From positions 8,013 through 72,012 of the forward strand of contig DAOMOX010000002.1 in the NCBI GenBank assembly GCA_035444565.1: 64,000 nt of DNA. Reading direction: 5' to 3'. Positions 1 through 64,000 of this stretch are shown here, one piece after another; position 1 is the stretch's first letter, and each line of letters opens with the position of its first letter. A program made the translations under genes and the position numbers. Source of the stretch: Candidatus Dojkabacteria bacterium. GTDB lineage: Bacteria > Patescibacteriota > Dojkabacteria > B142 > OLB20. The notes beneath the pieces are model-generated. The model searched no databases, was not told the origin of the DNA, and was given only the letters and a program-made list of their open reading frames with translations.

Positions 1-744
1 GGTGATATGGGGAATGTTTTAACTTTAAAGAGGAGGTGTGAATGGAGAGGTATAAGGCTCGAAATTTCAAAGGTTACATTAGAGAGTAATGATTTTATAA
101 AAGGAGATATTTACTTTATGGGTGGAGGACAAGATAACGATATGTATAAGGTCTTTGAGGATCTTAAGGATTCAAAAAACACTTTCCTAAAAGAGGAACT
201 AGAAAATAAAAAACAGTTCTTACTAATATGTGGTGGTTTTCAATTGTTTGGAAATCACTTTATCGATTTCCAGGGAAGAAATATAAATGGTTTGGGATTC
301 CTACACTTGGAGACAAAAGCACCCAGCGACAATCTTCATGATCGTTGTCTCGGAAACTTAGTGACAGAAATTGATTCTAAACACTTCAATGAGATTCAAA
401 AATATTATGGGAGTAAAGCTTCAAAATATTTGGTGGGTTTTGAGAATCATGGGGGGCAGACGTATTTCATAGATAATTCATTAACTCCACTTGGGAAAGT
501 ATTAGTTGGATCTGGCAATAATTCAAAGGAAAAAATCGAAGGTGTTCTTCATGAAAGTATAATCGGCTCATATATGCACGGTTCTTTGCTACCTAAGAAT
601 CCTCATTTAGCTGACCTAATTATTGGACGTGCCCTAACTCAGAAATATGGAGAAGAGTTCAAACTAGAACCACTAGAAGACAAGATTGAGTGGGATGCTC
701 ACAAAGCAATACTAAGAAAAATGGGAATATTAAATACTGATTAA
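1..744 (+). CDS. gatD: Lipid II isoglutaminyl synthase glutaminase subunit GatD (CobB/CobQ-like type-1 glutamine amidotransferase); 5-prime partial, frame continues off the window edge
   Basis: Near-collinear with S. aureus GatD across the glutaminase core: CGGFQ nucleophile-Cys motif, GFENHGG, HGSLLPKN. MurT would be expected just upstream, outside the window. The first ATG at nt 7 is in frame with nt 1. Confidence 0.85.
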   Translation, partial: GDMGNVLTLKRRCEWRGIRLEISKVTLESNDFIKGDIYFMGGGQDNDMYKVFEDLKDSKNTFLKEELENKKQFLLICGGFQLFGNHFIDFQGRNINGLGFLHLETKAPSDNLHDRCLGNLVTEIDSKHFNEIQKYYGSKASKYLVGFENHGGQTYFIDNSLTPLGKVLVGSGNNSKEKIEGVLHESIIGSYMHGSLLPKNPHLADLIIGRALTQKYGEEFKLEPLEDKIEWDAHKAILRKMGILNTD

Positions 745-1535
745 TCCATACCGAGAAATATTTTCTGAATTTTTTCAGGAAATTCAGCAACATCTTCGGG
801 GAAATATTTTGTCATATCTTTAATGATTTCTTCTGGTGAGGTAATGAAATTACTTTTTATCAATTTTTCTTTATACTCGTCCTTACCGATAAGTGCAAAA
901 TCTTTTACTTCTTCATTAACTCTCGATGAGATTTCATCAAGATCAAAAGATGTTTTGAAATGTGGAATTAGACGAAGTTCATCTATCACCATTTTTACCT
1001 CAGATTCAATGCTAACGTGTGTATTATCAAGGACAAAATTAAACTTACGATTGATTAATTCTTCGTCAAAAATATCAATATCATGTAATTCTCTGAAGAA
1101 CTTCTGGTTAATTTCGTCCCTATGTTTAAGGACTTCCATAGCTCCTTCACGCTCATCCTTAACTACTTTTTTAACTCTTTCTTCAAAATCACTTTTTAGA
1201 AAAATCGAGAATATTTTTGGATGTTTGCCAATTAAAAATGTTCCAATATCTGAATCAACAATAATTCTCTCCCCTTCTATTAATTTATAATCCCTATATC
1301 TATCCGCAGTTGGGCCAATAATAGGCTCAATCAAATCGTCTGATTTTGGTCTATTGAAGCCTTCTTCACTATAACCCAACTTTTTACCTACATAGCGAAA
1401 AACACTGCCCAAATACAAATTTTGATAATTGAAAAGTTTCGTGAGAATTAAAGCTAAAGATGTCGCACCACTTCCGCTCCAACCACTTATGGAGAAATTA
1501 ACAGTATTAATATCTGCGTTATATTCTGATGACAT
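741..1535 (-). CDS. Cytidylate-kinase-like P-loop NTPase (archaeal-type CMP kinase fold) with degenerate Walker A and a roughly 90-aa C-terminal extension
   Basis: N-terminus FSISGWSGSGATSLALILTKLFNYQNLYLGSVFRYVGKKLGY resembles archaeal Cmk (ITISGxPGSGKTT...LGY...G.IFR). The Walker A lysine is replaced (GSGATS), so catalytic competence is doubtful. Confidence 0.4.
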   Translation of the reverse strand: MSSEYNADINTVNFSISGWSGSGATSLALILTKLFNYQNLYLGSVFRYVGKKLGYSEEGFNRPKSDDLIEPIIGPTADRYRDYKLIEGERIIVDSDIGTFLIGKHPKIFSIFLKSDFEERVKKVVKDEREGAMEVLKHRDEINQKFFRELHDIDIFDEELINRKFNFVLDNTHVSIESEVKMVIDELRLIPHFKTSFDLDEISSRVNEEVKDFALIGKDEYKEKLIKSNFITSPEEIIKDMTKYFPEDVAEFPEKIQKIFLGMD

Positions 1536-1537
1536 AT

Positions 1538-2272
1538 CTAATTAATTAATGTTGATGATTTTAACCTTTTTTCTATAGTCTTTTCAATCCAATATCGATT
1601 TATGAAGGTAATTAGGCTCTGAGTCTCATCGTCTATATTTAGTTTTAAACTGTCAGACAATTTATTCTCAAGATAGAATTTTTGGATTTTTAAAACTCTG
1701 TCACTCACAATCTTCGCTTTTGTGTCCGACTTTGTAAGATTATATCCCAACTCATTTCCGAAAGATAGAACTCGTGTTTCATTTTCTAAGATTGATTCTC
1801 CGGATTTTATATAATTCTCGACATTCGGTGTAAAACCAGCTAAATCAAGCAGTTTCAATTCAAAGGAGCTTAACAATTGAAGGAATTTTGCTGAATTTAT
1901 AGTTGTCAATTCAAGTAAATCATAAAGTAGATTATATGCTTTAATCTCATCATCGTTTGTGGAATTTAATTTCTCTATGATTTCTAGGATGTAGAGTAAA
2001 TGATTAATTATTTTTTTGTCCTGTTTCAAATCCTGATAATCATTTAAAACTTGTACTTCCCTTAGTAAATCTATACTTTTTGTTTCATAATAAGTAAATC
2101 TTGAGTGATTGAGGAGATCGATTGAACTGCCACGCTTAGAGCTTGATTTCCCTACCCCTTTTGCAATTGTTTCAACATTTCCGTGCTTTCTTGTTAAGAA
2201 AACTACCAATTTATCGGCTTCTTGGAATTGCTTAATTTTGATTATAAATCCGTATTCGGACTTTGTTTTCAT
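1538..2272 (-). CDS. recO: DNA repair protein RecO
   Basis: N-terminal OB-fold region GFIIKIKQFQEADKLVVFLTRKHGNVETIAKGVGKSSSKR matches the RecO N-terminal pattern (G.VL..R...E.D.I..L.T...G......ARG..K..S). Length is about 244 aa. The C-terminal zinc-finger cysteines are absent. Confidence 0.6.
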   Translation of the reverse strand: MKTKSEYGFIIKIKQFQEADKLVVFLTRKHGNVETIAKGVGKSSSKRGSSIDLLNHSRFTYYETKSIDLLREVQVLNDYQDLKQDKKIINHLLYILEIIEKLNSTNDDEIKAYNLLYDLLELTTINSAKFLQLLSSFELKLLDLAGFTPNVENYIKSGESILENETRVLSFGNELGYNLTKSDTKAKIVSDRVLKIQKFYLENKLSDSLKLNIDDETQSLITFINRYWIEKTIEKRLKSSTLIN

Positions 2273-2742
2273 AGTCCTAATTTTTCAATGATGTTACTCG
2301 AGGAGAAATTATCAATTTTTTCAATAACTATTAATTCTCCACCTGCTCTTTCAATTATAGACTTTTTGTTTTCAATTCCAGAATCTCCTTTAACCACCGC
2401 AAGGTATTTAGGCTTCATTTGTAGTACGAAGTCTCTCAATTCTTCCCAAGATGATTTCCATTTATATACATAATCAATTGTTCTTACATAAGACAATGCT
2501 TCTGCCCGCTCGTCTTGAGAAAATATTGGTCTATTTAATCCTTTTCTTCTTTTTATTTCCTCATCACTTAAAATAACTGTTAATATCTTTACTGAAGGTT
2601 TTAATATTGATTTAGTTTTTGAGAAAAATCTTAAATGGCCAAGATGCAGAACATCAAAGCTGCCCGTAATTAGGGCAACTTCGTGTTCTTTAAATAACTT
2701 CAATACATCTTTTTCGTTAATTATTTTTGACATTAACCACAT
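2269..2742 (-). CDS. HxGH-motif cytidylyltransferase-like nucleotidyltransferase (RfaE/HldE domain II-like, ADP-heptose synthase-type adenylyltransferase)
   Basis: GSFDVLHLGHLRF (HxGH motif), SDEEIKRRKGLNRPIFSQDERAEALSYVRTIDYV and KGDS align to the HldE C-terminal domain / TagD-like cytidylyltransferase fold. The start overlaps the stop of the upstream tandem-NrdJ gene. Confidence 0.55.
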   Translation of the reverse strand: MWLMSKIINEKDVLKLFKEHEVALITGSFDVLHLGHLRFFSKTKSILKPSVKILTVILSDEEIKRRKGLNRPIFSQDERAEALSYVRTIDYVYKWKSSWEELRDFVLQMKPKYLAVVKGDSGIENKKSIIERAGGELIVIEKIDNFSSSNIIEKLGL

Positions 2743-5700
2743 TTAGAATAACCACAGGATCTACATAGTATACATCCTTCTGCATATTCTAAATCAGAAC
2801 CGCACTCAGGGCAATCCAACATGTCTCCAAAATGATTATCTTTCGAGTAACCGTGGCTAGAATCCTCTTCGACGATAATTGTTTGAGTTGTGACTGTAGT
2901 TTCCGCTACATATTCAATATCAGCAGGATTTTGCTCTTCTGCACTTAATGTAGGCTCAATTGGAGCATTTGACATACCATCATCAATTAATTCTTCGTTC
3001 ACTTCAGGTACTTCTTGCTCAGGGAACATCTTTATTTGTTCACGTTGTTCTTCGATGTGTTTTTTCAAGATTTTCGCGACTGCATCAGGTACTGAGTAAA
3101 TGAACATTCCACGATTCATTGTAGGAGTTGAAGTACGAATTCCTTGAAGTTGTTTTACAATCGATTCGGGTTTTATTCCAGATCGAAGAGCCATAGAAAT
3201 CATTCTACCTAATGCTTCCGTATAGCCTTGAGTGAAACTTCCGCTTTTACCGATATTTAGGAATACTTCAACAATGCCTTGGTCGTCTTCATTAATCGTA
3301 ATATAAAGATCTCCTTGCTCAGTTTTGACTTCGTAGGTTTTTCCTCTAGTTACAAGGTCTCTTTTTCTTGGCTCCAAGACATTGCGAGGCATTTGAATAG
3401 AAACTGTTTCATCGGTCTTTTCGATGGTTGTTTCTTTTTTGGAAGTTCCGACTTGTAAAGCAGGGTCTTTGCTTCCATCTCTAAAAATCGTAATGCCTTT
3501 GCATTCTAAATCGTAAGCAAGTTCGTATACTTTTGCAACATCTTGCCAAGTAGCACTATTTGGGAGATTAATTGTTTTCGAAACAGCACTATCAACAAAT
3601 TTCTGGAACACAGCTTGAATTTGGACATGAGATTCGGGTGCAATTTCATGAGTTGTGACAAATACATTTACAATGTTTGCAGGAATGTTGTATTTGTTTG
3701 CAATATCTTTCAGATGAACACCATTTGCAATCTCAGCCATAAGCTCAGGTGAATAGAAGTTGTATTTCTTGGCATAGGTGAGGAATTGCTTATCAATAAC
3801 TTCCTGGTCAACTCCACCCATTGAATTCTTCCTTCTGTAACCTAGGGAGAAAATTGGCTCGATTCCGGGATTGCAATCAGCAATTATTGAAATTGTACCT
3901 GTTGGAGCAATAGTAGTTGTACGGACATTTCGCATGTATTTCTTCTCCGTTTTCCAATTTGACTCATTGAATGCTGGGAAGTTGCCTTTTTCTTTTCCTA
4001 ATGCTTCGGAAGCGATGTGTGACTTTTCTTGTATGAATTTCATTATCTCCCCTGCTAACTTGATAGATTCATCACTACCATATGCTATCCCCAAATCTAT
4101 CAAAATATCAGCAAATCCCATAATTCCAACTCCTATATTACGAGTTTTACGAGTCATTTCTTCGATTTCTTTTATAGGATAATTATTCACATCGATAATA
4201 TTATCCAGGAACCTTACTGCGGTACTGGTTGTCTTCTCCAACTCTGACCAATTTATCATCTTCAATTTATCATTGAGGCTTAGATTGATTAAGTCGTCAT
4301 AGGAGATATTATCGGGGACATTTACAAATTTAGCAAGGTTGATATGTCCCATGTTGCATGTTTCAAATGGAATTAGGGGTTGTTCCCCACATGGATTTGT
4401 AGCATCCATTGTTCCAAGTGATGGTGTGTTGTTTTTTGCTTCTGCACGATCAAGAAAATACATTCCGGGATCACCACTTTGCCAAGCATGTTTGGCAATT
4501 CTTTCAAACATTTCACGTGCTTTTAGTACTTTGTATGTCTTATTGTCACTTGGATCAATTAAATTCCAATCCAAATCATCTTTTACGGCTTTCATAAAAT
4601 CATTACTCGCACCCACTGAGATGTTGTAATGTGTGATTGAGGTTAAATCATCCTTACATGATATGAAATCTTCAATATCTGGATGACTCGCATTCAGAAT
4701 TGCCATAGAACCTAGACCTCTGCCTCCTCTACCTTTTATGGTGTCCTGAGCACGATTAAACATACGAATATACTCCACAGGACCTGCTGCGTTTTCACCT
4801 GTTGTTTTTACCTTTGCATATGATGATCGTATCTTAGAGAAATTGAAACCCGTTCCGACTCCTCTCCTCAAACACTGAATATTCATATTTAATGTATGAA
4901 AAATCGAGTCTATTGAATCTTCTATAGGCAAAACCAGACACTTTGACATAATTGTTTCCTCACCCATACCAGCCCATAGAAGTGTTCCTCCACAGAAGAA
5001 TTTACCCTCATTCATCACATCGTAAAATTCTTTCGATACTTTCTTTCTCTTCGATGTAGTTTCACTACTTGCAACGAAATCAGCAATTCTCTGCCAGAGC
5101 TGTTCTGGAGTTTCTGTAACCTCTTCATTGTCATTCTTGTGTAGGGCTCTTTTTTCAAGAACCTGAAGTGCGTTCTCTGTCAATGAATGTAGTGTTTTAC
5201 TTTCTTTCGCCATACTTTCTTCTTGTTTGCTACTTGATAATACTTGGAAGTTCTTGGAACCGTCTCTATAGATGGTGATTCCCTTACAGCCTGATTCCCA
5301 TGCGAGAATGTATGCCTTTTTGACATCATCAATTGAAGCGTCATTTGCTAGATTAATTGTTTTGGATACCGCTGCATCTACTGATTCTTGTGCTGCAGCC
5401 TGCATCTTTACGTGCCACACTGGTTCAATATCATGTGTCGTTACAAATATTTTCTTTGCTACTTCAGGGACCTCAGGGAAACTATCTAAATGACCACCAT
5501 TATCGGCAATTTTCTTCATTAATTCTTCTGAATAAAAATCATGCTCTCTAGCATATGCCTCAAACTCTTCATTTACATAGAAGAGTGACTTTCGGTCTTC
5601 TTGACCTTCATCTTGATAGAAAGATTTTCTTTCGTATACGAGTGAAAAGATAGGTTCTATTCCACTTGATGTATTCGCAACAAGACTTAGAGTGCCTGTT

Positions 5701-7037
5701 GGAGCAATTGAACTCATCGTTGCATTTCTGACCTTTCTTCCCATTTCGTCCCATTTGCTCCCTTCAAATCCCGGGAAAACGCCTCTTTCGGTAGCTAATC
5801 TTTCTGATTCTTTTGTAGATGCTTCTTGAATATATCCGATAATTTTCTTAGTAAGATTAACTGCTTTGTTACTATTGTATGCGATTCCCATTTTGTAGAA
5901 CATGCTACCAAGACCCACAACTCCTAAGCCGAGTTTTCTAGTTTTTTCAACTTCATCGGCAATTTTCTTTAGGGGAAAATCACTAAGATCAATCATATTG
6001 TCGAGAAAGTGAGTCGCTGAATATACAGACTTCTCAAGTAAATCCCAATCTATATCAAAATTACCATCTTTTTCCACTAAATGCGTAGGAAGGACAATAG
6101 AACCTAAGTTACATGACTCATAGGACCTCAAAGGTTCTTCTCCGCAAGGGTTTGTTGCTTCTATAACGCCAAGTGGTTTTGTGGGGTTAGCGTTTTGAGT
6201 AGTATCTAAAAAGAATAAACCCGGGTCTGCACATTCCCATGCTTTTTCACAAATAAGGTCGAAGACCTCCCTTGCTCTTAAGGATTTAACTTTCTTTCCA
6301 TTTCTAGGGTTGATAAGATCGTATTCTTCATCTTCACGAACAGCATTCATAAATTCATCAGTGATTCCAACAGAAATATTGAAATTTCTAATCGTATCAT
6401 CTTGGCCTTTGAGATTAATAAAATTGATGATATCTGGATGATTTATATTAAGAATTGCCATATTTCCTCCACCTCTTTTCTTTCCTTGCAAGACTTGATC
6501 AAATGCTTGCGAAAAAGTTTTAATGAAATGAATCGGTCCTGCTGCAACATTTGGTGTACCTCCAACTTCATCACCCTTTGGTCTAATGTGTGAGAAATTG
6601 AAACCTGTTCCGCCATTGTTTTTCTGCACCAATGCAGCTTCTTTCATGGTATCGAAAATCGATTCTAAATTATCCTCAATCGGCAATACAAAACACGAGG
6701 AAAGCTGACCAGTACCATCAATATTATTTCCTGCTTCATATAAAACTCTTGAACCGGGTAAGAAGCGATTTTCAGACATAATCTGATAGAACTCCTTAGC
6801 TGTTCGTTCGACAACTCTTTGTTTCCTGGCGTCAGAACCCTTGACGTATTTTGAATCTTCAGAGGCCATTGCAGTTGCGACTCTCCAGAACATTTGTCGT
6901 GGGGTTTCGATCGCTTCTCCCTTAGAATCTTTTAGTAAATGACGTTTTTTCATCACCTCAAGAGAATTTGGAGCTATGTTTGGTTCGGGAAGCTCTTTTG
7001 GGGGATCCACGAGGCGTTGCTTATTGTTAGTCGACAT
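2733..7037 (-). CDS. nrdJ: Class II (adenosylcobalamin-type, NrdJ-like) ribonucleotide reductase with TWO complete tandem catalytic domains in one 1434-aa polypeptide, plus a C-terminal beta-hairpin/B12-type domain and a Cys4 zinc ribbon
   Basis: Domain 1 (aa about 20-600) has SSCFVLPIED, ATNPCGEEPL, YESCNLGSIVL, APTGT and ends KGITIYRDGSK. Domain 2 (aa about 615-1195) has the same landmarks: SKCLVLPIED, ATNPCGEQPL, FETCNMGHINL, APTGT, KGITIFRDGSK. The C-terminal extension has PRKRDLVTRGKTYEVKTEQGDLYITINEDDQGIVEVF...GKSG and the terminal CPECG....CILCRSCG. Confidence 0.85.
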   Translation of the reverse strand: MSTNNKQRLVDPPKELPEPNIAPNSLEVMKKRHLLKDSKGEAIETPRQMFWRVATAMASEDSKYVKGSDARKQRVVERTAKEFYQIMSENRFLPGSRVLYEAGNNIDGTGQLSSCFVLPIEDNLESIFDTMKEAALVQKNNGGTGFNFSHIRPKGDEVGGTPNVAAGPIHFIKTFSQAFDQVLQGKKRGGGNMAILNINHPDIINFINLKGQDDTIRNFNISVGITDEFMNAVREDEEYDLINPRNGKKVKSLRAREVFDLICEKAWECADPGLFFLDTTQNANPTKPLGVIEATNPCGEEPLRSYESCNLGSIVLPTHLVEKDGNFDIDWDLLEKSVYSATHFLDNMIDLSDFPLKKIADEVEKTRKLGLGVVGLGSMFYKMGIAYNSNKAVNLTKKIIGYIQEASTKESERLATERGVFPGFEGSKWDEMGRKVRNATMSSIAPTGTLSLVANTSSGIEPIFSLVYERKSFYQDEGQEDRKSLFYVNEEFEAYAREHDFYSEELMKKIADNGGHLDSFPEVPEVAKKIFVTTHDIEPVWHVKMQAAAQESVDAAVSKTINLANDASIDDVKKAYILAWESGCKGITIYRDGSKNFQVLSSSKQEESMAKESKTLHSLTENALQVLEKRALHKNDNEEVTETPEQLWQRIADFVASSETTSKRKKVSKEFYDVMNEGKFFCGGTLLWAGMGEETIMSKCLVLPIEDSIDSIFHTLNMNIQCLRRGVGTGFNFSKIRSSYAKVKTTGENAAGPVEYIRMFNRAQDTIKGRGGRGLGSMAILNASHPDIEDFISCKDDLTSITHYNISVGASNDFMKAVKDDLDWNLIDPSDNKTYKVLKAREMFERIAKHAWQSGDPGMYFLDRAEAKNNTPSLGTMDATNPCGEQPLIPFETCNMGHINLAKFVNVPDNISYDDLINLSLNDKLKMINWSELEKTTSTAVRFLDNIIDVNNYPIKEIEEMTRKTRNIGVGIMGFADILIDLGIAYGSDESIKLAGEIMKFIQEKSHIASEALGKEKGNFPAFNESNWKTEKKYMRNVRTTTIAPTGTISIIADCNPGIEPIFSLGYRRKNSMGGVDQEVIDKQFLTYAKKYNFYSPELMAEIANGVHLKDIANKYNIPANIVNVFVTTHEIAPESHVQIQAVFQKFVDSAVSKTINLPNSATWQDVAKVYELAYDLECKGITIFRDGSKDPALQVGTSKKETTIEKTDETVSIQMPRNVLEPRKRDLVTRGKTYEVKTEQGDLYITINEDDQGIVEVFLNIGKSGSFTQGYTEALGRMISMALRSGIKPESIVKQLQGIRTSTPTMNRGMFIYSVPDAVAKILKKHIEEQREQIKMFPEQEVPEVNEELIDDGMSNAPIEPTLSAEEQNPADIEYVAETTVTTQTIIVEEDSSHGYSKDNHFGDMLDCPECGSDLEYAEGCILCRSCGYSKCG

Positions 7038-7075
7038 GATAGTAAGTACGGTTACAATTAAATATAGCCGTGAGT

Positions 7076-7942
7076 TTATTTTTGCTCTTTGGTTAACTCA
7101 CGAATGAAAAAGGCAGATTTTTCAAATATTTTATATATTGAAGGTAATACTTCATCTTGTTTGATGTCTTGGAAATGTTTCCACGTGACATCTGGATTTG
7201 TCATTTTAGATTTTTCGGTATTTACTCTTGCAATGAAAAACTCAACCAGTCCTGCGAAGTCATCTCTTCCATGAAAAGATTGATCGGTGAAAGGAATCGC
7301 TCCATCCTCGATTTCAATCTCATAATCATTTTTTAAATTCTGTGCTAAATTCGCACTTAACATCTCCCATGTACTTCCGGGAAGATTTACAACATCTCCT
7401 ATCGGTAAAGTCCATAGACCGCCATCTTTCATGGAAGTATTATCTTTAACGAGCATAAATTCGTTTTTGTCATTCAGTACAATTCCTGCGACCGAGATAA
7501 AATGTAGTTTACTTTTAGTCTGTAGTGAATTATATGCAGACTCGTATATTTCATGTACTACCGGAAGTGTCTTTAATTCACGAATTTCTGAGATAGATTT
7601 CCATTCCACTTTTTCAACTTCTTCTGTTGAGGCTTTGATTTCTCCCGATTCGTATTTGGATAGAAATGCTATAGCTACCACCTTGTTCTTTTCATCATCT
7701 ACAAATTGATGAGAACTTAAGTAATTAGGATATTTAATTTTTGCTCCAGTTTCTTCTTCTACTTCTAGATGAAGGCTTTTTTCTAGTGCTTCGTATTTTT
7801 CTTTTTCATTAAAATGAAGCTCTCCAACATGATAGGAATACACACCAGGCATTATCTTTTCTTTTTTACTACGTGAAGCAATTAAAAACTTTTGTTCGTC
7901 GTTGTATACAACTCCAATAATTAATATTTTGTACTTATCCAT
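7076..7942 (-). CDS. Nudix-fold hydrolase-like protein (two-lobed), non-canonical Nudix box
   Basis: N-terminal half ILIIGVVYNDEQKFLIASRSK...PGVYSYHVGELHFNEKEKYEALEKSLHLEVEEETGAKI has the Nudix beta-grasp pattern and a LEVEEETG box, with the usual Arg substituted and the Gx5E spacing degenerate. It sits inside the RNR operon. Confidence 0.4.
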   Translation of the reverse strand: MDKYKILIIGVVYNDEQKFLIASRSKKEKIMPGVYSYHVGELHFNEKEKYEALEKSLHLEVEEETGAKIKYPNYLSSHQFVDDEKNKVVAIAFLSKYESGEIKASTEEVEKVEWKSISEIRELKTLPVVHEIYESAYNSLQTKSKLHFISVAGIVLNDKNEFMLVKDNTSMKDGGLWTLPIGDVVNLPGSTWEMLSANLAQNLKNDYEIEIEDGAIPFTDQSFHGRDDFAGLVEFFIARVNTEKSKMTNPDVTWKHFQDIKQDEVLPSIYKIFEKSAFFIRELTKEQK

Positions 7943-7949
7943 AGGATGA

Positions 7950-8402
7950 CTAATAACTTAACCAATTAAAATAATTTTTATCGTGTGCAAGTTCATCAAA
8001 GAGCTCAGCAGTTAGTGTCCTATTGAAAGATGAAATCAAGTAAGCTTCGATAAATTGTTGTGCATCTGAGTGAGATATTTCTTCAATTTGAGCGAATTTC
8101 AATGCTAACTTCTGGAAAGAAAGTTTTGGAGAATCCTCGTCAATTTGGATCTTCATTCTAAGAAATAATTTACTTTGACCAGTTGATTGAATTTCAACTG
8201 CTTTAAGGATGTTCTCTGGCTTTAAGGTAGACATTCCGATAATTACGAATTGCCAGCCCTCACTATCTGTCCAAACCTTAGTAATTTCTGTATGTTCTAC
8301 ATTAGATGTGTCGATTGTAACTCCTTGTTCCAAATCGAACTTAATTTTGTCTAATAGTTTATCTGGACTAATTTTTAATGAGTCAAATGTGATTTTTTCC
8401 AT
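7950..8402 (-). CDS. Hypothetical 150-aa protein translationally coupled to the stand-alone NrdJ (overlapping stop/start)
   Basis: Intact ORF whose start overlaps the nrdJ-3 stop at 8402. No recognisable motifs. It lies where the fused RNR carries its C-terminal extension. Confidence 0.35.
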   Translation of the reverse strand: MEKITFDSLKISPDKLLDKIKFDLEQGVTIDTSNVEHTEITKVWTDSEGWQFVIIGMSTLKPENILKAVEIQSTGQSKLFLRMKIQIDEDSPKLSFQKLALKFAQIEEISHSDAQQFIEAYLISSFNRTLTAELFDELAHDKNYFNWLSY

Positions 8403-10180
8403 TATTTTAAATTTAATACTTGTTTATCACGGCTCTTATCTCTATAGATAGTAAAGCCTTTTAATTTAAGACTAGCTGCTAATTTAAATGCCTCAATGAT
8501 GTCTTCTACTTTAGCACTTTCAGGCATGTTTATTGTTTTCGTGACGGCGTTATCCGTATGTTTTTGGAACGCTGCTTGAGTCCTGATATGCCATTCTGGC
8601 GTAATATCTCCTGCAGAGACAAATATTTTCTTGAGTTTATCAGGGACTTCTTTAATATCTTTGACACTTCCCTTTCGTGCAACTTCTTGCATGATTTCAT
8701 CTGAATAAACCCATTCCTTTTTCAATGCTTTTTCTAAGTACTTGTTCATATAAATTAGCTCCGAGTCACCGACTGTTTCCATATTCTTTCTAACATAAGC
8801 CATCGCAAAGAATGGTTCGATTCCACCGTTGCAATCTGCAACTAAGCTGGTAGTCCCAGTTGGAGCAATTGTTGTTACTGTAGAGTTTCTCATGTTCTTA
8901 TAGCCTTTCTTATCCCATCTCGATCCTTTGAAATTTCCAAAATCTCCTCTGATTTCTCCTAAATTTTGAGATGCTTCATGTCCTGTTTTCTTAATAAACT
9001 TCATCACTTTTTCAGCTAGTTCAAGAGCTTCTTCACTATCGTATTTCACACCTAATTCAACAAGCATATCAGCCCAGCCCATAACCCCTAAACCAATCTT
9101 CCTGTTTCCATATTTAACAATCTTTTCAATTTCAGGAAGTAAATGATTTGAAACTGTAATTGTGTTATCTAAGAATCTGATAGCAGTATTTATCACGAAT
9201 TCTATTCTTTTCCAATCAATTTTCTCCTCGGTAGGAATTGACAGGTTCTTTTTTGAATCAATAATGAATTTGTTCAAGACAATGGAGCCAAGATTACATG
9301 CCTCATACGGAAGTAATGGTTGTTCACCGCACTGGTTTGTAGCAGTCATTTTTCCCACATTTGGCGTGGGATTGTATCTATTAATTTCGTCAATAAAAAC
9401 GAACCCAGGTTCACCACTTCGATATATACTTTCCGCGATTTTAGTAAGTAATGCTTGTGGGTTTAAGGTTTTATAAACTTGATTTTTGAATTTCAAATCA
9501 AATGTTTTGCCATCGTTTAAAGACTTAACAAATTCGTCGGTGATTGATATCGAAATATTGAAATTTGTAAGTTGAGAATAATCTTCTTTCGCAGAAATGA
9601 ATTTCTCGATTTCCGGATGATCAATTCGTAAAATCCCCATGTGACCAGCATGTCTGACTGCTCCACGGTTTAGAATAACTTCTGATGAAAAATCGTACAA
9701 TCGCATAAACGAAATTGGTCCGCTAGCCTCCCTACCTGTTGATGTTACAACTTCATGTTCAGGTCTAATAGTCGAAAAATCATAACCGATTCCTGCACCT
9801 CTCCGATGGAGAACTACAGTATTGGCAAGAGTTGTATAAATTGATTCAAGACTATCTTCGATTGGCATTACATAACATGCTGCTACTAAGTCTTCTTTCC
9901 CTCTGTCTAAAAGTGACATACCTGATAGAAACTCCAGATTGGACTGTATTTCATAAAAATCGGCAATAATCTGCTCGAGTTGTTTCTTGGAGGGTTTTTT
10001 GTATCCTTCTTTTTTGTCAGAATTATCTGACTCGGCTCTAGATATGAAGTTTGAGACTCTTTCGAACATTTGGGAATGTGTTTCTAAAGGTTTTCCATTT
10101 TTATCAATTTTTAAATATCTCTTTTCTACTATAAACTTGGCGTTTTCTGTTAATTTGGGAGTTTTATTTTTCACAGTCAT
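8402..10180 (-). CDS. nrdJ: Class II ribonucleotide reductase catalytic subunit (third NrdJ paralog, 592 aa, no C-terminal extension)
   Basis: VAACYVMPIEDSLESIY, ATNQCGEQPL, YEACNLGSIVL, APTGT, and it ends KGFTIYRDKSRDKQVL exactly where domain 1 of the fused enzyme ends. Confidence 0.85.
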   Translation of the reverse strand: MTVKNKTPKLTENAKFIVEKRYLKIDKNGKPLETHSQMFERVSNFISRAESDNSDKKEGYKKPSKKQLEQIIADFYEIQSNLEFLSGMSLLDRGKEDLVAACYVMPIEDSLESIYTTLANTVVLHRRGAGIGYDFSTIRPEHEVVTSTGREASGPISFMRLYDFSSEVILNRGAVRHAGHMGILRIDHPEIEKFISAKEDYSQLTNFNISISITDEFVKSLNDGKTFDLKFKNQVYKTLNPQALLTKIAESIYRSGEPGFVFIDEINRYNPTPNVGKMTATNQCGEQPLLPYEACNLGSIVLNKFIIDSKKNLSIPTEEKIDWKRIEFVINTAIRFLDNTITVSNHLLPEIEKIVKYGNRKIGLGVMGWADMLVELGVKYDSEEALELAEKVMKFIKKTGHEASQNLGEIRGDFGNFKGSRWDKKGYKNMRNSTVTTIAPTGTTSLVADCNGGIEPFFAMAYVRKNMETVGDSELIYMNKYLEKALKKEWVYSDEIMQEVARKGSVKDIKEVPDKLKKIFVSAGDITPEWHIRTQAAFQKHTDNAVTKTINMPESAKVEDIIEAFKLAASLKLKGFTIYRDKSRDKQVLNLK

Positions 10181-10197
10181 AGTAATTTTTATGAAAT

Positions 10198-10671
10198 TTA
10201 TTTAGTTTTTAATTCTTTGATTGCTTGCTCGAAATCTTCAATGGTATTGAAATCTCGATAAACTGAAGCAAACAATAAGTATGCTATTGTGTCGAGCTTT
10301 TTTAATCTTGTTAATACCATCTGTCCGATTTCAGTACTTTTTACAATTGTTGTTTTACGATTGAGAAGTTTTAGTTCAATGTCATCAAGTAAGTCATCAA
10401 TTTGACTTTCTGTAAGATCGCGCTTCTTGACTGCCTTCATGATACCTTTTTTGAGTTTTTCTCGATCGAATTCTTCTACTTTCCCACTCCTTTTGTGAAC
10501 ATTTAAGCTGATTGTTTCCACACGCTCATATGTAGTAAAACGTTTCTTACAGTTCAAGCACTCTCTACGTCTCCTAGTTACACCGGATTCGTTATTGTCT
10601 CTCTTGTCGACAACTTTACTTACTACGCGATGACAGTACGGACAAATCATAATAAAATCATTATTGCGCAA
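10198..10671 (-). CDS. nrdR: Transcriptional repressor NrdR (the true start is probably the internal Met at nt 10650, MICPYCH...)
   Basis: Zinc ribbon CPYCH...CLNCKKRFTTYE and an ATP-cone (KRDLTESQIDDLLDDIE...LDTIAYLLFASVYRDF), collinear with bacterial NrdR. It lies directly upstream of nrdJ. Confidence 0.9.
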   Translation of the reverse strand: MRNNDFIMICPYCHRVVSKVVDKRDNNESGVTRRRRECLNCKKRFTTYERVETISLNVHKRSGKVEEFDREKLKKGIMKAVKKRDLTESQIDDLLDDIELKLLNRKTTIVKSTEIGQMVLTRLKKLDTIAYLLFASVYRDFNTIEDFEQAIKELKTK

Positions 10672-10704
10672 GGGAAATTAGAAAGCATGCCCCTTACTTT
10701 CAAA

Positions 10705-10751
10705 ACACAACAGCTTGTGTTGTCCAACTAGACTAACAACTATAACTTGTG
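10705..10751. promoter_or_regulatory. Candidate tandem NrdR boxes: box 1 ACACAAcagcTTGTGT (10705-10720, palindromic arms) and box 2 acaactataacttgtg (10736-10751), centres about 31 bp apart
   Basis: 16-bp ACAC....GTGT-type palindrome matching the NrdR-box shape. A second, weaker half-palindromic copy sits at the canonical roughly three-helical-turn spacing, 35-100 bp upstream of nrdR and the downstream RNR genes. Confidence 0.45.
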
Positions 10752-10820
10752 CTTGTCAAGCAAATTTACACTATTAAATGTAAAGAATTCGAAATGTTCT
10801 TTAGTGTGGCAAAGTTGAAC

Positions 10821-13415
10821 TCAATCCTCAATATTGTCCTGCAATTCCTTGATCTTAAGTAAAGCATCAAGTGGGGAAATTTCTTCAATTTTGATTTGTT
10901 TGATTTTTTCTTTTAATTCACTATCGTTTCCAGTACTAATAAAAGAGAGTTGATCTTGATAATCAATACTTTCTTCTGTGACTCTCTTCAATTGGTTTTC
11001 TTCAAGTTCTTCGAGAATATCATCTGCCCTTTGAATTACGCTATTTGGAATCCCAGAAATTTTGGCAACATATATTCCGTAGCTTCGATTAGTAAACCCC
11101 GGCAGAATTTTATGCATAAAAATTATTTTTTCACCCTGTTCATTTACTTCTACAAAATAATTCTTTACTCCAGGGAGTTTTTCTTCGAGGAGAATTAATT
11201 CGTGATAATGTGTGGCAAACAAAGTTCTAGCCTTGATTGTATTCACAATATGTTCTACTACAGCCCAAGCAATCGCAAGTCCATCGTAGGTACTAGTACC
11301 TCTTCCGATTTCATCAAGAATTATTAAAGATTTCTCAGTAGCGTTGTTCAATATGTTTGCTGTCTCAAGCATTTCAACCATAAAGGTGGATTCTCCCCCT
11401 GCAAGATTGTCTGCAGAACCAACTCTGGTAAAGATTCTGTCAGTTAAAACAATTTTGGCATAATCGGCTGGTACGAAACATCCGATTTGTGCCAAAATAA
11501 ACAAAATTGCAACTTGTCTAATATATGTTGATTTACCCGACATATTTGGTCCTGTGAGAATTACAAAATCAGTATTTCCTTGCTTAAAATAAACATCATT
11601 AGGGATAAACTGATCTTTTATTGATGACTCGACAACAATGTGACGAGAATTTTTAAACTCAGTTGTTTGACTGATGTCATCAGTGATCTCTGACCGAATC
11701 ATTTTCATTTCCAGAGATAACTTCGCAAAATTCACATAAACGTCAATTATTGAAATAGCCTTTGAATATGAAATTATCGAACTAATTCTATTTATAATCT
11801 TTTCCCGCAAATCTTCAAATATTTTATATTCAACCTCAGAGGCTTTTGACTGGGCTTCTAATACAATGACTTCCCATTTTTTCAACTCCTCTGTAATATA
11901 TCTTTCAGCATTAACTAGTGTTTGTTTTCGTATGTAGTTATCTGGTGCCTTCTGTGAATTTGATTTGCTGATTTCAATGTAATATCCGAATACTTGATTA
12001 AAGCCAACCTTTAAGCTAGAGATTCCAGTTTTTTGTTTTTCAGAAGCTTCAAGATTTTTTATGTAATCTCTTCCATTTTTTGCTTCTATGTTAATTTTAT
12101 CAAGCTCAACGTCATATCCTTCCTTGATAATATTTCCCTCTGTAATGGTTATTGCCGGCTCTTCTTTAATAGAGTTATCTATCAGGTCAACTATAAATTT
12201 TATTTCTGAATATATATTCTCGTCAGGAAGATTTTTCTGGAATATTTTTAATTCGCTATTTTTAATTTTGGTGTAAAGACTATTCGCATTGTGAAGACTA
12301 TTCTTAAAGTAGATTAAATCTCTAGCGTTTATTGCTCCCGTAGCTAATCTTGAAGTTAATCTTTCTACATCAACAATTTCATCAAGATCTGATATCAATT
12401 TCTCTAATAGTTCTCTGTTTTCAATTAATTCGCTCACATTATCGTATCTTTTCTCTATTTGTTGCTTATCTTTGAGAGGTCTAAGCAACCAATTGCGCAA
12501 AAGTCTCTGTCCCATCGCTGTCCTACAGTGATTAATTGTATTGAACAAAGAATTTTCATTATTTCCCCTCAAAGAGTAAAACAACTCCAAACTATTTATC
12601 GTGGTTTGGTCTAGGTTAATATAGTCGCTGTTCTGTTGAAGTGTGATGGTTTTTATATGTTTAAGTTCTGTTTTTTGTGTATTCTCAAGATATTTATATA
12701 GAACGCCAGCACTTGTGACTCCAACTAAATATTTCTCAATTCCGAAGGACTTAAAGGAAGAAATATTCATCTTTTCGAGTAGTAGCCTCGAACTCTTTTG
12801 AAAATCAAATTCGTAATTATCTAGATGTTGTATGGAAAACTTTGAAAGAAGAGAACGGATTGGTTCGAACTGACTTCTATTCACAATTAATTCTGCCGGT
12901 CTTATCCTGTATAACTCTTGAATTAAATCATTTGGTAATTGATTCTCCCTTGATGAATACTCATTTATTTTAAATTCACCTGTACTTAAATCACTATAGG
13001 CTAACCCCCATTTTTTTGATCTTTTCTCGTAGTAGATAACTGCTATGTAGTTATTCTCATATTCACGTAATAGATTTTCATCAAGAATTGTTCCTGCAGT
13101 AATTACTTTAACAACATCTCTTTTTACTAGCTTGCCGGTTGTTGCTGGTTCAAGTTGATCTGCTAGCGCAACTTTATTCCCATTTTTAATTAACTTGGGT
13201 AAATATTGCTTGAGAGCATGATGAGGAATACCAGCCATTGGGATCCTATTCTCAGCCTTACCGCGACCTGTTAAAGTAATTCCCAACACCTTTGAAATTG
13301 TTTTGGCGTCTTCATCAAAAGCCTCATAAAAATCTCCCAATCTAAACAAAAGGATACAATCCGGGTATTTATCCTTCAAGTTGAGGTATTGTGAATACAT
13401 CGGGGTGTCTGCCAT
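10821..13415 (-). CDS. mutS: DNA mismatch repair protein MutS
   Basis: N-terminal mismatch-binding domain (GDFYEAFDEDA), the full domain architecture, Walker A GPNMSGKST, DEIGRGTSTYDGLAIAWA, FATHYHEL. 864 aa; the stop is TGA. Confidence 0.95.
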   Translation of the reverse strand: MADTPMYSQYLNLKDKYPDCILLFRLGDFYEAFDEDAKTISKVLGITLTGRGKAENRIPMAGIPHHALKQYLPKLIKNGNKVALADQLEPATTGKLVKRDVVKVITAGTILDENLLREYENNYIAVIYYEKRSKKWGLAYSDLSTGEFKINEYSSRENQLPNDLIQELYRIRPAELIVNRSQFEPIRSLLSKFSIQHLDNYEFDFQKSSRLLLEKMNISSFKSFGIEKYLVGVTSAGVLYKYLENTQKTELKHIKTITLQQNSDYINLDQTTINSLELFYSLRGNNENSLFNTINHCRTAMGQRLLRNWLLRPLKDKQQIEKRYDNVSELIENRELLEKLISDLDEIVDVERLTSRLATGAINARDLIYFKNSLHNANSLYTKIKNSELKIFQKNLPDENIYSEIKFIVDLIDNSIKEEPAITITEGNIIKEGYDVELDKINIEAKNGRDYIKNLEASEKQKTGISSLKVGFNQVFGYYIEISKSNSQKAPDNYIRKQTLVNAERYITEELKKWEVIVLEAQSKASEVEYKIFEDLREKIINRISSIISYSKAISIIDVYVNFAKLSLEMKMIRSEITDDISQTTEFKNSRHIVVESSIKDQFIPNDVYFKQGNTDFVILTGPNMSGKSTYIRQVAILFILAQIGCFVPADYAKIVLTDRIFTRVGSADNLAGGESTFMVEMLETANILNNATEKSLIILDEIGRGTSTYDGLAIAWAVVEHIVNTIKARTLFATHYHELILLEEKLPGVKNYFVEVNEQGEKIIFMHKILPGFTNRSYGIYVAKISGIPNSVIQRADDILEELEENQLKRVTEESIDYQDQLSFISTGNDSELKEKIKQIKIEEISPLDALLKIKELQDNIED

Positions 13416-13457
13416 CGTGAAAGTAAGTGAAAGCCTATTTTATCACAATACAGTTTG

Positions 13458-13492
13458 CATAAAAAAACCCCTCCGTCGAATTGAGGGAGGGG
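13458..13492 (-). terminator. Rho-independent terminator downstream of the 401-aa secreted-protein gene (CCCCTCC...GGAGGGG stem followed by a T-run on the minus strand)
   Basis: Plus strand reads aaaaaaacccctccgtcgaattgagggaggggtt. On the minus strand this is a GC-rich hairpin followed by TTTTTTT. Confidence 0.6.
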
Positions 13493-13515
13493 TTAATCTA
13501 ATCTTTTAACATTTC

Positions 13516-14721
13516 TTAACCTTCTTTAGCACATGTTACAACTTCGACTAATGAGTAATGTGATTGATTACACTTTCGAAGACTTGAGTTCTTGACACAT
13601 GTGTCGAATTCAGCCTTTGTGTAATTTAAGTCACTTCTTAGTGAAATGCTATCGTATTTTCCTTCGAGATTTAGATAGGTAACACTACTTGGTACTCCAT
13701 CATTTACTTCAGGTGTTATATTTTTTCTACAGTATTTGAATTTACTGTATTCTGCTTTTGGATCATTAATATCCAATAGATTTACTCCATCATCCCATGT
13801 CTTGGTATTTCCAAGATCTTCACATACAGATGTCTGTGTTTTGGTTGCTGAACTTTGAAGATCATTGTATTTGATACTCACTGTATGATTCTCATTGTTC
13901 TGAACCTTAGGATTGAAAGCATTTCCAATTTGTGGATTTGTTTCTGTAGCTCCAGTCCAACCCCACATTGTTCTTACTGCAATAGGGTATTTCTTTGCAA
14001 CTGCACTTAAGTTTACCGTACCAAGATCAAAGCTTCTTTGGTTTGCCTTTGATGCTACGAATTCACCTGAGTACAACTTCTGTGTTGTCCATTGAGTACA
14101 AACTAATGGTTTGTTAGTTGGTGTAGGTGTCGCACTTGGTCTAGGTGTTGCGGTTGCTGTTGGTCTTGGTGTAGCTGTAGCCGTTGGAATTGTAGGTGGA
14201 GTTGCCGTAGGTCTTGGTGTAGATGTTGCAGTTGGAGTTGCAGGTGAACATTTCTGATCAAATTGTGTCTTTAGAATACTTAAGTTTGCATCATTAAATG
14301 GTCCTCTTACTCCATTCAGCTGGCAGTAGTCATTGTCTATTTCATAATGGCAATAATTCCATGCATCTGCTGAGTATTGGACATAAAAATCATTGGCTTG
14401 CGCTCCATCCCACTGTATCACTGAGCACCTTGTATCTACGGGATTTGGAACCTGCGCATTATTAAGAGTGACAGCTGGTCCAATTTCTACACGACCCAAC
14501 CCGCCAAGATAACCACCTACCGCAGTATTACAAGTCTTAAGTGGATTCTGATTCAACTCAGATCTTGTGATTCTACAATAATCAGCACTTCCATTTATTC
14601 CTAGAATTCCATTATCTAAAGCAATAGAAGTTTCGGTATTACTGGGCAATACCATTGCAGAAATCATAGTTATCACTATGAATGCCACTAATGTAGTGTA
14701 TCCTATTAAAAGGTTTTTCAT
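13516..14721 (-). CDS. Secreted/membrane-anchored protein: N-terminal signal anchor, six-Cys N-domain, Pro/Thr-rich linker and a Cys-containing C-terminal domain; paralog of the N-domain of the ORF at 57592-59040
   Basis: MKNLLIGYTTLVAFIVITMISAMVLPS is a hydrophobic N-terminus. DYCRITRSELNQNPLKTCN...DTRCSVIQWD...NYCHYEIDNDYCQLNG...FDQKCSP aligns with the 482-aa protein. The linker is TPTATSTPRPTATPPTIPTATATPRPTATATPRPSATPTPT. Confidence 0.6.
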   Translation of the reverse strand: MKNLLIGYTTLVAFIVITMISAMVLPSNTETSIALDNGILGINGSADYCRITRSELNQNPLKTCNTAVGGYLGGLGRVEIGPAVTLNNAQVPNPVDTRCSVIQWDGAQANDFYVQYSADAWNYCHYEIDNDYCQLNGVRGPFNDANLSILKTQFDQKCSPATPTATSTPRPTATPPTIPTATATPRPTATATPRPSATPTPTNKPLVCTQWTTQKLYSGEFVASKANQRSFDLGTVNLSAVAKKYPIAVRTMWGWTGATETNPQIGNAFNPKVQNNENHTVSIKYNDLQSSATKTQTSVCEDLGNTKTWDDGVNLLDINDPKAEYSKFKYCRKNITPEVNDGVPSSVTYLNLEGKYDSISLRSDLNYTKAEFDTCVKNSSLRKCNQSHYSLVEVVTCAKEG

Positions 14722-14874
14722 TAGTAAATAAATAAAATATAAAATATAAATAGAGATTATTCTCTATAATCATTATATCATTCAATTCAAAACTCATGTT
14801 GTAAAAAAACTTTTTTATATTTGTACTTATGATATTTCACAATTTAGGATATAATTAACATTATAGCAGTTAAT

Positions 14875-14938
14875 GCCGAGGTGGTGAAATGGCAGACCCC
14901 GCCAAACCTTCGGTTAAGGGGCAGGCACGCTCATTAAA
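14875..14938 (+). pseudogene. tRNA-Leu-like degenerate fragment A (5-prime acceptor strand plus a D-arm-like segment plus a GC hairpin; no anticodon or T arm)
   Basis: GCCGAGGTGGTGAAATGGCAGACCCCGCC... parallels the first 23 nt of the intact tRNA-Leu downstream, then diverges into a CCCC...GGGG hairpin. It is followed by an AT-rich spacer of about 30 nt. Confidence 0.4.
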
Positions 14939-14967
14939 TACAAAATACATTATAATTAGTAAATCAT

Positions 14968-15031
14968 GCCGAGGTGGCGAAATGGTAGACCCCGCCAAAC
15001 TTCGTTAGCGGGGCAAGCGCGCTCATTAAAA
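14968..15031 (+). pseudogene. tRNA-Leu-like degenerate fragment B (second copy of the roughly 93-bp fragment-plus-spacer unit)
   Basis: GCCGAGGTGGCGAAATGGTAGACCCCGCCAAACTTCGTTAGCGGGG..., same architecture as fragment A. The spacer tcattaaaatagaaaattcatctaaattagtaaaagat resembles the spacer preceding the intact tRNA. Confidence 0.4.
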
Positions 15032-15060
15032 TAGAAAATTCATCTAAATTAGTAAAAGAT

Positions 15061-15141
15061 GCCGGGATGGCGAAATGGTAGACGCGCTAGTCTTAGGAAC
15101 TAGTCCCTTCGGGGGTGGAGGTTCGAGTCCTCTTCCCGGCA
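15061..15141 (+). tRNA. tRNA-Leu (anticodon UAG), class II tRNA with a long variable arm
   Basis: Acceptor GCCGGGA/TCCCGGC with discriminator A. D-arm GCG-AAATGGTAGA-CGC. Anticodon stem CTAGT/ACTAG with loop CTTAGGA. Variable arm CCCTTCGGGGG. T-arm GGAGG-TTCGAGT-CCTCT. No encoded CCA. Confidence 0.85.
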
Positions 15142-15249
15142 TACTTAGTAAAACATAATTTTCTCCAAGTTTATTATTTTTAGGTTCTCCCTCTACGCCA
15201 AGGCTTCGAGGGATTAACCAGTTCTACGCCTCATACTTCGGCTAAATCT

Positions 15250-15273
15250 GGTTTAAGAGTCCTCTCCTCGGCA
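15250..15273 (+). pseudogene. Degenerate tRNA 3-prime-end fragment (T-loop plus 3-prime acceptor strand CCTCGGC-A) complementary to the GCCGAGG acceptor of fragments A and B
   Basis: GGTTTAAGAGTCCTCTCCTCGGCA versus the intact tRNA 3-prime end GGTTCGAGTCCTCTTCCCGGCA. The acceptor strand is the exact reverse complement of GCCGAGG. It lies 110 nt downstream of the intact tRNA, abutting the giant-gene operon. Confidence 0.35.
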
Positions 15274-15296
15274 ATAATATTATTATATGTGCCTAG

Positions 15297-18200
15297 CTAT
15301 TGGTAATACTCTAATAATAGTCTATATAATTTTATCGCTAACTCATAGTCATTATAGTCTAACAGGCCTTTTTCTTTAGCCAACTCGATTGTATCAGGTT
15401 CGACTACTCCTTCTTTACCTTGATATTTACCTTTTTTTCTATCATAACCGACATACGCAATTTTTTCTGAACCCGGCAATTTCATTAATGTTTTAGTCTC
15501 ATCTAATAGTGTTGTTAGATAAATTGGTGAATCGTTCTCCAAAGCTTTTGCGAGGAATAGTGCTATAACAGCCTGTTTTGTAGATTTATCAACCCCGTTT
15601 GATGCCTCATCTATAAACACCCATGTATCTGGATTCTCAGCCATTGCTTTGTAAATTCCTACTAATTTCCTTGCTTCCGTTTCGTATTGACTATAATTAT
15701 CACTCCCAATTGACCTGATTATCCTAGCGGCAATAGCTTTTGGTCTTTTCTTAAAATTCACATTTTCTCCTGGACAGTACCCAGATATTATAGTATGTGC
15801 AACCATAGCCGCTTCTGAAATTAGGGATGCTGACTTTCCTGCTTTTTGATTACCAATTTTTACCTGTGCAACTACATTTTCTCCTGAAAATTCTGGCGTT
15901 CCAACAGGGATATATTGATCACCTAATTCTTTTAATAAGTGAATATTGAACGAAGCACTATAACTGAGATGAGTATTTCCCGTGGAATCATAACTTGGTT
16001 TTGTAAATATCTTATTTCCCTTTAAACCGTTTTTAATTGTAAGCGCATAAAGAGCAGAAAGGTTTATACTATTTAGATGATCTATATTGCTAGAAATTCC
16101 TAGAATTGATTTTAGTTTATCTTTACCCAAATGTTCCTCTAAATCTAGAATGACAGGATTAAGATACTCTGAGAACACTTTTTCCGCTCTTTCTTTATCA
16201 TCACTTTCTTTTCTAGTTTTATCTTTGTTAAGCAATATTCTCAATACTTCAGATGAATCGGAAGTAAGTTTTTGGAGATCATCTCCACTTAAATGATTAT
16301 TTAAATTAAAGTTTAGCATCCTAGCTACATTAGGATATTTATCTTTAATTTTATAGTCATATCTTATGGCATCAGCCAACTTCATACTGAGAGAAACAAC
16401 ATTTTCTGGATTCACCAGTAATAAATCTTGTGTTTCAAGGCCAAAATCTTTCATTTGTTCCATAATCTCTTGTTCTCTTACTGAAATCCCAACAAAATCA
16501 TTACCCTCTGGTTTTGTCAAACTCAGTAAATATGAATACAACTCATACTTATCTATATAATCCATACTTCCAATACCCTGTAATGCGCGCTTTGCAAGTT
16601 TTACTCCATCGAGTCTTTCTGAAAAGTGTACAAGCCTATCTCTCAAAATATGCGAATCTTCTTGCAAAAAATCATCAATTCTTTTATGAATTTCTTCTTC
16701 GAAAAATTCGGGACCACTCGAAGATTGCTCTTTCAGGAATTCTGTAAATGCACTGGAAATCTCATTAGTATTAATTGATGAGCTATCTCGAAACATTGAA
16801 TCCATCATTATTGTGTATATATCTTTTAACTGTAGCTCATCAATTGTCTTCTCATCAAAGACTTCACTGGTAGGACTATACTCGACTTCCTGCAGTGGAG
16901 GGACAATTTCTTCGGTCCCAAACATGATTTGTTGTTTAAGTTCTTCAATCATTCTTGCAATATCTTCTGACACTCTACTACCTATTCTTTGATAAGTTTC
17001 AGGGCCAAAAGAGGAACTCATCCCCTCACGAGCTTCATGTGAGATTGGTATGATATTGACATGGTGCAATCCTGATTCTCCTAACAGATAGTCAAGTGCA
17101 CCTAATTCTTCAACATGATGCGAGGTCACAACGGTAGTTAATCCTGCTCTCTTTCTTTTCAGTAACTGAATATATTCAATCACTGAGGCTGCCAAATCAG
17201 TACCACCAGATAATAACTCGTCTGCGAAAAGAGTATCGGTATTTATTACTTCTACAAGTTCACTTATACTCTGATCTGCTAAGCTTTGGTTTGGATCTGG
17301 TACTTCGAAACCTACTCTATATATTCCATCCGTACTATTTCTTGTTGCGGAAAAAGGTCGGCTCACTTTAGCATTTGGAACCGATCTATTTCCTGGGAAA
17401 AGACTTTCGAACAATATCCTTAAAGCATAGGTTTTTCCCGAACCGGTAGGGCCACCTATTACAGTTGATGTTCCTTTCCCAAAGGCCATATTTAATAACC
17501 CACCTATTTGATAATTGGGAAGACAATTTCGTCTTGGAGTATTGGATAGTACACGACCTTCTAAGATTTCATATTCATCAGTACTTGGTTGAACATAAAC
17601 ACCAAGACTTTCTCTAAACCTTGGAATCCAATACATTCCTGCGAGCACTCCTACAAATTTATCTAGTCTTATATTATTGCTTGCAGAATCTAAGATGTTT
17701 TCTGGATTGTTAGTAGTACCCTTTAAGAAACCTAAAAGAGCACTTAACTCAGCACTTGCAGGATTTATGAATTCCTTAATAGTAACTCTTCCTGATTCTT
17801 GTTCAATACTTGAAATTTCCTCAAAGAGAATATCCAACTTTTCAAGAGCAGTAAGTGTTTGTTCATAACCTCCTTTTTCTTTGTATGTTGTGTAGTTATC
17901 GGCAGAGTAAAAACTTGGGATGAGCCTTTTAGCTCCAAAAACAGCATAATTCTCCAAAAGTTCTTTAGTTTCGGGGTCTGCTTTAGAAATAAAGTCTATT
18001 ATCACCTGAAAATCTTGATCGGTTAGATTAGCATAGTTTAAGAAATCACACAGATCTATTAATACCGATACTTCATATCTACCTTTAAATCCACTTTCTA
18101 AAGTGCTGCCCTCTACTCTATTTTCGGTGATGAAAGATTGAATTTCCCCTAAATATGAACTAGCAGAGTAAGTATTTTCTCCATCAACTGGGAATTTTCT

Positions 18201-19541
18201 AGTTTTAAAAATATCAACTGGGTAACTATCTTCTTCCGTGATTTCAACCAATGACTTTGACCAATAAGAAAACTCAAGTTTTGCCGCTTCTTTTAATTTT
18301 AACAATTTCTCATTTTCTTCCAGTTTCATTTCTACTACATCATGTACTACGACATCTGGAGCATCAGTCAAATTGTCTATACTTCTTATAATTGTATTAT
18401 TCACAGAGAATTTTGATTCGGCAGCCTTAATTAATCTCTCCATCTCCGCAGTACTATAAATATCTTTTTCTGAGAATACTTCAGCATCTGATGCGAAATC
18501 ACCTACAGCCCTAATGAAATTATTTTTATCACGAACTACATCTCTGTTCTTTAAATGTCTTCCTTCATCATAAGATAAATCACTATATAAAATACTTGTA
18601 GTATCGATATATCCTGAATCCAATGCTTCTTTAAAAAGTTTTAACACAGCTAAATGATTTCCTGGTTTAAGTGGAAAGCTGGTTGTATTTCCAGTATCTA
18701 ACCATGATTCTACAATTTTCGATTTACTTACTTCATCAAGTGAACTTACACTTTCAATCCATTTATCAGAAAAGTATGCAGCTGCATCGGGATTTAATTT
18801 TTTTAAAGTTGACTGAAAACCGAAATTTTCTGTAATTTCAAGTTCTGTAACAACAGGTATGAAGGCAAAAAACCTACTTTCAGTGAGATTGTCTATTTGT
18901 GAAATTCTATTTGCAACATCAAAATAAAAATCTATATATTTTTCAGAATTCCCAAAGTGCTTAAATCCACTCTGCATAAGCTCTACGACAAAATTAGCAT
19001 AACTATCTTTATCATCTTGTGATTCGAGTTTGTTTTTTACCCCATCATAGCCTTCTATTAGTTGAGTTATCAGAGTTTGAAATTTTGTTTCATCTTCTGG
19101 AATAAATTCAACAGCAGAAATTACCCTTTTCGTATCAGAGATAAATGAATTCAAACCATATGATCCACCTATGTTGTTAAAATAGGAAGCAGATTGATTC
19201 CCTCTTTCCTTTCTCCAAAAAGGATTTACAAATGATGGAAGATCTTCGTTACTTAAATCTAGTATACTAAGCAATCCATGCTCCCCCAAAATCGTATTTG
19301 CTAAACTTCTCTTTTCATCCACACCAAGGGCCTCAATTGCACCAATCCCTTTATGCCCAATATTAGCAATAATTTGGAGTCTCTCAGGAGCCGAGTATTT
19401 TTTTGGATTTGTTAATAACTCGAGTTGTTCACCAATTGTCCTCCGCGGAGTAACATTATTTATGTAGGTTACTCTATCAGGAGCTACAGGAGGTCCTTGG
19501 AGTATGGTTTGCATCCCTGTAAGATTTGATTCTGTACCCAT
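15297..19541 (-). CDS. Giant (1414 aa) cytoplasmic protein with two tandem MutS-domain-V-like ABC ATPase modules (module 1 canonical, module 2 lacking the catalytic His) and no mismatch-binding domain
   Basis: Module 1 (aa about 690-830, nt about 17470-17050): GGPTGSGKTYALRILF, LFADELLSGGTDLAASVIEYI, TTVVTSHHVEEL, collinear with the MutS domain V in this window. Module 2 (aa about 1225-1350, nt about 15870-15490): GNQKAGKSASLISEAAMVAHTIISGYCPGEN, RIIRSIGSDNY...WVFIDEASNGVDKSTKQAVIALFLAKALE, TTLLDET. Confidence 0.7.
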   Translation of the reverse strand: MGTESNLTGMQTILQGPPVAPDRVTYINNVTPRRTIGEQLELLTNPKKYSAPERLQIIANIGHKGIGAIEALGVDEKRSLANTILGEHGLLSILDLSNEDLPSFVNPFWRKERGNQSASYFNNIGGSYGLNSFISDTKRVISAVEFIPEDETKFQTLITQLIEGYDGVKNKLESQDDKDSYANFVVELMQSGFKHFGNSEKYIDFYFDVANRISQIDNLTESRFFAFIPVVTELEITENFGFQSTLKKLNPDAAAYFSDKWIESVSSLDEVSKSKIVESWLDTGNTTSFPLKPGNHLAVLKLFKEALDSGYIDTTSILYSDLSYDEGRHLKNRDVVRDKNNFIRAVGDFASDAEVFSEKDIYSTAEMERLIKAAESKFSVNNTIIRSIDNLTDAPDVVVHDVVEMKLEENEKLLKLKEAAKLEFSYWSKSLVEITEEDSYPVDIFKTRKFPVDGENTYSASSYLGEIQSFITENRVEGSTLESGFKGRYEVSVLIDLCDFLNYANLTDQDFQVIIDFISKADPETKELLENYAVFGAKRLIPSFYSADNYTTYKEKGGYEQTLTALEKLDILFEEISSIEQESGRVTIKEFINPASAELSALLGFLKGTTNNPENILDSASNNIRLDKFVGVLAGMYWIPRFRESLGVYVQPSTDEYEILEGRVLSNTPRRNCLPNYQIGGLLNMAFGKGTSTVIGGPTGSGKTYALRILFESLFPGNRSVPNAKVSRPFSATRNSTDGIYRVGFEVPDPNQSLADQSISELVEVINTDTLFADELLSGGTDLAASVIEYIQLLKRKRAGLTTVVTSHHVEELGALDYLLGESGLHHVNIIPISHEAREGMSSSFGPETYQRIGSRVSEDIARMIEELKQQIMFGTEEIVPPLQEVEYSPTSEVFDEKTIDELQLKDIYTIMMDSMFRDSSSINTNEISSAFTEFLKEQSSSGPEFFEEEIHKRIDDFLQEDSHILRDRLVHFSERLDGVKLAKRALQGIGSMDYIDKYELYSYLLSLTKPEGNDFVGISVREQEIMEQMKDFGLETQDLLLVNPENVVSLSMKLADAIRYDYKIKDKYPNVARMLNFNLNNHLSGDDLQKLTSDSSEVLRILLNKDKTRKESDDKERAEKVFSEYLNPVILDLEEHLGKDKLKSILGISSNIDHLNSINLSALYALTIKNGLKGNKIFTKPSYDSTGNTHLSYSASFNIHLLKELGDQYIPVGTPEFSGENVVAQVKIGNQKAGKSASLISEAAMVAHTIISGYCPGENVNFKKRPKAIAARIIRSIGSDNYSQYETEARKLVGIYKAMAENPDTWVFIDEASNGVDKSTKQAVIALFLAKALENDSPIYLTTLLDETKTLMKLPGSEKIAYVGYDRKKGKYQGKEGVVEPDTIELAKEKGLLDYNDYELAIKLYRLLLEYYQ

Positions 19542-19590
19542 AGTTTATGAAACCAAAAATTAATTAGTTATTGCAAACCACAAAGTTAAC

Positions 19591-22500
19591 TTATTTTATA
19601 GAAGCGTACATTATTTCCAATATGTAATACTGTGCAGTAGTCTCTGTGATTTGTTTTGGTAAGTCCAATTTACCAAGTCTTGATCTTAATTTTATAGTTA
19701 TTTTATTTAAAAGTTGCTGATATTCATTATTAGTAAGTTGTGCAGTTATAATCTTTGCTGCATTTGAAATTGCTGTAATTGTATTCTTTCTGACAGTATC
19801 TGCATTCGGGTCTTGATTATTCATAATCTCATTAATAATTAAGTCTAGTTCTCGTTTTAAACCAGTCCTATCTGTTTGTAATTCATTTTTAATTACATTT
19901 CTCACTAAATCTAATATCTCTTCGTTTGGCAATGTTATTTCATTAGTTGTTAAATATGCTCGTAAATTTTCGGTATTGGAATCAGTATCAATTACAGTTT
20001 CGGTTCCCATGATGGGAAGAATAGGATTGTCGACGGGTAAATCTTCTACATCCTCAGCTTCTCTTCCCACAAGTTCTTTATCTTGAGGAGATGAGGCCAG
20101 TTCTATTAACCTTTTCTCCGCGTCTGTTCTATTCTCTTCAACTAAACTAACCTTCACCACCCAGCCTTCAATCCCTCCCAAATTTTCTTCCTCTACTCGT
20201 AATTGGTATTTCCCTTCGGCTACTCCCTCATTAATTCTATCTGCAATTTTTCTTGTGGTATCACCGTCTTCTGATACATCGATGAAATCATCGACAACCT
20301 CATTAGTAAGAGTTACATATCCCATCTTCACTAGATCAGGCATGCGGTTTGCCAGATCACCAGTATCATCTATTCTTTCAATTTTATTAGATTTGAAAAC
20401 AAATTTAGAATCATCGGTTTCATCAACTGTATATACCAACCGTCCTCTTATCAAATCCAGTACTATTTCTTCGTCAGAAATTTCTGAACCTACAACAGCA
20501 TTAATCTCTTCTCTTTTGTTTTTGATAATTTCGAGTAAATCAGTTTTTTCTACAAGCCATTTCTCTTCTGATCTCTCATCTGTTACAGGAGAAAAACGGA
20601 CTTCTCTTCGACCTGAAACTATCTCATCTTTAGCATTCTCATCAAGTTGACCTCCAACCAGTTCTACTAATTCACCCAGTCTTCTCATATTGTAGTGTAA
20701 TAGTGCTCTTTTAGTAGCTTCTGCATTTTGGAATGAAAGCTCTACAGAATCTCCACTTTCACTTGTTGATTCGGTCTCAGTAAAGGGTTCTTCCTTCATT
20801 ATAGTTTCGGCTTGTTCTACGGGAATCACCAATAATTCATTAAATTTCTCTGTTAATCTCTCCTTTCCGGCAACCTTCTCTCTATCCACTTTTAATTTGC
20901 CTTTTATTTGCATAACATCTTCCGTACTAGTATCAGCGTCTTTTATAATCAATCCGGCATATTCTAATAGTTCTAAGACCTCAGCTTCGGGAAGGTTTTC
21001 ATAATCTATATTCCCTGATTCGGAAGCATCATCACTTAACCACAAAGCAGTTCTTCTATTTATTTCATTCAATACTATTCTGGTAATATTATCTGAGCCT
21101 CTAGTATCTTTTTCAATATTTCTCAATGTGTAGAGTACATTGCTTGGAAGTCTTCTGCTGAATTCATTGGAAGTAAGTCCCATATCGGGATCGTTATATT
21201 TCCCGCGTATTTCAATATAGGTATCATACACAGTAGCTCCAGGAGTTATGTCTAGGATTGTGTATTCTGCGCCTTCACTTTCAACATCAACTGCTGCTTC
21301 CGATATTAAAGGTTCTGCGACAAGGTCATTTCTATCACTTTGGTCAACCTCGGCATCAACAACTACAAATTCCCAAGCACTAATCCCATCAGGCATTTCA
21401 GGGATAGTTCTAGTCTGTAATGTAACTTCGTTATTTATTATTTTTCTAACTAAGACTTCTACAAATTTTTCTCTGAAATCATCAGGATTACTATCGGGAT
21501 TTCTTTCTGATAGATCAGATATTACTGATTCGGGTATATCCGAGGATAAAACATCATTATTTATCACTGTTTGAAGCAAACCTTGCACGTCATTTTCATT
21601 TAGTTCATCGCTAAATAAATTTTTATAACCTGCCAAAAGAGAATTTACGTATTCATCTCTATTATCAAAAGTAGGATTTCCATCAATAGCATTACTATAT
21701 ATGTAACTTCTTGAAGCTAGTAATGCTTCTTGTTCTGGTTCTAAACTAATAATTTTACTAATATCTTTATCCCGTATCCGTATATCTCCATTTAAAATCC
21801 AGGCATCATAGCCACTATATTGACTGTAATAATATGCAACTTTGCTGTTTTCTCCTATTATAGGTTGATTTAATGCTAATTCTAACTGAGAACGTATATC
21901 ATCTTTTTCCTTATATTCCCTAAATTTATCTGAAACAATAAATGTTGAATCACCAAGAACAACATCTGTTAGATCTAATAATGGCTCTTCTTCTGGAGTA
22001 GAACTAAAATTCTCAACAAGGACGTACTCATATATTCCTAGTCCTTCTAAACCAGGTATTTCTCTGGTGGTGAAAGTGTAATAATCACCCACTCTATCTA
22101 TTTCTTCAATTATAGTCTGACCAACAATTCTTCGTAACTCGTTAAGGTCTGTGATTTTATTAATACCTTTCTTCAATTTTAAAGTTTCAATAATTCCTTG
22201 TGGTAGTTCCGGTGATAATAGTCTTCCTAATATTTCTGGAATTTCATTTGTATTTTTAACGTCATTCTCTATTCTTCTAAGAATGTCCTCTCTGTCAACA
22301 ACTTCGTTCTGAGATATGTCTTGTGTATCAAATGATATTGAATACCTAATGTTTCTGTCGTAACTACTCTCTCCACTTCCTAATAAGTTTCTCGAAAAAA
22401 GAGTTCTTATCTGACCACGATTAAGATCTAGTGATGAATTATCTTTATTTGATAAAACTACCTGTTCGGAAGGATAAAATATGTGCACGTACTGAGGTGT

Positions 22501-25500
22501 TTCAAGATATATTCTTTCATCAGATAATATAAGTGGTGACCCGAGTGCCCATGATACACGTTCGAACAAATCACTATTTATAATTGCGTTCTTAATCTCA
22601 TTGTGTTGATCTTCATTAATACCCAAACCTTCTCTAAATTCTTCATCTCTAATTTTCTCTTGTCTCCGTCTATAAAGTGCGAAACCCCCAAATGCTGCTG
22701 TTAGTATTCCGAGAGTGGCGACACTTCCTATGATAAGTGGTTTTTTCATATCTTCTGGTATACCAGCATCCTCCAACATTGCATCGGTATCGACACCTTC
22801 TCCTGGAACAGGTTCCAATGGAGCTGTCGTTGGTTCTGGGGTTACAAATGGTTCGATTTCGGAAGTTGCGGTTTCTTTAACCTCTTCTGTGGGTTCTGGT
22901 GTAGCTGTAAATGTTGTCTCAGCAGTAGGTGACTGCTCTGTGGGAATAGATGTTGCGGTAACTGAAGCAGTCTCCTCTGGGGTTGTTACTGTTGTTGCAG
23001 TTAATTCTTCTTGGGATTGTTTTGCCTCAGCAGTCGGAGCCTGTGTTGTGTTTGTAGCTGTAGTCTGAGCAGTTGCTGAAGGAGTGACAGATGCAGTGGT
23101 TACTTCAACACGTGATTCAGATCTTGGCAATTGGTTTTGACCTTCTACATTATCTTTAATAAAATCTTTTACTGATTGTGGCAAATCTAGAACTGAGTAA
23201 GTCCCTTTTGATATTTGATTACCGTTACTTGTCCCAGCTACACTATATACTACTACTTCATCACCATAATTACTTCCGTCTGGCTTCATCAGCTTTACAA
23301 CTACTTCAGGCGAAGGACTATTATCTCTATTTACTATAATAAAACTCTCTTCAGTAACTACAAAATCATCACCTTCTTTGTAAATTACCGAACCATACTG
23401 GTCTGAAATCCTAGGATCCTCTAATGATTCGAAATCAAAAGCTGCTGTTGCAGTTGGTGCTGAAATTGTTGCTGTAGCTGTTTGAGTTAAGGTTGGTTCT
23501 GCAGTTGAAATTGGTGTTGCTTCTGGTTCAGCAGTGCTAGTTGCAGTAGGTTCGGGGGTTGATGTTACGGGAGGTGTTCCCTGAACATCTGAGTCTGATA
23601 GATTATTAAAAGTGTTGATGGTCGCTTGATCTACTTGGATATCTAATTTAGGATTTTCGTCAGTATCTTTTATACCCAATAAGTTAAATATATTTATATT
23701 TTTTTCATTTAAAATTTCTTGAAGTCTATTCAACATTCTGGGGTTTGTATATATTGCTACTACTTCTTCATAGGATTGTACTGACGTACTTGTGATAGGA
23801 TTCTCATCACCTTCATCTGTAGTATATAATATTCTCTCACCAAGTAAACTTTGTATGGTGCTATGTAATGTCATTAGAGCCACTGCAGGATCATCAGTCT
23901 CAACTACAGTGCCCTCAAAATTAAGAACTCGAATCAGATAGCCACTATCTTCTAATCCATCCCATCTTCCTCCATTTTCTCGTTCAATTACATCAAGTAA
24001 TGCATGTTGGGTAAGTTCTGAAAACGGTGCTAATCTTCCTGTTCGGAACTGCTCAGGTATATCAGAGTCATATCTATCTTCAATTCCAAGTTCTTTAAGA
24101 GCTTCGTATAAATGCTCAAACTTATAATCACCTTCTGGGAATCTTTCTATCGCAGAAAGTATAAGCCCGTTGACTAATAATTGAGAAATTTCCTCTCTAA
24201 TTATATCCATTCCCTCACCTGCGATTGTTTGGCCATCATTTACATCCTCATTAAAGTTCTGGAAGATACTGATTGTGTGAAATTTAAAACCATCCTCTGT
24301 GTAATTCGGGGGAGTTGTGGCAACTGAGCTTCTTTGTTCAATTATTTCTCGGTACTCATCGCCGATTGAGAAATTAATATTATTTGGAACAAAATCCTGA
24401 TTTCCGTTTAGATGAATAGAGTAGCCCATTTTACTTGCTATTTGTTCAACAAGATCATAGCTCACATTAAATTTTGTTTGCTGACCATTAATAGTTAAGT
24501 TTATTTCAATAGGATTTTCCTTATCTAATCTCTGGAATTCTTTAGGTTCTGGAGGAAATTCCTCCATTAATTTTTGTGCTTCTGTGGGGGTTGCACTCGC
24601 ATCTACTGTCGGAGCAAGGGTAGGTTCTTCTTCAACCGGCTCGGGAGTTGATACATTTCTAGTCGCTTCAGCTACTCGATCAAATATTCCTTTTATCAAT
24701 TCAATGTAATCCCCTTCTGGAACATCTGGGAATGCAGTGATAAATTCTTCTCTTGTTAAACTCTCGAAATTTTTATCATCTACTCTCTGATAAGAATTGT
24801 TTTCATACTTTTCAATGACTACATATGCCTCACTACCTTCACTAGGTCTTACAGTTAGTCGATATTCGGGATCTATATCATTGTCTGTATTTAAATAGAC
24901 ATAAATTCCATTATCTCCCTTTCCACTTACTTCTTTCATCATCCATTGACCTTTTTGATCACTGCCATTACCCAATGAATCTCCACCTTCGAAATTATCG
25001 AGTATATTTTTTCTATATTCCTCTTCATCCACGAAGTTGATCTCGGCTTCTTGAGCTTCGATTGTTCCTTCCGGAACAGGAGTAGGTCCTTCGTCACCAG
25101 TCTCTGGAGTGGCTGTTATAGTTCCTTCCTCTACCGCAGGTTCACTCGTAGCTGTAGGTGTGGTACTAGGTGGTGGAGACGTTGGAGTTGGTTCCGTACT
25201 GTTTGTTGTATCTCCCGTAGGTTCAGGTGTCGGATTTGTTACGGTCTCGGCATTATCACCTGTCACTTGTAGACTATCTGGAAGGTACTCCGCAATCTTT
25301 TGATTAGCCAATTCAACCATATCTCCTACAGAACCTGGCCTTTCTTCCTCATTGATTCTAAATTCAAGAATTCTTGTATCGGGAGGGATATTGTCTCCAG
25401 AAATTATTTCATAGTCAGAATTTACAGCTGTACTAATAAACAGTTGACCTTCAACATCTATTAATGCAACACCTTGATTCTTGATTTGTGTAGCGACATC

Positions 25501-28500
25501 ATCGCCAATTTCATTTAATGTGACGTATTTATCATTTGATGTTAAGAATTCATCCAAATCGATTTTTCCTTCTTCTATCAGTTTATCTGCTAAAGCCTTT
25601 AATCCCTCAATATCTTCAGGAATATCACCCGCATCGATTCCGTAGAAATGAGGTCCCCCGTGAAGGCTTCCTGTTATTCTCCCCGAGGAATCAGCATTAA
25701 TTTCGAGCGTGTAGTATGTTCTCTGTTCCTCTACACCTTCATTATTTATTTCGTTAAATGTTTGAGACCTCAATGCAACACCATGTTCAATTAGTGACTC
25801 TTCTGCCAATTTGTTTGATTGAGCAACTTCTTCAGATGTTGAATTTTCAGATCCACCAAAAATCGGAATGTTTGTCGTAACTACATCAGACCCTACTGTG
25901 AATTCTGTGTCAGGTATCTCCACAGTTGGAGAAACGATATCTTCAGCAGAATCGCTTTCATCTTCTACTCCATCTTCAACTTGTTCGTCGACAGTTTCCT
26001 CTGTAGTAACTCCTTCTCCGGTTGATTCATCTTGAGCAATTGGTCCAACTGCCCTCAATCTCATGTCTATACCAATATCTTCTGTCAATTCCACTAAAGA
26101 AAGCTCACTTACAATACTTTGAGGTCCAGCCATAACTGTGAATTCCGTTTGTTCTCCTATTACTGATCTGGTTTGATTGGAGCTTGTAGTTACTATTACG
26201 AATTCTCGTTCCTCTCCATCAACCTGAAGAGTGATAATAGGTAGTTCCCCTTCGTCTAATTCATTTAAGTAAGTTTGTATTTCTGATTGTAATGTTTGAG
26301 GCAAATCTGACAGACTTGTTGGTGCTGTTGTCTGAGTACCTGAAGTTCCTAACGTTGTAGAGTTGTCAACAACAGTAGACATTGAGACTGGTGAAATGTT
26401 TGTTCCAGAAATCGGCTCAAGTTCAGGTACGGTATCAGCGTCTATTGTGCGACCAAGAGTTATATCCACGGATGCTTGAGCATCTTTATAAATTTCATCG
26501 ATATGTTCTTGAGTCATCTTCCCATCTGAGAGATCTTCAGTTTGTTCAGCACTAAGCTCGACTAGGAAAATACGATTATGCGTACCAAGATTTGAATCAC
26601 CCGGAATAGTAACCAATACAAATTTGTTTTCTACAAAAGTAGCGTTTTCTCCCTCCTGTTCTACAACATTTAATATTCTAATACCTGAACCTGCTCCAGA
26701 ATCATTCAAAATTTCACCATCAACAACTCCGTTTAAAGATATAGAATATCCGCTATTTAAAACACCGGGTATAGAATCTTCTACTAAATTACCACCCTCA
26801 TTAATTATATATGGAGTTAAATCTTTGATATTACTTTCGGAGATGACGAGTTCAGAGAGCATACTATGTGGTTTCAAGACTAGTACATCTTGAGGATTTG
26901 GGTACCCAGAATTGTTATAGAATCTCTCGACCTGAGTTTCATCGCGGCTAATGGAGGCTACATCAAAATCTTCATTAGGTGAATTATGAGTATATACAAT
27001 ATTACCCAACATTGTTGTAAATGTCTGTGGCTCTCCAATTATGAGCTGAACACTTTGACCCGTACTACTTGGTAGGGTTAGTAACCCATCATTAATAAGC
27101 TCTTTTAGCTGATCCCCTGTTAGAGCTGATTGATAATGATTTAAGACATCATTCCATGTACTGAATGTAATTGAATTATTTGAGCTTAAGATATTATCTG
27201 TTGCATCTGCGACTGCATTGATTTGTTCATTAGTTAGACCTATCTCTTGTAACTGCTCAATACCCTCAGGAGATGGCATTTGATTGAGGATTTCATCTAC
27301 ATCTAAAGTTACTGGTGTATTTGAGGGAAACCTTGATAATTCAATTTCTTGTGTAAGTAAACCATCTTGAACAACCTTTTGTCCATTTTCTTCGGTGATA
27401 TCTGATTCATTTATCAGTCTCCACTGGTTATTCTCAAGAACAACCAATCCATATACAATACTACCCTCAGCTGTTGTATTATCCCCATCGATATCTACTT
27501 TTAAACTTAGCGTTCCATAAGGCAAACCATCTGTTTCATTGAAATATCCTTCAGATGGAATTTCTCCTGTAATAACTCTTCCTGTTTCAGGTAAGTTATC
27601 AAAAGGGAACGCTGTTTCACCATTTGATAAAACGACACTAGTTCCAATTTCATCTACATTTTCAATCTGAGTTTTAAAGTTATCACTATTAACTATATTA
27701 TGTAGTTCTGTTTTTAATTCATCAACGGGTCTTCCAATCCATTCATCACCTTCTAAAAATTGCGATGCATAAATAATATTGTCAGGAGCATTTCTCAAAT
27801 CTCCATCATATATAGCATTCTCTCCGTCGACATCAGGAACGACAGCATAGACAACCTGTACGACAAATTCATCCTGCGATGTTCGCATTGTTCTTATGAA
27901 CAAATCATCATCAGATGGCAATCTTTCTAAGTCTATATCGCTTACAAATAAATCTATCACTTTTGCGTGTTCAGAAGTACCTAAAATGACAGGTGAATGA
28001 TCTACATGATTATTTAATTCGTCAGGAACTGGGGCAAATATATTATCAACAACTTGATAGAATAGGATATCTTTTTCCAGATTTGCTCCCGCGATAGGGG
28101 TGTCATCAATTTTCCCACCAACTAATAATAAATCGTTTTCTTGATATTGGCTATGATTGACGTCACTAGGAATATAATTTGTTCGTACATTTAGTTCTCC
28201 TGTATCTGTTAAGCTATATGATCGCGCTGCAATAGTAATACTCTCTTCTTCTGGATGATTATTTAACCAATCCTTTACATCTCCATAAGTCCATCCAGCA
28301 TATTTGGATACTTCGCTCAGTCTATGTTCTAACTCTTCTTCTGGATTTTCTGTGTCAAGTACATTTATATCTCCAACAATTTGTTCAACTTGTTTATATA
28401 CAATTTCGGGCTCCACATCATGATCCACATCAAATCCAAAAGCAAGGCTTCCAGCATGTGTAGTTGCCGATTCAGGTGATTCCAGTTTATAAGTACCCGT

Positions 28501-30771
28501 AGCAGGGTCAAAGTGCAAAGCTCCGTAATATGTCTCAGAACCATCAGGATTCTCAACGACAGCCACTCCTCCATTTAACGGTTCGTTTAGCTCTGCTACT
28601 ACACCATCTTCACCCCAGATTTCGTGACCTTCTCTTACTACCTCAGCGACTGCCTCCCCAATACCATTTCCAGGTGTAACTTCTCCGATGCCGACGGATT
28701 GACTGTCACTGCCAGCTGGTTCATAAAGAACTTGATCAAGTATGGCAGATGTGGGTTGTTCGAAGACAGCTGCCATCTGAACTGCTATAGATGCATCTAT
28801 TCCAAATTCTTCGTGAAGTAATTTTTGTATATTACCTTCATGTTTATCAATCATCTCTGGTGTGATGCCATCTAAGAGATTGATTTGATCATCTGTAAGG
28901 GTTCTTATGGTATCCACATTTACTATTTGTCGTTCGTGTAATTCAGTTCGCTCCTCAGAGTCTGCACCCTGTATATTATGCAAAGCTTTTTGTATATCAT
29001 CAATTTTATTGCTTAACTCAACCTGTTCCAATTCGCTGATTGGCTTTTGCCAATGTTCGACGGATGAATCCACATGCTCAGCGGGTGGAGCTTCTTCTAT
29101 CACCCTACTACCTGTAGTTTCTGGTGTTTGATTATCAATATTGTTTTCTAGAGAAGTCTCCGTTAATACTGCTTCATCAGTTTGTTTAGAATCTTCTCGA
29201 TATACCATTTGCTCCACACCACCATTGTCAGCTCTATGGAATTCACCTTTCTCAACAGCATCAGCCATTGCTTGATACCTTTCGTAATCATTATGGCTAT
29301 CGACCTTATCTTGTGCAATTCTTGCTAAACTCTCCAAAGCGTCTTCGCGAACTTGAGATGGTGGTGTTTGAAGATGGTCAGCCTGGTCGACAACATCATT
29401 AGTCTCGTTTGAATCCATCCCATAACCGGAAGTTGCTGCTAGATATTCATCGAAAAAGTCATCTGAATCATTATCTCTTAAATCGTATAATTCTCCTGAT
29501 ACTACGGCTCCTGCTGGCATAAATATACTTGCCACAACTCCAGTAAGCCTGAGGGTATTTAGTGATAATTGAATTACCTTTCTTTGCTTTGGGGTCAATC
29601 TATCTAATAATCCTGCATCTGGCTCTTTATTACTAAGTAGAATTTCTGCAATTCCTTCATCCTCAAAACCTCGCACTTCTAGTATTGACGCCTGTTCAGG
29701 ATTGAGTTTCCCTTGCGAAATAAGCTCTTGTTCTTGTTGGTATTTATTCTGTAGTAATCTCCTAGCTAAAAATTCCAATTCAGTCAATGTGAGGTTTGTT
29801 CCATTATCTGCGTTGATTTGATCCAAAGCAGCTTTAGCAATTTTCTTTGTACCAGAATCAAATCCCATATTAGCGAATCTATATGCCATCTCAACTGACA
29901 TGTTCACACCTTGATCATTGGTCCAAATTACTGTACTTTCTGCTGAATGAGTAGGTAAATATGTCTTACTCTGAAGATTTTTATAACCTTTTGCCACTGT
30001 TTCGATAGAAGTAATTGAAGGTGCTGTTATATCAGTAATGTCTTCTCTTTTCTTAAGTGCGATCGTCGTAATTTCGTCAATACTCGTATTTGGGTTTAAC
30101 ACGTGTTCTGTAGTAATTAATTTGGATGCTAATTCTGATTCGTGAAGTAGTGCTACAAGCTCTCTCGGTAGGACTTTATTTAATTTGCCGTCCGTTGTGA
30201 GATTAACATATTTACTTAATACATCATTTAAACTTGCAAGGGATGCTCCATAATTTTCACCTAAAACATCAATTGACTCGCCTAAATACCTCTGAATAGT
30301 CTCAAAAACTATAAGCTGCCCATCTGCACTTAGATTTCCTTCTTTACTAAATAACTCCTTGTCACTGATTTCTAGTTCATTTAGTAGTCTATCTAGATAA
30401 TAAGCAAATGCTGCATCTTCAGTTTCAGATGTTGTATCTAATTCTGGAAGAATTTCATATATTTTATCTGCTCTCTGCACAATAGACAGAGAAGATGTCA
30501 CCTCCTTCCTTTTGGTTTTACCACCTCCTAATATTTTGAGACCTCCGATTTTAACGACTTCTGTTCTGGTATATCTCTCTCCTAACAAAACGTTATTCCG
30601 GAATTCCACGTCTGGCTTATAATCACCACTATCTAACAATAGAGGATTTTCCGTTCTGTTACCTAACAAATCTTGTGCTGCCATTGTTGCAAATACTTCT
30701 GTCATAACTCGCACATCAGGCGGGATATTTGTTGGTTTAGTGACTTCTACCACTGATCTCTCAATTCCCAT
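19591..30771 (-). CDS. Giant (3726 aa) bitopic membrane protein: N-terminal region of about 2600 aa with Thr/Pro-rich low-complexity stalks, one TM helix with an RRRQEK stop-transfer, and an acidic C-terminal domain of about 1100 aa
   Basis: Single hydrophobic segment PLIIGSVATLGILTAAFGGFALYRRRQEK (aa about 2600), preceded by a PT/TA-rich stalk (…TPEPTTAPLEPVPGEG…). Additional PT tracts sit at aa about 1390 and about 2240. No recognisable catalytic motifs and no N-terminal signal peptide. The intact 11.2-kb ORF is co-directional and contiguous with the MutS-like ATPase gene. Confidence 0.6.
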   Translation of the reverse strand: MGIERSVVEVTKPTNIPPDVRVMTEVFATMAAQDLLGNRTENPLLLDSGDYKPDVEFRNNVLLGERYTRTEVVKIGGLKILGGGKTKRKEVTSSLSIVQRADKIYEILPELDTTSETEDAAFAYYLDRLLNELEISDKELFSKEGNLSADGQLIVFETIQRYLGESIDVLGENYGASLASLNDVLSKYVNLTTDGKLNKVLPRELVALLHESELASKLITTEHVLNPNTSIDEITTIALKKREDITDITAPSITSIETVAKGYKNLQSKTYLPTHSAESTVIWTNDQGVNMSVEMAYRFANMGFDSGTKKIAKAALDQINADNGTNLTLTELEFLARRLLQNKYQQEQELISQGKLNPEQASILEVRGFEDEGIAEILLSNKEPDAGLLDRLTPKQRKVIQLSLNTLRLTGVVASIFMPAGAVVSGELYDLRDNDSDDFFDEYLAATSGYGMDSNETNDVVDQADHLQTPPSQVREDALESLARIAQDKVDSHNDYERYQAMADAVEKGEFHRADNGGVEQMVYREDSKQTDEAVLTETSLENNIDNQTPETTGSRVIEEAPPAEHVDSSVEHWQKPISELEQVELSNKIDDIQKALHNIQGADSEERTELHERQIVNVDTIRTLTDDQINLLDGITPEMIDKHEGNIQKLLHEEFGIDASIAVQMAAVFEQPTSAILDQVLYEPAGSDSQSVGIGEVTPGNGIGEAVAEVVREGHEIWGEDGVVAELNEPLNGGVAVVENPDGSETYYGALHFDPATGTYKLESPESATTHAGSLAFGFDVDHDVEPEIVYKQVEQIVGDINVLDTENPEEELEHRLSEVSKYAGWTYGDVKDWLNNHPEEESITIAARSYSLTDTGELNVRTNYIPSDVNHSQYQENDLLLVGGKIDDTPIAGANLEKDILFYQVVDNIFAPVPDELNNHVDHSPVILGTSEHAKVIDLFVSDIDLERLPSDDDLFIRTMRTSQDEFVVQVVYAVVPDVDGENAIYDGDLRNAPDNIIYASQFLEGDEWIGRPVDELKTELHNIVNSDNFKTQIENVDEIGTSVVLSNGETAFPFDNLPETGRVITGEIPSEGYFNETDGLPYGTLSLKVDIDGDNTTAEGSIVYGLVVLENNQWRLINESDITEENGQKVVQDGLLTQEIELSRFPSNTPVTLDVDEILNQMPSPEGIEQLQEIGLTNEQINAVADATDNILSSNNSITFSTWNDVLNHYQSALTGDQLKELINDGLLTLPSSTGQSVQLIIGEPQTFTTMLGNIVYTHNSPNEDFDVASISRDETQVERFYNNSGYPNPQDVLVLKPHSMLSELVISESNIKDLTPYIINEGGNLVEDSIPGVLNSGYSISLNGVVDGEILNDSGAGSGIRILNVVEQEGENATFVENKFVLVTIPGDSNLGTHNRIFLVELSAEQTEDLSDGKMTQEHIDEIYKDAQASVDITLGRTIDADTVPELEPISGTNISPVSMSTVVDNSTTLGTSGTQTTAPTSLSDLPQTLQSEIQTYLNELDEGELPIITLQVDGEEREFVIVTTSSNQTRSVIGEQTEFTVMAGPQSIVSELSLVELTEDIGIDMRLRAVGPIAQDESTGEGVTTEETVDEQVEDGVEDESDSAEDIVSPTVEIPDTEFTVGSDVVTTNIPIFGGSENSTSEEVAQSNKLAEESLIEHGVALRSQTFNEINNEGVEEQRTYYTLEINADSSGRITGSLHGGPHFYGIDAGDIPEDIEGLKALADKLIEEGKIDLDEFLTSNDKYVTLNEIGDDVATQIKNQGVALIDVEGQLFISTAVNSDYEIISGDNIPPDTRILEFRINEEERPGSVGDMVELANQKIAEYLPDSLQVTGDNAETVTNPTPEPTGDTTNSTEPTPTSPPPSTTPTATSEPAVEEGTITATPETGDEGPTPVPEGTIEAQEAEINFVDEEEYRKNILDNFEGGDSLGNGSDQKGQWMMKEVSGKGDNGIYVYLNTDNDIDPEYRLTVRPSEGSEAYVVIEKYENNSYQRVDDKNFESLTREEFITAFPDVPEGDYIELIKGIFDRVAEATRNVSTPEPVEEEPTLAPTVDASATPTEAQKLMEEFPPEPKEFQRLDKENPIEINLTINGQQTKFNVSYDLVEQIASKMGYSIHLNGNQDFVPNNINFSIGDEYREIIEQRSSVATTPPNYTEDGFKFHTISIFQNFNEDVNDGQTIAGEGMDIIREEISQLLVNGLILSAIERFPEGDYKFEHLYEALKELGIEDRYDSDIPEQFRTGRLAPFSELTQHALLDVIERENGGRWDGLEDSGYLIRVLNFEGTVVETDDPAVALMTLHSTIQSLLGERILYTTDEGDENPITSTSVQSYEEVVAIYTNPRMLNRLQEILNEKNINIFNLLGIKDTDENPKLDIQVDQATINTFNNLSDSDVQGTPPVTSTPEPTATSTAEPEATPISTAEPTLTQTATATISAPTATAAFDFESLEDPRISDQYGSVIYKEGDDFVVTEESFIIVNRDNSPSPEVVVKLMKPDGSNYGDEVVVYSVAGTSNGNQISKGTYSVLDLPQSVKDFIKDNVEGQNQLPRSESRVEVTTASVTPSATAQTTATNTTQAPTAEAKQSQEELTATTVTTPEETASVTATSIPTEQSPTAETTFTATPEPTEEVKETATSEIEPFVTPEPTTAPLEPVPGEGVDTDAMLEDAGIPEDMKKPLIIGSVATLGILTAAFGGFALYRRRQEKIRDEEFREGLGINEDQHNEIKNAIINSDLFERVSWALGSPLILSDERIYLETPQYVHIFYPSEQVVLSNKDNSSLDLNRGQIRTLFSRNLLGSGESSYDRNIRYSISFDTQDISQNEVVDREDILRRIENDVKNTNEIPEILGRLLSPELPQGIIETLKLKKGINKITDLNELRRIVGQTIIEEIDRVGDYYTFTTREIPGLEGLGIYEYVLVENFSSTPEEEPLLDLTDVVLGDSTFIVSDKFREYKEKDDIRSQLELALNQPIIGENSKVAYYYSQYSGYDAWILNGDIRIRDKDISKIISLEPEQEALLASRSYIYSNAIDGNPTFDNRDEYVNSLLAGYKNLFSDELNENDVQGLLQTVINNDVLSSDIPESVISDLSERNPDSNPDDFREKFVEVLVRKIINNEVTLQTRTIPEMPDGISAWEFVVVDAEVDQSDRNDLVAEPLISEAAVDVESEGAEYTILDITPGATVYDTYIEIRGKYNDPDMGLTSNEFSRRLPSNVLYTLRNIEKDTRGSDNITRIVLNEINRRTALWLSDDASESGNIDYENLPEAEVLELLEYAGLIIKDADTSTEDVMQIKGKLKVDREKVAGKERLTEKFNELLVIPVEQAETIMKEEPFTETESTSESGDSVELSFQNAEATKRALLHYNMRRLGELVELVGGQLDENAKDEIVSGRREVRFSPVTDERSEEKWLVEKTDLLEIIKNKREEINAVVGSEISDEEIVLDLIRGRLVYTVDETDDSKFVFKSNKIERIDDTGDLANRMPDLVKMGYVTLTNEVVDDFIDVSEDGDTTRKIADRINEGVAEGKYQLRVEEENLGGIEGWVVKVSLVEENRTDAEKRLIELASSPQDKELVGREAEDVEDLPVDNPILPIMGTETVIDTDSNTENLRAYLTTNEITLPNEEILDLVRNVIKNELQTDRTGLKRELDLIINEIMNNQDPNADTVRKNTITAISNAAKIITAQLTNNEYQQLLNKITIKLRSRLGKLDLPKQITETTAQYYILEIMYASIK

Positions 30772-31081
30772 TTGTTTTTTCTATTAATGCATAATTAAAT
30801 ATCTCCCTAACATCGGAGTTTACAGACTTAAATATATTTTCAATGTCTGTTTCATTAAGTTTTTCATTCATAAAATCTAAAAACTCAATCGTAATACCAC
30901 TTTTTAAAATATTTAACATTAGCGGTTTTTCTTCTGTTGGGAGCTTTATGAACAAATAATTAATAACTTTATTAATTAATAGAGTTCGCATAATAGAGTC
31001 TTTACTTGATAAATCCTGAGAAAAAATCACTTTAAGTAGTGCCTGATATTTATCTTTTGAATTAATTCTCTTCAATTTCAT
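30761..31081 (-). CDS. Hypothetical 106-aa protein, first gene of the giant-protein operon (overlaps the start of the 3726-aa gene by 11 nt)
   Basis: Intact ORF whose stop overlaps the start of the giant ORF. No recognisable motifs. Confidence 0.35.
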   Translation of the reverse strand: MKLKRINSKDKYQALLKVIFSQDLSSKDSIMRTLLINKVINYLFIKLPTEEKPLMLNILKSGITIEFLDFMNEKLNETDIENIFKSVNSDVREIFNYALIEKTNGN

Positions 31082-31294
31082 AAAAGTGTCGATTTAGTGT
31101 ATTTATGTAATACTTTGATATTAATGATTATATAACACATTCAAATTTCTGTGTTATGTTAATAAAGTTATTTAAATCATACAGTTTTTAATAGAAAAAT
31201 AAAGTTTTTTCTAAATCACGTTTAAATTTTTATTGTTTGAATTTACTTAAATTGAATAAAAATATAAGATGTAAATATCTTTAATAATTTCGCT

Positions 31295-31750
31295 TTGATT
31301 CCAATCATTTACGCATCAACTTCTGGCAATGTTGAGGCCACATGCCAAAGAGTTTCAGATCTACTAAATGAAGCAGGTTACGAGACATCACTTCATAGAG
31401 CAGAGAATACAGAATTCCATATCATTCAGAAATCAAACACTATGATTTTCGCAACTTCGACTTGGGAACACGGAGAATTAAACCCTTTTTTTAATAAATT
31501 ATTAAAAGAAATTGAAGCAAATGACCTAACTGGCAAGAAAGCAGCGTTTATAGGTCTTGGTGACACAAGATACGAACAAGTATTATATTGTAAAGGAATT
31601 GATATTGTGAGAGAAGCATTTTTGAAATCAGGGGGAATGGATATCTCATCTCCAATCAAAATTAACGGAGAGCCCTATCAATACTTCAACTCTACGGTAT
31701 TAAACTGGACAAATAAACTAATCGAATCACTAAAAAATGAATCAAATTGA
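31295..31750 (+). CDS. Flavodoxin (short-chain), TTG start
   Basis: IPIIYASTSGNVEATCQRV matches the flavodoxin FMN-phosphate-binding signature (T/S-x-T-G-x-T). Also ATSTWEHGE and FIGLGDTRYE. About 150 aa. It overlaps the start of the downstream oxidoreductase. Confidence 0.65.
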   Translation: MIPIIYASTSGNVEATCQRVSDLLNEAGYETSLHRAENTEFHIIQKSNTMIFATSTWEHGELNPFFNKLLKEIEANDLTGKKAAFIGLGDTRYEQVLYCKGIDIVREAFLKSGGMDISSPIKINGEPYQYFNSTVLNWTNKLIESLKNESN

Positions 31751-33476
31751 TATTAAAAGATTTTCAATAAAATTCGGAGGTGAATCAGGCCAAGGAATTA
31801 ATTCCCTTGGTGAAATATTAGCTAAGGCACTGAAAAATTCAGGTTATAAAATCTTTGGCTATAGAGAATATCCATCCTTAATTCGTGGCGGATATGCCTC
31901 ATATCAGATTGATGTCGCAAATGATTCGATTAATTCTTCAAGTCAATTTTGTGATATTCTCGTATGTTCAAGCCGTAGATCAATTTATCAATATCTGAGA
32001 GACTTGAGACCCAACGGTCTACTCATTCATACACTCACTGCAGTATCATTCAAAACTGAAGATCAAGAATTTATTTCTCAGAACAACATCCAAGTTAAAT
32101 ATGTAGATGCTTTAACTCTGGCAAAACAGCAAGGTGGTAACGCCTTGATGTCTAATATGATTTTACTTGGTGCATTGTCTGAAATCATTGGTTTAGACTT
32201 AGCTGCTGTTGAACATATTGTAAGCGAGCAGTTTGCAGATAAACCAAAACTTTTGGAAATAGATTTAAAGTGCTTGAAGGTTGGCCATGAATTAAATATT
32301 GCTGATTATCCACTAACTTTCATTAAACACGAAGGATGGCATGAATCCAAAATCATCACAGGAAATCATGCAATAGCACTTGGAGCAATTTCGGCCGGTG
32401 CCAGAGCTTACTACTCATACCCCATGACCCCCGCTTCATCGATTTTGACTTACTTGGCTGAAACATCTCACGAAAGTGGTATGTTAGTAAAACAAGCTGA
32501 GGATGAAATCACTGCAGCACAGATGGCACTTGGTTCTATGCACATAGGAACTAGAGCTTTCACCGGAACTTCAGGAGGTGGGTTTGATTTAATGACAGAA
32601 ACTATTTCATTGGCTGGGATTATAGAAACACCTTTAGTTCTTGTCCTCGCACAACGACCTGGTCCTGCAACAGGACTTCCTACTTGGACATCAGCAGGTG
32701 ACTTAAATCTAGCACTCCATGCAGGACATGGAGAATTCCCTAGAATTGTTTTATCCGCAAGTGACTTTGAGAGCGCATATTCATTAATCCAAAACGCATT
32801 TGATTTAGCCGAGAAGTTCCAGACGCCTGTCATATTGCTCACAGAAAAACAGATTGCAGAAGGTTTATACAATATTAAAGACTTGCCACGAGATTTAGAG
32901 ATTAATAGATATTTAATCTCCGAAGCCGATGTCACAGACAAGACTAATCTAAAGCGATATCAATTCAAAGAGAATGGAATCTCACCAAGATGGCTTCCTG
33001 GTAGTGATTTACCGCAATACAATGCAAATGGAGATGAACATGATGAAATTGGTGATGTCAACGAAGAGGCTCTCAATGCAAAATTAATTGCCGAAAAACG
33101 AATGAAAAAGATGAATTTGATAACACAATCACTACCAGAACCTACACTTTATGGAGACAATGATGCTGATATTACTTTCATAGGCTGGGGAAGTGTTAAG
33201 CCTGTAGTCTATGATGTCAGAAATTTACTCTCACAAAATAATAATGATTTGAAAATTAACTATCTTCACTACGATTACTTGTTCCCATTAAAAACTGAGA
33301 GATTGCTAGAAATACTTAAGACTACAAAAAGACCAGTACTAATTGAAAATAACTATTTAGGTCAACTTGGCAATCTGATTACATCTGAGACTGGATTTAA
33401 GTTTAACGAAAAATTATTAAAATATGATGGTAGGCCTTTCTTTATTGAAGACATATTAAATTTTATTAATTCTTAA
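31737..33476 (+). CDS. 2-oxoacid:ferredoxin(flavodoxin) oxidoreductase, fused gamma-alpha subunit (KorA/PorGA-like)
   Basis: N-terminal gamma-type domain FGGESGQGINSLGEILAKALKNSGYKIFGYREYPSLIRGG. Alpha domain ITGNHAIALGAISAGARAYYSYPMTPASSI, AEDEITAAQMALG, GGGFDLMTE. Confidence 0.8.
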   Translation: MNQIDIKRFSIKFGGESGQGINSLGEILAKALKNSGYKIFGYREYPSLIRGGYASYQIDVANDSINSSSQFCDILVCSSRRSIYQYLRDLRPNGLLIHTLTAVSFKTEDQEFISQNNIQVKYVDALTLAKQQGGNALMSNMILLGALSEIIGLDLAAVEHIVSEQFADKPKLLEIDLKCLKVGHELNIADYPLTFIKHEGWHESKIITGNHAIALGAISAGARAYYSYPMTPASSILTYLAETSHESGMLVKQAEDEITAAQMALGSMHIGTRAFTGTSGGGFDLMTETISLAGIIETPLVLVLAQRPGPATGLPTWTSAGDLNLALHAGHGEFPRIVLSASDFESAYSLIQNAFDLAEKFQTPVILLTEKQIAEGLYNIKDLPRDLEINRYLISEADVTDKTNLKRYQFKENGISPRWLPGSDLPQYNANGDEHDEIGDVNEEALNAKLIAEKRMKKMNLITQSLPEPTLYGDNDADITFIGWGSVKPVVYDVRNLLSQNNNDLKINYLHYDYLFPLKTERLLEILKTTKRPVLIENNYLGQLGNLITSETGFKFNEKLLKYDGRPFFIEDILNFINS

Positions 33477-33479
33477 CTA

Positions 33480-34388
33480 ATGGGTAGTTTATGCAACACA
33501 TACTTTGAAAATGGGGATGTCTCTCTGAAAGACTATTATTCTGATAATATCTATACCTGGTGCACAAACTGCGGAAATTACGGGATAGCAGCTGCCACAA
33601 AGAGAGCATTGGTTGCAGAAAACATTGTACCGAAAGATACATTTATGTGTTTCGATATTGGTTGTAATGGAAACGGCTCTGACAAAATTGGAGGATATCG
33701 ACTCCATGGACTTCATGGACGTGTAATTCCAGTCGCTACAGGAGCAGCTTTAGCAAATAGAAATATGACTGTTATAGCTTCTGGAGGTGATGGGGCGACT
33801 TTAAGTGAAGGAATTGGACATTTAGTTCACGCAATACGCTCAAACTATAATATTACATTCCTCATGCACAATAATTGCAATTACGGACTCACAACTGGAC
33901 AAGCTTCTGCTTCGACAAGACCTGGAGTACCTATGAACTCATCACCCGATGGTACGACTGCGGACACAATGAACTTTATGAACTTCGTATTAAGTCTAGG
34001 GGCATCATTTGCTGCTAGAACATTTTCTGGTAATGTAAATCAAATGACGGAAGTGATTCGCGCAGGTATAAAACACAAAGGTTTTACAGTAGTCGAGATT
34101 CTTCAAAATTGTCCCACTTATAATAAAGACACAACTCATGAATGGTACCAGGATAGAGTTTACGATACTATTGAGCTTAATGATTTTGATAACACAAACC
34201 TCGACTCAGCATTAAGTATTTCCAGAGATATGTCTGAAAGAATCGCGACTGGCATTTTATATGTAAATCCGAACTCAGTTCCATTTGACCAACGCCTGGA
34301 AAATCGTAAAGGTTATGCAACCGAACTCGTTGACGAAGTGAAAAGTTACAATGGAGTAAGTCAGGAACTTTTCAGTAGATTTATTTAG
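33480..34388 (+). CDS. 2-oxoacid:ferredoxin oxidoreductase beta subunit (TPP-binding, KorB/PorB-like)
   Basis: TWCTNCGNYG, IASGGDGATLSEGIGHLVHAIRSNYNITFLMHNNCNYGLTTGQAS (TPP-binding GDG...NN motif). Confidence 0.8.
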   Translation: MGSLCNTYFENGDVSLKDYYSDNIYTWCTNCGNYGIAAATKRALVAENIVPKDTFMCFDIGCNGNGSDKIGGYRLHGLHGRVIPVATGAALANRNMTVIASGGDGATLSEGIGHLVHAIRSNYNITFLMHNNCNYGLTTGQASASTRPGVPMNSSPDGTTADTMNFMNFVLSLGASFAARTFSGNVNQMTEVIRAGIKHKGFTVVEILQNCPTYNKDTTHEWYQDRVYDTIELNDFDNTNLDSALSISRDMSERIATGILYVNPNSVPFDQRLENRKGYATELVDEVKSYNGVSQELFSRFI

Positions 34389-34403
34389 CCTCAAGTCATT
34401 CCG

Positions 34404-34840
34404 CGTCTCTCCGCGGTTTAACCGCGGAGTCCCGTCTTTCCGTGCTTCAAGCAGGGAATCCCGTTAATTCTCTCAAACGCAATTATTGTGAAAACGGGTT
34501 CCCGTGGTTAAACCACGGGAAGACCTTGGGTTGGCGTTTTCGTGGTTGAACCACGGAATGACCACGGGAAGACTTCGAGTATTTCATTCATCTCAGCGTC
34601 TCTCCGTGGTTTACCCACGGAGTCCCGTCTTACCGTTCTTCATGCAAGGAGTCGCGTTTTTCCCTTCTTCATGCACGGAATCCCGTCAATCTATGCATTA
34701 ACTGATGAGTCCCGTATACTTTCCTTACCGCACCTACAGTAAAATCGAGATTCCGTGGTCAAGCCACGGAATGACCTCGAATATTTCGTTCTCCCCTGCG
34801 TCTCTCCGCTGTCACTCCGTGGTTTAACCACGGAGTCTCA
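34404..34840. repeat. Array of GC-rich palindromic hairpin repeats (6 copies of the TCCGTGGTTTAACCACGGA family) embedded in 2-3 copies of longer composite direct repeats (about 65 and about 110 bp)
   Basis: Perfect or near-perfect 19-21-bp palindromes at 34411-34429, 34502-34520, 34540-34559, 34604-34622, 34752-34772 and 34817-34835. The flanking motif GCGTCTCTCCG recurs three times and the motif CCACGGAATGACC...CGA..TATTTC twice. They lie in the convergent intergenic region between korB and miaA, and the region is far more GC-rich than its surroundings. Confidence 0.7.
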
Positions 34841-34847
34841 TCATTCA

Positions 34848-35843
34848 CTAAGTGCGTAGTACCCCCTCAAAACGTACTTTCATTAAGTTATACCCCCTCC
34901 TATCATTCTCAAACCATGTAATCTGCCTAGAGGCGTAATTTCTATGAGCTTGCTTCATCTTTGTTTTGGCTTCATCGAGAGTTATTTCGCCCTCTAAATA
35001 TTCAACCACTTCTTTGTATCCCATTCCCTGCATCGATTTACATTCTTTAAACCCTTTTCTCAACAGCTCTTTGACTTCCTCTACTAAGCCTTCGTTAAAC
35101 ATTTCCTCAACACGGTTATTGATCCTCTCGTATAAAAAGTCTCTATCAAACTTCGGATAATACATAATATGTGGAATCATTTTATTACTTACTTCCTTAG
35201 AATTCCCCATTTGTGCTAGTTCAATTCTACGAATCAATCTTCGTTTATTAAATCTATCACTCTCATTTAATCCTAATGCGGCTTTAGGTGAGATTTGGTA
35301 TAGATGGTCATATAATTGCTCTACTGAAAACCTTGATAAGTCACCTCTTAATATGTTATCTTTTTCAACTTTTGCTAGTGAGTAGTTTTTTAGAATTGAG
35401 TCAATATAGAGTCCAGTTCCACCAACTAATATTGGGATTTTTCCATCCTCTCTTATTTTATTTATTAACTCTTTTGTTAAGAATTGGAAATCTGCAACTG
35501 AAAAATCCTCATCGGGTTCAATGATATCAAACATGTATCCAACAACACCTGAATTTTCAATCTCATAAGCATTTATTTCGCAAACATTTTTACTTTCACC
35601 CTTTTCAACCTCATTCTCTGAATATTCTTTTATCAATTTATGGTTATTTAACATTTTAATTCCTAAATCTCTGAATCTCTTAACTTCCCCCTTGTTAGTC
35701 CCAATATCCATACCTCTGTATACCTGCATTGAGTCTGCATTGATAATCACTCCATTAATCTTTTTTGCCAAATCAATAGCATACTGAGTCTTTCCACTAG
35801 CAGTTGGTCCCGCCACTACTATTAATTCATCAAAACTGTTCAT
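34848..35843 (-). CDS. miaA: tRNA dimethylallyltransferase MiaA
   Basis: IVVAGPTASGKTQYAIDLAKKINGVIINADSMQVYRGMDIGTNK (P-loop and DSMQVY motif). 331 aa, with an insertion. Confidence 0.9.
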   Translation of the reverse strand: MNSFDELIVVAGPTASGKTQYAIDLAKKINGVIINADSMQVYRGMDIGTNKGEVKRFRDLGIKMLNNHKLIKEYSENEVEKGESKNVCEINAYEIENSGVVGYMFDIIEPDEDFSVADFQFLTKELINKIREDGKIPILVGGTGLYIDSILKNYSLAKVEKDNILRGDLSRFSVEQLYDHLYQISPKAALGLNESDRFNKRRLIRRIELAQMGNSKEVSNKMIPHIMYYPKFDRDFLYERINNRVEEMFNEGLVEEVKELLRKGFKECKSMQGMGYKEVVEYLEGEITLDEAKTKMKQAHRNYASRQITWFENDRRGYNLMKVRFEGVLRT

Positions 35844-35885
35844 TGCATCAAATTTACGCTAAATTATATATAAATATTACTGTCC

Positions 35886-36998
35886 ATGAATCACTTCTCG
35901 TATTTTACCATTGCAAATAGCATTTTTGTTCTATTATTCAATCTGATTAATACGTTTGGTATCGCTTATCTTTATAACAGGAGTGGCGGTTCTTACATTT
36001 TCTCGATTGGAATGCTCATCCTGATAAAGTTTCTGTATATAATAATTTTGCCTTTTGGGACTAAATTCATAGGTAGGATTGGTACAAAATATTCGGTTCT
36101 TATTTCAATGTTCCTTTTATTTACTTCGAACTCGGCGCTTATTTTTCTTGATAAGAGTGATATTTTTCTCTATCTATGGATAATCCTATCAGCATTATCG
36201 TATACGTTCTTCTTCCTTCCAATAGCTTTGTTCACAAGTAAATACACTAAAACTGAAACCAGAGGTGTACAGATGGGAAGAATTTATTCTACAGTATTAT
36301 TCGCAACTGCTTTTGCACCTTTGATATCAGGTGAAGTACTAAGTAAGTATTCAATAAATGGTTTCGTAGTTCTTCTCGCCGGATTAATTCTAATATCGAT
36401 ATTTTTCACACTGAGATTAGGAAACATTCATTTTGATTACAATGGAGGGTTGAAGCAATTTAGATTTAACAGATCACTAATAAGAGGTTCTTGGATTGAA
36501 GCCTGTCATTATTCAACTAGGAATTTAAGTGTATTTTGGACTCTTTATATTTTCATTTTTTATGATGAGAATTATGAAAATTTTGGCCTATTGTTAACAG
36601 CTATAACATTGTTCTCTGCCTTTATTAATATATTTGTAGGTAAATATCTAAACCAGCACAATAGAAAAGACATAATTAAAACTCAAATTATTTTCAGCCC
36701 TTTTAGTTGGATATTCCGAATCTTAGCAATGAATCCAATTGGAATCTTCTTTGCTGATGCATTTCATAGTCTAAACGGTTACATTCGAGAATCAGCTGTG
36801 GAGACCACTGCTTTTGATCTTATAAATAGAGATAAACACAAAGAAATTCTTGACGAAAAAATCGTTGTTCGAGAAATAATCATCAACATTAGCATTATTA
36901 TTACACTGCTAGCCGGAATTCTCCTCGCAACATTATTCGGAATTAAATCAAGTTTTATACTAGGGATTATTATTTCTCTAGGGTATCTATTGATTTAG
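35886..36998 (+). CDS. Polytopic membrane protein, MFS-transporter-like
   Basis: About 12 predicted hydrophobic helices. GTKFIGRIGTKYSVLISM resembles MFS motif A. No other motifs. Confidence 0.4.
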   Translation: MNHFSYFTIANSIFVLLFNLINTFGIAYLYNRSGGSYIFSIGMLILIKFLYIIILPFGTKFIGRIGTKYSVLISMFLLFTSNSALIFLDKSDIFLYLWIILSALSYTFFFLPIALFTSKYTKTETRGVQMGRIYSTVLFATAFAPLISGEVLSKYSINGFVVLLAGLILISIFFTLRLGNIHFDYNGGLKQFRFNRSLIRGSWIEACHYSTRNLSVFWTLYIFIFYDENYENFGLLLTAITLFSAFINIFVGKYLNQHNRKDIIKTQIIFSPFSWIFRILAMNPIGIFFADAFHSLNGYIRESAVETTAFDLINRDKHKEILDEKIVVREIIINISIIITLLAGILLATLFGIKSSFILGIIISLGYLLI

Positions 36999-38351
36999 AC
37001 TTTTCAGTGCTTCTTTCACTACTTCATGCTCGCTCCATGGATACTCAACCTGATCGGCTCCAAATGCAAGACTTTCTTCGTGAGCCTTTCCCGTTAAATA
37101 TACAATATCGCCTTTATCAGCAATTCTTATCGCCAACGAAATCGCATCTTTTCTACTTGTAACATCATCCGCATCGAAAGCAAAGAACGGCGCATAATCC
37201 CCCTTAGCTATTTTAGTTATTTCGGATTTAATATCTTCTAATTTTTCGATTTTATAATTTTCCGAATCTTTAAATCTTTTCGCAAGCTTACCTTTTGATT
37301 GCTCAGCATATTTCAGTATTTCATTGTTAATGTCAAAAAGTTTCTCGTCTCTTGGATCTTCTGCTGTTAAAATAGTTATATCTGAAAGTCTTGCTGATAC
37401 TTCTCCCATCTTTCGCCTTTCTTTGTCCCTCATCCCAGCACAACCGAACACAGTAATTATCTCTTGATCTGTTTTTTTAATCTCTTTTAAACTTTTTAGT
37501 GCGCTTTCGAGAGAATTAGGTGTATGAGCAAAGTCGATGATGACTGTAAAAGGTTCTGTTTGGATTACTTCCATTCGACCCTTTGGGGGGCTAAATGTTT
37601 TAAGATGCTCTGAAATGTTCTCCAAACTAACAAATTCCTTCAACAACAATATTGCTCCAAGAGAATTTTCAAGATTGTATTTTCCAATTATTGGTAATTC
37701 AAATTTTTCTCCAAGAAAATTAAACTTCAATCCTTTCACTGAATACTCAACTTCATCAACCTTACCTTTATCTACCTCTTCAACCTTAATATTTAATTTT
37801 TCTCGTGAAATCTGGTCTTTTAGCCAATTGTATGACTTCTCGTCCTCTTTATTTATAACTAGTGTAGATTTTGGCTTTAATTTCATCACCAACTCAAACT
37901 TTGCTTTTGCATAATTTTCCCAAGTTCCATGATAATCAAGATGATCGCTTTTTATGTTTGTGATAATGCCACCATCGAAGCCAACACCCCAGAGACGGTT
38001 TTGCTGCAGTCCGTTGGACGTGGACTCTAGAACAACATGAGAGACGCCTTCTTCCACCATTTGACGAAGATATTTAGGCACCATCCAAGGATCCGGCGTA
38101 GTTACGTGTAGACCAGTATCTAAATCTTTATCTCCAATTTTCGCCCCTGTAGTTGAGATGTATCCAACATTTAGACCTGAATTCTTCAGAACGTGATACA
38201 ACATCATTGTTGTTGTGGTTTTGCCGTCTGTACCTGTTACGCCTAATACTTTCAAATCTTTCGCGGGAAAGTCGTATTTATAATTTGCGTAAATAGATTG
38301 AAATAGGTGGTAGATGTTTTTAGCTTTTTGAATTGGATGCGTTTGTTGCAT
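36987..38351 (-). CDS. murE: UDP-N-acetylmuramoyl-L-alanyl-D-glutamate--diamino acid ligase MurE (short N-terminal domain)
   Basis: GVTGTDGKTTTT, HVTTPDPW...EGVSHVVLESTSNGLQQNRL (MurE TTPE...EVSSH motif), ITNIKSDHLDYHG, and the C-terminal FGCAGMRDKERR...TAEDPR (MurE GCGGDRD...DNPR). Confidence 0.8.
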   Translation of the reverse strand: MQQTHPIQKAKNIYHLFQSIYANYKYDFPAKDLKVLGVTGTDGKTTTTMMLYHVLKNSGLNVGYISTTGAKIGDKDLDTGLHVTTPDPWMVPKYLRQMVEEGVSHVVLESTSNGLQQNRLWGVGFDGGIITNIKSDHLDYHGTWENYAKAKFELVMKLKPKSTLVINKEDEKSYNWLKDQISREKLNIKVEEVDKGKVDEVEYSVKGLKFNFLGEKFELPIIGKYNLENSLGAILLLKEFVSLENISEHLKTFSPPKGRMEVIQTEPFTVIIDFAHTPNSLESALKSLKEIKKTDQEIITVFGCAGMRDKERRKMGEVSARLSDITILTAEDPRDEKLFDINNEILKYAEQSKGKLAKRFKDSENYKIEKLEDIKSEITKIAKGDYAPFFAFDADDVTSRKDAISLAIRIADKGDIVYLTGKAHEESLAFGADQVEYPWSEHEVVKEALKSLNQ

Positions 38352-38814
38352 TTCGTATACGTTTTTTTTGATTTTTTTGAATAATACTCTCTAGTTTCTT
38401 TCGAGCGCGATGTAATTTTGTTCCTACATTAGTTTCGCTCATATTTAATAAGTCTGCAATTTCTTTATTTGATAACTCTTCAAAAAATTTGTAATAAACC
38501 AAGTATTGTTCTTCCTCTTGTAAATCACGAATAGCGTTATATAACTCAACCTCTTCTTCATCTGCTTCAGCTTCTACATCGACACCAGGTATATTTGATT
38601 CGACGAAATTCACAATATCTTCTAGTGATTTCTCTCCTTTGTGTTTGTCGTTTTTTCGATAGAAGTCGATTATGTGATTTCTGGCGATCTTGAAAATCCA
38701 AGCAGAGACAGTAATACCTTGCCATTGGAAATCAGAAATAGATAATAAAACCTTTTCAAAAATTTCAGATGTAAGATCTTCGGCAGTTGTAACATTTGTA
38801 ACTCTTTTCGTCAC
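38320..38814 (-). CDS. ECF-type RNA polymerase sigma-70 family factor
   Basis: Region 2 WIFKIARNHIIDFYRK. Region 4 SNKEIADLLNMSETNVGTKLHRARKKL. 164 aa. It overlaps the murE start and sits inside the cell-wall gene cluster. Confidence 0.8.
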   Translation of the reverse strand: MTKRVTNVTTAEDLTSEIFEKVLLSISDFQWQGITVSAWIFKIARNHIIDFYRKNDKHKGEKSLEDIVNFVESNIPGVDVEAEADEEEVELYNAIRDLQEEEQYLVYYKFFEELSNKEIADLLNMSETNVGTKLHRARKKLESIIQKNQKKRIRNATNASNSKS

Positions 38815-38962
38815 AAATGCTAAAACTTTCGAATAATGTGTTTCGTAAATTTTTTCGAAATCCTTTTTACTCAGCTCTTTTTTGGCAAAGAATTTCTTTT
38901 GTCTTTTAATCGATATTAGCTTTTTAATAGGTTTTTTCTAACAAACGATAATAGGAGAATTA

Positions 38963-39766
38963 TTATACATTAATGGCAGAATTTGAGAGATTTGTTTTGA
39001 TTCGGTTTATCATTGATTTAGGAAAGCTGTATTTAAGAAACGAATAAGCTATTGACTTCAAAGCAAATTGTTCGAGTACTGCTACCGAGAATAATGCACC
39101 CGAGATGTTCTCTGAAATTGAAATCCACATCTTTCTGGGTAGAATAACTTTTTCTTTTTTATACTCAATCTTTAATTTTCCATCGGATAATGATTTAACC
39201 TTCAAATCAGCATTCTTCTGACCATAACTAAAGAAATATTCATCTTCTAGATCGATTTTCGACCGTATTTTTTCAATTAACTTTTCTTTAATGATTATTT
39301 TTCCTTCAGTAGAGTTAATTTGTGTTAATAATCTATTCGTCAGAAGTGAGTTTTCATCATAGTTCAACACTACCAGATAATGAGGGTGTACAAACTTTGA
39401 CCAATAATCTACTGTTGCTTTTTTACTAGTATCAGCATTGATTATCAATCCTTGTGGATTTGACTTGTTTCTAATTAATGCTATTAAGGCTGAAAATAGG
39501 AGGTTAATCCATTCCACACTTGATCTTTGCTTATCTTCATATCCTAAAACGTTTAAGGGGATGGATAAATCCCACCAAATATCTGCGACATTTCTTCTCA
39601 CATTCATCTTTTCTCTTAAAACTGTGTAAAGGATTTCTTTCACAATGTCAGATCCACCGATACCTAGAATGACAATCAGTTTTATTTTATGTTTTCTAAT
39701 CGCCCAACTAGACAATATAGATAAACTCCATTTTAATAATTGTCGAAACATAGAATTCCCTTTCAT
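38963..39766 (-). CDS. Hypothetical protein between murA and the ECF sigma factor
   Basis: Intact 267-aa ORF. The N-terminus KIKLIVILGIGGSDIVKE is Rossmann-like. No confident family assignment. Confidence 0.3.
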   Translation of the reverse strand: MKGNSMFRQLLKWSLSILSSWAIRKHKIKLIVILGIGGSDIVKEILYTVLREKMNVRRNVADIWWDLSIPLNVLGYEDKQRSSVEWINLLFSALIALIRNKSNPQGLIINADTSKKATVDYWSKFVHPHYLVVLNYDENSLLTNRLLTQINSTEGKIIIKEKLIEKIRSKIDLEDEYFFSYGQKNADLKVKSLSDGKLKIEYKKEKVILPRKMWISISENISGALFSVAVLEQFALKSIAYSFLKYSFPKSMINRIKTNLSNSAINV

Positions 39767-41053
39767 TTATAAAGCTCTCTCAATTTTAGCACCTAATGAA
39801 GAATAAACCCCAACTAAATCAGGATAACGTCGTAATAGTGAATCACTTCTATCCTCTAAAACTGTCTCACCTTCTGCGCTTAATGATGCAAGAAATAATG
39901 CCATTGTAGCTTGGATAATATTCGGTGCGAATATTTTTGCAGATTTGAAATTAGTTGGTCCAAATGTAAGGACTCTGTTTGGATCTGCCATAACTACTTT
40001 TGCTTTTAATTTCACAAGTTCTTCTATCCAGAACATACCGTATTCTTGGAAACTGTTATGCATAATCATGCTTCCTTTCGCTTTAAGAGCCATCACAATC
40101 ATAATCTGCATAAAATCAATTGGGAGTCCAGGCCAAGGCATTGCAAAAATCTCATAAATGTCACCTCTCACAGTTGTCTCGCATACTAATTTTTGGGTTT
40201 TTCCAACAAATAAGTCGTTTCCTTTTGTATCAACTTGCACCCCAACTTTCTGAAATGCCTGAATCATGTACTGCATGTGTTCTGGAATCGCATCTTTTAT
40301 GGTAATTTCTCCACCTGTGAGGGCTGCTGCTGCAATATATGCACCAATATCTAGATGGTCTGGAATTACTGTCCATTCTGTGCCTTTTAATTTGTCTACA
40401 CCTTCAATAATCAATCTATTTGAACCAATTCCTTCGATTTTTGCGCCCATAGCTACTAACATATTACACAAATCCTGAGTATGTGGTTCTGCAGCAGCGT
40501 TATAGATTTCTGTTACACCTGGAGTCAGAACTGCTAACATCACAAGATTTTCTGTACCTGTCACACTAGGGAACCAAGACCAGATTTTCTTGCCTTTCAA
40601 GTTCTCAGCCTCTATGTAATAACCTTTCTCTCTTTTATATTTCGCTCCCAGCATTACCATATTGTCCATAAATGCATCCAGTGGTCTTGTTCCAAGTTTA
40701 CATCCACCAGGGATAGGCATATGGGCTTTACCAAATCTAAGCAGAAGAGGTGCCATGAACATAACAGAGGCCTTAGCTTTCTGCGAAATATCTGGGTCCA
40801 TCTCGAAGGTATTTACTCCTGAAGCAACAATTTTGATAGATTTTCGATCATTCATAAATGTAACTTTACCTCCAAGTTGCCTCACGAGTTTTAACATCAA
40901 TCGCACATCTGTGCTATTTGGGATATTGTGAATGGTCACTGGTTCGTCTGTTAGTAGAGCAGCAGGTATTAGCTTCAGTATGGAGTTTTTGTTAGGAATT
41001 GGAGTAACTGCTCCATTTAGTGGAGTACCCCCTTTGATTTTATAATACGACAT
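39767..41053 (-). CDS. murA: UDP-N-acetylglucosamine 1-carboxyvinyltransferase MurA
   Basis: YKIKGGTPLNGAVTPIPNKNSILKLIPAALLTDEPVTIHNIPNSTDVRLMLKLVRQLGGKV is collinear with the MurA N-terminus. The catalytic loop Cys (PIPGGCKLGTRP) is present. 428 aa. Confidence 0.9.
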   Translation of the reverse strand: MSYYKIKGGTPLNGAVTPIPNKNSILKLIPAALLTDEPVTIHNIPNSTDVRLMLKLVRQLGGKVTFMNDRKSIKIVASGVNTFEMDPDISQKAKASVMFMAPLLLRFGKAHMPIPGGCKLGTRPLDAFMDNMVMLGAKYKREKGYYIEAENLKGKKIWSWFPSVTGTENLVMLAVLTPGVTEIYNAAAEPHTQDLCNMLVAMGAKIEGIGSNRLIIEGVDKLKGTEWTVIPDHLDIGAYIAAAALTGGEITIKDAIPEHMQYMIQAFQKVGVQVDTKGNDLFVGKTQKLVCETTVRGDIYEIFAMPWPGLPIDFMQIMIVMALKAKGSMIMHNSFQEYGMFWIEELVKLKAKVVMADPNRVLTFGPTNFKSAKIFAPNIIQATMALFLASLSAEGETVLEDRSDSLLRRYPDLVGVYSSLGAKIERAL

Positions 41054-41107
41054 TTCTTAAAGTGATAAAGTAAGTAAGAAAATAACGAGTGTTATCTTAA
41101 TATATTA

Positions 41108-42919
41108 CTAATTGTTGGAATCTTTGGGAATAGCCAAATAGTCTTTGATGGCGATAAATGTATCTAGCCATAACATTCTAGCATTATAGAAGGACAAATC
41201 TCCAACTTGAGGTTCTTCAATCTTTATCAACATGATAAATTTCTTTGAGGGCGAATTATCAAATCCAACATAAGTGGCATTTATCTCTGAAGAATATCCT
41301 GGTTTATCTCTGTAAGGAACTAATGCTGTTCCTGATTTCATGCCAATGTTATATTCACTTAAATCCTGATAGCGAGTTTCCGACAAACTTTTCTTGTAAA
41401 CAGCTCGCATGAGTTGTGCTGTAGTATTTGCAACTTTTTCATCTACAACTTGCATCAATTCTTTAGATTCAAACGTTTTAGATGTTCCATCAGTATTTAA
41501 AACCCTATCGACAACATAAGGTTGCATTCTTTTCCCTTCGTTTGCAATTACACTTATCCCTGCAATCGCTTGGAGAGGAGTCATTTGGTATCCATGCCCA
41601 TAACTGTAAACAGCGTTATCTGCATATTCCCATTTATCAGCATCAGGTAATACTCCTGTCGACTCCCCTGTGAGATCGACACCACTAATTTTACCTACTC
41701 CAAATCTCTCTAAATAATCATGGAATTCTTCACTCGACAATTTGCCTCCGATGTTTCTAAATGCCACATTATCAGATGTCACCATAGCATCTATTACATT
41801 AATTGGTTGGTTTACAGGCTTTTTATCGTAAGTACATATGCATTGTATTCGAGAATCATTACAATTTGCGTTTGGACTTGCATTTGGAGTAATAACTTCA
41901 CACCCACGATGTCCGTTTGGAAGGATAACTTCATCAAACTCTATCTTTTTCAAATCTAAAGCTGCAGCTACAGTGAAAACTTTTGCTACGGAACCGATTT
42001 CGTAAGGAGTCGTTATTGCTTTATTTCCGAATATATTCCCATCTTCTTCGTCATAGTATGTATTTGGATTAAAGTTTGGAAAATTCGTCATAGCCATTAT
42101 AGCGCCTGTCTTAGGATCCATAATGATTCCTGTAATTGACTTCGGTTGGTAATCCGTATATCCATCTTGAATTTTCTTTTCAAGTATGGCTTGAAGTTGC
42201 TTATCAATTGTAGTTACGAGTGTCATTCCTGGTTTTGCCTCAGTTTCATTTGTGTTGTCACCGAGAAATATTGAATTTCCAAAGCTATCTACCTCGCTAT
42301 TACTAACTCCTTCAATCGGTCTTAAACTTCTATCCCAAAACTGTTCTATTCCTCCTACTCCAACCGGCTCACCAAAATCATTGTAACCATAAAAACCAAG
42401 TACATGGCTTGCTAAACTACCTTCGGGATAACTACGAGAATTCACATATTCAAACCTTAGTCCTTCTAATTCATCTCCGCTTTTATCACTTTTCAGTGCA
42501 AGTAATTGATCTCTTTGGTCCACAATGATTCGATCACCAAGCTTTATCCATAATTGTTCACTATCGAGTTTTTCGGTAAGCTCTTCTTCAGTTAGTTGTA
42601 AAACTTCCGAGACTTTCCTGATAAATTCTTCTCTAGACTGTTTTCCTTTGTTTTCCGCATCTTCTAGTTCCGATTTCCAAACATAAAAATCAAAACGAGG
42701 TTCACTAAAAGTAAGCGTTGTCTCATCCTTAGCAAGAATACTTCCACGAACAGCAGGAATTTTTATTTCTCTATATCTCTCATTTGCCAATGCAATAAAC
42801 TCATCTTTATCTACAAATTGCCATTTTGCCAACGAAAAAAGAATAGCTACAAATACTAGTAGAAAACCGACAAAAATAAAACTTAATTTGTAAGAATGGA
42901 ACTTTGATGTTGCTTTCAT
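41108..42919 (-). CDS. ftsI: Penicillin-binding protein 2 / FtsI-type peptidoglycan D,D-transpeptidase
   Basis: N-terminal TM anchor, dimerisation domain, and transpeptidase motifs SVAKV (SxxK), SDN (VTSDNVAF), KSGT (MKSGTAL). Confidence 0.85.
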   Translation of the reverse strand: MKATSKFHSYKLSFIFVGFLLVFVAILFSLAKWQFVDKDEFIALANERYREIKIPAVRGSILAKDETTLTFSEPRFDFYVWKSELEDAENKGKQSREEFIRKVSEVLQLTEEELTEKLDSEQLWIKLGDRIIVDQRDQLLALKSDKSGDELEGLRFEYVNSRSYPEGSLASHVLGFYGYNDFGEPVGVGGIEQFWDRSLRPIEGVSNSEVDSFGNSIFLGDNTNETEAKPGMTLVTTIDKQLQAILEKKIQDGYTDYQPKSITGIIMDPKTGAIMAMTNFPNFNPNTYYDEEDGNIFGNKAITTPYEIGSVAKVFTVAAALDLKKIEFDEVILPNGHRGCEVITPNASPNANCNDSRIQCICTYDKKPVNQPINVIDAMVTSDNVAFRNIGGKLSSEEFHDYLERFGVGKISGVDLTGESTGVLPDADKWEYADNAVYSYGHGYQMTPLQAIAGISVIANEGKRMQPYVVDRVLNTDGTSKTFESKELMQVVDEKVANTTAQLMRAVYKKSLSETRYQDLSEYNIGMKSGTALVPYRDKPGYSSEINATYVGFDNSPSKKFIMLIKIEEPQVGDLSFYNARMLWLDTFIAIKDYLAIPKDSNN

Positions 42920-43233
42920 AGATTGCTATTGTCAGCAATTTTTGTACTTCCGTCAATCATTACGACTTCAGATTCTTTCATATCCAGGTTTTCTATACTT
43001 GTAAGGATTTCTTTCCTAGACTGAAGTTTTAATATTTCAGCTTGTTTAATTTCATTTTCAATTCGCAATCTATTTTGTTCTTCTCTAACTTGTGTAACCC
43101 TCTCACCTTGAGCTCCGACAGTTGTGAGTACGAATAATTGCAATCCAAAAAATACTAAAATCAAAGCCACTGATGTATAAAGAAGAATCTTACTATTGCT
43201 AAGTCTTTCTCTTTTTATGATGATATCTTTCAT
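42916..43233 (-). CDS. ftsL: FtsL-like small bitopic cell-division protein
   Basis: 105 aa with one TM helix and then a coiled-coil/leucine-zipper-like segment (EEQNRLRIENEIKQAEILKLQSRKEIL). Positioned between rsmH and ftsI as in dcw clusters, with an overlapping stop/start. Confidence 0.5.
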   Translation of the reverse strand: MKDIIIKRERLSNSKILLYTSVALILVFFGLQLFVLTTVGAQGERVTQVREEQNRLRIENEIKQAEILKLQSRKEILTSIENLDMKESEVVMIDGSTKIADNSNL

Positions 43234-43255
43234 ATTTCTAAAATAATATGTAAAT

Positions 43256-44170
43256 TTATATTTTCCTCATCACTCGAAGCCTTGCACTTGAACTTCTTGG
43301 ATTTGTATTAATTTCTTGCTGAGAGGGTTTAATCAACTTCTCAACAACTTCTGCTTGCCCCTTTTCCTCCATATCTCTAATGAAATTTTTCACAATCCTG
43401 TCTTCACCGGAATGAAAACTGATTACTGATAAAATTCCCTCCTGAGCAAGTGCTTCAAACGCTAGGGGCAGAAAAGTCTTCAATGCTCCAATTTCGTCAT
43501 TGACAGCGATTCTTAGCGCTTGAAACACCTTTGCTTCAGGATTCTTGTATGTGCCCTTACGTTTGTATAAGGGTACAACTTCTTGAATTAAGTGTTTTAA
43601 CTGTGTAGTTGTTTTAAAAGGTCGTGTTTTTCTGTACTCAATGATTTTTCTTGCTAATTCTTTCTCGAATTTGATGTCAGCCAAATTTTTAAACATATTT
43701 TCCAATTCAGTCTTGTAAAGTGCGTTTAACAAATCACTCGCCTTCACTCCAAGTTGATCATCCAATCTCATATCTAATTCTGTGTTTTTCAAATAGCTTA
43801 TTCCTTCAACTTGATAAATTTGATCTGTTGAAAGTCCTAAATCTGCAATAATTCCATTAAATTCCTTAATTTCTAAATTTTTTAATATCTCATCCAGGTT
43901 TCTGAAGTTCTCATTAACCAAAATGACTTGAACTTTTCCTTTGCTTAAGTCAGTACCTGATTCTTTATATCCTTCTTCAATTAGCCTTTGTTTGAAATTT
44001 TCAAGAGCTGTTTTATCAACATCCATCACCACAAGATTTCCTTTTCCATTTAGTCTTTCAAGTATCAACATTGAATGACCACCTCCTCCTAAAGTTACAT
44101 CGAGATAAGTTCCACCTTCTTTAACATCTATCGAATCAATTGTTTCTTTTAGTAGTACCGGTTTATGCAT
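43256..44170 (-). CDS. rsmH: 16S rRNA (cytosine1402-N4)-methyltransferase RsmH (MraW)
   Basis: HKPVLLKETIDSIDVKEGGTYLDVTLGGGGHS, ISFHSGEDRIVK. Confidence 0.9.
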   Translation of the reverse strand: MHKPVLLKETIDSIDVKEGGTYLDVTLGGGGHSMLILERLNGKGNLVVMDVDKTALENFKQRLIEEGYKESGTDLSKGKVQVILVNENFRNLDEILKNLEIKEFNGIIADLGLSTDQIYQVEGISYLKNTELDMRLDDQLGVKASDLLNALYKTELENMFKNLADIKFEKELARKIIEYRKTRPFKTTTQLKHLIQEVVPLYKRKGTYKNPEAKVFQALRIAVNDEIGALKTFLPLAFEALAQEGILSVISFHSGEDRIVKNFIRDMEEKGQAEVVEKLIKPSQQEINTNPRSSSARLRVMRKI

Positions 44171-44603
44171 TGCCTTTATTTAGTTTCATTAATTTCTCTG
44201 CAATATCGTCTGCAGATTTTGTAATTTTTCCAAGTCTTTGTTGCCATTTATCCAAATCCCAAATCTCAACCCAATCTTTCATTCCTAGAAATATTACATC
44301 TGTTTCAATCTGAGCAAATTCTCTTAAGCTTTGTGGTACAACCAATCTTCCTTGCTTATCCAAATCAACCTCAAATGCTCCTGCGATGATAAACCTGAAA
44401 GTGTCTCTTACTGATAGATTCAATATGGGTTCTTTTCCGATTACTCCCAATAATTGATCCCATCTAGCTTTATCGAGTAGTAATACACATCCTTCGTAAC
44501 CTCTGGCAAGTATTAAATTGTTTTCGAGCTCTATTCTTAATTTACTAGGTACTGCAATTCTATTTTTGTCTGTAAGCTTTGTTTCGTAACTTCCTAAAAG
44601 CAT
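44163..44603 (-). CDS. mraZ: Transcriptional regulator MraZ
   Basis: Duplicated SpoVT/AbrB-like halves. LLGSYETKLTDKNRIAVPSKLR and the second DKQGRLVVPQSLR motif. Confidence 0.85.
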   Translation of the reverse strand: MLLGSYETKLTDKNRIAVPSKLRIELENNLILARGYEGCVLLLDKARWDQLLGVIGKEPILNLSVRDTFRFIIAGAFEVDLDKQGRLVVPQSLREFAQIETDVIFLGMKDWVEIWDLDKWQQRLGKITKSADDIAEKLMKLNKGNA

Positions 44604-44908
44604 GGTGGTGAAAGTGAATTATGAGGAATACTTGTTCTTGATTTGATTCAAGAATAAATATTTAGTGAGCAGTTTATCCCGCCCATTCCCTGGAAAGGGC
44701 GGGATGAAGTAAAAATATTTAATAGTACAAACTTATTAAACTCATCTTGTGCAAGAAGAAGAGTTCACCACTTTTCACCACCTTTCCCCAATAGTTTATA
44801 TAATCCTGAATACTTTTTCAAGGGTTTAGGAATGGAAAATTGAGAAAATGTTTTCACACACAAATGATATATAGTTGTGATATAATATAACATATTTATA
44901 TTTATCAA

Positions 44909-45445
44909 ATGGGAGCTAAAGATAGACTAGGGTTAAATCTTGCAGAAGGTACTCAACTAGACCATAATACACCAGGCAAATCTCTTGCTAGGTGGGCAAT
45001 TGGTCATGTAGCCATTCCTGCTCTTCCAATCGTATCGTTAATGATTAAAGACATGGCGGTTCCAATGGAAACAGTTACGGGACTTGAAGGCTTTGCACGG
45101 AATGCGGGTACTATTGCTCTCATATCAATTGCTGGTGATGTTTTAGGCAGACGAGGAGCACTTCCCTTAGGAGTCGCAATAGCTGCTACAGCTGGTGCTG
45201 TAGGAATTTCTGGAGAATTCGACATATCTTCATTATTTCGACAAGATTCGTTCCCATTGTCAGTGAATGATGGATTAAATGAAGCACTAATTCTATCCAC
45301 CTATTTTTTAACAGGTATAAATTCGTACATAGCAAAAAATCGTGGAGATGTTATGGTTACATATACAATCGCGAAAATCCTTAAAGGTGCGGTAGACTTA
45401 ACAGCACGTATGCTTAATTCTTCATCTAACAGAAATGATAATTAA
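44909..45445 (+). CDS. Gly/Ala-rich small membrane protein (178 aa), first of a tandem set in a GC-elevated islet
   Basis: Hydrophobic Gly/Ala-rich segments (GTIALISIAGDVLG, LGVAIAATAGAVGISG) in an intact ORF with locally elevated GC. Confidence 0.35.
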   Translation: MGAKDRLGLNLAEGTQLDHNTPGKSLARWAIGHVAIPALPIVSLMIKDMAVPMETVTGLEGFARNAGTIALISIAGDVLGRRGALPLGVAIAATAGAVGISGEFDISSLFRQDSFPLSVNDGLNEALILSTYFLTGINSYIAKNRGDVMVTYTIAKILKGAVDLTARMLNSSSNRNDN

Positions 45446-45767
45446 CACTTTAGAATCAGGAGGTATGTATCTTGCAGGTGTATTAGCAGGGTCAGCTGTA
45501 GTAAACTTAATGGACATCAATTTTGAGCCTAAAACTATTGCTTATGGAGCAATAGGTTCAGCTCTAACATGGGGACTTGGATTCATTTTGAACAAATGGA
45601 AGTGTACACCTCTCGAAGATGATACAGCACTGATGGAACTTGCAAATGAAGCTGTACAGAGAGCAATAAATCCACGAAACCTACCTAGAGCTCTATACAC
45701 AGCTGCTGGAATGCTCGCATCTCCAGCATGGATAGCCCTAGTTCAAGCTGGTAGAAACGTGATCTAA
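45435..45767 (+). CDS. Gly-rich small membrane protein (110 aa), paralog of the 45864-46178 ORF
   Basis: Shares the motif AYGAIGSALTWGLGFI with AYGLMGSLPAWLFGKVI of the next ORF. GxxxG-type helices. Confidence 0.35.
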   Translation: MIINTLESGGMYLAGVLAGSAVVNLMDINFEPKTIAYGAIGSALTWGLGFILNKWKCTPLEDDTALMELANEAVQRAINPRNLPRALYTAAGMLASPAWIALVQAGRNVI

Positions 45768-45863
45768 TAAAGATGTTATACGTGAAATTATTAGTAATTA
45801 TAATGCAATCTTTTGCATTTAAATTAGTAAAGATAGTAAAATCTCCCAGTTATAAAAAATATA

Positions 45864-46178
45864 ATGCCAGGAGAATTTCTTACTGGAGCAGCTTACGGAC
45901 TCATGGGTAGTTTACCAGCGTGGTTATTTGGCAAAGTAATCCCGAGTGTAGAAACCGATGTCGTTTTCTCTGATAACGCTATCAAAGGTTTACCATTTTT
46001 AATTGTTGGTGGATGGATTGTTGGGAATTTAGCAAATCTCATGTTTAATGCTGGAAAGCCTGATGTAACACCAGTTCTAGATGTACAATTTCAAGGTGGT
46101 ATGATTTTGGGTTCCGCTTTAGGTTCTTTTGCTATTAGAACTTACGAAAGATATAAAAATCGACGGTTCCTAAAATGA
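45864..46178 (+). CDS. Gly-rich small membrane protein (104 aa), paralog of the 45435-45767 ORF
   Basis: TGAAYGLMGSLPAWLFGKVI and LIVGGWIVGNLANLMFNAG hydrophobic Gly-rich helices. Confidence 0.35.
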   Translation: MPGEFLTGAAYGLMGSLPAWLFGKVIPSVETDVVFSDNAIKGLPFLIVGGWIVGNLANLMFNAGKPDVTPVLDVQFQGGMILGSALGSFAIRTYERYKNRRFLK

Positions 46179-46251
46179 TTTTTAAACGCAAATCTTGATA
46201 ATACTTTTAGAATTCTCATATTATGCCCCATGTCTTAAAACCAAACATAAT

Positions 46252-46518
46252 TCAAACACTTTGTTGAAAGATATAACTACTTCCCAATCCAAGGAGAACA
46301 GAACTGATAATTTTTACTCTTTTGGGAATAGGTCTTCCAGCTATTGATTCTGGCAGACTTAATAAAGCGTACGTAAGAATAGATCCAAAACCAAACCCAA
46401 TAATAGCCATACCGGCAGTCGATTGCAATACACTCTCGAAAACATTATTTGGGGGTACTTCAGACGATGATTCCCTAAAATCTGGTGGAAATAAACTCAT
46501 ATTGTAAACGTACTTCAA
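46252..46518 (-). CDS. Small membrane protein (88 aa), hypothetical
   Basis: Two hydrophobic helices (MAIIGFGFGSILTYALLSL; IISSVLLGLGSSYIF) in an intact ORF. Confidence 0.3.
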   Translation of the reverse strand: MKYVYNMSLFPPDFRESSSEVPPNNVFESVLQSTAGMAIIGFGFGSILTYALLSLPESIAGRPIPKRVKIISSVLLGLGSSYIFQQSV

Positions 46519-46586
46519 TTAACAATTGAGCAGATTATACAACAATAGTAGTAATATACAACAAGTTTTTAAATCATAATATTGTC

Positions 46587-48383
46587 CTAGTTTATCCAGG
46601 AAATCTCCTCCGTAATTTTACTTAGCAAAGCGTCTGTTCCCACAGTAATCGACTCCTCCCTCGTTCCGCAATTGAAATTACTACTTGTCTGCTCTTTCAC
46701 AGATTCTGAGTAATATGTTTTCAGGCCCATTAGAAAGCCAAACGGAGGTACTCCACCAACTTCTACGCCATATTTTTCTTTAATAACCTCAGGTTTTTCA
46801 AATTCAAATGCTTCCCCTTCTAATTCTCGTAACTTCTCCATATTTATCTTCTCAGTTGCTGGTACACAAACCATGATATTCTTACCGGATTTTTTACCTT
46901 TCAGAATGAGCGCTTTTAGGCCTTCTTCGAGTTTAGTGCCCCTTATTTCTGCTGCTTCTTCAGATGTTTTTACTGGAGCATGTTTTTGATACTCATATTT
47001 CACACCTGCATCATCGAATAGGCTTTTAATCTTCTGAACCAACTGTGAGCCTGGAACAATTTTCCTCTTTATGCTCACAGATGCAATTCTCTTTGTATCA
47101 GAGGGGAATAATGTAGCCTCTCGAATATTATCCAAACCAAGCAACAACATAGTTAACCGCTCCATTCCCATTCCAAAACCACCGTGTTTAGGCATTCCAA
47201 ATTTGAAAATGGCTAAGTAGTCACGGAAATCATCAGGATTAAGACCTTTCAATCTTAAAGATTCCTCCATCATGTCATGTTCATGGATTCTTTGACCTCC
47301 ACTGACAATTTCAGCCTCTCTACAAAGTAAGTCGAAATAATTGGTGACTTCTGGATTTTCTTCGTTTGGGTGAGCATAGAAAGCTGTCTTTTTCCTCAAA
47401 AAATGAGTTACATAGATAAAGTCAGTTCCAAATTCTTCTCGGGCATATTTACAAAGCTCTCTCTCAGCTTCAGGTGATAAGTCAATCTCTTGTCTTTCGT
47501 CATTTCCAGTTCTTTTGTAATAGAGTTCAAGTGCCTCCCTGAAAGTAATCCTAGGGAAAGAAACACTCTCTGGAGCCAGAGCTGATTCAACTCCAAGTGT
47601 TTTCAATTCTCTAGCGTTTTTCTCATTTACACTTTTAACAATAAACTTCACAGTATTCTCAAGCATATCCATAACGTCTTCAAATCCATCTATGAATCCC
47701 ATTTCAAATTCAAACTGAGTGGCTTCTGTAAGATGTCTCCTCGTTGCGGACTTTTCCGCTCTAAAGCACTTCATCAAGGCAAATACTCTTTCATAAACAC
47801 CTACCATCATTTGCTTGTACAATTGAGCACTTTGAGATAATTTTGCTTCTTGATCGAAATAATTAACAGTAAAAAGCTCAGTTCCTCCTTCTGAGGATGC
47901 ACTAATCACATTTGGACCAAAGAATTCGGTAAATCCTTCGCTAGTTAAATATTCACGATATGCAGCGACAATAGTTGCTTGAATTTTGAAAACTGCAGAG
48001 ATTTTTTGGTTTCTAAGGGTTAGTGGTCGATAGTCTAAAATTGTGTCCATCTCTGCATTCAATTCAGGTTTATTGTATTCTACTGGCAATGGAGTCGTTA
48101 CAGGAATCTCAACTATAACTTGAGGACTTATAATTTCAACGCCAAGTTCAGCTTGTTTGGCTTCTTGGACTTTACCAGTTACAGTAATAATTGAACCAGG
48201 TTGTAGATTTTTAACCTTTTCAATCTCGTTTTTATCCTCCATTACTACCTGAACCATACCTCCCCTGTCACGAATCACCATAAAACTTATTTTCCCAAGC
48301 ACACGAACTGCATTCATCCAACCTTTTATCATCACCTCTTCTCCAATATGATCTGTAAGTTTGTTTGAAATTGATCTTTGCAT
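46587..48383 (-). CDS. aspS: Aspartyl-tRNA synthetase (archaeal/eukaryal-type class IIb core) fused to a C-terminal YbaK/ProX-family aminoacyl-tRNA deacylase domain
   Basis: N-terminal OB anticodon-binding domain. Motif 2 FRAEKSATRRHLTEATQFEFEMGF. Motif 3 GGFGMGMERL. The core ends at about aa 440. The C-terminal 160 aa are collinear with E. coli YbaK (…KNIMVCVPATEKINMEKLRE…, YGVEVGGVPPFG versus YLVGGISPLG, NCGTREESITVGTDALLSKI versus [20 protein letters not shown]). Confidence 0.8.
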   Translation of the reverse strand: MQRSISNKLTDHIGEEVMIKGWMNAVRVLGKISFMVIRDRGGMVQVVMEDKNEIEKVKNLQPGSIITVTGKVQEAKQAELGVEIISPQVIVEIPVTTPLPVEYNKPELNAEMDTILDYRPLTLRNQKISAVFKIQATIVAAYREYLTSEGFTEFFGPNVISASSEGGTELFTVNYFDQEAKLSQSAQLYKQMMVGVYERVFALMKCFRAEKSATRRHLTEATQFEFEMGFIDGFEDVMDMLENTVKFIVKSVNEKNARELKTLGVESALAPESVSFPRITFREALELYYKRTGNDERQEIDLSPEAERELCKYAREEFGTDFIYVTHFLRKKTAFYAHPNEENPEVTNYFDLLCREAEIVSGGQRIHEHDMMEESLRLKGLNPDDFRDYLAIFKFGMPKHGGFGMGMERLTMLLLGLDNIREATLFPSDTKRIASVSIKRKIVPGSQLVQKIKSLFDDAGVKYEYQKHAPVKTSEEAAEIRGTKLEEGLKALILKGKKSGKNIMVCVPATEKINMEKLRELEGEAFEFEKPEVIKEKYGVEVGGVPPFGFLMGLKTYYSESVKEQTSSNFNCGTREESITVGTDALLSKITEEISWIN

Positions 48384-48640
48384 AAAATTGATTTAAAAAA
48401 TAAAAAAGACCCTAAACTACACGTGTAGTCCAAGGGCCTATAAAAGACGGTGCCACCTTGATTCATCCTCTGAGCGAGAGGATCTCAGTGTTGTATTAAT
48501 TTGTTGTCACTTTTACTTTTCGACTCTCAAAAAATATCGAATTCCTGTAATTATGATATTACTTTATTTCTGACCTGAAGACAAGAGTTATGAGTGGCCA
48601 CTTGCTTGATCACCTGCAGCTATGTTTTCTAAAGCATCTG
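48384..48640 (-). promoter_or_regulatory. Candidate T-box riboswitch leader of aspS, with a UGGC bulge matching the tRNA-Asp discriminator G and an overlapping terminator
   Basis: The minus-strand leader reads CCUCUcgcucAGAGG (stem III-like), then AAUCAAGGUGGCACCGUC (consensus AAUUAGGGUGGNACCGCG), then GGCCCUUGGACUACACGUGUAGUUUAGGGUC plus UUUUUUAUUUUUU ending 14 nt before the aspS AUG. A GACA candidate specifier lies further upstream. Confidence 0.5.
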
Positions 48641-48914
48641 CAGCATTTATAGCCAAGTCGGTCAGACCTTTTCCTGCAGCAACTACTAAACCTCCAGCAA
48701 TAGCCGGTGATACTTTTCTCATTTCTGTGGTTCTTAATACACCAGGAGAATTTTCAGAGATAGGATTTCCTTTGCCATCATATAATCCAGGTGAGGGAGG
48801 TATATCATTCATTTATTTATAGGGTTAATTAATGTGCGAATTATATCACATTGCAACCCTTATCCCTCTTTGGAATAGTTTTATTATTAATCAGTGTCTC
48901 TTTTAAATAAATAA

Positions 48915-50111
48915 TTATTGAATTTTGTAGTATTTCTTATTTTTGTATTTCTCAGGCAAATAACTCTGATTCACCTTATTCCCTTTCTTTTCTTCCTGGC
49001 AAGGATACCTGACGTGACCTTTCCCATAACCAAAACTCTCCATTAGACTTGTTGGAGCATTTCTTAAGTGAAGTGGGATTGAATCGGGTCCGTATTTTTC
49101 CAAATCGCTTAAAGCGGAGAAAATACCTTCAGTAGAAGCAATGGACTTAGGACAAGTTGCGAGATATGTGGCTGTTTGGGCCAAAATCAGTTGAGATTCA
49201 GGCATACCTATCATACTCACAGCTTGCATACAGCTAGTTGCCAAAACCATCGCTGTAGGCCTAGCATTTCCAATATCTTCACTTGCAAAAACCAACATCC
49301 TTCTAGCTATAAACATCGGATCCTCACCCGCTTTTATCATCCTTGCAAGATAGTGCAATGTTGCATCAGCATCCCCACCTCTCATGCTCTTTATAAATGC
49401 AGAAATAGTATCGTAATGACTGTCACCTTTCTTATCGTAATAGATTGATTGTTTTTGGAGCGCAGTTTCAACCTCTTTCAAAGTAATTTTGTTAGTGAGT
49501 GATAACAAAAGCTCTAAAGTATTTAATAACGCCCTTGCATCACCATGTGACTGCTGTATGATATATTCTTTTGCTTTTTTCTCGAATTTTGTTTCCGGAT
49601 ATAATTTATCTACACGTTCAAGTAAAATCCCCAAATCTTCTTCAGACAATGAATCAAGTTTGAAAACACGAGACCGTGATAATAGTGGTGAGTTGATATA
49701 AAAAGACGGATTTTCAGTAGTAGCACCAATCATCGTGATTATCCCCTCCTCTACTGCATGTAGAAGACTATCCTGTTGTGCTTTATTGAACCTATGTAAC
49801 TCATCTATGAAGACTATTGTCTGCTTTTGAAACAAATCTCTTCGAGAAAGAGCTTTAGTAATTATTTCTCTTAATTCTTTAACACTACCTCCAACAGCAG
49901 AGAAACTAATAAACTCTGAATTCGTCTGATCAGCAAGTAGCTTGGCTATTGTGGTTTTGCCGGTTCCTGGAGGACCCCAAAAAATGAGTGAGACTAGACT
50001 GCCTTTCTCAAGCAAAACTGTTATCGGTTTACCTTTCCCCAACAAATGCTTCTGTCCCACTACCTCGGACAATTCTTTTGGACGGAGTTTTTCTGCGAGT
50101 GGTGTGCTCAT
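48915..50111 (-). CDS. rarA: Replication-associated recombination protein A (RarA/MgsA AAA+ ATPase)
   Basis: LIFWGPPGTGKTTIAKLLA (Walker A), IVFIDELHRFNKAQQD (Walker B), the sensor and the MgsA C-terminal domain (RGGDADATLHYLARM). Confidence 0.85.
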   Translation of the reverse strand: MSTPLAEKLRPKELSEVVGQKHLLGKGKPITVLLEKGSLVSLIFWGPPGTGKTTIAKLLADQTNSEFISFSAVGGSVKELREIITKALSRRDLFQKQTIVFIDELHRFNKAQQDSLLHAVEEGIITMIGATTENPSFYINSPLLSRSRVFKLDSLSEEDLGILLERVDKLYPETKFEKKAKEYIIQQSHGDARALLNTLELLLSLTNKITLKEVETALQKQSIYYDKKGDSHYDTISAFIKSMRGGDADATLHYLARMIKAGEDPMFIARRMLVFASEDIGNARPTAMVLATSCMQAVSMIGMPESQLILAQTATYLATCPKSIASTEGIFSALSDLEKYGPDSIPLHLRNAPTSLMESFGYGKGHVRYPCQEEKKGNKVNQSYLPEKYKNKKYYKIQ

Positions 50112-51394
50112 TATTTTAGACTAAAACCTTGATTTCTTAGTATTTCCTGCACTTCAGGCGATAAGTGCAGATGGTTAATTATACTACTATTTACTACTCT
50201 TGAAGTATTTGCACGAACCACAAATGGAGGCCAAATTTCAGGATATACCAAAAAGGGTTCTCTAGGTAGTAAGGTAAATTCCGAATTTTCTATCTCAGCA
50301 TTATTAGCTTGTAATATGGGGAATGCGACTCCATAAATTCCTCGGTTTTTTACATTTACCAACTCCACTCCTCCACCTGCGGCGTTTACGAGATAGAACA
50401 TTTCTGCAGAATTATTTACAAATTCTGCGTTTTTCAGAACTACAGTATTTTGTTCCACATCAAAACCATTTGAAGGCCAAATATTTATACCTTTATAAAA
50501 ACCTTCTGCATAAAGATTATTAATTTCCATAGTTGATGTTCCTGTTGCAATCATACCAACTACAACTCCCGATCTTAAACGCGAGCCATCTCTTATAATG
50601 TGAAGATTACTTAGATATGCAGAAAAAACATTAAAGAGTGAAATTCCATCACCATAAAATCTTTCTAGTCTGACATTATTAATGTCAGCTCTTTGTGCAT
50701 GCTTAACAATTATTCCTGAATACTCAACATTTAATTCTTCCTGGTAAGCACTTCTATCAACATTATCAAAGCAACTGACCCCGTTAATTTCCACTATTTT
50801 AGATGATATTTGGTCACCTCCGATATATAAAGCAGCCCTGACTGAATTGCTTGTGTCTATAGGGTTATCAACTGGATTAGCAGGGCCTTCAATGGTATGA
50901 ATCTCAATATCTTCAATGGTGACAGAACCCAAACCATTTATCAAAATACCAACATCGTTATTTATACCATCAACTCTAAATACAGGTTTGTTATTTGACT
51001 CTGCCGCTCTTATAGTAAGATTCGAATTAGTATTAATAACTAATCCCGCTGAAACCTGATGCCTTTGGTCATCGTCTAAATGCTTACTTTCAACTTCTGT
51101 GATTTGTCTACCCAGATTGTATTCTCCTCGAGTAATATTTATTTCATAATTAACCGATTCATCGACCGACTCATTTATTATCCGAACAGCACTTTCTAAC
51201 TCAACTGGATTTGTCACTGTAAAAACATGTGTGTTCAGTGCTTCATGGGATGAGGTTGTTTGTCCAGAGACCTCAGGTATGAACGCTGTAGGTAAGTTAC
51301 TAACATTCCCATTACAAGCAGCCATTCCTAACGTTAGAAGGCTTAGCATTAAAAATCTCTTGACTCTTGGACTTGTTAGAGTTTCTTGTGACAA
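50111..51394 (-). CDS. Putative lipoprotein with right-handed parallel beta-helix repeats
   Basis: N-terminal signal with a lipobox-like LTLGMAAC. Then repetitive N/G/I/V-rich beta-helix turns of about 22 aa (…NVRLERFYGDGISLFNV…, …GVELVNVKNRGIYGVAF…). Start and stop overlap the neighbouring secA and rarA genes. Confidence 0.4.
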   Translation of the reverse strand: MSQETLTSPRVKRFLMLSLLTLGMAACNGNVSNLPTAFIPEVSGQTTSSHEALNTHVFTVTNPVELESAVRIINESVDESVNYEINITRGEYNLGRQITEVESKHLDDDQRHQVSAGLVINTNSNLTIRAAESNNKPVFRVDGINNDVGILINGLGSVTIEDIEIHTIEGPANPVDNPIDTSNSVRAALYIGGDQISSKIVEINGVSCFDNVDRSAYQEELNVEYSGIIVKHAQRADINNVRLERFYGDGISLFNVFSAYLSNLHIIRDGSRLRSGVVVGMIATGTSTMEINNLYAEGFYKGINIWPSNGFDVEQNTVVLKNAEFVNNSAEMFYLVNAAGGGVELVNVKNRGIYGVAFPILQANNAEIENSEFTLLPREPFLVYPEIWPPFVVRANTSRVVNSSIINHLHLSPEVQEILRNQGFSLK

Positions 51395-51398
51395 CTTT

Positions 51399-54329
51399 TT
51401 AAACCTTATGTTTAGGTGAATTTATCAGTCCACACTTTTTGTATTTCAATCCAGAACCACAAGGACAAGGATCATTTCGGCCAATGACATGTTTATTCAC
51501 CTTAGTTTCTTCCCGAGATGTGTCATTTGTTTGAATATTTTTCCTAGCTGCTTGTTCTAACTCACGAAGAACTCTGTTGTTTTGAACATTAACCTTGGGA
51601 GCAGAAGCTTCCATCTCACGAGTTTCATTTGAGATTTCATCTATCTCCTCACTATTTGTTTCCATTTTCTTCTCTTCTCTTGGTTTTGCAACAGCTCGGA
51701 TTTTTAATATTCTCCTTGCGAACTGTGAGTTTATACTATTTATAAATTTCTCGAATAGTTGATATGCCTCGTTTTTGTACTCAACAAGGGGATCTCTCTG
51801 TGCATAACCGCGTAGACCAATCCCTTCTCTCAAATCCCCCATCGCATCAAGGTGATCTGTCCAAAGTTGATCCATAATTTGTAAATTTACAATCTTATAG
51901 ATTTCTGGAAGTGCCTCATCAAACTCCTTGTATTTAGTTTCTAAAAGATCATCAATAGTATCGGTCAATATTCTTTTGATTTTAGCAATTCCAACCTTTT
52001 CAAATTCAACTTCTAAGGATTTTAAGTCTTTATTTGAAAGCTTCGTTTCACTTACTTTCTCATATGACTTGATCAAATCTCGATCTACTGCTAAATCAGC
52101 AAAGTCATTTATTAATTTTATTTTGTCAATCTTGTCTTCCCTCTGTTCCAAGAAGTGTTCGTTTATAATAAACTCAACTTCTTGATTTAATAAATCCTTA
52201 ATTTTCAATTTGATGGTATCAAGTGCTTCTTTCGATTTTTCTTTATCATCCTTATTTAGTGCATCAGCAGACAATGAAAGTAAATTTAATCTACGGAGAT
52301 AGAAAATCTCTCTTTGTTGGTTAATAACATTATCATAGTCGACAACTCGCTTTCGAGTGTCAAAGTGAGCACCTTCCATTTTCTTCTGTGCAGTTTCTAT
52401 TGACCTTCCAATAATCTTTGACTCAATTGGCATGTCATCTGGTAATTTTGTCGCAGTCATCAACTTGCTAACGATTTCACCACCTTGAATACGCATTATT
52501 TCATCATCTAGTGCTGTATAGAATTGTGTAATTCCAGGATCTCCTTGTCTACCACCACGACCTCTGAGCTGATTATCAACACGTCTTGCTTCATGTCTTT
52601 GAGTACCTATTATATATAGTCCACCTAAATCAGTAACACCTTCGCCGAGTGGAATGTCGGTACCTCTACCTGCCATATTAGTTGCTACAGTGACAGCATC
52701 TTTCAGTCCTGCATTTGCTACAATAGAAGCTTCTCGTTCATGGAATTTCGCATTTAGTACTTCGTGCTCAACATTTTTCTTATCCAAGATCCCTGATAAA
52801 TATTCAGAGTCCTCAATCGAAGCAGTACCTACTAAAACAGGCTGTCCAGATTTGTGGATCTCCGTAATAGCTTCTGCAACTGCATTAAATTTCGCTTTCC
52901 TATCTTTATACACTTTATCTGTTAAATCTTCCCTGATAATTGGCTGGTTTGTAGGGATTTCATATGAGTCTAAATTATAGATTTTATAAAACTCCTCAGC
53001 TTCAGTCAGGATAGTACCAGAACCTCCGGAGAGAATTTTGTACAACTTGAAATAATTCTGGAAAGTGATGGTAGCCATAGTTTTGGACTCCCTTTTGATT
53101 TCTACACCTTCTTTTGCTTCTATAGCTTGGTGTAATCCTTCTGAATAACGTCTACCTGCAAGAACCCTACCTGTGAACTCGTCAACAATTAAGATCTCAC
53201 CATCTTTGATTAGATAATCATCATCAACTTTATACAAAACTTCAGCCTTAAGTGCGTTATCTAAATGGTGAGCAAGTCTATAATCCTCCCAAAGATTTTT
53301 AACTCCAAGTAAATTCTCAACATATTCAACACCTTCGTCAGTTAGGGTTACTGAACGTACTTTTTCGTCAACATTGTAATGTTTATCAACTTTGAGATTT
53401 TTCACCACTTTGGCAAACTTCTCATAGAGATCATTTGATGCCTCTGCTGGCGCAGATATTATAAGAGGTGTCCTTGCTTCATCAATCAAAATACTATCCG
53501 CTTCGTCAACTATACAGAAATATAGCTCCTTTTGTACTCTTTCTTCAATATCAAAGACCATATTATCTCGCAGGTAGTCAAAGCCTACTTCATTATTTGT
53601 CGCATATAATACATCTTGTTCGTAAGCCTCTTTCTTACTACACTCCATTAAATTAACACCTTTCATATCACTTAATTTTGATATGTCGAGGCTATCTCTT
53701 TCTTTTTTAGCATCTTCACCTTTAGTTGCTTTTAGCTGGTCATCAGGAACAAATTTATATGACGCTTGTGGAGTAATTACTCCGACACTGATTCCTAAAT
53801 CTGAAAAAGCATGTCCAGCGTATTCTCCATCACGCCTTGCCAAGTAGTCATTAACAGTAATTACATGACTTCCTCTTCCGGTCAAACCATAAAGTGCAGC
53901 TGGTAAATGAAAAACCTGTGTTTTACCTTCTCCTGTTCTTAATTCTGTCAGACTGTGACCTTTTGCTAAAATAGTTGCAGCTTTTAATTGAACAGGATAA
54001 TGTGGTTTACCTAATTTTCGTCTATTAATTTCTCGCAACATTGCGAAAAAATCCACGACGTTAGACTGTAGTAAATCTCGAACTTTCTTCTCTGTGGTGT
54101 CATATTTCTTGAACTCTTCGTTTGCTAGTGGCATTCTTGCCATCGGAGGGATAGTGTCGATTAATTCTTTTAATTCTGCCCTGATGACTTCGACTTGCTT
54201 ACGCATTTCTGAAATATCTTTATCCTTATACTCATCTTCTTTTGCAAGAATTTCTTCTACTAATGGTTCTACTTCTTTAATGGCTCTTTGATTGGGGTTT
54301 AGAAACCGTGAAAATATTCCTTTTATCAT
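51399..54329 (-). CDS. secA: Preprotein translocase ATPase SecA
   Basis: Walker A TGEGKTQV, DEAD-like DEADSILIDEARTPLIIS, and the C-terminal zinc-binding CPCGSGLKYKKCG. 976 aa. Confidence 0.95.
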   Translation of the reverse strand: MIKGIFSRFLNPNQRAIKEVEPLVEEILAKEDEYKDKDISEMRKQVEVIRAELKELIDTIPPMARMPLANEEFKKYDTTEKKVRDLLQSNVVDFFAMLREINRRKLGKPHYPVQLKAATILAKGHSLTELRTGEGKTQVFHLPAALYGLTGRGSHVITVNDYLARRDGEYAGHAFSDLGISVGVITPQASYKFVPDDQLKATKGEDAKKERDSLDISKLSDMKGVNLMECSKKEAYEQDVLYATNNEVGFDYLRDNMVFDIEERVQKELYFCIVDEADSILIDEARTPLIISAPAEASNDLYEKFAKVVKNLKVDKHYNVDEKVRSVTLTDEGVEYVENLLGVKNLWEDYRLAHHLDNALKAEVLYKVDDDYLIKDGEILIVDEFTGRVLAGRRYSEGLHQAIEAKEGVEIKRESKTMATITFQNYFKLYKILSGGSGTILTEAEEFYKIYNLDSYEIPTNQPIIREDLTDKVYKDRKAKFNAVAEAITEIHKSGQPVLVGTASIEDSEYLSGILDKKNVEHEVLNAKFHEREASIVANAGLKDAVTVATNMAGRGTDIPLGEGVTDLGGLYIIGTQRHEARRVDNQLRGRGGRQGDPGITQFYTALDDEIMRIQGGEIVSKLMTATKLPDDMPIESKIIGRSIETAQKKMEGAHFDTRKRVVDYDNVINQQREIFYLRRLNLLSLSADALNKDDKEKSKEALDTIKLKIKDLLNQEVEFIINEHFLEQREDKIDKIKLINDFADLAVDRDLIKSYEKVSETKLSNKDLKSLEVEFEKVGIAKIKRILTDTIDDLLETKYKEFDEALPEIYKIVNLQIMDQLWTDHLDAMGDLREGIGLRGYAQRDPLVEYKNEAYQLFEKFINSINSQFARRILKIRAVAKPREEKKMETNSEEIDEISNETREMEASAPKVNVQNNRVLRELEQAARKNIQTNDTSREETKVNKHVIGRNDPCPCGSGLKYKKCGLINSPKHKV

Positions 54330-54445
54330 GATCTTTTAGAATTGAAAAATAGTAGGTTTATATTAACATAAACACCAAATATTGATTATCGGGTTAATAG
54401 AAAAAACTCCAAATGGAGTTAAATATGGATAATTTATATTGATAA

Positions 54446-55168
54446 TTATATCTGAGTTGCGATTACAACGATTCTCTTCTCTGATGATCCAGCTGACCCA
54501 TCAGCTGTTGCGCATGAAATAACTTTTATAATATTCTCCTTTGATGGCTTGAGTGTAGACAAATCTCCTGCATTTCTGACAACAACTGATTTAACAGCGT
54601 AATTATAGACATTGCCTTTTGCATCGGAATAATGAATTGTGTCGCCCTCCTTTAATTGATCTAGGTTCCAAAATGATCGGGGATCATCTGCACCCCAAAA
54701 TCTTCTATGTCCGAGTAAGATTTTCTCACCATCACCTTCATAAGAGTTTGGGTAAAGCCAGGCGCCTTCATGAATTGCTTTTTCTCCATCAATTCCTTCT
54801 ATTACCGACGTTCTAACGTTTAATCGAGGAATTACTAATGTATTAATACCCATACTTTCCACAACTACAGTACTGGGAGTGTTTACAGCTGGTGATTCCT
54901 TATCAATCGAAGCATTATCTTCTTCATCTGTAGTAGCTGCCTTTACACTTGATGTTTCAGTAGGTATCTCAAAGTTAGAGTTTATAGTTTCTATAGTACT
55001 CTTGTGTTCGAAAGTAATTGGTTTAAGAGTTGACTCGCCTTTAACATTTTGTACTGGCTGTCTTTTTTCACTAAAAGAAAAAACAGCAATAATAACAACT
55101 AATACTAACAGTATCACTACTCCAGCAATTACAAGTTTTTTTGTTTTGTTTTTTAATAGATTTTCCAT
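54446..55168 (-). CDS. Sortase-family transpeptidase (N-terminal membrane anchor)
   Basis: N-terminal TM (LVIAGVVILLVLVVIIAVF). Catalytic-triad candidates LLGHR (His), IKVISCATADG (TLxTC-like Cys) and a C-terminal Arg (KRIVV), in the canonical order and spacing. Confidence 0.65.
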   Translation of the reverse strand: MENLLKNKTKKLVIAGVVILLVLVVIIAVFSFSEKRQPVQNVKGESTLKPITFEHKSTIETINSNFEIPTETSSVKAATTDEEDNASIDKESPAVNTPSTVVVESMGINTLVIPRLNVRTSVIEGIDGEKAIHEGAWLYPNSYEGDGEKILLGHRRFWGADDPRSFWNLDQLKEGDTIHYSDAKGNVYNYAVKSVVVRNAGDLSTLKPSKENIIKVISCATADGSAGSSEKRIVVIATQI

Positions 55169-55313
55169 ATATACATTATATCATAATAATTGAAAACTCT
55201 GCTCAAATTTAAATAGTCACTAATCTTCTCAACTTTGACTTCTGAAAGTAAAAAGTGTTAAAATAGTGATGCTCCCCATACTTTAGTTATCTATAGTTAT
55301 TATTTTCTTACTC

Positions 55314-57464
55314 ATGTCTAACACAAAGGCCAAAAGATATTTGCTTCTGTACACCTTTATAGTAGCAAGTATAATGTTTGTGCTACAAATTACTTTGGTA
55401 AGCTCACCATTCAAAACTGCAGAAGCTGCAATAGATGATCAATCATCTGGTTGGGATGAATGTAATGGATGGACAGAGCCTTCTTATAGAACAAATACTA
55501 CTATTAAAGTAGTAGATGGTAAAACTATTGGAGGTATGCTTCTATGTAGAGACAGAGCACTTAAAAGAGCTGAAAATGGAGAGTTCTACTATCCAGACAT
55601 GATTCCAGGTCTTTCCACTCCACCATCAGGTTCTCGAACAGCAACAACTCCAGGTACAGATAGTCAGTGGTACAAATGGGGAAAAACAGAGACAAAAGAA
55701 CATTTCTTAAGCGAAGGAACGGCATGTGGATTAGGACCAAGAGTTTGTTTACCAACTCCAACACCTACTAAAACACCAAGCCCAACTCCTACGATAAAGC
55801 CAAGTGCTACTCCTACTATAAAACCTAGCGCAACTCCTACTACAAAACCAAGTGCAACACCTACTACAAAGCCTAGCGCTACTCCTACTACAAAGCCTAG
55901 CGCTACTCCTACCACTAAACCAAGTGCAACTCCTACACCAGTAATTGTTCTTTGTAAATTAGGGGATAGAGTTGTTTACGATCAGAATAAAAACGGCATC
56001 CAAGAGATTTATGAACTTGGTGTTAGAAATATCAAGGTTGAACTATACAGTGAAGGAATGAATCTACTAGGGACTGAAGTAACAAATACAAATGGTTTCT
56101 ATGGATTTGATGAATTAGATTGTGATACTAATTATTATGTAAAGTTCTATAAACCTGCAGATTATATCTTCAGCGAACCATTTGTTGGAAACAACAGAGA
56201 ATTAGACAGCAATGCAAATGTTTCGACAGGATTATCTGACATGATTTATCTAACTGGAACCGATCTTTCAATAGATGCACTTATTTACAAAAAAGAAGTG
56301 GTAAATACACCAACACCAAGCATAACACCTACCACAAAGCCAAGTACAACTCCAACTACAAAACCTAGTGCAACACCTACTACTAAGCCAAGCGCTACTC
56401 CAACTACAAAACCTAGTGCAACACCTACTACTAAGCCAAGCGCTACACCTACAGTTGTTCCAAGTCCAACTCCTACAATAATACCTAGCCCAACACCTAC
56501 TACGGTACCTAGCGCTACTCCAACAACAAAGCCTAGCGCAACACCTACAACAGAACCATCTCCTACACCAGTGGTAATCCTCTGTAAAATTGGAGATAGA
56601 GTTGTTTACGACCAGAACAAAAATGGTATACAAGACATTTATGAACTAGGTGTAAAAAATATTAAAGTTGAACTATACGACGAACAAATGAACGTATTAG
56701 CTACTCAAGTTACAAATGATTATGGTTTCTACATTTTCGATGAATTAGTCTGTAATACAAACTATTACATAAAATTCTTCAAACCTGCAGACTATAAATA
56801 TAGTGAAGCTTACGTTGGAAACAACACAGAGCTAGATAGTAATGCAAATGTAGAAACAGGTTTATCCGAAAAAATAATGCTAATAGGAACAGATTTATCA
56901 ATTGATGCATTAATCTACAAAGAACAGATTATTGTCACACCTACTCCTTCAACCGTACCAGAAGTCACACCAACTCCTGGAGTAAAGGGTGAAGACACAA
57001 TATTCGGATTTAGTGTCGATAAAACCATTGTCGGAGATTACAAATACAATGTTGGTGAGCTCGTCACTTACAGAGTTACATTGGAAAATTCGGGTACAGA
57101 CATTATCAACAAAATAACAATGCGAGATGTTTACACAACAAATATGAGAGTAGAAGCTATCTACTTAGTACAAAATGGCACAAGGAGAAATGTTACTAAC
57201 CAATTCTTTGCTAACGACAGTGAAATGGAAAGTGGAAATATTTTACCTCGTGATTCACAAGACAGAACAAAGACTCTTGACATTACTGAAATCACTGGTG
57301 ATATGAATCCTGGTGAAAGTGCGACATTTGAATTTATTTTCAAAGCACACAGCAAAAACTCTCAAGTTTGTAACCAAGCATTTGCTAGTGCAAATAACAG
57401 ATCTGAGATTCCTTCTCAAAAGGTTTGTGTATCTGTAGATGCAGTTGTACCAGTAACTGATTAA
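55314..57464 (+). CDS. Modular surface protein: signal anchor, Cys-containing N-domain, two PT-repeat linkers, two SdrD-B-like (Cna-B-type) domains and a C-terminal DUF11-like conserved-repeat domain
   Basis: N-terminal hydrophobic YLLLYTFIVASIMFVLQITLVSS. Two copies of KLGDRVVYDQNKNGIQEIYELGV…NGFYGFDEL…YYVKFYKPADY (the SdrD B-like D-x-N-x-N-G motif). Linkers (TPTTKPSA)n. The C-terminal domain (…VGELVTYRVTLENSGTDIINKITMRD…VCVSVDAVVPVTD) is shared with the 482-aa paralog. Confidence 0.65.
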   Translation: MSNTKAKRYLLLYTFIVASIMFVLQITLVSSPFKTAEAAIDDQSSGWDECNGWTEPSYRTNTTIKVVDGKTIGGMLLCRDRALKRAENGEFYYPDMIPGLSTPPSGSRTATTPGTDSQWYKWGKTETKEHFLSEGTACGLGPRVCLPTPTPTKTPSPTPTIKPSATPTIKPSATPTTKPSATPTTKPSATPTTKPSATPTTKPSATPTPVIVLCKLGDRVVYDQNKNGIQEIYELGVRNIKVELYSEGMNLLGTEVTNTNGFYGFDELDCDTNYYVKFYKPADYIFSEPFVGNNRELDSNANVSTGLSDMIYLTGTDLSIDALIYKKEVVNTPTPSITPTTKPSTTPTTKPSATPTTKPSATPTTKPSATPTTKPSATPTVVPSPTPTIIPSPTPTTVPSATPTTKPSATPTTEPSPTPVVILCKIGDRVVYDQNKNGIQDIYELGVKNIKVELYDEQMNVLATQVTNDYGFYIFDELVCNTNYYIKFFKPADYKYSEAYVGNNTELDSNANVETGLSEKIMLIGTDLSIDALIYKEQIIVTPTPSTVPEVTPTPGVKGEDTIFGFSVDKTIVGDYKYNVGELVTYRVTLENSGTDIINKITMRDVYTTNMRVEAIYLVQNGTRRNVTNQFFANDSEMESGNILPRDSQDRTKTLDITEITGDMNPGESATFEFIFKAHSKNSQVCNQAFASANNRSEIPSQKVCVSVDAVVPVTD
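55755..55945 (+). repeat. Near-perfect tandem 24-nt DNA repeats encoding (T-P-T-T-K-P-S-A)n; a second block lies at about 56310-56575
   Basis: Visible iterations of actcctactacaaagcctagcgct / actcctactacaaaaccaagtgca in the sequence. Confidence 0.8.
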
Positions 57465-57483
57465 TAAAAGTCTAAGTAACTAA

Positions 57484-57511
57484 AAGGGTGAACTTTGTTC
57501 ACCCTTTTTTG
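57484..57511 (+). terminator. Rho-independent terminator after the 716-aa surface-protein gene
   Basis: aagggtgaactttgttcaccctt hairpin followed by ttttt. Confidence 0.7.
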
Positions 57512-57591
57512 TTAATATTTTCTATCACTCATACCTATGCACAATATGAGTACATGTATGATATAATGTATATATAGTTTTATAAAATATC

Positions 57592-59040
57592 ATGAAAAAT
57601 CTTTTAATTAGTTATACAACACTCATCACATTTATATGCATTACGATGATAAGTTCGCTTCTTATACCTAGTGATGCTAATAATTTTAAAGCATTGAGTG
57701 ATGAAACAAATGGTGTTTCCAGAAGCATTTATTATTGTAGAATGCTAAGATCTGATTTAAATCGAGACCCTCTTAAAGTATGTAATGAATTAATCGGAGG
57801 ATATATGGGTTATGATAAATGGGAGCCGAATTATCAACTAAAAATAGCTCAGAACACTACACTTCAATATTCACAGACTAATCCCCATGACACAAGATGT
57901 TCAGTCGTTCAATGGGATGTCTATGATCAAACCTTTGTTAGATATTCCGCGGATGCAAATAATTATTGTCATTACGAAGAGGGTAATAATCATTGTCTAA
58001 TAAACGGGACAAAGTCAGCTTTCAATTCTGCAGGATTAGATTTACTAAAACAACAATTTGATCAAAAGTGTGTTCCTACAACACCTACAGCTACACCAAA
58101 GCCAACAGCTACCGCTACTCCTAAACCAACCGCAACTCCGAAGCCAACAGCTACCGCTACTCCTAAACCAACTGCTACACCAAAACCAACAGCTACTGCT
58201 ACTCCAAAACCAACAGCTACCGCTACTCCGAAGCCAACAGCTACTGCAACACCAAAACCAACGGCTACTGCTACTCCGAAGCCAACAGCTACTGCTACTC
58301 CGAAGCCAACAGCTACTGCAACACCAAAACCAACAGCTACCGCAACTCCTGAACCAAGTGTCACTCCTAGCCCTACAGCTACAAGTACACCTGTACCAAC
58401 TGCAACAGCTACTCCAACACCTACATTTACACCTACTGTGACTATTACACCTACGCCAACTGTAACAGCTACATTAACACCTACGGTTACACCGACAGTT
58501 ACAATTACAGTTACACCAACGGTTACTGCAACACCAGTGATAACACCAACCCCACCTGTAATGGGTGATGATAGCGTGTTTGGATTCAATATAAGCAAAG
58601 AAGTTATTGGAAAACTGAACTATCAAGTTGGAGAGTTGATTACTTTTAACGTCAACTTCAAAAATACCGGTACAGAAGTGATTGAAAAACTATACATGAG
58701 AGATATCTATACAACAGATATGCGAGCGGAAAGTGTCACATTAGTTCATAACGAACTTAGAATAGATGTTACAAGTTTATTCTTTAAAGATATGAATGAT
58801 ATGGACACAGGAATGATTCTTCCAAAAAATCCTGTTGAACCACAAGAATTATTAAACTTAATTCAATTAACAGGCCCACTACAAGAAGGAGAGGAATTAA
58901 CACTTGAATTCACATTTAAAGCTGTAAGCAAAAATGATCTAGTATGTAATCAAGCATACACATCACCTAACGGACGAAAAGAGATTCCAAGCACGAAAGT
59001 ATGTGTTGAAATTGATGCAATCGTACCAGTAACGGATTGA
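57592..59040 (+). CDS. Surface protein paralog: signal anchor, six-Cys N-domain (shared with the 13516-14721 ORF), long (PTATATPK)n linker, DUF11-like C-terminal domain (shared with the 716-aa protein)
   Basis: [46 protein letters not shown]…[10 protein letters not shown]…[16 protein letters not shown]…FDQKCVP. The C-terminus [42 protein letters not shown]…[13 protein letters not shown]. Confidence 0.65.
58075..58565 (+). repeat. Tandem 15/27-nt DNA repeats (ccaacagctaccgctactccgaag…) encoding the PTATATPK linker
   Basis: Directly visible near-identical iterations across about 490 nt. They create spurious long antisense and alternate-frame ORFs. Confidence 0.8.
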
Positions 59041-59061
59041 GTTTTATAGAAAAAATTTTAA

Positions 59062-59090
59062 AAGGGTGGAGAATTCTTCACCCTTTTTTT
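59062..59090. terminator. Bidirectional rho-independent terminator shared by the convergent 482-aa gene and thpR
   Basis: aagggtggagaattcttcaccctt hairpin flanked by A-runs on one side and T-runs on the other. Confidence 0.65.
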
Positions 59091-59686
59091 AATTCAAAAG
59101 TTGCAAGATTAAAATAACTGGTTGTGTTATCTTTGAAAACACTGGAGATAATTTTTACTTCTGAAATCGCGAAGTTCATATTTTGAATCTCTATTGAATT
59201 TACGAAATCTTTGACTTCTCTCGTAAAACTTCTACTAGTATGACCTTTCACTCTTGCGACGGTTATATGGTTAATAAGCTTCCCATGATCTTTCTTTTTG
59301 TTTACGTCCGCTAATCCTAAATCTTTTACATTTTCATGGATAGACTTTGTTAGTTGATTTAATTCACTATCATCTTCTATCGAATAGTATAGATGTGTGG
59401 CTACATTTTGATCTGGAAAACCAAAATTTAATTTGTCAATTTTTACATCAAATGCATTCCAATCATCACAAAGTATAGAAAGATTATTTTTAATTACATC
59501 CAAGCTGTAACCAGATACACCATTTCCCATGAATTGGAGTGTAATGTGTAACTGATCTAATGGTACGAATCTGAAATTTCGTGCGTATTTCTTGAATTTT
59601 CTATTTATATCTCTAAGTTCAGATTTTATTTCTTCTGAGGGTGTTACTGCCAGAAATGCCCTATAATGTTGGTTCTCTTCAAACAT
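59078..59686 (-). CDS. thpR: RNA 2-prime,3-prime-cyclic phosphodiesterase, 2H family (ThpR/LigT-like)
   Basis: Two H-x-T/S-x motifs (DQLHITLQFMG and NHITVARVKG) with the spacing expected for 2H phosphoesterases. 202 aa. Confidence 0.65.
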   Translation of the reverse strand: MFEENQHYRAFLAVTPSEEIKSELRDINRKFKKYARNFRFVPLDQLHITLQFMGNGVSGYSLDVIKNNLSILCDDWNAFDVKIDKLNFGFPDQNVATHLYYSIEDDSELNQLTKSIHENVKDLGLADVNKKKDHGKLINHITVARVKGHTSRSFTREVKDFVNSIEIQNMNFAISEVKIISSVFKDNTTSYFNLATFELKKG

Positions 59687-60248
59687 CAGCTTCCGTTAAC
59701 TCATATTCATCATCACTGTTTCTATACAACATCGAGTATTTTTCAGACGCAATATTTCTAAATAAGAAAGCATTCTTTCCAGACATCTCCAAGCGTTCTA
59801 TAGCCTCTCCAACATGCATTGGTCTATTAGTTTCAAATTTTAGATTTTTAACAACCGGTTTGTAATCGGAATAACTGTAATCTTGCTCAACAAACTCTTC
59901 TGCAGATTCTTTTGCCTCTTTGATTTTCCATGGTTCTTGTTTTTCCCATTTTTTAAATTGTTCTTGGTATCTTGTTAATTTTCTCTTAAGTAGAACTTCT
60001 AAACTATCAATCAGTGCTTCTACAGATACTCCTCTTTCTTCAACTTTAATAAAAATATGAGGCATAGTAACATTGATTTCCATTCTATACTGTTTGTTTG
60101 GTGGATAGTTTTTATTTGAACGAACGTGTACAGTTATGCTTGTAGATTTTGAAAGCAATTCTGCATGTTTCTTTAATTTTGTATTAATATATTCCTTTGA
60201 TTTTTCTGATAATTTAAATCCCTTTTGCACATATGTTGGGTCGACCAT
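59679..60248 (-). CDS. hpf: Ribosome hibernation-promoting factor, long form (HPF/RaiA family)
   Basis: N-terminal domain (KGFKLSEKSKEYINTKLKKHAELLSKSTSITVHVRS…YRMEINVTMPHIFIKVEERGVSVEALIDSLEVLLKRKLTRY) is collinear with HPF. The C-terminal extension fits the long-HPF dimerisation domain. Confidence 0.7.
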   Translation of the reverse strand: MVDPTYVQKGFKLSEKSKEYINTKLKKHAELLSKSTSITVHVRSNKNYPPNKQYRMEINVTMPHIFIKVEERGVSVEALIDSLEVLLKRKLTRYQEQFKKWEKQEPWKIKEAKESAEEFVEQDYSYSDYKPVVKNLKFETNRPMHVGEAIERLEMSGKNAFLFRNIASEKYSMLYRNSDDEYELTEADV

Positions 60249-60282
60249 TATTTATAGAAATAATATAAAGTAGCGGGCAAGT

Positions 60283-61104
60283 TTATATGTGACCTAGTAT
60301 TATTATAACGAAAATAATCACAAATACTGCAAGATATTCGATAATTACCTTCAAATCTAGTGATTTTTCTTCGTAATGATTAACAACAGCGGTGAAGTAA
60401 TAGTATACGAAAGTTGTAAGTATAGTATGTGCGACTATTGAAATGTCAAAGTTCAGTAGCGCGAGGAATGAATTAAAGTATACCAACAACATTGCAAATA
60501 GCATCATTCCGCCTTGTTTATTTATTATATGGTATCTTGCAAGTGTTAAGTAACCCAGAATAATTAACACAGCGGTGTTCATTAATCCAGAGATAATATA
60601 TAACTCTCCCAACAGTGCTGTGACAACGAAAATAGAAAAAGCAAGCATAAATACACTCGCGATACTAATCACGTCATACACATTAGCTGTTTTATTTTCT
60701 AATTTATATTTATTCTCATAGTATGCCTTGATATTTAAAAACAGAATTGAGAATAGAACAAGTGAGATTAATGCAATTACCAAAGCCATATTAAGCTGTG
60801 AATTTGCAAAAACGAATAGAACAATACTCACAAACAATACAGTCGGCATTATTAAATGATGCACCCAATGAGCCTTCCTGTGCTTCTTACTTTTTGATGT
60901 TAATTCGAATTGATCATCAAATGTTGTAGCATAAAACTTAGTACTATAAAGTTCGAAAAGTAGAAGTGTGTATAAACTTATAGAGGCTGCGAAGTAACTA
61001 ATTGCACTAGAGGTATGCAAAATACTGTAAAGCGCCATTATCCCGATAGTTATCATCACTGCATAAATGTATGGACGCTTTGTATATTGGACTAATGTCT
61101 TCAT
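60283..61104 (-). CDS. Polytopic membrane protein, hypothetical
   Basis: Multiple hydrophobic helices. The start overlaps the stop of the CAP-domain gene. Confidence 0.3.
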   Translation of the reverse strand: MKTLVQYTKRPYIYAVMITIGIMALYSILHTSSAISYFAASISLYTLLLFELYSTKFYATTFDDQFELTSKSKKHRKAHWVHHLIMPTVLFVSIVLFVFANSQLNMALVIALISLVLFSILFLNIKAYYENKYKLENKTANVYDVISIASVFMLAFSIFVVTALLGELYIISGLMNTAVLIILGYLTLARYHIINKQGGMMLFAMLLVYFNSFLALLNFDISIVAHTILTTFVYYYFTAVVNHYEEKSLDLKVIIEYLAVFVIIFVIIILGHI

Positions 61105-62576
61105 TAGATTATTGATCCTCCGAATCCTCCCATAAATACAACTAAAATAAGAATTATCATCGCTGAGAGGTGTAGATGTGATTTACTTCGTTTGACACCG
61201 GTAAGCCCCGATCTGTGGATTACATAGAAATCGAACATAAACAATGCAAATAGTATCATTATAAATGCAAAATTGACCTGTGATTGAATACCCCCAGCAT
61301 TAATTGAGCTCAAAAGTGACCCCGAAATAATTGTTCGAATGTCATTACCTTCATAGTCTTGAGCTAAAAAAGAATTATGCTCAAATTGTCCTAGAATCTC
61401 ATTACTTGGCATTTCTAAAACAGTCTGATTTCCTGCAGAATCTTCAGCGGTAATACCTAACACGACCTCACCTTCTAATAATTTTTTAGATAATTGGATT
61501 TCCCATGAACCGTCTTCACTTTTTATAAACAAATCGCTAATTAGATTTGTAGAGACCTTTATTGTATCGTCAGCACTATATATTTTGAATTTAATCATTT
61601 CATCCTCACCTTCTCCAAGATAACTAATTTCCATCTTTTCTTGATCAATCTCTGGTGCAATAGTATCTATTGTAAAGTTCACTACAGGGGATTCATTTAC
61701 CTGTTTATCGTTTATATAACTAACGGCTTTAAGAGTTTTTGCTCCATCCTCTAGAGCTGATGGTCTGAAGCTAAAATTTTCACCTTTCGAATCAACTCTA
61801 CCAACATTAATTTCATTTATAAATATATCTATTACGCTAATGTCAGGTTTAGTACCTTTTATTTCTGGCTGATTGGTATTTAGAACGGCTCCAATTTGTG
61901 GGTCTGTGATATTTGTTCCTGGAATACTTGTAGGAACTACAGTAGGTACAGCTGTTGGTGCTGGTTTGTTTGTGGGTGTTACTGTCTTTGTTGTCACCTG
62001 AGTTACTGGTTTGGCAGTGGGAGCAGGTGCAGTAACTTTTTGTTTAGAACCAAAATGAACAACAACAATTGTATTATTTGGATTTCCTTGATAACTACCA
62101 TAAGCAAATCCGATACCTATTTCTGTGAAATTCCCACTCAATACATTTGCCCTGTGAGTAGGACTGTTCATCCAGGCATTCATTAAAGTACTACTATTCG
62201 TGAAACCCTCCCCAAGATTCTCCCCTGCATATATGTACTCATAACCAGCATTCAAGATAAAACTCCACGGAGATGTTCCAGGAGGACAATAATGATCCCA
62301 ACAGTCAGATGATAACATTGCTTGCGCTTTGTTGGTTGCTGAAGTAACTAATTGGTTGTTGACTGTGAGACCTCCAAGACCATTTGCAGCTCGATTAGAA
62401 TTGTGAAGGCTGTATAAGGTCCCTGCATCTACTGCTGCTTGTACTGTGCTCAATCCTAGTTGACCAACAACAACATTGAAAAGGAAAATAACCAATACAT
62501 AGATAACCAATACAGATCTATGCAAAAGGTATGGAGTGTAGTTGTTTTGAGAGGTTGGCAGTAAAAATCTTCTCAT
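61104..62576 (-). CDS. Secreted CAP/SCP/PR-1-like domain protein with a Pro/Thr linker, an Ig-like region and a C-terminal TM anchor
   Basis: N-terminal signal. CAP-domain motifs HNSNRAANGL, YAGENLGEGF, WMNSPTHRANVL. PT linker TAPAPTAKPVTQVTTKTVTPTNKPAPTAVPTVVP. C-terminal hydrophobic helix. Confidence 0.65.
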   Translation of the reverse strand: MRRFLLPTSQNNYTPYLLHRSVLVIYVLVIFLFNVVVGQLGLSTVQAAVDAGTLYSLHNSNRAANGLGGLTVNNQLVTSATNKAQAMLSSDCWDHYCPPGTSPWSFILNAGYEYIYAGENLGEGFTNSSTLMNAWMNSPTHRANVLSGNFTEIGIGFAYGSYQGNPNNTIVVVHFGSKQKVTAPAPTAKPVTQVTTKTVTPTNKPAPTAVPTVVPTSIPGTNITDPQIGAVLNTNQPEIKGTKPDISVIDIFINEINVGRVDSKGENFSFRPSALEDGAKTLKAVSYINDKQVNESPVVNFTIDTIAPEIDQEKMEISYLGEGEDEMIKFKIYSADDTIKVSTNLISDLFIKSEDGSWEIQLSKKLLEGEVVLGITAEDSAGNQTVLEMPSNEILGQFEHNSFLAQDYEGNDIRTIISGSLLSSINAGGIQSQVNFAFIMILFALFMFDFYVIHRSGLTGVKRSKSHLHLSAMIILILVVFMGGFGGSII

Positions 62577-62859
62577 ATTTCGAATACTTATACTAAATAT
62601 AATAGCAGAAATCAGAAAACTTGAAAGTATTCTCGTTTATTCTTCACCATGACATACGCATAAATGATATAATTAATATATACATTTATTCATTGAATTT
62701 GTGTTAATAATAGGATGAATTTTCAATAAGAAAATATGACAGGAGATTATCAAAAATTAATCAATCTTCTTGAGCAAATTGAAAGAGAAGTTGAGGAACT
62801 TGAAAAAGATATACTTAATATCTACCTCTTTCAGTAGTTGAGTGATTAATCAACCATAA

Positions 62860-63978
62860 TTACACTTTACTTCCTACAGCATCTGAGATGCTATCATATC
62901 CATCTTTTTTCAATAAATCTACGAGCCCGTGATTAATTTGCCCAATTAGTTGCGGGCCGTTGAAAATCATACCTGTAATCATTTGTACCAGATTTGCACC
63001 ATAGCAGATTTTTTCGTATGCACTTTCCGCAGAATCAACTCCTCCAACTCCAATTATTGTAATTTTACTTTTATACTTTTTGTAAGTTAATCTTATTAAA
63101 TTGTTAGATAGCTCTCGTGTTGGAAGTCCACTAACTCCGCCTCTCATATCATCTGGATAATCCTCAGTAATATATTCACTATTTCGATCTTTGTTTAAAT
63201 TTCCAATTATCACACCTGCGATCTTATGTTTAATTGCGGTTTCTACAAGCGGGTCAAATTTATCCCATGGTAAATTAATTGGCATTTTTAGATAAACTGG
63301 TTTTTTAGTTTTTATTTGTCTTAGCGAAGTTAATAAACTATCCAATCGTTCTGGTGTAGAATACGGTTCACCATAAAAAGTGTTTGGACATGAAATATTA
63401 ATTGTGTAATAGTCACCGATATTTGAATTCACTAGTTTTTCGAATGATCCCTTGTAGTCTTCTATACCCTCTTCGAATCCACTAGCTTCTACTGAATTGG
63501 TTCTGGCTATAGATACTCCCAATATATTTCCATTTGAAGATTTATAGTTATTCTTTATTTTGTCAATAATTTTATCAACACCTATGTTTTTTAATCCGTA
63601 GAAAACTACTAAACCCTTATCTTTTTTCAGTCTGTACAATCTTGGCTTCGGGTTTCCTGCGTATGGATGTAATGTCACAGAACCAATCTCTGCGAAACTA
63701 AAGCCGACACTATGAATCACTCTTATCAAATTCGCATCTTTATCAAAACCAGCAGACAATCCGATAGGATTTCTGTAAGTTAAACCATCCACTTTCTGTA
63801 CCAATTTTTCATGGTTAAAATCGAAAAGGAGCTTGGTTACAGATTTGAGGAAAGATACATTCCCTAATGTTTGTCCAACTTTTAGCATTCTATCGTGAAC
63901 ATCTTCTGGATCTTTTTTAAAAAAAATCGGTTTTAAAATTTTTTTGTAACTAATTTCAATTAAATTGGTGAGTATCAT
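62860..63978 (-). CDS. pyrD: Dihydroorotate dehydrogenase (quinone-type / family 2-like) PyrD
   Basis: NPIGLSAGFDKDAN, SFAEIGSVTLHPYAGNPKPRLYRL, the FMN/substrate loops (GGVSGLP), IIGVGGVDSAESAYEKICYGANLVQ. Confidence 0.8.
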   Translation of the reverse strand: MILTNLIEISYKKILKPIFFKKDPEDVHDRMLKVGQTLGNVSFLKSVTKLLFDFNHEKLVQKVDGLTYRNPIGLSAGFDKDANLIRVIHSVGFSFAEIGSVTLHPYAGNPKPRLYRLKKDKGLVVFYGLKNIGVDKIIDKIKNNYKSSNGNILGVSIARTNSVEASGFEEGIEDYKGSFEKLVNSNIGDYYTINISCPNTFYGEPYSTPERLDSLLTSLRQIKTKKPVYLKMPINLPWDKFDPLVETAIKHKIAGVIIGNLNKDRNSEYITEDYPDDMRGGVSGLPTRELSNNLIRLTYKKYKSKITIIGVGGVDSAESAYEKICYGANLVQMITGMIFNGPQLIGQINHGLVDLLKKDGYDSISDAVGSKV

Positions 63979-64000
63979 TTTATTAATTTTTTAACTTCAT

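Follow-up and report, generated by a model that had tools for sequence, protein, structure and literature searches.

NrdR regulons carry tandem NrdR boxes over the promoters of nrd genes. Class II RNRs of the NrdJd type have been studied by Loderer et al. (2017, PMC5704485). Their cysteine-rich redox domain (CRD) is 150-220 aa long, and all six CRD cysteines are essential. Reduction of an active site by the CRD of a different subunit was shown, and NrdJd paralogues that lack a CRD are found only in genomes that also encode a CRD-bearing one. In vitro reconstitution of a CRD-lacking NrdJd with free CRD failed, and trans reduction was seen only between full-length subunits (PMC5704485). The split class II RNR of Pseudomonas aeruginosa consists of NrdJa and NrdJb, the latter being a CRD with cysteines (PMC4520616; summarised in PMC5704485). 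More than 97% of NrdJ proteins carry the apical-loop motif P-N-S-P (diphosphate) or P-A-G-R (triphosphate), and genomes with several nrdJ genes usually mix phosphate specificities (Schell et al. 2021, PMC8365446). In Bacillus subtilis, the MutT-like Nudix gene ymaB is co-transcribed in the nrdI-nrdE-nrdF-ymaB operon, and dNTP hydrolysis affecting RNR regulation has been proposed for its product YmaB (PMC5960316).

Here we compare a locus of Candidatus Dojkabacteria with these systems. The term window is used for the whole 64-kb stretch of DNA that was analyzed, and related loci are designated by L numbers. With a probability of roughly 60%, the region is the front end of an NrdR-repressed operon for a class II (AdoCbl-dependent) RNR, belonging to a type that is conserved in Patescibacteria, with three cores that would form a hetero-oligomer with one shared CRD and with lineage-specific accessory genes.

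Results

Gene order of the locus

On the minus strand of the window, nrdR is followed by nrdJ-3 (J3), ORF150, a Nudix-like gene and a tandem NrdJ gene.

10198-10671, minus strand: nrdR, 157 aa when read from TTG, Zn-ribbon and ATP-cone repressor
8402-10180, minus strand: nrdJ-3 (J3), 592 aa, free-standing class II RNR core with no CRD and no ATP-cone
7950-8402, minus strand: ORF150, 150 aa, orphan, its ATG overlapping the J3 stop codon by 1 nt
7076-7942, minus strand: tandem Nudix-fold gene, 288 aa
2733-7037, minus strand: fused tandem NrdJ gene, 1434 aa, encoding D1, D2 and CRD

Intergenic gaps measure 17 nt (nrdR to J3), 7 nt (ORF150 to the Nudix gene), and 38 nt (Nudix gene to fused gene). 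At 8400-8404, the sequence TAATG contains both the J3 stop (TAA) and the ORF150 start (ATG), with one base in common. No terminator-like sites were found on the minus strand between the operon genes. ORFs, family scans and junctions all agreed with the gene order that had been proposed from the sequence alone. That proposal was centred on 7076-10671; the fused NrdJ gene lies outside this interval, yet it is part of the same system.

NrdR and its putative binding sites

The nrdR product matched TIGR00244 with 158.8 bits (cutoff 124.65), as well as PF22811 and PF03477. Because the TIGR00244 match begins only at residue 8, the true nrdR start is probably the in-frame ATG at 10650. Three elements were located upstream.

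10754-10759, minus strand: -35-like hexamer TTGACA of the predicted operon promoter
10737-10752, minus strand: NrdR-box-like site 1, GCACAAGTTATAGTTG, between the -35 and -10 hexamers
10705-10720, minus strand: NrdR-box-like site 2, ACACAAGCTGTTGTGT, a perfect palindrome with its centre 32 bp from that of site 1

A -10-like hexamer, TAGTCT, lies 18 nt downstream of TTGACA, and the layout TTGACA...TAGTCT/TAAGCT is kept in L004, L009, L010, and L016. We infer that this pair of hexamers acts as the operon promoter. Site 1 agrees at 11 of 16 positions with what we take to be the NrdR-box consensus, and its position is kept in L004 and L009 (ACACAATCTGTAGTTG) and in L010. Site 2 is the sole zero-mismatch match to ACACAA-N4-TTGTGT in the 64-kb window, and is kept in L004, L009, L010, and L016. 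The product thus shows the Zn ribbon, the ATP-cone and the equivalog-level score of an NrdR, with two putative boxes 32 bp apart over the promoter. The sequence-only reading had described an NrdR-headed operon; a single putative NrdR-controlled promoter upstream, with two box-like sites conserved in relatives, supports it.

Three catalytic cores

J3 matched TIGR02504 (NrdJ_Z) with 580.9 bits (cutoff 399.95), PF00317, and PF02867 (E = 4e-115), and aligned to Thermotoga maritima NrdJ (1xje) with E = 5e-98. No TSCPD domain was detected in J3 by the family scan. In the fused protein, two PF00317+PF02867 units precede a TSCPD domain (residues 1235-1327) and a C-terminus rich in Cys. D1 occupies approximately residues 1-612, D2 approximately residues 613-1200, and the CRD residues 1200-1434. 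The J3 C-terminus (...YRDKSRDKQVLNLK) falls in the alignment column where the D1 core ends; J3 had been said to end there and to lack the C-terminal extension, and the alignment bore this out. The J3, D1, and D2 cores share 39-44% identity.

The apical phosphate loops differ among the families. D1 has the triphosphate type P-G-[S/G]-R. J3 has S-G-M-[S/P/V/T] (S-G-M-S in the window), and D2 has [C/S]-G-G-T or S-G-Q-A; neither loop is P-N-S-P or P-[A/S/G]-G-R. Loop 2 is also distinct in each core, with a one-residue insertion in J3 of the window. The J3 finger loop reads NQCGE in place of NPCGE, and across J3 sequences the variable residue is Q or L, not P. As each core has its own phosphate loop and loop 2, the comparison suggests that J3, D1, and D2 may share out substrate or regulatory work. 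We put this division of labour forward as a hypothesis, because the D2 and J3 apical loops fit no motif of known specificity.

The catalytic set Cys/Asn/Cys/Glu/Cys was invariant in 100 D1, 100 D2, and 115 J3 sequences. These five residues are the thiyl-radical Cys, the redox Cys pair, and the Asn and Glu of the N-x-C-G-E finger loop. The three cores had been called catalytically intact, and judged by these residues all of them look active. An alternative is that D2, J3 or both are pseudo-enzymes that provide only a dimer interface and an effector site, which would resemble the interface-mimicking insertion of monomeric NrdJm or yeast Rnr4 in R2 heterodimers. Inactive paralogues normally lose catalytic residues, whereas D2 and J3 keep all five and also retain the distal phosphate loop IAPTGT.S. 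The alternative draws on their atypical loop 2 and on apical loops outside both motifs of >97% of NrdJ (PMC8365446); we consider it improbable.

One CRD, proposed to serve three cores

In the CRD of the fused protein (residues 1200-1434), a disordered linker connects a TSCPD domain to a six-Cys zinc ribbon. The CRD matched PF12637 with 79.8 bits (cutoff 22.8). Its cysteines C210, C213, C223, C226, C229, and C234 were invariant in 12 diverse sequences. A TSCPD region with a six-Cys array at the extreme C-terminus identifies the segment as a CRD. The motif CPxCG...EGCxxCRxCGxSKCG was found solely at the end of the fused protein, i.e., only D2 carries a CRD. We propose that J3, D1, and D2 would act jointly as a hetero-oligomer and that, by analogy with NrdJd, the single CRD would re-reduce the J3 and D1 active sites in trans.

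J3 could instead be an independent class II isozyme. It would then be a homodimer with another phosphate or substrate preference, co-transcribed but not associated with the fused protein, and ORF150 and the Nudix gene would be chance insertions in a permissive slot. The usual mixing of specificities in genomes with several nrdJ genes speaks for such an isozyme (PMC8365446). Against it, J3 has no redox tail, and a CRD-less NrdJd is known only beside a CRD-bearing partner (PMC5704485). J3 was also directly upstream of the fused gene in all loci examined, down to 51% identity. We regard this explanation as doubtful, though it keeps some weight.

Distribution and phylogeny of the cores

At least 120 protein clusters contained the fused double NrdJ of 1400-1500 aa, at identities as low as 44%, with the source names Dojkabacteria, Kerfeldbacteria, Parcubacteria, and 'Patescibacteria group'. 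J3-type cores of ~590 aa likewise made up at least 120 clusters, at identities as low as 51%, and their contigs often matched in length those carrying the fused genes. The two genes were adjacent in L001, L004, L017, L018, L019, L028, and L029. Three such cores had been considered unusual for a small genome. This view was refuted: the pair of J3 and fused D1-D2-CRD is widespread in Patescibacteria, and three NrdJ cores are the norm in the clade, not an oddity. No description of a tandem-core NrdJ was found in the literature searched. The source annotations give 'adenosylcobalamin-dependent ribonucleoside-diphosphate reductase' or 'hypothetical protein' for all these genes. In L017, a CobA/BtuR adenosyltransferase gene lies downstream of the operon, which is at most suggestive of AdoCbl dependence.

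A neighbour-joining tree of the cores was built with eight outgroups. A phylogeny of the three NrdJ domains had been suggested as a way to tell internal duplication from horizontal acquisition. Each family was monophyletic (bootstrap 85% for D1, 98.5% for D2, and 100% for J3), but joint monophyly of the three was weak (47.5%). Genome-matched identities were alike for J3, D1, and D2. By sequence comparison, the three families were shown to be each old and to evolve at similar rates.

ORF150

ORF150 encodes an acidic protein (pI 4.85) of 150 aa with no cysteine. It had no Pfam or NCBIfam match, including TSCPD (PF12637). It is conserved and under purifying selection, and is judged to be a real gene of an orphan family. 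ORF150 follows J3 in one Dojkabacteria subclade only; its distant relatives are located in unrelated contexts with no link to RNR genes. The ORF150/J3 junction has a 1-nt overlap in the window, L001, L004, L009, and L010, a 4-nt overlap in L030, and a 1-2 nt gap in L016 and L028. The tight linkage to nrdJ-3 that had been noted in the window was present in all lineages having ORF150, and ORF150 is probably translationally coupled to J3.

The sequence-only reading had suggested that ORF150 may be a detached C-terminal or partner module of J3. As a split-off equivalent of NrdJb or the CRD, it would feed reducing equivalents to J3. In favour of this are the position of the gene, which is that expected for a CRD after the core, the overlap of its start with the J3 stop codon, and a size near the 150-220 aa of a CRD (PMC5704485). 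However, ORF150 has none of the six cysteines essential in the CRD (PMC5704485), no TSCPD match, an hhalign probability of 0.2% against the CRD, and a predicted fold that differs from that of the CRD. ORF150 was also absent from several syntenic relatives (L017, L018, L019, and L029), an absence that the sequence-only reading had itself named as counting against the idea. ORF150 was therefore rejected as a CRD or NrdJb, and we find the detached-module idea extremely improbable. As ORF150 is missing in many genomes with the same three cores, it is not essential to the core mechanism. Most likely, ORF150 would be a stoichiometric, non-redox binding or regulatory partner of J3. It would possibly dock via its invariant aromatic C-terminal tail (...FNRTLTxELFxELxHDKxYFxWLxY).

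The Nudix gene and the accessory slot

The 288-aa protein matched PF00293 (NUDIX) with 40.8 bits (cutoff 21.1) in its N-terminal half only (residues 9-124). Both halves aligned to the MutT-related protein 3grn, and the alignments indicate two Nudix-fold halves arranged in tandem. The Nudix fold recognised earlier was thus confirmed, but not as a single Nudix domain.

Relative to the Nudix box G-x5-E-x7-R-E-U-x-E-E-x-G-U, the N-terminal half reads E51-x7-L59-E60-V-E-E63-E64-T-G-A. It keeps E51, E60, E63, E64, and G66, with Leu for the box Arg and a shifted Gly. In the C-terminal half, Q-N-L-K-N-D-Y-E-I stands at the R-E-U-x-E-E-x-G-U positions and the box residues are gone; this half has a conserved motif, DGAIPFTDQSF. 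Orthologues in L030 (REIKEE) and L028 (RTVFEETGI) are nearer to canonical. Given the missing box Arg and the non-canonical spacing of the Gly, the activity of the protein in the window is uncertain. Most likely, the tandem Nudix protein would hydrolyse (d)NTPs that are produced by the reductase or regulate it. This may keep the nucleotide pool clean or serve in processing, e.g., of dUTP to dUMP.

The Nudix gene is optional, being present in some relatives and missing in others. In all loci seen, it occurred only with ORF150 and directly after it (window, L001, L010, L015, L028, and L030), so ORF150 could instead serve the Nudix protein, e.g., as a specificity or inhibitory subunit. Such a partnership is rather improbable. 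ORF150 is highly conserved and still overlaps the J3 stop codon where the Nudix gene has been lost (L004, L005, L006, and L009), and the overlap is with J3, whereas the Nudix gene begins 7 nt downstream.

In other loci, J3 and the fused gene are separated by a 53-aa ORF, a 205-aa ORF, an exonuclease-domain gene, or nothing. This slot collects lineage-specific accessory genes, two of them in this lineage. In L019, a Ham1 domain and a dCTP deaminase/dUTPase-family gene occur in or beside the same operon; an exonuclease-domain gene is also found there in other lineages. The proposed nucleotide-pool role of the Nudix protein is plausible, in analogy to YmaB and to the Ham1 domain and the dCTP deaminase/dUTPase-family gene. 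That the slot genes differ and are unrelated across lineages, and that distant ORF150 relatives have no RNR linkage, would also fit chance neighbours. Against chance stands the start/stop overlap of ORF150 and J3, which is kept across lineages whose ORF150 proteins are 39-60% identical.

Discussion

The locus most likely encodes a hetero-oligomeric class II RNR with one shared redox domain and with accessory genes that vary by lineage. A bolder version is that J3 and the covalent D1-D2 pseudo-dimer form one obligate hetero-oligomeric reductase with a single CRD. Three specialised active sites (D1 as a triphosphate reducer, D2 and J3 as new specificity types) would replace one allosterically switched site, and ORF150, docked on J3 by its invariant aromatic C-terminal tail, would be an RNR accessory subunit of a new kind. 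We think this version unlikely, and state it as a speculation.

Patescibacteria have tiny genomes and rely mostly on nucleotide salvage, and to our knowledge they are mostly unable to make B12. Many of them nevertheless devote ~6 kb to three distinct B12-dependent reductase cores. Every characterised RNR that we know of balances dNTP supply by allosteric switching of a single active site. If the cores divide substrates or phosphate levels among them, this would be a different solution to dNTP balancing. The natural tandem fusion offers a defined heterodimer for the study of subunit cross-talk and CRD reach. The D2 and J3 apical loops lie outside the motifs used for NDP/NTP prediction and therefore provide a direct test of that rule. 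The protein family of ORF150 is uncharacterised, but its predicted co-expression with J3 offers a clear point of entry for experiments.

Compared with NrdR regulons, the locus has the same Zn-ribbon and ATP-cone repressor and two putative 16-bp boxes that resemble palindromes, overlap the promoter and lie roughly three helical turns from each other. A difference is that nrdR is here the first gene of the operon that it presumably represses. As in other genomes with several nrdJ genes (PMC8365446), the paralogues differ in their apical-loop motif, and D1 has the triphosphate-type P-G-[G/S]-R. Unlike in those genomes, the paralogues are adjacent and two of them are fused, and J3 S-G-M-x and D2 [C/S]-G-G-T fall outside the motifs described there.

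As with NrdJa and NrdJb of P. aeruginosa (PMC4520616, PMC5704485), a CRD-less core is followed by a small separate gene. ORF150 lacks both cysteines and a TSCPD domain and is predicted to fold differently, so it is not an NrdJb. Like YmaB (PMC5960316), the Nudix protein is encoded by a MutT-like gene that would be co-transcribed with RNR genes. The operon is class II here and class Ib in B. subtilis. The protein here combines two Nudix folds in tandem, one of them degenerate, lacks the box Arg, and is optional among close relatives.

NrdJd (PMC5704485) shares with this system an AdoCbl-type core, a CRD with a TSCPD-type region and six conserved cysteines ending in ...CGxSKCG, and the coexistence of CRD-less paralogues with a CRD-bearing one. 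For NrdJd, a CRD was shown to pass electrons to the active site of a different subunit, whereas for J3 and D1 we infer such transfer. The D2 and J3 apical phosphate loops are non-canonical, unlike those of NrdJd. A further difference is the number of distinct cores per CRD, which is three here: two joined in a single polypeptide and one encoded directly upstream of it.

Organization of the operon

The sequence-only reading had described three NrdJ paralogs in one NrdR-headed operon. ORF calling, family scans and reading of the junctions from the sequence upheld this gene arrangement in every structural detail; the interpretation placed on it was supported in part. Minus-strand genes run unbroken over 2269-13415, from mutS through a small nucleotidyltransferase gene (ORF calling and family scans).

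Features of the operon and its flanks, in order of transcription
10821-13415, minus: mutS
10737-10752: NrdR-box-like site 1, between the TTGACA and TAGTCT hexamers
10705-10720: NrdR-box-like site 2, perfect 16-bp palindrome ACACAAGCTGTTGTGT, just past the -10 hexamer
10198-10671, minus: nrdR; true start probably the ATG at 10650, the family match beginning at residue 8
8402-10180, minus: nrdJ-3, encoding a free-standing 592-aa NrdJ core (J3)
7950-8402, minus: ORF150, 150 aa, without family match
7076-7942, minus: Nudix-like gene, 288 aa
2733-7037, minus: fused NrdJ, 1434 aa; two full RNR units, then a TSCPD domain and, at the C-terminus, a Cys-rich segment
2269-2742, minus: nucleotidyltransferase gene, 157 aa (PF01467), scoring under the RfaE domain II threshold

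The junction between nrdR and nrdJ-3 is 17 nt as read from the sequence. The nrdJ-3 stop and the ORF150 start have one base in common (TAATG), ORF150 and the Nudix gene are 7 nt apart, and 38 nt separate the Nudix gene from the fused gene. Within the fused protein, the first core (D1) covers approximately residues 1-612 and the second (D2) approximately 613-1200. Sources name identical or near-identical proteins as Candidatus Dojkabacteria (candidate division WS6, Patescibacteria).

The nucleotidyltransferase gene (2269-2742, minus) shares 10 nt with the 3' end of fused nrdJ and is followed by recO and a (d)CMP-kinase-like gene. PF01467-family genes were also found 3' of the fused gene in the related loci L001, L004 and L029. 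On the other side, a 401-aa ORF (13516-14721, minus) without Pfam or NCBIfam match lies between mutS and a plus-strand tRNA gene (15061-15141).

Putative promoter and NrdR-box-like sites

A TTGACA hexamer lies upstream of nrdR, with TAGTCT 18 nt downstream of it. The centres of the two NrdR-box-like sites are 32 bp apart, and the palindrome at 10705-10720 is the sole exact match to ACACAA-N4-TTGTGT in the 64 kb window. This layout of promoter and boxes was kept in the diverged relatives L004, L009, L010 and L016. On the minus strand between the operon genes, no terminator-like site was found. Together with the conserved promoter and boxes, this suggested that the operon is likely expressed as one autoregulated transcript.

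Rfam gave no match in the operon; its only match in the window was the tRNA. In the nrdR 5' leader (10655-10700, minus), a GGGG...CCC(C) hairpin sits downstream of NrdR box 2 and ahead of the start codon, and the leaders of L004, L009 and L010 have similar G-run/C-run pairs. The hairpin folded no better than shuffled sequence (single-sequence fold, z = -0.88) and had no Rfam match.

Conservation and divergence of the three cores

In every locus fetched, nrdJ-3 was directly upstream of the fused gene. The search with the fused protein returned 1400-1500-aa double NrdJs with identity down to 44%, from sources named Dojkabacteria, Kerfeldbacteria, Parcubacteria and 'Patescibacteria group'. The J3 search returned ~590-aa cores lacking the C-terminal cysteine-rich domain (CRD), with identity down to 51%; many of their contigs match in length those carrying fused genes. 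With at least 120 clusters of each type across Patescibacteria, the earlier remark that three cores are unusual for a small genome does not hold. The three-core system is conserved and not peculiar to this genome. Fused nrdJ of the distant Patescibacteria relative L017 is directly followed by a gene (14227-14763) for a CobA/CobO/BtuR ATP:cob(I)alamin adenosyltransferase, an arrangement consistent with imported cobalamin being salvaged and adenosylated for this enzyme.

All three domains had been read as catalytically intact. The five catalytic residues (equivalents of T. maritima C134, N320, C322, E324 and C333) were invariant in D1 (100/100), D2 (100/100) and J3 (115/115), and genome-matched identities gave similar evolutionary rates for J3, D1 and D2. 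On both grounds, the possibility that one paralog is a pseudogene was rejected for all three cores. Judged from their sequences, all three look active.

In a neighbour-joining tree of the cores that included eight outgroup NrdJs, each of the three paralogue families was monophyletic, with bootstrap values of 85% for D1, 98.5% for D2 and 100% for J3; the deeper nodes lacked resolution (D1 with D2, 52%; all three together, 47.5%). J3, D1 and D2 had pairwise identities of 39-44%. J3 was ~41-42% identical to NrdJ of Rubrobacter or Manganitrophus and 39-42% identical to D1 or D2. As J3 is as similar to these foreign enzymes as to its neighbours, the identities indicated an ancient split of the three cores. 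Recent internal duplication was rejected as their origin, since the paralogues are as distant from one another as J3 is from the Rubrobacter and Manganitrophus enzymes.

Phosphate loops and loop 2

According to Schell et al. (PMC8365446), the apical loop is P-N-S-P in diphosphate reducers and P-[A/S/G]-G-R in triphosphate reducers, jointly >97% of NrdJ, and genomes with several nrdJ genes mostly pair different specificities. The apical loop of D1 was P-G-[S/G]-R, the triphosphate type, with P-N-S-P instead in one lineage. Those of D2 ([C/S]-G-G-T or S-G-Q-A) and J3 (S-G-M-[S/P/V/T]) matched no motif described in PMC8365446. The distal phosphate loop IAPTGT.S was retained in J3, D1 and D2.

In characterised RNRs, the specificity signal resides in loop 2. 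This loop was Q-G-G-x-R-R-G-A in canonical outgroups, QGKKRGGG in D1, GRGGRGLG in D2, and NRGAVRHAG, with a one-residue insertion, in J3. J3 also has G-I-G-Y-D-F-S, as does the triphosphate-type enzyme of Cereibacter, and the Pro of N-P-C-G-E never occurs in J3. Subfunctionalisation predicts just such fixed, paralogue-specific differences in the substrate loops alongside unchanging catalytic residues, a pattern that does not fit loss of activity.

In L018 (10016-14380), D1 was only 49% identical to D1 of the window, versus 71% for J3 and 64% for D2. The database protein P0112 has a diphosphate-type P-N-S-P loop in D1. These two cases hint that D1 may have been replaced or have switched specificity in some lineages.

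ORF150

ORF150 is evidently a real gene. It formed 24 clusters with 52-99% identity, all of 148-151 aa except one 99-aa fragment. Synonymous sites were saturated and non-synonymous divergence was low; against the relative L008, pN was 0.049 and pS was 0.82. Among 1.84 billion representative proteins, a profile search found only 20 family members. Those with E-values to ~1e-29 and readable context were directly 3' of nrdJ-3, the loci with this order being the window, L001, L004, L009, L010, L016, L028 (hhalign 99.9%) and L030. Distant members were in unrelated contexts, one adjoining a tRNA-binding-domain gene and another a response regulator. The distant member P0042 (L011, 7640-8471; L012, 1994-2825) directly follows a 117-aa PF01588 tRNA-binding-domain gene, and no RNR gene is near it in either locus.

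ORF150 had been proposed as a detached C-terminal or partner module of nrdJ-3. As a detached C-terminal domain it failed all tests run. In the profile-profile comparison, the hhalign probability was 0.2% with the CRD and 2.3% with the fused protein as a whole; ORF150 contains zero cysteines, and its predicted secondary-structure order is unlike that of the CRD. It was also absent from the syntenic relatives L017, L018, L019 and L029, which keep all three cores. The weaker idea survives, that ORF150 may be a partner protein. Two observations argue for equimolar co-synthesis of ORF150 and J3: the overlap of the ORF150 start with the J3 stop is conserved, and ORF150 is retained in L004 and L009, which have lost the Nudix gene.

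The variable slot and the Nudix gene

The interval between nrdJ-3 and the fused gene is a variable operon slot, which holds the orphan protein and the tandem Nudix protein in the window's lineage. The slot was empty in L017 and held an unrelated 53-aa ORF in L018, an unrelated 205-aa ORF in L019, and a 59-aa ORF plus a 3'-5' exonuclease-domain gene in L029. The 53-aa and 205-aa ORFs and a 156-aa neighbour of a distant ORF150 member in L011 were tried as ORF150 relatives and rejected, having no relation to it. The exonuclease domain in L029 is of the DNA polymerase A-type 3'-5' kind; its gene (8900-9658, 252 aa) replaces ORF150 and the Nudix gene. J3 of L029 matches a protein named by sources from candidate division WS6 bacterium GW2011_GWA2_37_6.

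The N-terminal half of the 288-aa protein scored above the Pfam NUDIX threshold. Both halves aligned to the MutT-related protein 3grn, which makes the protein a tandem Nudix fold. The N-terminal Nudix box in the window keeps the acidic residues E51, E60, E63 and E64, with Leu replacing Arg. No box is left in the C-terminal half, although conservation is higher there than in the N-terminal half and the motif DGAIPFTDQSF lies in it. In L028, the orthologue is a single domain that corresponds to the C-terminal half and has a near-canonical box (RTVFEETGI), and L030 has a double orthologue with REIKEE in its N-terminal half. The gene was absent from L004, L005, L006 and L009, and in the loci examined it was never seen without ORF150.

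In other lineages, D1 and D2 are separated by a Ham1-type NTP pyrophosphatase domain, and nrdJ-3 is preceded by a dCTP deaminase/dUTPase-family gene. In some Dojkabacteria, as in L019 (10503-15317), the fused NrdJ is ~1600 aa with the Ham1-like (PF01725) domain inserted between the cores; the dCTP deaminase/dUTPase-family gene of L019 is directly upstream of nrdJ-3.

Comparison with known systems

The class II RNR operon combines known parts in a layout for which we found no description, with one CRD and three putatively specialised cores, of which two are fused. No description of tandem or fused NrdJ, or of RNR in the candidate phyla radiation, was found in the literature searched, an incomplete set that leaves undescribed status unproven. 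For RNR and Patescibacteria specialists, the main interest is the three-core architecture with its non-canonical phosphate loops, less so the idea of ORF150 as a C-terminal domain.

The CRD was present only at the end of the fused protein, with the six Cys of CPxCG...EGCxxCRxCGxSKCG invariant; neither J3 nor D1 carries its own redox tail. The CRD matches the one shown by Loderer et al. (PMC5704485) to be needed for turnover. In that work, one subunit's CRD could, within an oligomer, reduce another subunit's active site; the CRD also drove tetramer and hexamer formation, and CRD-less NrdJd paralogues were found only beside a CRD-bearing one. As a caution, a CRD-less enzyme could not be reconstituted with free CRD (PMC5704485). 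The simplest reading is that J3 and D1 would be served in trans by the single CRD within a hetero-oligomer.

The adjoining reductase probably makes dNTPs directly. The Nudix protein may plausibly process the (d)NTP pool or keep it clean, given the Ham1 domain and the dCTP deaminase/dUTPase-family gene in other lineages and the presence in the B. subtilis nrd operon of the Nudix gene ymaB, with reported dNTP pyrophosphohydrolase activity (PMC5960316).

What the first reader, a model, noticed from the sequence alone, without database searches (positions are those of the whole stretch)
15297..19541. Giant 1414-aa protein with two tandem MutS-domain-V-like ATPase modules and no mismatch-binding, connector or clamp domains
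Module 1 has the canonical Walker A (GPTGSGKT), D-E Walker B (LFADE), the signature GT and the catalytic His region (TSHHVEEL), aligning residue-by-residue with the bona fide MutS encoded 2 kb away. Module 2 retains Walker A (GKSA) and FIDEASNG but replaces the THxHEL His (TTLLDET). That is an asymmetric, heterodimer-like pair built into one chain, as in MSH2/MSH6-type asymmetry. It is the second covalent pseudo-dimer in this window, alongside the double NrdJ. The about 680-aa N-terminal region and the about 370-aa inter-module region have no motifs I recognise. Its co-transcription with a 3726-aa membrane protein suggests an ATP-driven machine of unknown function rather than DNA repair.
Basis: partly seen in the sequence, partly recalled or inferred. 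Interest (0 to 1): 0.75.

Follow-up and report, generated by a model that had tools for sequence, protein, structure and literature searches.

The report
Single-chain double MutS-type ATPase
A 1414-residue protein of a tiny uncultured (Dojkabacteria) bacterium carries two copies of the ATP-burning engine of the DNA-repair protein MutS in one chain, lacks the DNA-mismatch-reading parts, and is always encoded right after very large unknown proteins, so it looks like a rare repurposed MutS motor rather than a repair enzyme.

The parts
15297..19541 (-). Whole ORF, 1414 aa, tandem MutS-type ATPase (NCBI name: 'ATP-binding protein', Candidatus Dojkabacteria)
17607..19541 (-). N-terminal region aa 1-645. 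Predicted all-alpha and possibly solenoid-like. No recognisable family.
   Evidence: No Pfam hit. A family profile against the PDB finds nothing. The AF2 model is all helices, with pLDDT 58.5 overall and about 75 for aa 35-390. Foldseek gives only generic helical-repeat matches with E >= 5e-3. No similarity to MutS domains I-IV.
16902..17606 (-). Module 1, aa 646-880: MutS domain-V-type ATPase with a complete catalytic set
   Evidence: hhalign to MutS2 domain V 98.7%, E 3.9e-16, and to MutS1 domain V 96.7%, E 3.6e-10. In the profile search of the PDB the long alignments are to MutS2 (9kce) and Taq MutS. This region is 92% identical to the orthologue P0002.
17430..17453 (-). Walker A of module 1, GPTGSGKT (K703 invariant)
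17271..17285 (-). Signature-like Ser motif of module 1, SLADQ (S753 and L754 invariant). Position equivalent to MutS S-T-F.
17217..17234 (-). Walker B of module 1, TLFADE (D774 and E775 invariant)
17103..17126 (-). His motif of module 1, TSHHVEEL (H808 invariant in all 7 sequences)
16032..16901 (-). Inter-module helical region, aa 881-1170. Predicted all-alpha with no beta-sheet. Part of it probably superposes on the MutS core/lever helices.
15300..16031 (-). Module 2, aa 1171-1414: MutS domain-V-type ATPase with the C-terminal helix-turn-helix-like segment. The His motif is degenerate.
   Evidence: The family profile against the PDB gives MSH3 1.2e-13, MutS2 7e-13 and Taq MutS 4e-10, with ABC transporters only at >= 2.4e-4. 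Pfam MutS_V hits module 2 of the relatives: P0004 32.4 bits, above the gathering score of 30.2. hhalign gives 98.0%, E 2e-13 to MutS2 V and 96.4%, E 1.1e-9 to MutS1 V.
15831..15854 (-). Walker A of module 2, GNQKAGKS (K1236 invariant)
15678..15692 (-). Signature-like Ser motif of module 2, SQYET (S1284 invariant; S-T-F-M-T-E in relative P0004, as in MutS)
15606..15623 (-). Walker B of module 2, WVFIDE (D1311 and E1312 invariant)
15495..15515 (-). Degenerate His motif of module 2, TTLLDET. There is no His here, whereas relatives P0005, P0006 and P0008 have T-N-H-E.
19542..19590 (-). 49-nt spacer between the giant gene and the ATPase gene. No terminator-like site. The spacer has the same length in the orthologous locus L001.
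19591..30771 (-). Upstream partner gene: 3726-aa ORFan with two predicted TM segments (about aa 415 and 2680) and a large ectodomain with Pro/Thr-rich linkers. Its cytoplasmic N- and C-terminal parts are conserved with the L001 homologue.
15060..15142 (+). tRNA-Leu on the opposite strand. It marks the downstream end of the two-gene unit.

Best explanation
The gene encodes a cytoplasmic, single-chain member of the MutS family of ABC-class ATPases, built as two unequal 'helical arm + domain V' units: a 645-aa helical region followed by module 1, then a 290-aa helical region followed by module 2. SHOWN: both modules are MutS domain V homologues, and each includes the C-terminal helix-turn-helix-like segment that follows domain V in MutS. 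The mismatch-binding, connector, Smr and KOW domains are absent. Module 1 has a complete catalytic set, and module 2 lacks the catalytic His in this clade. The gene is always immediately downstream of large ORFan gene(s). INFERRED: the two modules pair within one chain as MutS subunits do in a dimer, forming two composite ATP sites. One site would be consensus, with Walker A, Walker B and His808 of module 1 plus the signature Ser1284 of module 2. The other would be degenerate, with Walker A and Walker B of module 2 plus Ser753 of module 1, and would bind ATP but hydrolyse it poorly. ATP binding and hydrolysis at the consensus site would open and close the two helical arms, as in MutS and MutS2. 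Here the arms would grip something other than a mismatch. The most likely target is the cytoplasmic part of the co-encoded giant or large protein, or a nucleic-acid or ribosome complex associated with it. It is therefore an ATP-driven clamp or switch dedicated to its operon partner, not a mismatch-repair enzyme.
Against: The window protein on its own gives no significant MutS hit, so everything rests on a seven-sequence family. Intramolecular pairing was not measured, because no coordinates were available. The arms have no detectable similarity to MutS domains III/IV at sequence level, and the N-terminal model is of low confidence. The upstream partners of distant relatives are not detectably homologous to the giant protein and have no TM segments, so a common partner-directed function is not demonstrated. 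No direct evidence of co-transcription or interaction exists.
Confidence: 0.55

Rival explanations
1. The protein has the same fold and family, but the modules do not pair within the chain. Two chains would associate so that like or unlike modules pair between chains, giving a four-module assembly. The tandem arrangement would then be a scaffold rather than a pseudo-heterodimer.
For: MutS and MutS2 work as homodimers or tetramers (PMC10897456). The 290-aa linker is long enough for either topology. Each module is more similar to MutS2 domain V than to the other module. No coordinates were available to check contacts.
Confidence: 0.2
2. It is a nucleic-acid-directed MutS paralogue working independently of the giant protein. 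It could be a DNA recombination or repair clamp of the MutS2/MutS3-5 type, or a ribosome-rescue factor. The gene adjacency would then be only local synteny.
For: All characterised MutS-family members act on DNA or ribosomes (PMC2190696, PMC10897456). The window gene lies near mutS, nrdR and RNR genes. Relatives lie near UDG, RNase J, FtsK and RuvX or near an RNR gene.
Against: There is no mismatch-binding domain, connector, Smr nuclease or KOW domain. The predicted linker has no clamp beta-sheet. The neighbourhood beyond the upstream ORFans is not conserved between loci. The only constant neighbour is the tightly coupled large upstream gene.
Confidence: 0.2
3. It is the ATPase sensor or motor of a conflict (anti-phage or inter-bacterial) system whose large, fast-evolving upstream proteins are the effectors or receptors.
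For: The distribution is patchy and very rare. The partner proteins evolve fast and vary in size. A Y1 transposase and duplicated ORFans flank the Beckwithbacteria copy. tRNA-Leu fragments and a variable ORFan lie next to the Dojkabacteria copy. There is a weak PADLOC mad8 hit, E 1.6e-6.
Against: The PADLOC hit covers only the P-loop (44 of 314 profile positions). No nuclease, protease or toxin domain is found in any partner. Base composition is not atypical. Synteny is conserved between two Dojkabacteria at 75% identity. No relative was found in viral contigs.
Confidence: 0.1
4. It is an artefact: a mis-assembled or mis-called chimeric ORF, or chance P-loop motifs in an unrelated protein.
For: The protein has no direct Pfam MutS_V hit, and pairwise BLAST is non-significant.
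Against: The identical protein lies on a 310-kb contig and on a second contig. The orthologue occurs in two independent assemblies. The architecture is collinear in six clusters. Profile and structure statistics are far beyond chance.
Confidence: 0.01

Closest known systems
MutS2 (e.g. B. subtilis or T. maritima MutS2/RqcU; PDB 9kce, 7qv3, 7vuf)
   Different: MutS2 has one ATPase domain per chain and works as a homodimer. It carries a clamp, a coiled-coil, and KOW and Smr domains. None of these is detectable here. This protein has two ATPase domains per chain and a 645-aa unrelated N-terminal region. Its divergence is far greater than that between MutS1 and MutS2 (control E 8e-32).
MutS3, MutS4 and MutS5 subfamilies (Lin, Nei and Ma 2007, PMC2190696), especially the MutS4A/MutS4B gene pair
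   Same: These are uncharacterised MutS paralogues that keep the ATPase (MutSac) domain, with or without the core domain, and lack the mismatch-binding domain. MutS4A and MutS4B are adjacent genes whose stop and start codons overlap. That is a two-gene version of an unlike pair of MutS ATPases.
   Different: Here the two ATPase units are fused in one polypeptide with long extra helical regions. The taxonomic range differs (CPR Microgenomates/Dojkabacteria).
MSH2-MSH6, MSH2-MSH3 and bacterial MutS1
   Same: They share the domain V fold, motif order and spacing, and the HTH-like segment after domain V. In the eukaryotic heterodimers the two ATP sites are functionally asymmetric.
   Different: Those proteins have domains I-IV and both subunits keep the catalytic His. 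Here domains I and II are absent, and one module has lost the His.
Single-chain or heterodimeric ABC ATPases with one degenerate site (ABCE1, ABCF and UvrA as two-NBD chains; TM287/288-type heterodimers)
   Different: They belong to a different ABC branch, with an LSGGQ signature, a helical subdomain and roughly 120 aa between Walker A and Walker B (my own knowledge). This protein has MutS-type spacing of 71-75 aa and scores twice as high against MutS proteins.

Membership tests
MutS family (defined by the domain V ATPase, Pfam PF00488) | The protein itself reaches significance against the curated MutS_V model | tested here: not met
   There is no MutS_V hit for the whole protein or for the isolated modules, even at E <= 10. 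BLASTP to the window MutS is non-significant.
MutS family (defined by the domain V ATPase, Pfam PF00488) | Homology of the domain to MutS domain V, established through family profiles | tested here: met
   Module 2 of the relatives hits MutS_V: P0004 at 32.4 bits, above the gathering score of 30.2, and the others at 1e-4 to 6e-4. The profile search of the PDB gives MSH3 1.2e-13, MutS2 7e-13 and MutS 4e-10. hhalign gives 96-99% probability for both modules.
MutS family (defined by the domain V ATPase, Pfam PF00488) | Domain V fold, distinguishable from other ABC-class ATPases | tested here: met
MutS family (defined by the domain V ATPase, Pfam PF00488) | Motif set and spacing: GxxxxGK[ST], then about 73 aa, then hhhhDE, then about 33 aa, then T-H-x-x-E; a Ser-x-aromatic signature-like motif between Walker A and Walker B | tested here: met
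   Module 1 is complete. In module 2 every motif is present except the His.
MutS family (defined by the domain V ATPase, Pfam PF00488) | ATPase domains pair into two composite nucleotide sites | not testable with these tools
MutS1 (mismatch-repair MutS/MSH) | Domain I (mismatch binding, PF01624) and domain II (connector, PF05188) | tested here: not met
   No Pfam hit. hhalign of the N-terminal region and the linker against MutS I-II gives probability < 1%. The N-terminal model is all-alpha and has no MutS match.
MutS1 (mismatch-repair MutS/MSH) | Domain III (core/levers, PF05192) and domain IV (clamp, PF05190) | tested here: inconclusive
MutS2 | C-terminal KOW and Smr domains after the ATPase domain | tested here: not met
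   The protein ends 60 aa after the module 2 core, and there is no Smr, KOW or MSSS hit. Reference MutS2 proteins carry PF20297, PF00488 and PF01713.
MutS3/MutS4/MutS5 (ATPase-domain-only MutS paralogues, PMC2190696) | MutSac domain without MutS-I/II, clustering with those subfamilies in a tree | not tested
   The domain content is compatible, but no MutS3-5 reference sequences could be retrieved. The last homologue search returned nothing.
ABC transporter nucleotide-binding domains (PF00005) | LSGGQ signature, a helical subdomain, and roughly 120 aa between Walker A and Walker B | tested here: not met
SMC/Rad50/RecF/RecN-type ABC ATPases | Walker A and Walker B halves separated by a long coiled coil or insertion | tested here: not met

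The most novel reading that the evidence does not exclude
A MutS-fold engine has been fused into a covalent asymmetric pseudo-heterodimer and recruited as the dedicated cytoplasmic motor or quality-control factor of giant surface proteins in CPR bacteria. For example, it could grip the conserved cytoplasmic tail of the 3726-aa protein, or the ribosome-nascent-chain complex making it, and drive its insertion, assembly, remodelling or rescue. That would be a protein- or membrane-directed function never described for the MutS family.
Probability: 0.2. Interest if true: 0.8.

Novelty: new variant of a known kind. Interest (0 to 1): 0.55.

Why it matters
Characterised MutS-family ATPases work as dimers of separate chains, and asymmetry between their two ATP sites is central to how they signal. 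A natural single-chain version with one consensus and one degenerate site would be a ready-made system for dissecting that asymmetry. It would also add to MutS2 as a case where the MutS engine was repurposed away from mismatch repair. The tight coupling to giant and large ORFan proteins in CPR bacteria gives a first handle, an ATPase that can be assayed, on a class of huge proteins with no known function. At present the family is annotated only as 'ATP-binding protein' or 'hypothetical protein'.

Tried and rejected
Pfam and NCBIfam on the whole protein and on the isolated modules gave only sub-threshold P-loop and ABC hits.

BLASTP of the protein against the window MutS, and of module 1 against module 2, gave nothing significant.

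phmmer and two-sequence profiles against the PDB gave only weak ABC and MutS2 hints.

PADLOC gave a mad8 hit restricted to the P-loop, which I rejected as evidence for a defence role.

The word-indexed homologue searches found only the 75% orthologue. With profile A7 the search found MutS2 and MutS as the next-best proteins but missed the true relatives. With profile A5 it found nothing.

Among the exhaustive-search hits, P0007 is a repeat protein and spurious, so it was dropped.

The scan of genome contigs gave no confirmed locus. The scan of metagenome contigs returned only the Beckwithbacteria locus again. The scan of viral contigs gave nothing.

I tested whether the N-terminal region and the linker are duplicates of each other, or are MutS I-IV or MutS2 N-terminal domains, by hhalign. 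All probabilities were below 1%.

I looked for homology among the upstream partner proteins of different loci by BLASTP, phmmer, jackhmmer and Pfam. Only the two Dojkabacteria giants match each other, and L003 gives a weak 25% hit.

The N-terminal AF2 model searched with Foldseek gave no significant match.

I tried to read the model coordinates to measure contacts between the modules, but they are not available in the sandbox.

Rfam on the downstream gap found only tRNA-Leu.

Literature searches found no description of a tandem MutS or of this family.
Full report
**1. What is there**

The window is a low-GC (32-39%) bacterial chromosome segment. It carries housekeeping genes: mutS, nrdR, class II RNR genes, pyruvate:ferredoxin oxidoreductase, miaA, mur and PBP genes, mraW and aminoacyl-tRNA synthetases. 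The ORF 15297-19541 on the minus strand encodes 1414 aa with no internal stop.

The identical protein is in NCBI as 'ATP-binding protein [Candidatus Dojkabacteria bacterium]' (HRN86593.1, HRP51208.1), on two contigs, one of 310 kb. A 75%-identical orthologue (P0002) occurs in two independent ENA assemblies. The ORF is therefore real and not an assembly chimera.

**2. Is it MutS-like?**

Taken alone, the protein does not reach significance.
- Pfam and NCBIfam give only sub-threshold P-loop and ABC hits, for the whole chain and for the excised modules.
- BLASTP to the MutS encoded 1.9 kb away, and between the two modules, is non-significant.
- phmmer against PDB sequences gives E >= 0.3.

The only direct support is geometric. 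Walker A Lys to Walker B Asp is 71 aa in module 1 and 75 aa in module 2, against 73 aa in the window's MutS. Asp to the His motif is 32, 32 and 33 aa.

An exhaustive HMMER scan of 1.84 billion cluster representatives with aa 215-1414 found seven proteins. They are the protein itself, P0003 (39% identity, full length), four remote relatives of 1253-1743 aa (P0004, P0005, P0006, P0008), and one spurious repeat protein.

The six true hits plus P0002 align collinearly: a variable N-terminal region, module 1, a helical linker, then module 2.

Pfam MutS_V hits module 2 of all four remote relatives. P0004 scores 32.4 bits, above the gathering score of 30.2 (E 1.2e-7). The others score E 3.5e-5 to 6e-4.

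Family profiles settle the question.
- The module 2 profile hits only MutS-family chains at the top of the PDB: MSH3 1.2e-13, MutS2 7e-13, Taq MutS 4e-10, and then MSH2, E. coli MutS and MSH6. ABC transporters start at 2.4e-4.
- The module 1 profile collects many short P-loop hits to ABC proteins. Its only domain-length alignments are to MutS2 (1.6e-8) and Taq MutS (4.5e-7).
- hhalign gives module 1 against MutS2-V 98.7% (3.9e-16) and against MutS1-V 96.7% (3.6e-10). It gives module 2 against MutS2-V 98.0% (2e-13) and against MutS1-V 96.4% (1.1e-9). Module 1 against module 2 is 95.7% (1e-8).
- The control, MutS1-V against MutS2-V, gives 8e-32. This family is therefore much more divergent than the known subfamilies are from each other.
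- The alignments run through the helix-turn-helix-like segment that follows domain V in MutS.

**3. Structure**

The AF2 model of aa 610-1414 was built from a seven-sequence alignment. It has mean pLDDT 71.8 and pTM 0.67, with 80-90 in both modules.

The top 49 Foldseek hits against the PDB are all MutS, MSH2, MSH3 or MutS2 (E 5e-10 to 8e-8).

The aligned lengths of 298-454 residues exceed one domain V of about 230 aa. Part of the helical region in front of a module therefore superposes on the MutS core/lever helices.

The linker is predicted all-helical with no beta-sheet, so a MutS-type clamp is unlikely. Linker confidence is modest (46-68 over much of it).

At sequence level, neither the linker nor the N-terminal region resembles MutS domains I-IV or the MutS2 N-terminus, and they do not resemble each other.

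The N-terminal 609 aa are predicted all-alpha, with pLDDT 58.5 overall and about 75 for aa 35-390. Foldseek gives no significant match, only generic helical-repeat resemblances with E >= 5e-3. A profile search of the PDB gives nothing.

**4. Asymmetry**

Across the seven sequences, module 1 keeps Walker A Lys703, the signature-like Ser753-Leu754, Walker B Asp774-Glu775 and His808. All are invariant.

Module 2 keeps Lys1236, Ser1284 and Asp1311-Glu1312. It has T-N-H-E only in P0005, P0006 and P0008. P0004 has S-T-I-Q-E, and the Dojkabacteria-type clade has T-T-L-L-D-E or T-T-L-S-D-E.

The degenerate His motif is thus a lineage-specific loss, not a family trait.

Both modules are the most conserved parts of the protein. 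They are 92% and 88% identical to P0002, against 65% for the N-terminal region and 74% for the linker.

**5. Context**

In the window, the gene follows the 3726-aa gene (19591-30771) after 49 nt on the same strand. There is no terminator-like site in the gap. A tRNA-Leu on the opposite strand lies downstream.

The giant protein has no Pfam hit. It has two predicted TM segments and a long ectodomain with Pro/Thr-rich linkers.

The orthologous locus has the same arrangement and the same 49-nt spacer. The two giant proteins are homologous but far more divergent than the ATPases. They are conserved mainly in the cytoplasmic N-part, the segment after TM2, and the last 134 aa (65% identity).

Every other family member also lies immediately downstream of large ORFan gene(s), often with a 4-nt overlap:
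- P0003: an upstream gene of more than 648 aa.
- P0004: 1003 aa plus 1185 aa.
- P0005 (Candidatus Beckwithbacteria): 1165 aa plus 871 aa.
- P0006: more than 790 aa, then 494 aa and 293 aa.
- P0008: more than 383 aa.

These distant partners have no TM segments, no Pfam domains and no detectable similarity to the giant protein or to each other. The constant feature is 'large fast-evolving upstream ORFan(s)', not specifically a membrane giant.

Proximity to mutS is not conserved in the other loci.

**6. Interpretation**

Shown: this is a deep-branching, very rare MutS-family protein with two domain V ATPases in one chain. It has no mismatch-binding, connector, Smr or KOW domain. It has one complete and one His-less catalytic set, and it is tightly linked to large ORFan genes.

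Inferred from the known behaviour of MutS and ABC ATPases (my own knowledge of the family, plus PMC10897456 for MutS2): the two modules pair within the chain into one consensus and one degenerate composite ATP site. ATP-driven closure is passed to two unequal helical arms, which grip a target other than a mismatch. Given the gene coupling, the most economical target is the cytoplasmic part of the operon partner, or a complex containing it.

I could not verify the intramolecular pairing because model coordinates are not exposed. The indirect hints are:
- the pTM of 0.67;
- the retained trans-acting serines and HTH-like segments;

**7. Comparison with known families, and novelty**

The closest characterised relative is MutS2, which also lacks domains I and II and acts on ribosomes (PMC10897456).

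The closest conceptual relatives are the uncharacterised ATPase-only subfamilies MutS3-5. MutS4A and MutS4B are adjacent genes with overlapping stop and start codons (PMC2190696), a two-gene analogue of the fusion seen here.

I found no description of a single-chain tandem MutS, or of this family, in the literature library. Public annotation is 'ATP-binding protein' or 'hypothetical protein'.

I file it as a new variant of a known kind: a covalent, asymmetric MutS-type pseudo-heterodimer with unknown arms and an unknown target. Interest is moderate. The architecture is surprising for MutS specialists and gives a handle on CPR giant proteins. Against that, the function is unknown, the family is tiny, and the key mechanistic claim is untested.

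Noticed in passing
window 14864-15273: There are three tandem units of about 93 nt. The first two (14864-14938, 14957-15030) contain only the 5' half of tRNA-Leu, and the third is the intact tRNA-Leu (15060-15142, plus strand). A 17-nt copy of the tRNA 3' end lies at 15257-15273, just past the stop codon of the ATPase gene. In the orthologous locus L001 an extra 657-aa ORFan sits between the ATPase gene and the tRNA-Leu. This looks like a variable spot, possibly a former integration site, next to a tRNA.
   Followed up: partly
window 2733-7037 (-), 8402-10180 (-), 10198-10671 (-): The 1434-aa protein contains two complete class II ribonucleotide reductase units (two Ribonuc_red_lgN plus lgC stretches) and a TSCPD domain. 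A third, separate RNR gene (592 aa) and nrdR lie next to it.
   Followed up: partly
window 19591-30771 (-): This is a 3726-aa ORFan with two predicted TM segments and Pro/Thr-rich linkers. Compared with its homologue in L001 (3194 aa), the region between the TM segments differs by about 1400 aa. The cytoplasmic N-part, the juxtamembrane segment and the last 134 aa (65% identity) are conserved, and the L001 protein has internal repeats of the cytoplasmic segments.
   Followed up: partly
window 46587-48383 (-): This is a 598-aa class II aminoacyl-tRNA synthetase (tRNA-synt_2 with an OB anticodon-binding domain) fused at its C-terminus to a YbaK/ProX-type tRNA_edit domain, an unusual combination.
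   Followed up: no
L006 7382-9997 and 15927-18464 (Candidatus Beckwithbacteria RBG_13_42_9): The 871-aa ORFan upstream and the 845-aa ORFan downstream of the tandem-MutS gene are paralogues (36% identity over 170 aa, with an internal repeat). A Y1 transposase gene lies between the ATPase gene and the downstream copy.
   Followed up: no
window 13516-14721 (-): This is a 401-aa secreted or anchored Cys-rich protein with a Pro/Thr-rich linker. Only its signal or anchor peptide is conserved with the syntenic gene in L001 (56% over 34 aa), and the rest has diverged completely.
   Followed up: no

What the first reader, a model, noticed from the sequence alone, without database searches (positions are those of the whole stretch)
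19591..31081. About 15.8 kb operon: 106-aa ORF, then a 3726-aa bitopic giant protein, then the MutS-like tandem ATPase, abutting a tRNA-Leu locus
The 3726-aa ORF has a single TM helix at aa about 2600 with a textbook stop-transfer (ALYRRRQEK). PT-rich stalk-like tracts lie on the N-terminal side. On the C-terminal side sits a very acidic, cytoplasmic-looking domain of about 1100 aa. There is no N-terminal signal peptide, so topology and export of the 2600-aa N-terminal region are unresolved. A giant envelope-spanning protein coupled to a dedicated cytoplasmic ATPase is reminiscent of host-attachment or secretion apparatus in episymbiotic bacteria, but no family is recognisable. This is the strongest candidate in the window for an undescribed system. 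The 106-aa ORF and the ATPase are translationally contiguous with the giant gene (11-nt overlap on one side, 49-nt gap on the other).
Basis: partly seen in the sequence, partly recalled or inferred. Interest (0 to 1): 0.75.

Follow-up and report, generated by a model that had tools for sequence, protein, structure and literature searches.

The report
Giant two-pass surface protein with MutS-like ATPase
A tiny-celled candidate-phylum bacterium (Dojkabacteria) carries a three-gene operon found almost nowhere else: an orphan 3726-residue membrane protein that probably loops about 2250 fast-evolving residues outside the cell, a previously undescribed ATPase made of two fused MutS-type modules, and a small protein, all of unknown function.

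Summary
The three co-directional genes are real and intact. The exact 3726-aa ORF was assembled independently from at least two sequencing runs. The organism is a Candidatus Dojkabacteria (CPR) bacterium.

There are two hydrophobic helices, at aa 408-427 and aa 2678-2700 (not about 2600). Both are conserved in position in the only full-length ortholog. This gives an N-in / about 2250-aa outside loop / C-in hairpin, so no signal peptide is needed.

The loop is nearly unalignable between genomes whose ATPases are 75% identical, and it is 840 aa in one against 2250 aa in the other. The cytoplasmic modules are conserved.

The "MutS-like tandem ATPase" call is confirmed by profile methods. Both modules are MutS domain V type, and no MutS domains I-IV are detectable. 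The family is extremely rare: 7 hits among 1.84 billion cluster representatives, and nothing in 185,579 species genomes.

There is no evidence for an island, a defence system, a phage or a plasmid. Function is inferred only. The most likely reading is a host- or surface-contact protein whose cytoplasmic tail is worked by a nucleotide-driven clamp. Structure prediction failed because too few homologs exist.

The parts
30761..31081 (-). Small ORF, 106 aa, no TM segment, near-neutral charge. First gene of the unit; overlaps the giant's start by 11 nt.
   Evidence: The ortholog (105 aa, 39% identity) is in the same position with a 14-nt overlap in L001. Weak SpoVG and JetB-like hits are below threshold, and the JetB hit is not reproduced in the ortholog.
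19591..30771 (-). Giant protein, 3726 aa, no cysteine, acidic throughout, orphan family.
   Evidence: No Pfam, NCBIfam, PADLOC, PHROGs or PDB sequence match. The identical ORF is on independent assemblies.
29557..30771 (-). Giant aa 1-405: N-terminal domain, inferred cytoplasmic (K+R 11%). Residues 51-405 are conserved with the ortholog.
   Evidence: 27% identity to ortholog aa 57-517; composition; module search.
29491..29550 (-). Giant aa 408-427: TM1, inferred internal signal-anchor helix (RLTGVVASIFMPAGAVVSGE). 3 K/R and 0 D/E in the 15 residues before it; 1 K/R and 7 D/E after it.
   Evidence: KD 1.57. Aligns with ortholog helix aa 403-434, KD 2.21.
22741..29490 (-). Giant aa 428-2677: inter-TM loop of about 2250 aa, inferred extracellular. 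K+R only 5.4%, net charge -317. PT-rich linkers sit in its TM2-proximal half, the last one (aa 2552-2659) directly before TM2.
   Evidence: The ortholog loop is only 838 aa, also K+R-poor (6.6%) and cysteine-free, and is unalignable apart from one module.
25531..25887 (-). Giant aa 1629-1747: the only loop module conserved with the ortholog (30% identity to its aa 844-957).
22672..22740 (-). Giant aa 2678-2700: TM2, a strong stop-transfer helix followed by YRRRQEK.
   Evidence: KD 1.91. Aligns with ortholog helix aa 1271-1299.
21298..22662 (-). Giant aa 2704-3158: two tandem copies of a roughly 225-aa cytoplasmic module ('M'), each ending in G-[LI]-x-x-[YW]-E-[FYI]-V-[LV]-V.
   Evidence: Copy 1 is 39-42% identical to ortholog aa 1247-1524. 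Copy 2 matches ortholog aa 1330-1520 at E 8e-6. HMM iteration finds further copies in the ortholog and in the L003 fragment.
20122..20832 (-). Giant aa 3314-3550: cytoplasmic module 'X', 35% identical to ortholog aa 2297-2535.
19594..19995 (-). Giant aa 3593-3726: C-terminal module 'C', the best-conserved part of the giant (65% identity). Predicted helical. Candidate docking site for the ATPase (inference).
   Evidence: The AF2 model has low confidence but is all-helical.
15297..19541 (-). Tandem MutS-type ABC ATPase, 1414 aa, soluble (no hydrophobic segment).
17580..19541 (-). ATPase aa 1-654: N-terminal domain with no detectable relatives outside the three orthologs. Fastest-evolving part (65% and 28% identity).
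16827..17579 (-). ATPase aa 655-905: module 1. Walker A GPTGSGKT (K703), signature-like S753, Walker B D774-E775 (ADELLSGGT), H-loop TSHH (H808).
   Evidence: hhalign against the window's MutS domain V: 93.8%, E 1.7e-7. Against module 2: 95.9%, E 5.9e-9. Invariant residues across 7 family members. HMM picks the real MutS as the only other window ORF, E 1.5e-6.
15990..16826 (-). ATPase aa 906-1184: linker between the modules. Predicted helical only in a low-confidence model. No similarity to MutS domains III/IV detectable.
15300..15989 (-). ATPase aa 1185-1414: module 2. Walker A GNQKAGKS (K1236), S1284, Walker B D1311-E1312 (IDEASNGV). The H-loop His is replaced (TTLLDET), so this is possibly a slow or regulatory site.
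   Evidence: The family profile hits MutS2 (9kce_B, E 2.3e-10), Msh3 and Taq MutS (1ewr, E 1.2e-8) over the whole of domain V. hhalign against the window's MutS: 87%, E 3.9e-6. Relatives hit Pfam MutS_V, one above the gathering score. HMM hits the window's MutS at E 1.7e-11.
31082..31294 (.). AT-rich divergent intergenic region between the small ORF (-) and a flavodoxin/PFOR operon (+). Presumed promoter region of the unit (inferred).
   Evidence: Promoter-like matches are not above shuffled expectation.

Best explanation
This is a lineage-specific, vertically inherited three-gene unit of a Dojkabacteria (CPR) bacterium.

SHOWN: (1) The giant protein has two conserved hydrophobic helices, at aa 408-427 and 2678-2700. 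The segments on their outer sides (aa 1-405 and the 1026 C-terminal aa) have twice the K+R content of the segment between them. (2) The segment between the helices carries PT-rich linkers, lacks cysteine, and has diverged almost beyond alignment and by 1400 aa in length. The flanking segments keep recognisable modules, and the ortholog carries a PP2C phosphatase domain on the C-terminal side. (3) The downstream protein is a single-chain tandem of two MutS domain V type ABC ATPase modules. Both keep the Walker A lysine, the Walker B D-E and the signature-like serine. Module 2 lacks the H-loop histidine. No MutS DNA-binding or lever domains are detectable.

INFERRED: (a) TM1 acts as an internal signal anchor and TM2 as a stop-transfer, so the Sec pathway places about 2250 residues outside the cell as a loop. 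The PT-rich tract before TM2 serves as a wall-spanning stalk. The N-terminal domain and the C-terminal modules (two M modules, then X, then C) stay in the cytoplasm. (b) The exposed loop is a fast-diversifying contact surface for a host cell, a substrate, or phage or immune evasion. (c) The two ATPase modules form an intramolecular head-to-tail dimer, as MutS-family domains do between subunits. ATP-driven closure moves the family-specific N-terminal and linker domains. These act on the conserved cytoplasmic tail of the giant, most plausibly the 65%-conserved C-terminal module. That would couple the cytoplasm to the state, assembly or turnover of the surface loop. (d) The 106-aa protein is an accessory subunit or chaperone.
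For: Gene order and tight junctions are conserved in all orthologous loci: window (11-nt overlap, 49-nt gap), L001/L002 (14-nt overlap, 49-nt gap) and L003 (4-nt overlap between giant and ATPase). Two TM helices are aligned between orthologs. K+R is 11.1 / 5.4 / 11.4% in the window protein and 11.6 / 6.6 / 11.3% in the ortholog for the N-terminal part, loop and C-terminal part. The ortholog has canonical PP2C motifs C-terminal of TM2 (DGVGG, GTT, NVGDS, FSDGL, DDIS; Pfam PP2C_2 E 1.3e-4). All four ortholog cysteines lie outside the loop. Identity falls from 75% in the ATPase to 65%, 42%, 35% and 27% in the cytoplasmic modules and to no alignment for most of the loop. MutS-type modules. Within the ATPase, the modules are conserved (88-90%) and the N-terminal domain varies (65%), as expected for a partner-specific adaptor. 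More distant tandem ATPases are also immediately preceded, on the same strand, by large acidic orphan proteins. The full-length ORF is intact in independent assemblies.
Against: There is no direct evidence of any interaction between the giant and the ATPase. The three syntenic loci come from one narrow lineage, so conserved order is weak evidence of function. TM1 of the window protein is only moderately hydrophobic (KD 1.57) and contains Pro and Gly; no dedicated topology predictor was available. Positive-inside bias is clear for the window protein but weak for TM1 of the ortholog. The partners of the distant ATPases have no TM helices and share no module with the giant, so the ATPase family is not intrinsically a membrane-protein partner. 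No adhesin, enzyme or receptor domain could be identified in the loop. Both structure predictions failed (pLDDT 33 and 49). No expression data are available.
Confidence: 0.4

Rival explanations
1. The ATPase is a nucleic-acid or ribosome-directed MutS-family enzyme (as MutS acts on DNA and MutS2 on collided ribosomes), and is linked to the giant gene only by operon position. One version of this: it is a biogenesis or quality-control factor needed to translate or target very long, acidic, proline-rich proteins.
For: Both modules are MutS domain V type, and the best PDB matches are MutS2, Msh3 and MutS. MutS2 is documented to split stalled ribosomes by ATP hydrolysis (PMC10897456, found). Distant tandem ATPases also follow very large acidic ORFs that are not membrane proteins, which fits a link to 'large acidic protein' better than a link to 'membrane protein'. 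The genuine mutS lies only about 1.9 kb away.
Against: No MutS domains I-IV are detectable by Pfam or hhalign. MutS2 is recruited to ribosomes through its KOW and Smr domains (PMC10897456), and Pfam finds neither in this protein. The N-terminal 654 aa are unique to the orthologs. A separate complete MutS is present in the window.
Confidence: 0.25
2. The two genes are functionally unrelated neighbours. The giant is a stand-alone surface protein (adhesin or S-layer-like shield) and the ATPase does something else.
For: There is no interaction evidence. Synteny is seen only within one narrow lineage. The partner proteins of the distant ATPases are unrelated to the giant.
Against: Junctions are tight or overlapping in every locus, including a 4-nt ATGA overlap in the 39%-identical ortholog locus. 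About 1400 cytoplasmic residues of the giant are conserved, including a 65%-identical C-terminal module, which implies an intracellular partner or activity. In the four distant loci examined, the tandem ATPase is immediately preceded on the same strand by one or more unannotated acidic proteins (449 to 1185 aa).
Confidence: 0.2
3. The locus is a horizontally acquired island, an anti-phage defence system or a prophage remnant inserted next to tRNA-Leu.
For: It abuts a tRNA gene that has partial duplicated copies and a 3'-end-like fragment nearby. The related genome has one extra gene at the tRNA side. ABC-type ATPases are common in defence systems.
Against: GC content and skew are continuous with the flanks. 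There is no integrase and no att-like repeat at the far boundary. The chromosomal position is the same in a genome with only 75% ATPase identity. PADLOC gives only 30-40-residue Walker A matches. PHROGs gives none. There are no tblastn matches in 50,697 phage or 72,556 plasmid records, and none in IMG/VR.
Confidence: 0.05
4. The giant ORF is a decaying pseudogene or an assembly artefact.
For: None beyond its unusual size and orphan status.
Against: The reading frame is uninterrupted for 11,181 nt at 36% GC (P about 1e-118 by chance). The identical protein is present on independently assembled contigs from two sequencing runs, and an identical C-terminal fragment is in an NCBI MAG. An intact ortholog has the same module order.
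Confidence: 0.02

Closest known systems
MutS2 / MutS family ABC ATPases (Pfam MutS_V, PF00488)
   Same: Both ATPase modules match MutS domain V at profile level: the order of Walker A, signature-like Ser, Walker B D-E-x-x-x-G-T and (in module 1) the T-H H-loop. The best solved matches are MutS2, Msh3 and MutS. MutS-family domains work as head-to-tail dimers, which a tandem would provide within one chain (established knowledge of the family; the intramolecular dimer itself is inference).
   Different: Two domain V modules sit in one polypeptide. No domains I-IV and no Smr or KOW domain are detectable. There is a unique 654-aa N-terminal domain and a 280-aa linker. The window protein itself does not reach the Pfam threshold. 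Module 2 lacks the H-loop His. The genomic partner is a giant membrane protein rather than MutL or other repair genes.
Single-chain tandem ABC ATPases without membrane domains (UvrA, ABC-F proteins)
   Same: Two ABC-type nucleotide-binding modules are fused in one soluble protein. The UvrA Walker A region is among the weak PDB hits of module 1.
   Different: Those use canonical ABC_tran modules with an LSGGQ signature, whereas these modules are of the MutS type. No zinc modules or DNA- or ribosome-binding inserts are recognisable.
Type VII ABC 'mechanotransmission' systems (MacB, FtsEX, LolCDE)
   Same: Functional analogy only: a cytoplasmic ABC-type ATPase encoded beside a membrane protein whose main mass is an extracytoplasmic loop between TM1 and TM2, with ATP-driven movement transmitted across the membrane instead of substrate transport (my knowledge of those systems).
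   Different: No homology was found. FtsX/MacB-type proteins have four TM helices and loops of about 100-250 aa, and their ATPases are canonical ABC_tran. Here there are two TM helices, a 2250-aa loop, 1400 cytoplasmic residues and a MutS-type tandem ATPase.
Large or giant surface proteins of ultra-small bacteria (CPR hypervariable PT-repeat surface proteins; Omnitrophota giant proteins)
   Same: Very large, membrane-anchored, mostly unannotated, fast-evolving proteins with Pro/Thr-rich tracts, in organisms thought to live attached to other cells (PMC6851277; bioRxiv 10.1101/2023.11.21.568195).
   Different: No shared domains. The Gracilibacteria protein has a single N-terminal TM helix and a nucleotide-level repeat. 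The Omnitrophota giants have many TM helices and embedded SecA-like domains. None is described with a MutS-type partner ATPase or a two-TM hairpin with large cytoplasmic ends.
Membrane-anchored PP2C-type phosphatases (SpoIIE-like receptor phosphatases)
   Same: The ortholog's giant carries a PP2C domain on the cytoplasmic side of TM2. This suggests that the cytoplasmic tail can carry signalling enzymes.
   Different: The window's protein has no PP2C domain. The ortholog segment aa 1525-1942 has no counterpart here.

Membership tests
MutS family ATPase (Pfam MutS_V) | Profile-level similarity to MutS domain V across the whole domain | tested here: met
   The window protein alone is below Pfam reporting. 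The 7-member family profile hits MutS2 9kce_B at E 2.3e-10, Msh3 at E 4.5e-10 and Taq MutS at E 1.2e-8 over about 200 residues. hhalign against the window's MutS gives 87% for module 2 and 93.8% for module 1. The relative P0005 scores 32.4 bits against the gathering score of 30.2.
MutS family ATPase (Pfam MutS_V) | Catalytic motifs: Walker A G-x4-GK[ST], signature-like Ser, Walker B D-E, H-loop T-H | tested here: met
   Module 1 has all four (K703, S753, D774-E775, H808), invariant in 7 sequences. Module 2 has K1236, S1284 and D1311-E1312 but lacks the H-loop His (TTLLDET).
MutS1 / MutS2 proper (mismatch repair or ribosome rescue proteins) | MutS domains I-IV (mismatch-binding, connector, core/lever, clamp), or the Smr/KOW domains of MutS2 | tested here: not met
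   Pfam finds none. hhalign of the N-terminal and linker regions against the window's MutS aa 1-600 gives probability of 0.2% or less. PDB profile hits cover domain V only.
Canonical ABC transporter NBD (Pfam ABC_tran) | ABC_tran profile above threshold, with an LSGGQ signature upstream of Walker B | tested here: not met
   ABC_tran scores 15.2 bits against a cut-off of 25, and only over the Walker A region. The only LSGG-like string (LSGGT, aa 777) directly follows Walker B, in the position of MutS 'GRGT'.
Type VII ABC systems (MacB/FtsX/LolC-like permease) | Four TM helices with FtsX/MacB_PCD domains and an adjacent ABC_tran ATPase | tested here: not met
   Two hydrophobic helices only. No FtsX or MacB_PCD Pfam hit. 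The ATPase is of the MutS type.
Sortase-anchored (LPXTG) Gram-positive surface proteins | N-terminal signal peptide plus a C-terminal LPXTG, hydrophobic stretch and basic tail | tested here: not met
   No N-terminal hydrophobic segment. There is a single LPETG at aa 1060 in mid-loop, not followed by an anchor and absent from the ortholog, consistent with chance.
Known anti-phage defence systems (PADLOC-DB 2.0) | Significant match of any component to a defence-system model beyond the P-loop | tested here: not met
   Only Walker A matches of 30-66 residues (mad3, mad8, AriA) for the ATPases. A JetB-like hit of the small ORF (E 0.006) is not reproduced in its ortholog.
PP2C phosphatase-containing membrane receptors | PP2C catalytic motifs | tested here: not met
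   Absent from the window protein. Present in the ortholog only.
Two-TM hairpin membrane protein with an extracytoplasmic loop (topology class, not a homology family) | Two membrane-spanning helices, positive-inside flanks, and an outside-type composition of the loop | tested here: inconclusive
   Hydropathy, ortholog alignment, K/R distribution, PT linkers, the cysteine pattern and the ortholog's PP2C domain all agree. No dedicated predictor (DeepTMHMM, Phobius) or experiment was available, and TM1 of the window protein is only moderately hydrophobic.

The most novel reading that the evidence does not exclude
The unit is an undescribed kind of envelope-spanning machine. A single-chain MutS-type ATP clamp, a fold so far known to act on DNA and ribosomes, has been recruited to grip the cytoplasmic tail of a giant two-pass surface protein. 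It uses ATP to change the conformation, assembly or shedding of a 2250-residue, rapidly diversifying exterior loop that mediates contact between an ultra-small CPR bacterium and its host. The related tandem ATPases of other CPR lineages would then be a general 'giant-protein handling' ATPase family with lineage-specific partners.
Probability: 0.2. Interest if true: 0.8.

Novelty: new variant of a known kind. Interest (0 to 1): 0.55.

Why it matters
How ultra-small CPR bacteria recognise and hold on to their hosts is largely unknown beyond type IV pili. Their genomes are full of large orphan surface proteins. This locus gives a concrete, testable example: a clear topology model, defined conserved cytoplasmic modules, a hypervariable exposed loop and a dedicated ATPase. 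Separately, a fused pair of MutS domain V modules without any DNA-binding domain extends the architectures known for the MutS family. After MutS2's role on ribosomes, it hints at a further non-repair use of this ATPase. The extreme rarity of the family limits generality: 7 hits in 1.84 billion cluster representatives, and none in 185,579 species genomes. That rarity also makes it a clean lineage marker.

Tried and rejected
1. The whole-giant homology search timed out. The C-terminal 1087 aa found only itself.
2. The ATPase word-indexed search, the exhaustive HMMER search and the profile search together gave only 2 close orthologs and 4 distant relatives.
3. Four pattern scans of the genome and metagenome collections and one of IMG/VR found nothing. 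The patterns require near-exact 7-8-residue motifs, so distant relatives would be missed.
4. AlphaFold2 on ATPase aa 621-1414 (3-row alignment, pLDDT 33) and on the giant's C-terminal 176 aa (single sequence, pLDDT 49) were both unusable, so no fold searches were run.
5. PDB sequence searches with the giant and with its ortholog found nothing.
6. Pairwise BLASTP of the ATPase modules against the window's MutS was not significant (E about 0.2). Only profile methods show the relationship.
7. BLASTP self-comparison of the giant found no repeats. The module M duplication emerged only through the ortholog and HMM iteration.
8. I looked for the giant's modules in the partner proteins of the distant ATPases and found none.
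9. The island hypothesis was rejected, as were the defence hypothesis and phage or plasmid origin.
10. The promoter and terminator scan was uninformative, with counts at shuffled expectation.
11. The weak Pfam hits (COG4_C and DUF5856 in the giant, SpoVG in the small ORF) and the small ORF's PADLOC JetB-like hit are all below threshold and were dismissed.

Full report
OBSERVATION. The window has three co-directional minus-strand ORFs exactly as described: 106 aa (30761-31081), 3726 aa (19591-30771) and 1414 aa (15297-19541). They are joined by an 11-nt overlap and a 49-nt gap. A tRNA-Leu(TAG) lies at 15060-15142 on the opposite strand. The finding's own coordinates cover only the first two genes. 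An 11-kb open frame at 36% GC cannot arise by chance (P about 1e-118). The identical 3726-aa protein, flanked by the same 106-aa and 1414-aa genes, is present on independently assembled contigs from two sequencing runs (SRR1763381 and SRR1763385). Identical fragments in NCBI are labelled Candidatus Dojkabacteria. The gene is therefore real and intact, and the host is a CPR/Patescibacteria bacterium.

SURROUNDINGS. The flanks are ordinary housekeeping genes. On the ATPase side are a secreted 401-aa protein, a complete MutS (all five Pfam domains), NrdR and two ribonucleotide reductases. On the other side, transcribed divergently, are flavodoxin and 2-oxoacid:ferredoxin oxidoreductase subunits. 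GC content and skew run smoothly through the locus. The AT-rich stretch at 31082-31294 is simply the divergent intergenic region.

TOPOLOGY OF THE GIANT. Hydropathy shows two segments, not one. A second helix at aa 408-427 (KD 1.57) has three K/R and no acidic residues in the 15 positions before it, and one K/R and seven D/E after it. The only full-length ortholog (3194 aa, ENA contigs L001/L002) has helices at the aligned positions, aa 403-434 (KD 2.21) and 1271-1299 (KD 2.03).

In both proteins the K+R content is about 11% before TM1 and after TM2 but only 5.4% and 6.6% between them. All PT-rich linkers lie between the helices, and the longest sits directly before TM2. The window protein has no cysteine at all (P about 1e-12 at the window's background), and the ortholog's four cysteines all lie outside the inter-TM segment. 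The ortholog also carries, C-terminal of TM2, a PP2C phosphatase domain with all canonical motifs (Pfam PP2C_2 E 1.3e-4, just below threshold). PP2C is usually a cytoplasmic enzyme type (my knowledge).

Together these point to an N-in / loop-out / C-in hairpin. This is a consistent inference, not a demonstration: no dedicated topology predictor was available, and TM1 of the window protein is only moderately hydrophobic.

MODULES AND EVOLUTIONARY PATTERN. Against the ortholog, whose ATPase is 75% identical, the giant aligns only in patches:
- N-terminal domain, aa 51-405: 27% identity.
- One loop module, aa 1629-1747: 30%.
- A roughly 225-aa module 'M' directly after TM2: 39-42%. It is present twice in tandem here (aa 2704-2935 and 2938-3158) and recurs in the ortholog and in the L003 fragment.
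- Module 'X', aa 3314-3550: 35%.
- C-terminal module 'C', aa 3593-3726: 65%.

The rest of the loop is unalignable, and its length differs by 1400 residues (2250 against 838 aa). The cytoplasmic tail also differs in length (1026 against 1895 aa, including the PP2C insert). So the exposed part diversifies very fast while the cytoplasmic ends are constrained, the C-terminus most strongly. No module has any match in Pfam, NCBIfam, PADLOC, PHROGs or PDB sequences, and none has a paralog elsewhere in the window.

THE ATPASE. The protein is soluble and has two P-loops (GPTGSGKT at aa 697 and GNQKAGKS at aa 1230). Pfam and pairwise BLAST do not identify it. The exhaustive HMMER search of 1.84 billion cluster representatives found only seven hits: itself, one ortholog at 39% identity (P0004), four distant relatives of 1250-1750 aa with the same two-module layout, and one spurious low-complexity hit. 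One of the distant relatives is from Candidatus Beckwithbacteria. The distant relatives hit Pfam MutS_V in their C-terminal module, one of them above the gathering score.

Several profile tests agree:
- A seven-sequence family profile hits solved MutS2, Msh3 and MutS structures at E 2e-10 to 2e-8 across the whole of domain V for module 2.
- hhalign against the window's own MutS gives 87%.
- Module 1 against module 2 gives 95.9% (E 6e-9), and module 1 against MutS domain V gives 93.8% (E 2e-7).
- HMMs of either module pick the genuine MutS as the only other ORF in the window (E 1.7e-11 and 1.5e-6).

The Walker A Lys, signature-like Ser and Walker B Asp-Glu are invariant in both modules. The H-loop His is present in module 1 but replaced in module 2 of the window protein, which suggests an asymmetric pair. 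No MutS domains I-IV are detectable. Conservation is highest in the two modules (90% and 49%; 88% and 62% identity to the two orthologs) and lowest in the 654-aa N-terminal domain (65% and 28%).

DISTRIBUTION AND LINKAGE. All three orthologous loci keep the giant immediately upstream of the ATPase. L001/L002 also keep the small ORF, with a 14-nt overlap and a 49-nt gap. In L003 the (truncated) giant's stop overlaps the ATPase start by 4 nt. In L001 the tRNA-Leu(TAG) is also syntenic, with one extra gene between it and the ATPase.

Pattern scans of 185,579 species-representative genomes, the JGI metagenomes and IMG/VR found no further copy. These scans need near-exact short motifs, so they would miss distant relatives. 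The four distant tandem ATPases are each immediately preceded on the same strand by unannotated acidic proteins: 1003 + 1185 aa with a 4-nt overlap, 1165 + 871 aa, 449 aa, and 494 + 293 aa. These proteins have no TM helices and share nothing detectable with the giant or with each other. So the ATPase family seems to travel with lineage-specific large acidic partners, and the membrane-spanning giant is the Dojkabacteria version.

ALTERNATIVES.
- Island, defence or phage origin is not supported. There is no compositional break, no integrase, and no att-like copy of the tRNA end at the far boundary. The chromosomal site is conserved in a diverged genome. PADLOC gives only P-loop-level matches. 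There are no PHROGs, phage, plasmid or IMG/VR matches.
- A pseudogene or artefact is excluded.
- A nucleic-acid or ribosome-directed role for the ATPase cannot be excluded. This is by analogy with MutS and with MutS2, which splits stalled ribosomes (PMC10897456). The recurrent association with very long acidic ORFs even gives it some appeal, but the domains that MutS and MutS2 use to bind DNA or ribosomes are absent.
- Mere neighbourhood without functional coupling also remains possible, because all syntenic loci come from one narrow lineage.

MOST LIKELY MECHANISM (inferred). The giant is inserted through Sec as a hairpin. A PT-rich stalk carries a large, rapidly diversifying, highly acidic loop through the wall to the cell surface, where it contacts a host cell or other external partner. 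About 1400 conserved residues remain in the cytoplasm. The tandem ATPase forms an intramolecular MutS-style head-to-tail dimer. ATP-driven closure moves its family-specific N-terminal and linker domains, which engage the giant's conserved tail (module C is the best candidate). This would couple nucleotide state to the assembly, conformation or turnover of the surface structure, or relay surface events inward; the ortholog's PP2C domain points to signalling. The small protein would be an accessory subunit or chaperone. I put about 0.4 on this overall picture. I am much more confident in the anatomy (two-TM hairpin about 0.75; tandem MutS-type ATPase about 0.9) than in the coupling and the function.

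COMPARISON AND NOVELTY. The ATPase is a new architectural variant within the MutS/ABC ATPase superfamily: two fused domain V modules and no repair domains. It is not a member of MutS1 or MutS2 proper. The giant is an orphan, within the broad and poorly understood class of large CPR surface proteins. The published examples I found differ in topology and have no such partner (PMC6851277; bioRxiv 10.1101/2023.11.21.568195). The nearest functional analogy is the MacB/FtsEX type of system, where a cytoplasmic ABC ATPase drives a large extracytoplasmic loop, but there is no homology. I found no description of this gene combination in the searchable literature.

LIMITS. Structure prediction failed for lack of homologs, and alignments that included ortholog sequences were not accepted by the tool. 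As a result, no fold-level information could be obtained for the loop, the cytoplasmic modules or the ATPase N-terminal domain.

Noticed in passing
window 14862-15083: Upstream of tRNA-Leu(TAG) there are two further units spaced 93 nt apart. Each repeats the AT-rich promoter-like leader and the 5' half of the tRNA (GCCGAGGTGG[T/C]GAAATGG[C/T]AGAC...) and then diverges into a different hairpin-like sequence. Neither ARAGORN nor Rfam calls them tRNAs. They may be degenerate tRNA duplicates or tRNA-like small RNAs.
   Followed up: partly
window 15143-15273: The non-coding stretch between the tRNA and the ATPase stop codon ends in a tRNA 3'-end-like fragment (15250-15273). The whole stretch is 81% conserved in the related genome (L001 about 16475-16770), which is unusually high for an intergenic region given how diverged the neighbouring proteins are. 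No Rfam match.
   Followed up: partly
L001 5305-5928 (ortholog giant aa 1647-1854): The orthologous giant protein carries a PP2C-type Ser/Thr phosphatase domain with all canonical motifs in its cytoplasmic tail. The window protein lacks it.
   Followed up: yes
L001 14400-16373: The related genome has an extra 657-aa gene, with no Pfam hit, between the ATPase and the tRNA-Leu. It is absent from the window.
   Followed up: partly
window 10821-13415: A complete canonical mutS (Pfam domains I-V) lies only about 1.9 kb from the MutS-like tandem ATPase, separated by the tRNA and one ORF. This may be coincidence or a trace of local origin; it was not resolved.
   Followed up: no
window 13516-14721: The 401-aa ORF has an N-terminal hydrophobic anchor or signal (KD 2.18), a long PT-rich linker (PATPTATSTPRPTATPP...) and many cysteines, so it is probably a secreted or surface protein. 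Its PT-rich region weakly matches a PHROG of unknown function (E 3.7e-7). It contrasts with the cysteine-free giant.
   Followed up: partly
window 2733-7037 and 8402-10180: There are two ribonucleotide reductase large-subunit genes. One is unusually long (1434 aa), with its Ribonuc_red_lgC match split into two stretches and a C-terminal TSCPD domain, so it may contain an intein or insertion.
   Followed up: no
L004 3425-14710; L006 3568-15052; L007 8601-15232; L009 2383-8530: Distant tandem MutS-type ATPases (1250-1750 aa) occur in other genomes, one of them Candidatus Beckwithbacteria. Each is immediately preceded on the same strand by acidic, soluble, unannotated proteins that are unrelated to one another. 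This looks like a recurring 'orphan protein(s) + tandem ATPase' arrangement.
   Followed up: partly
window giant aa 1060 (about 27577-27591): A single LPETG motif sits in the middle of the loop. It is not followed by a membrane anchor and is absent from the ortholog, so it is probably chance.
   Followed up: yes
L001 7505 and 7508 against L002: The two ENA contigs are 99.98% identical. Within the giant gene they differ only by two adjacent G/A substitutions (aa 2380-2381, cytoplasmic part). They also differ by a 1-nt indel in the downstream 657-aa gene, which splits it into two ORFs in L002.
   Followed up: partly
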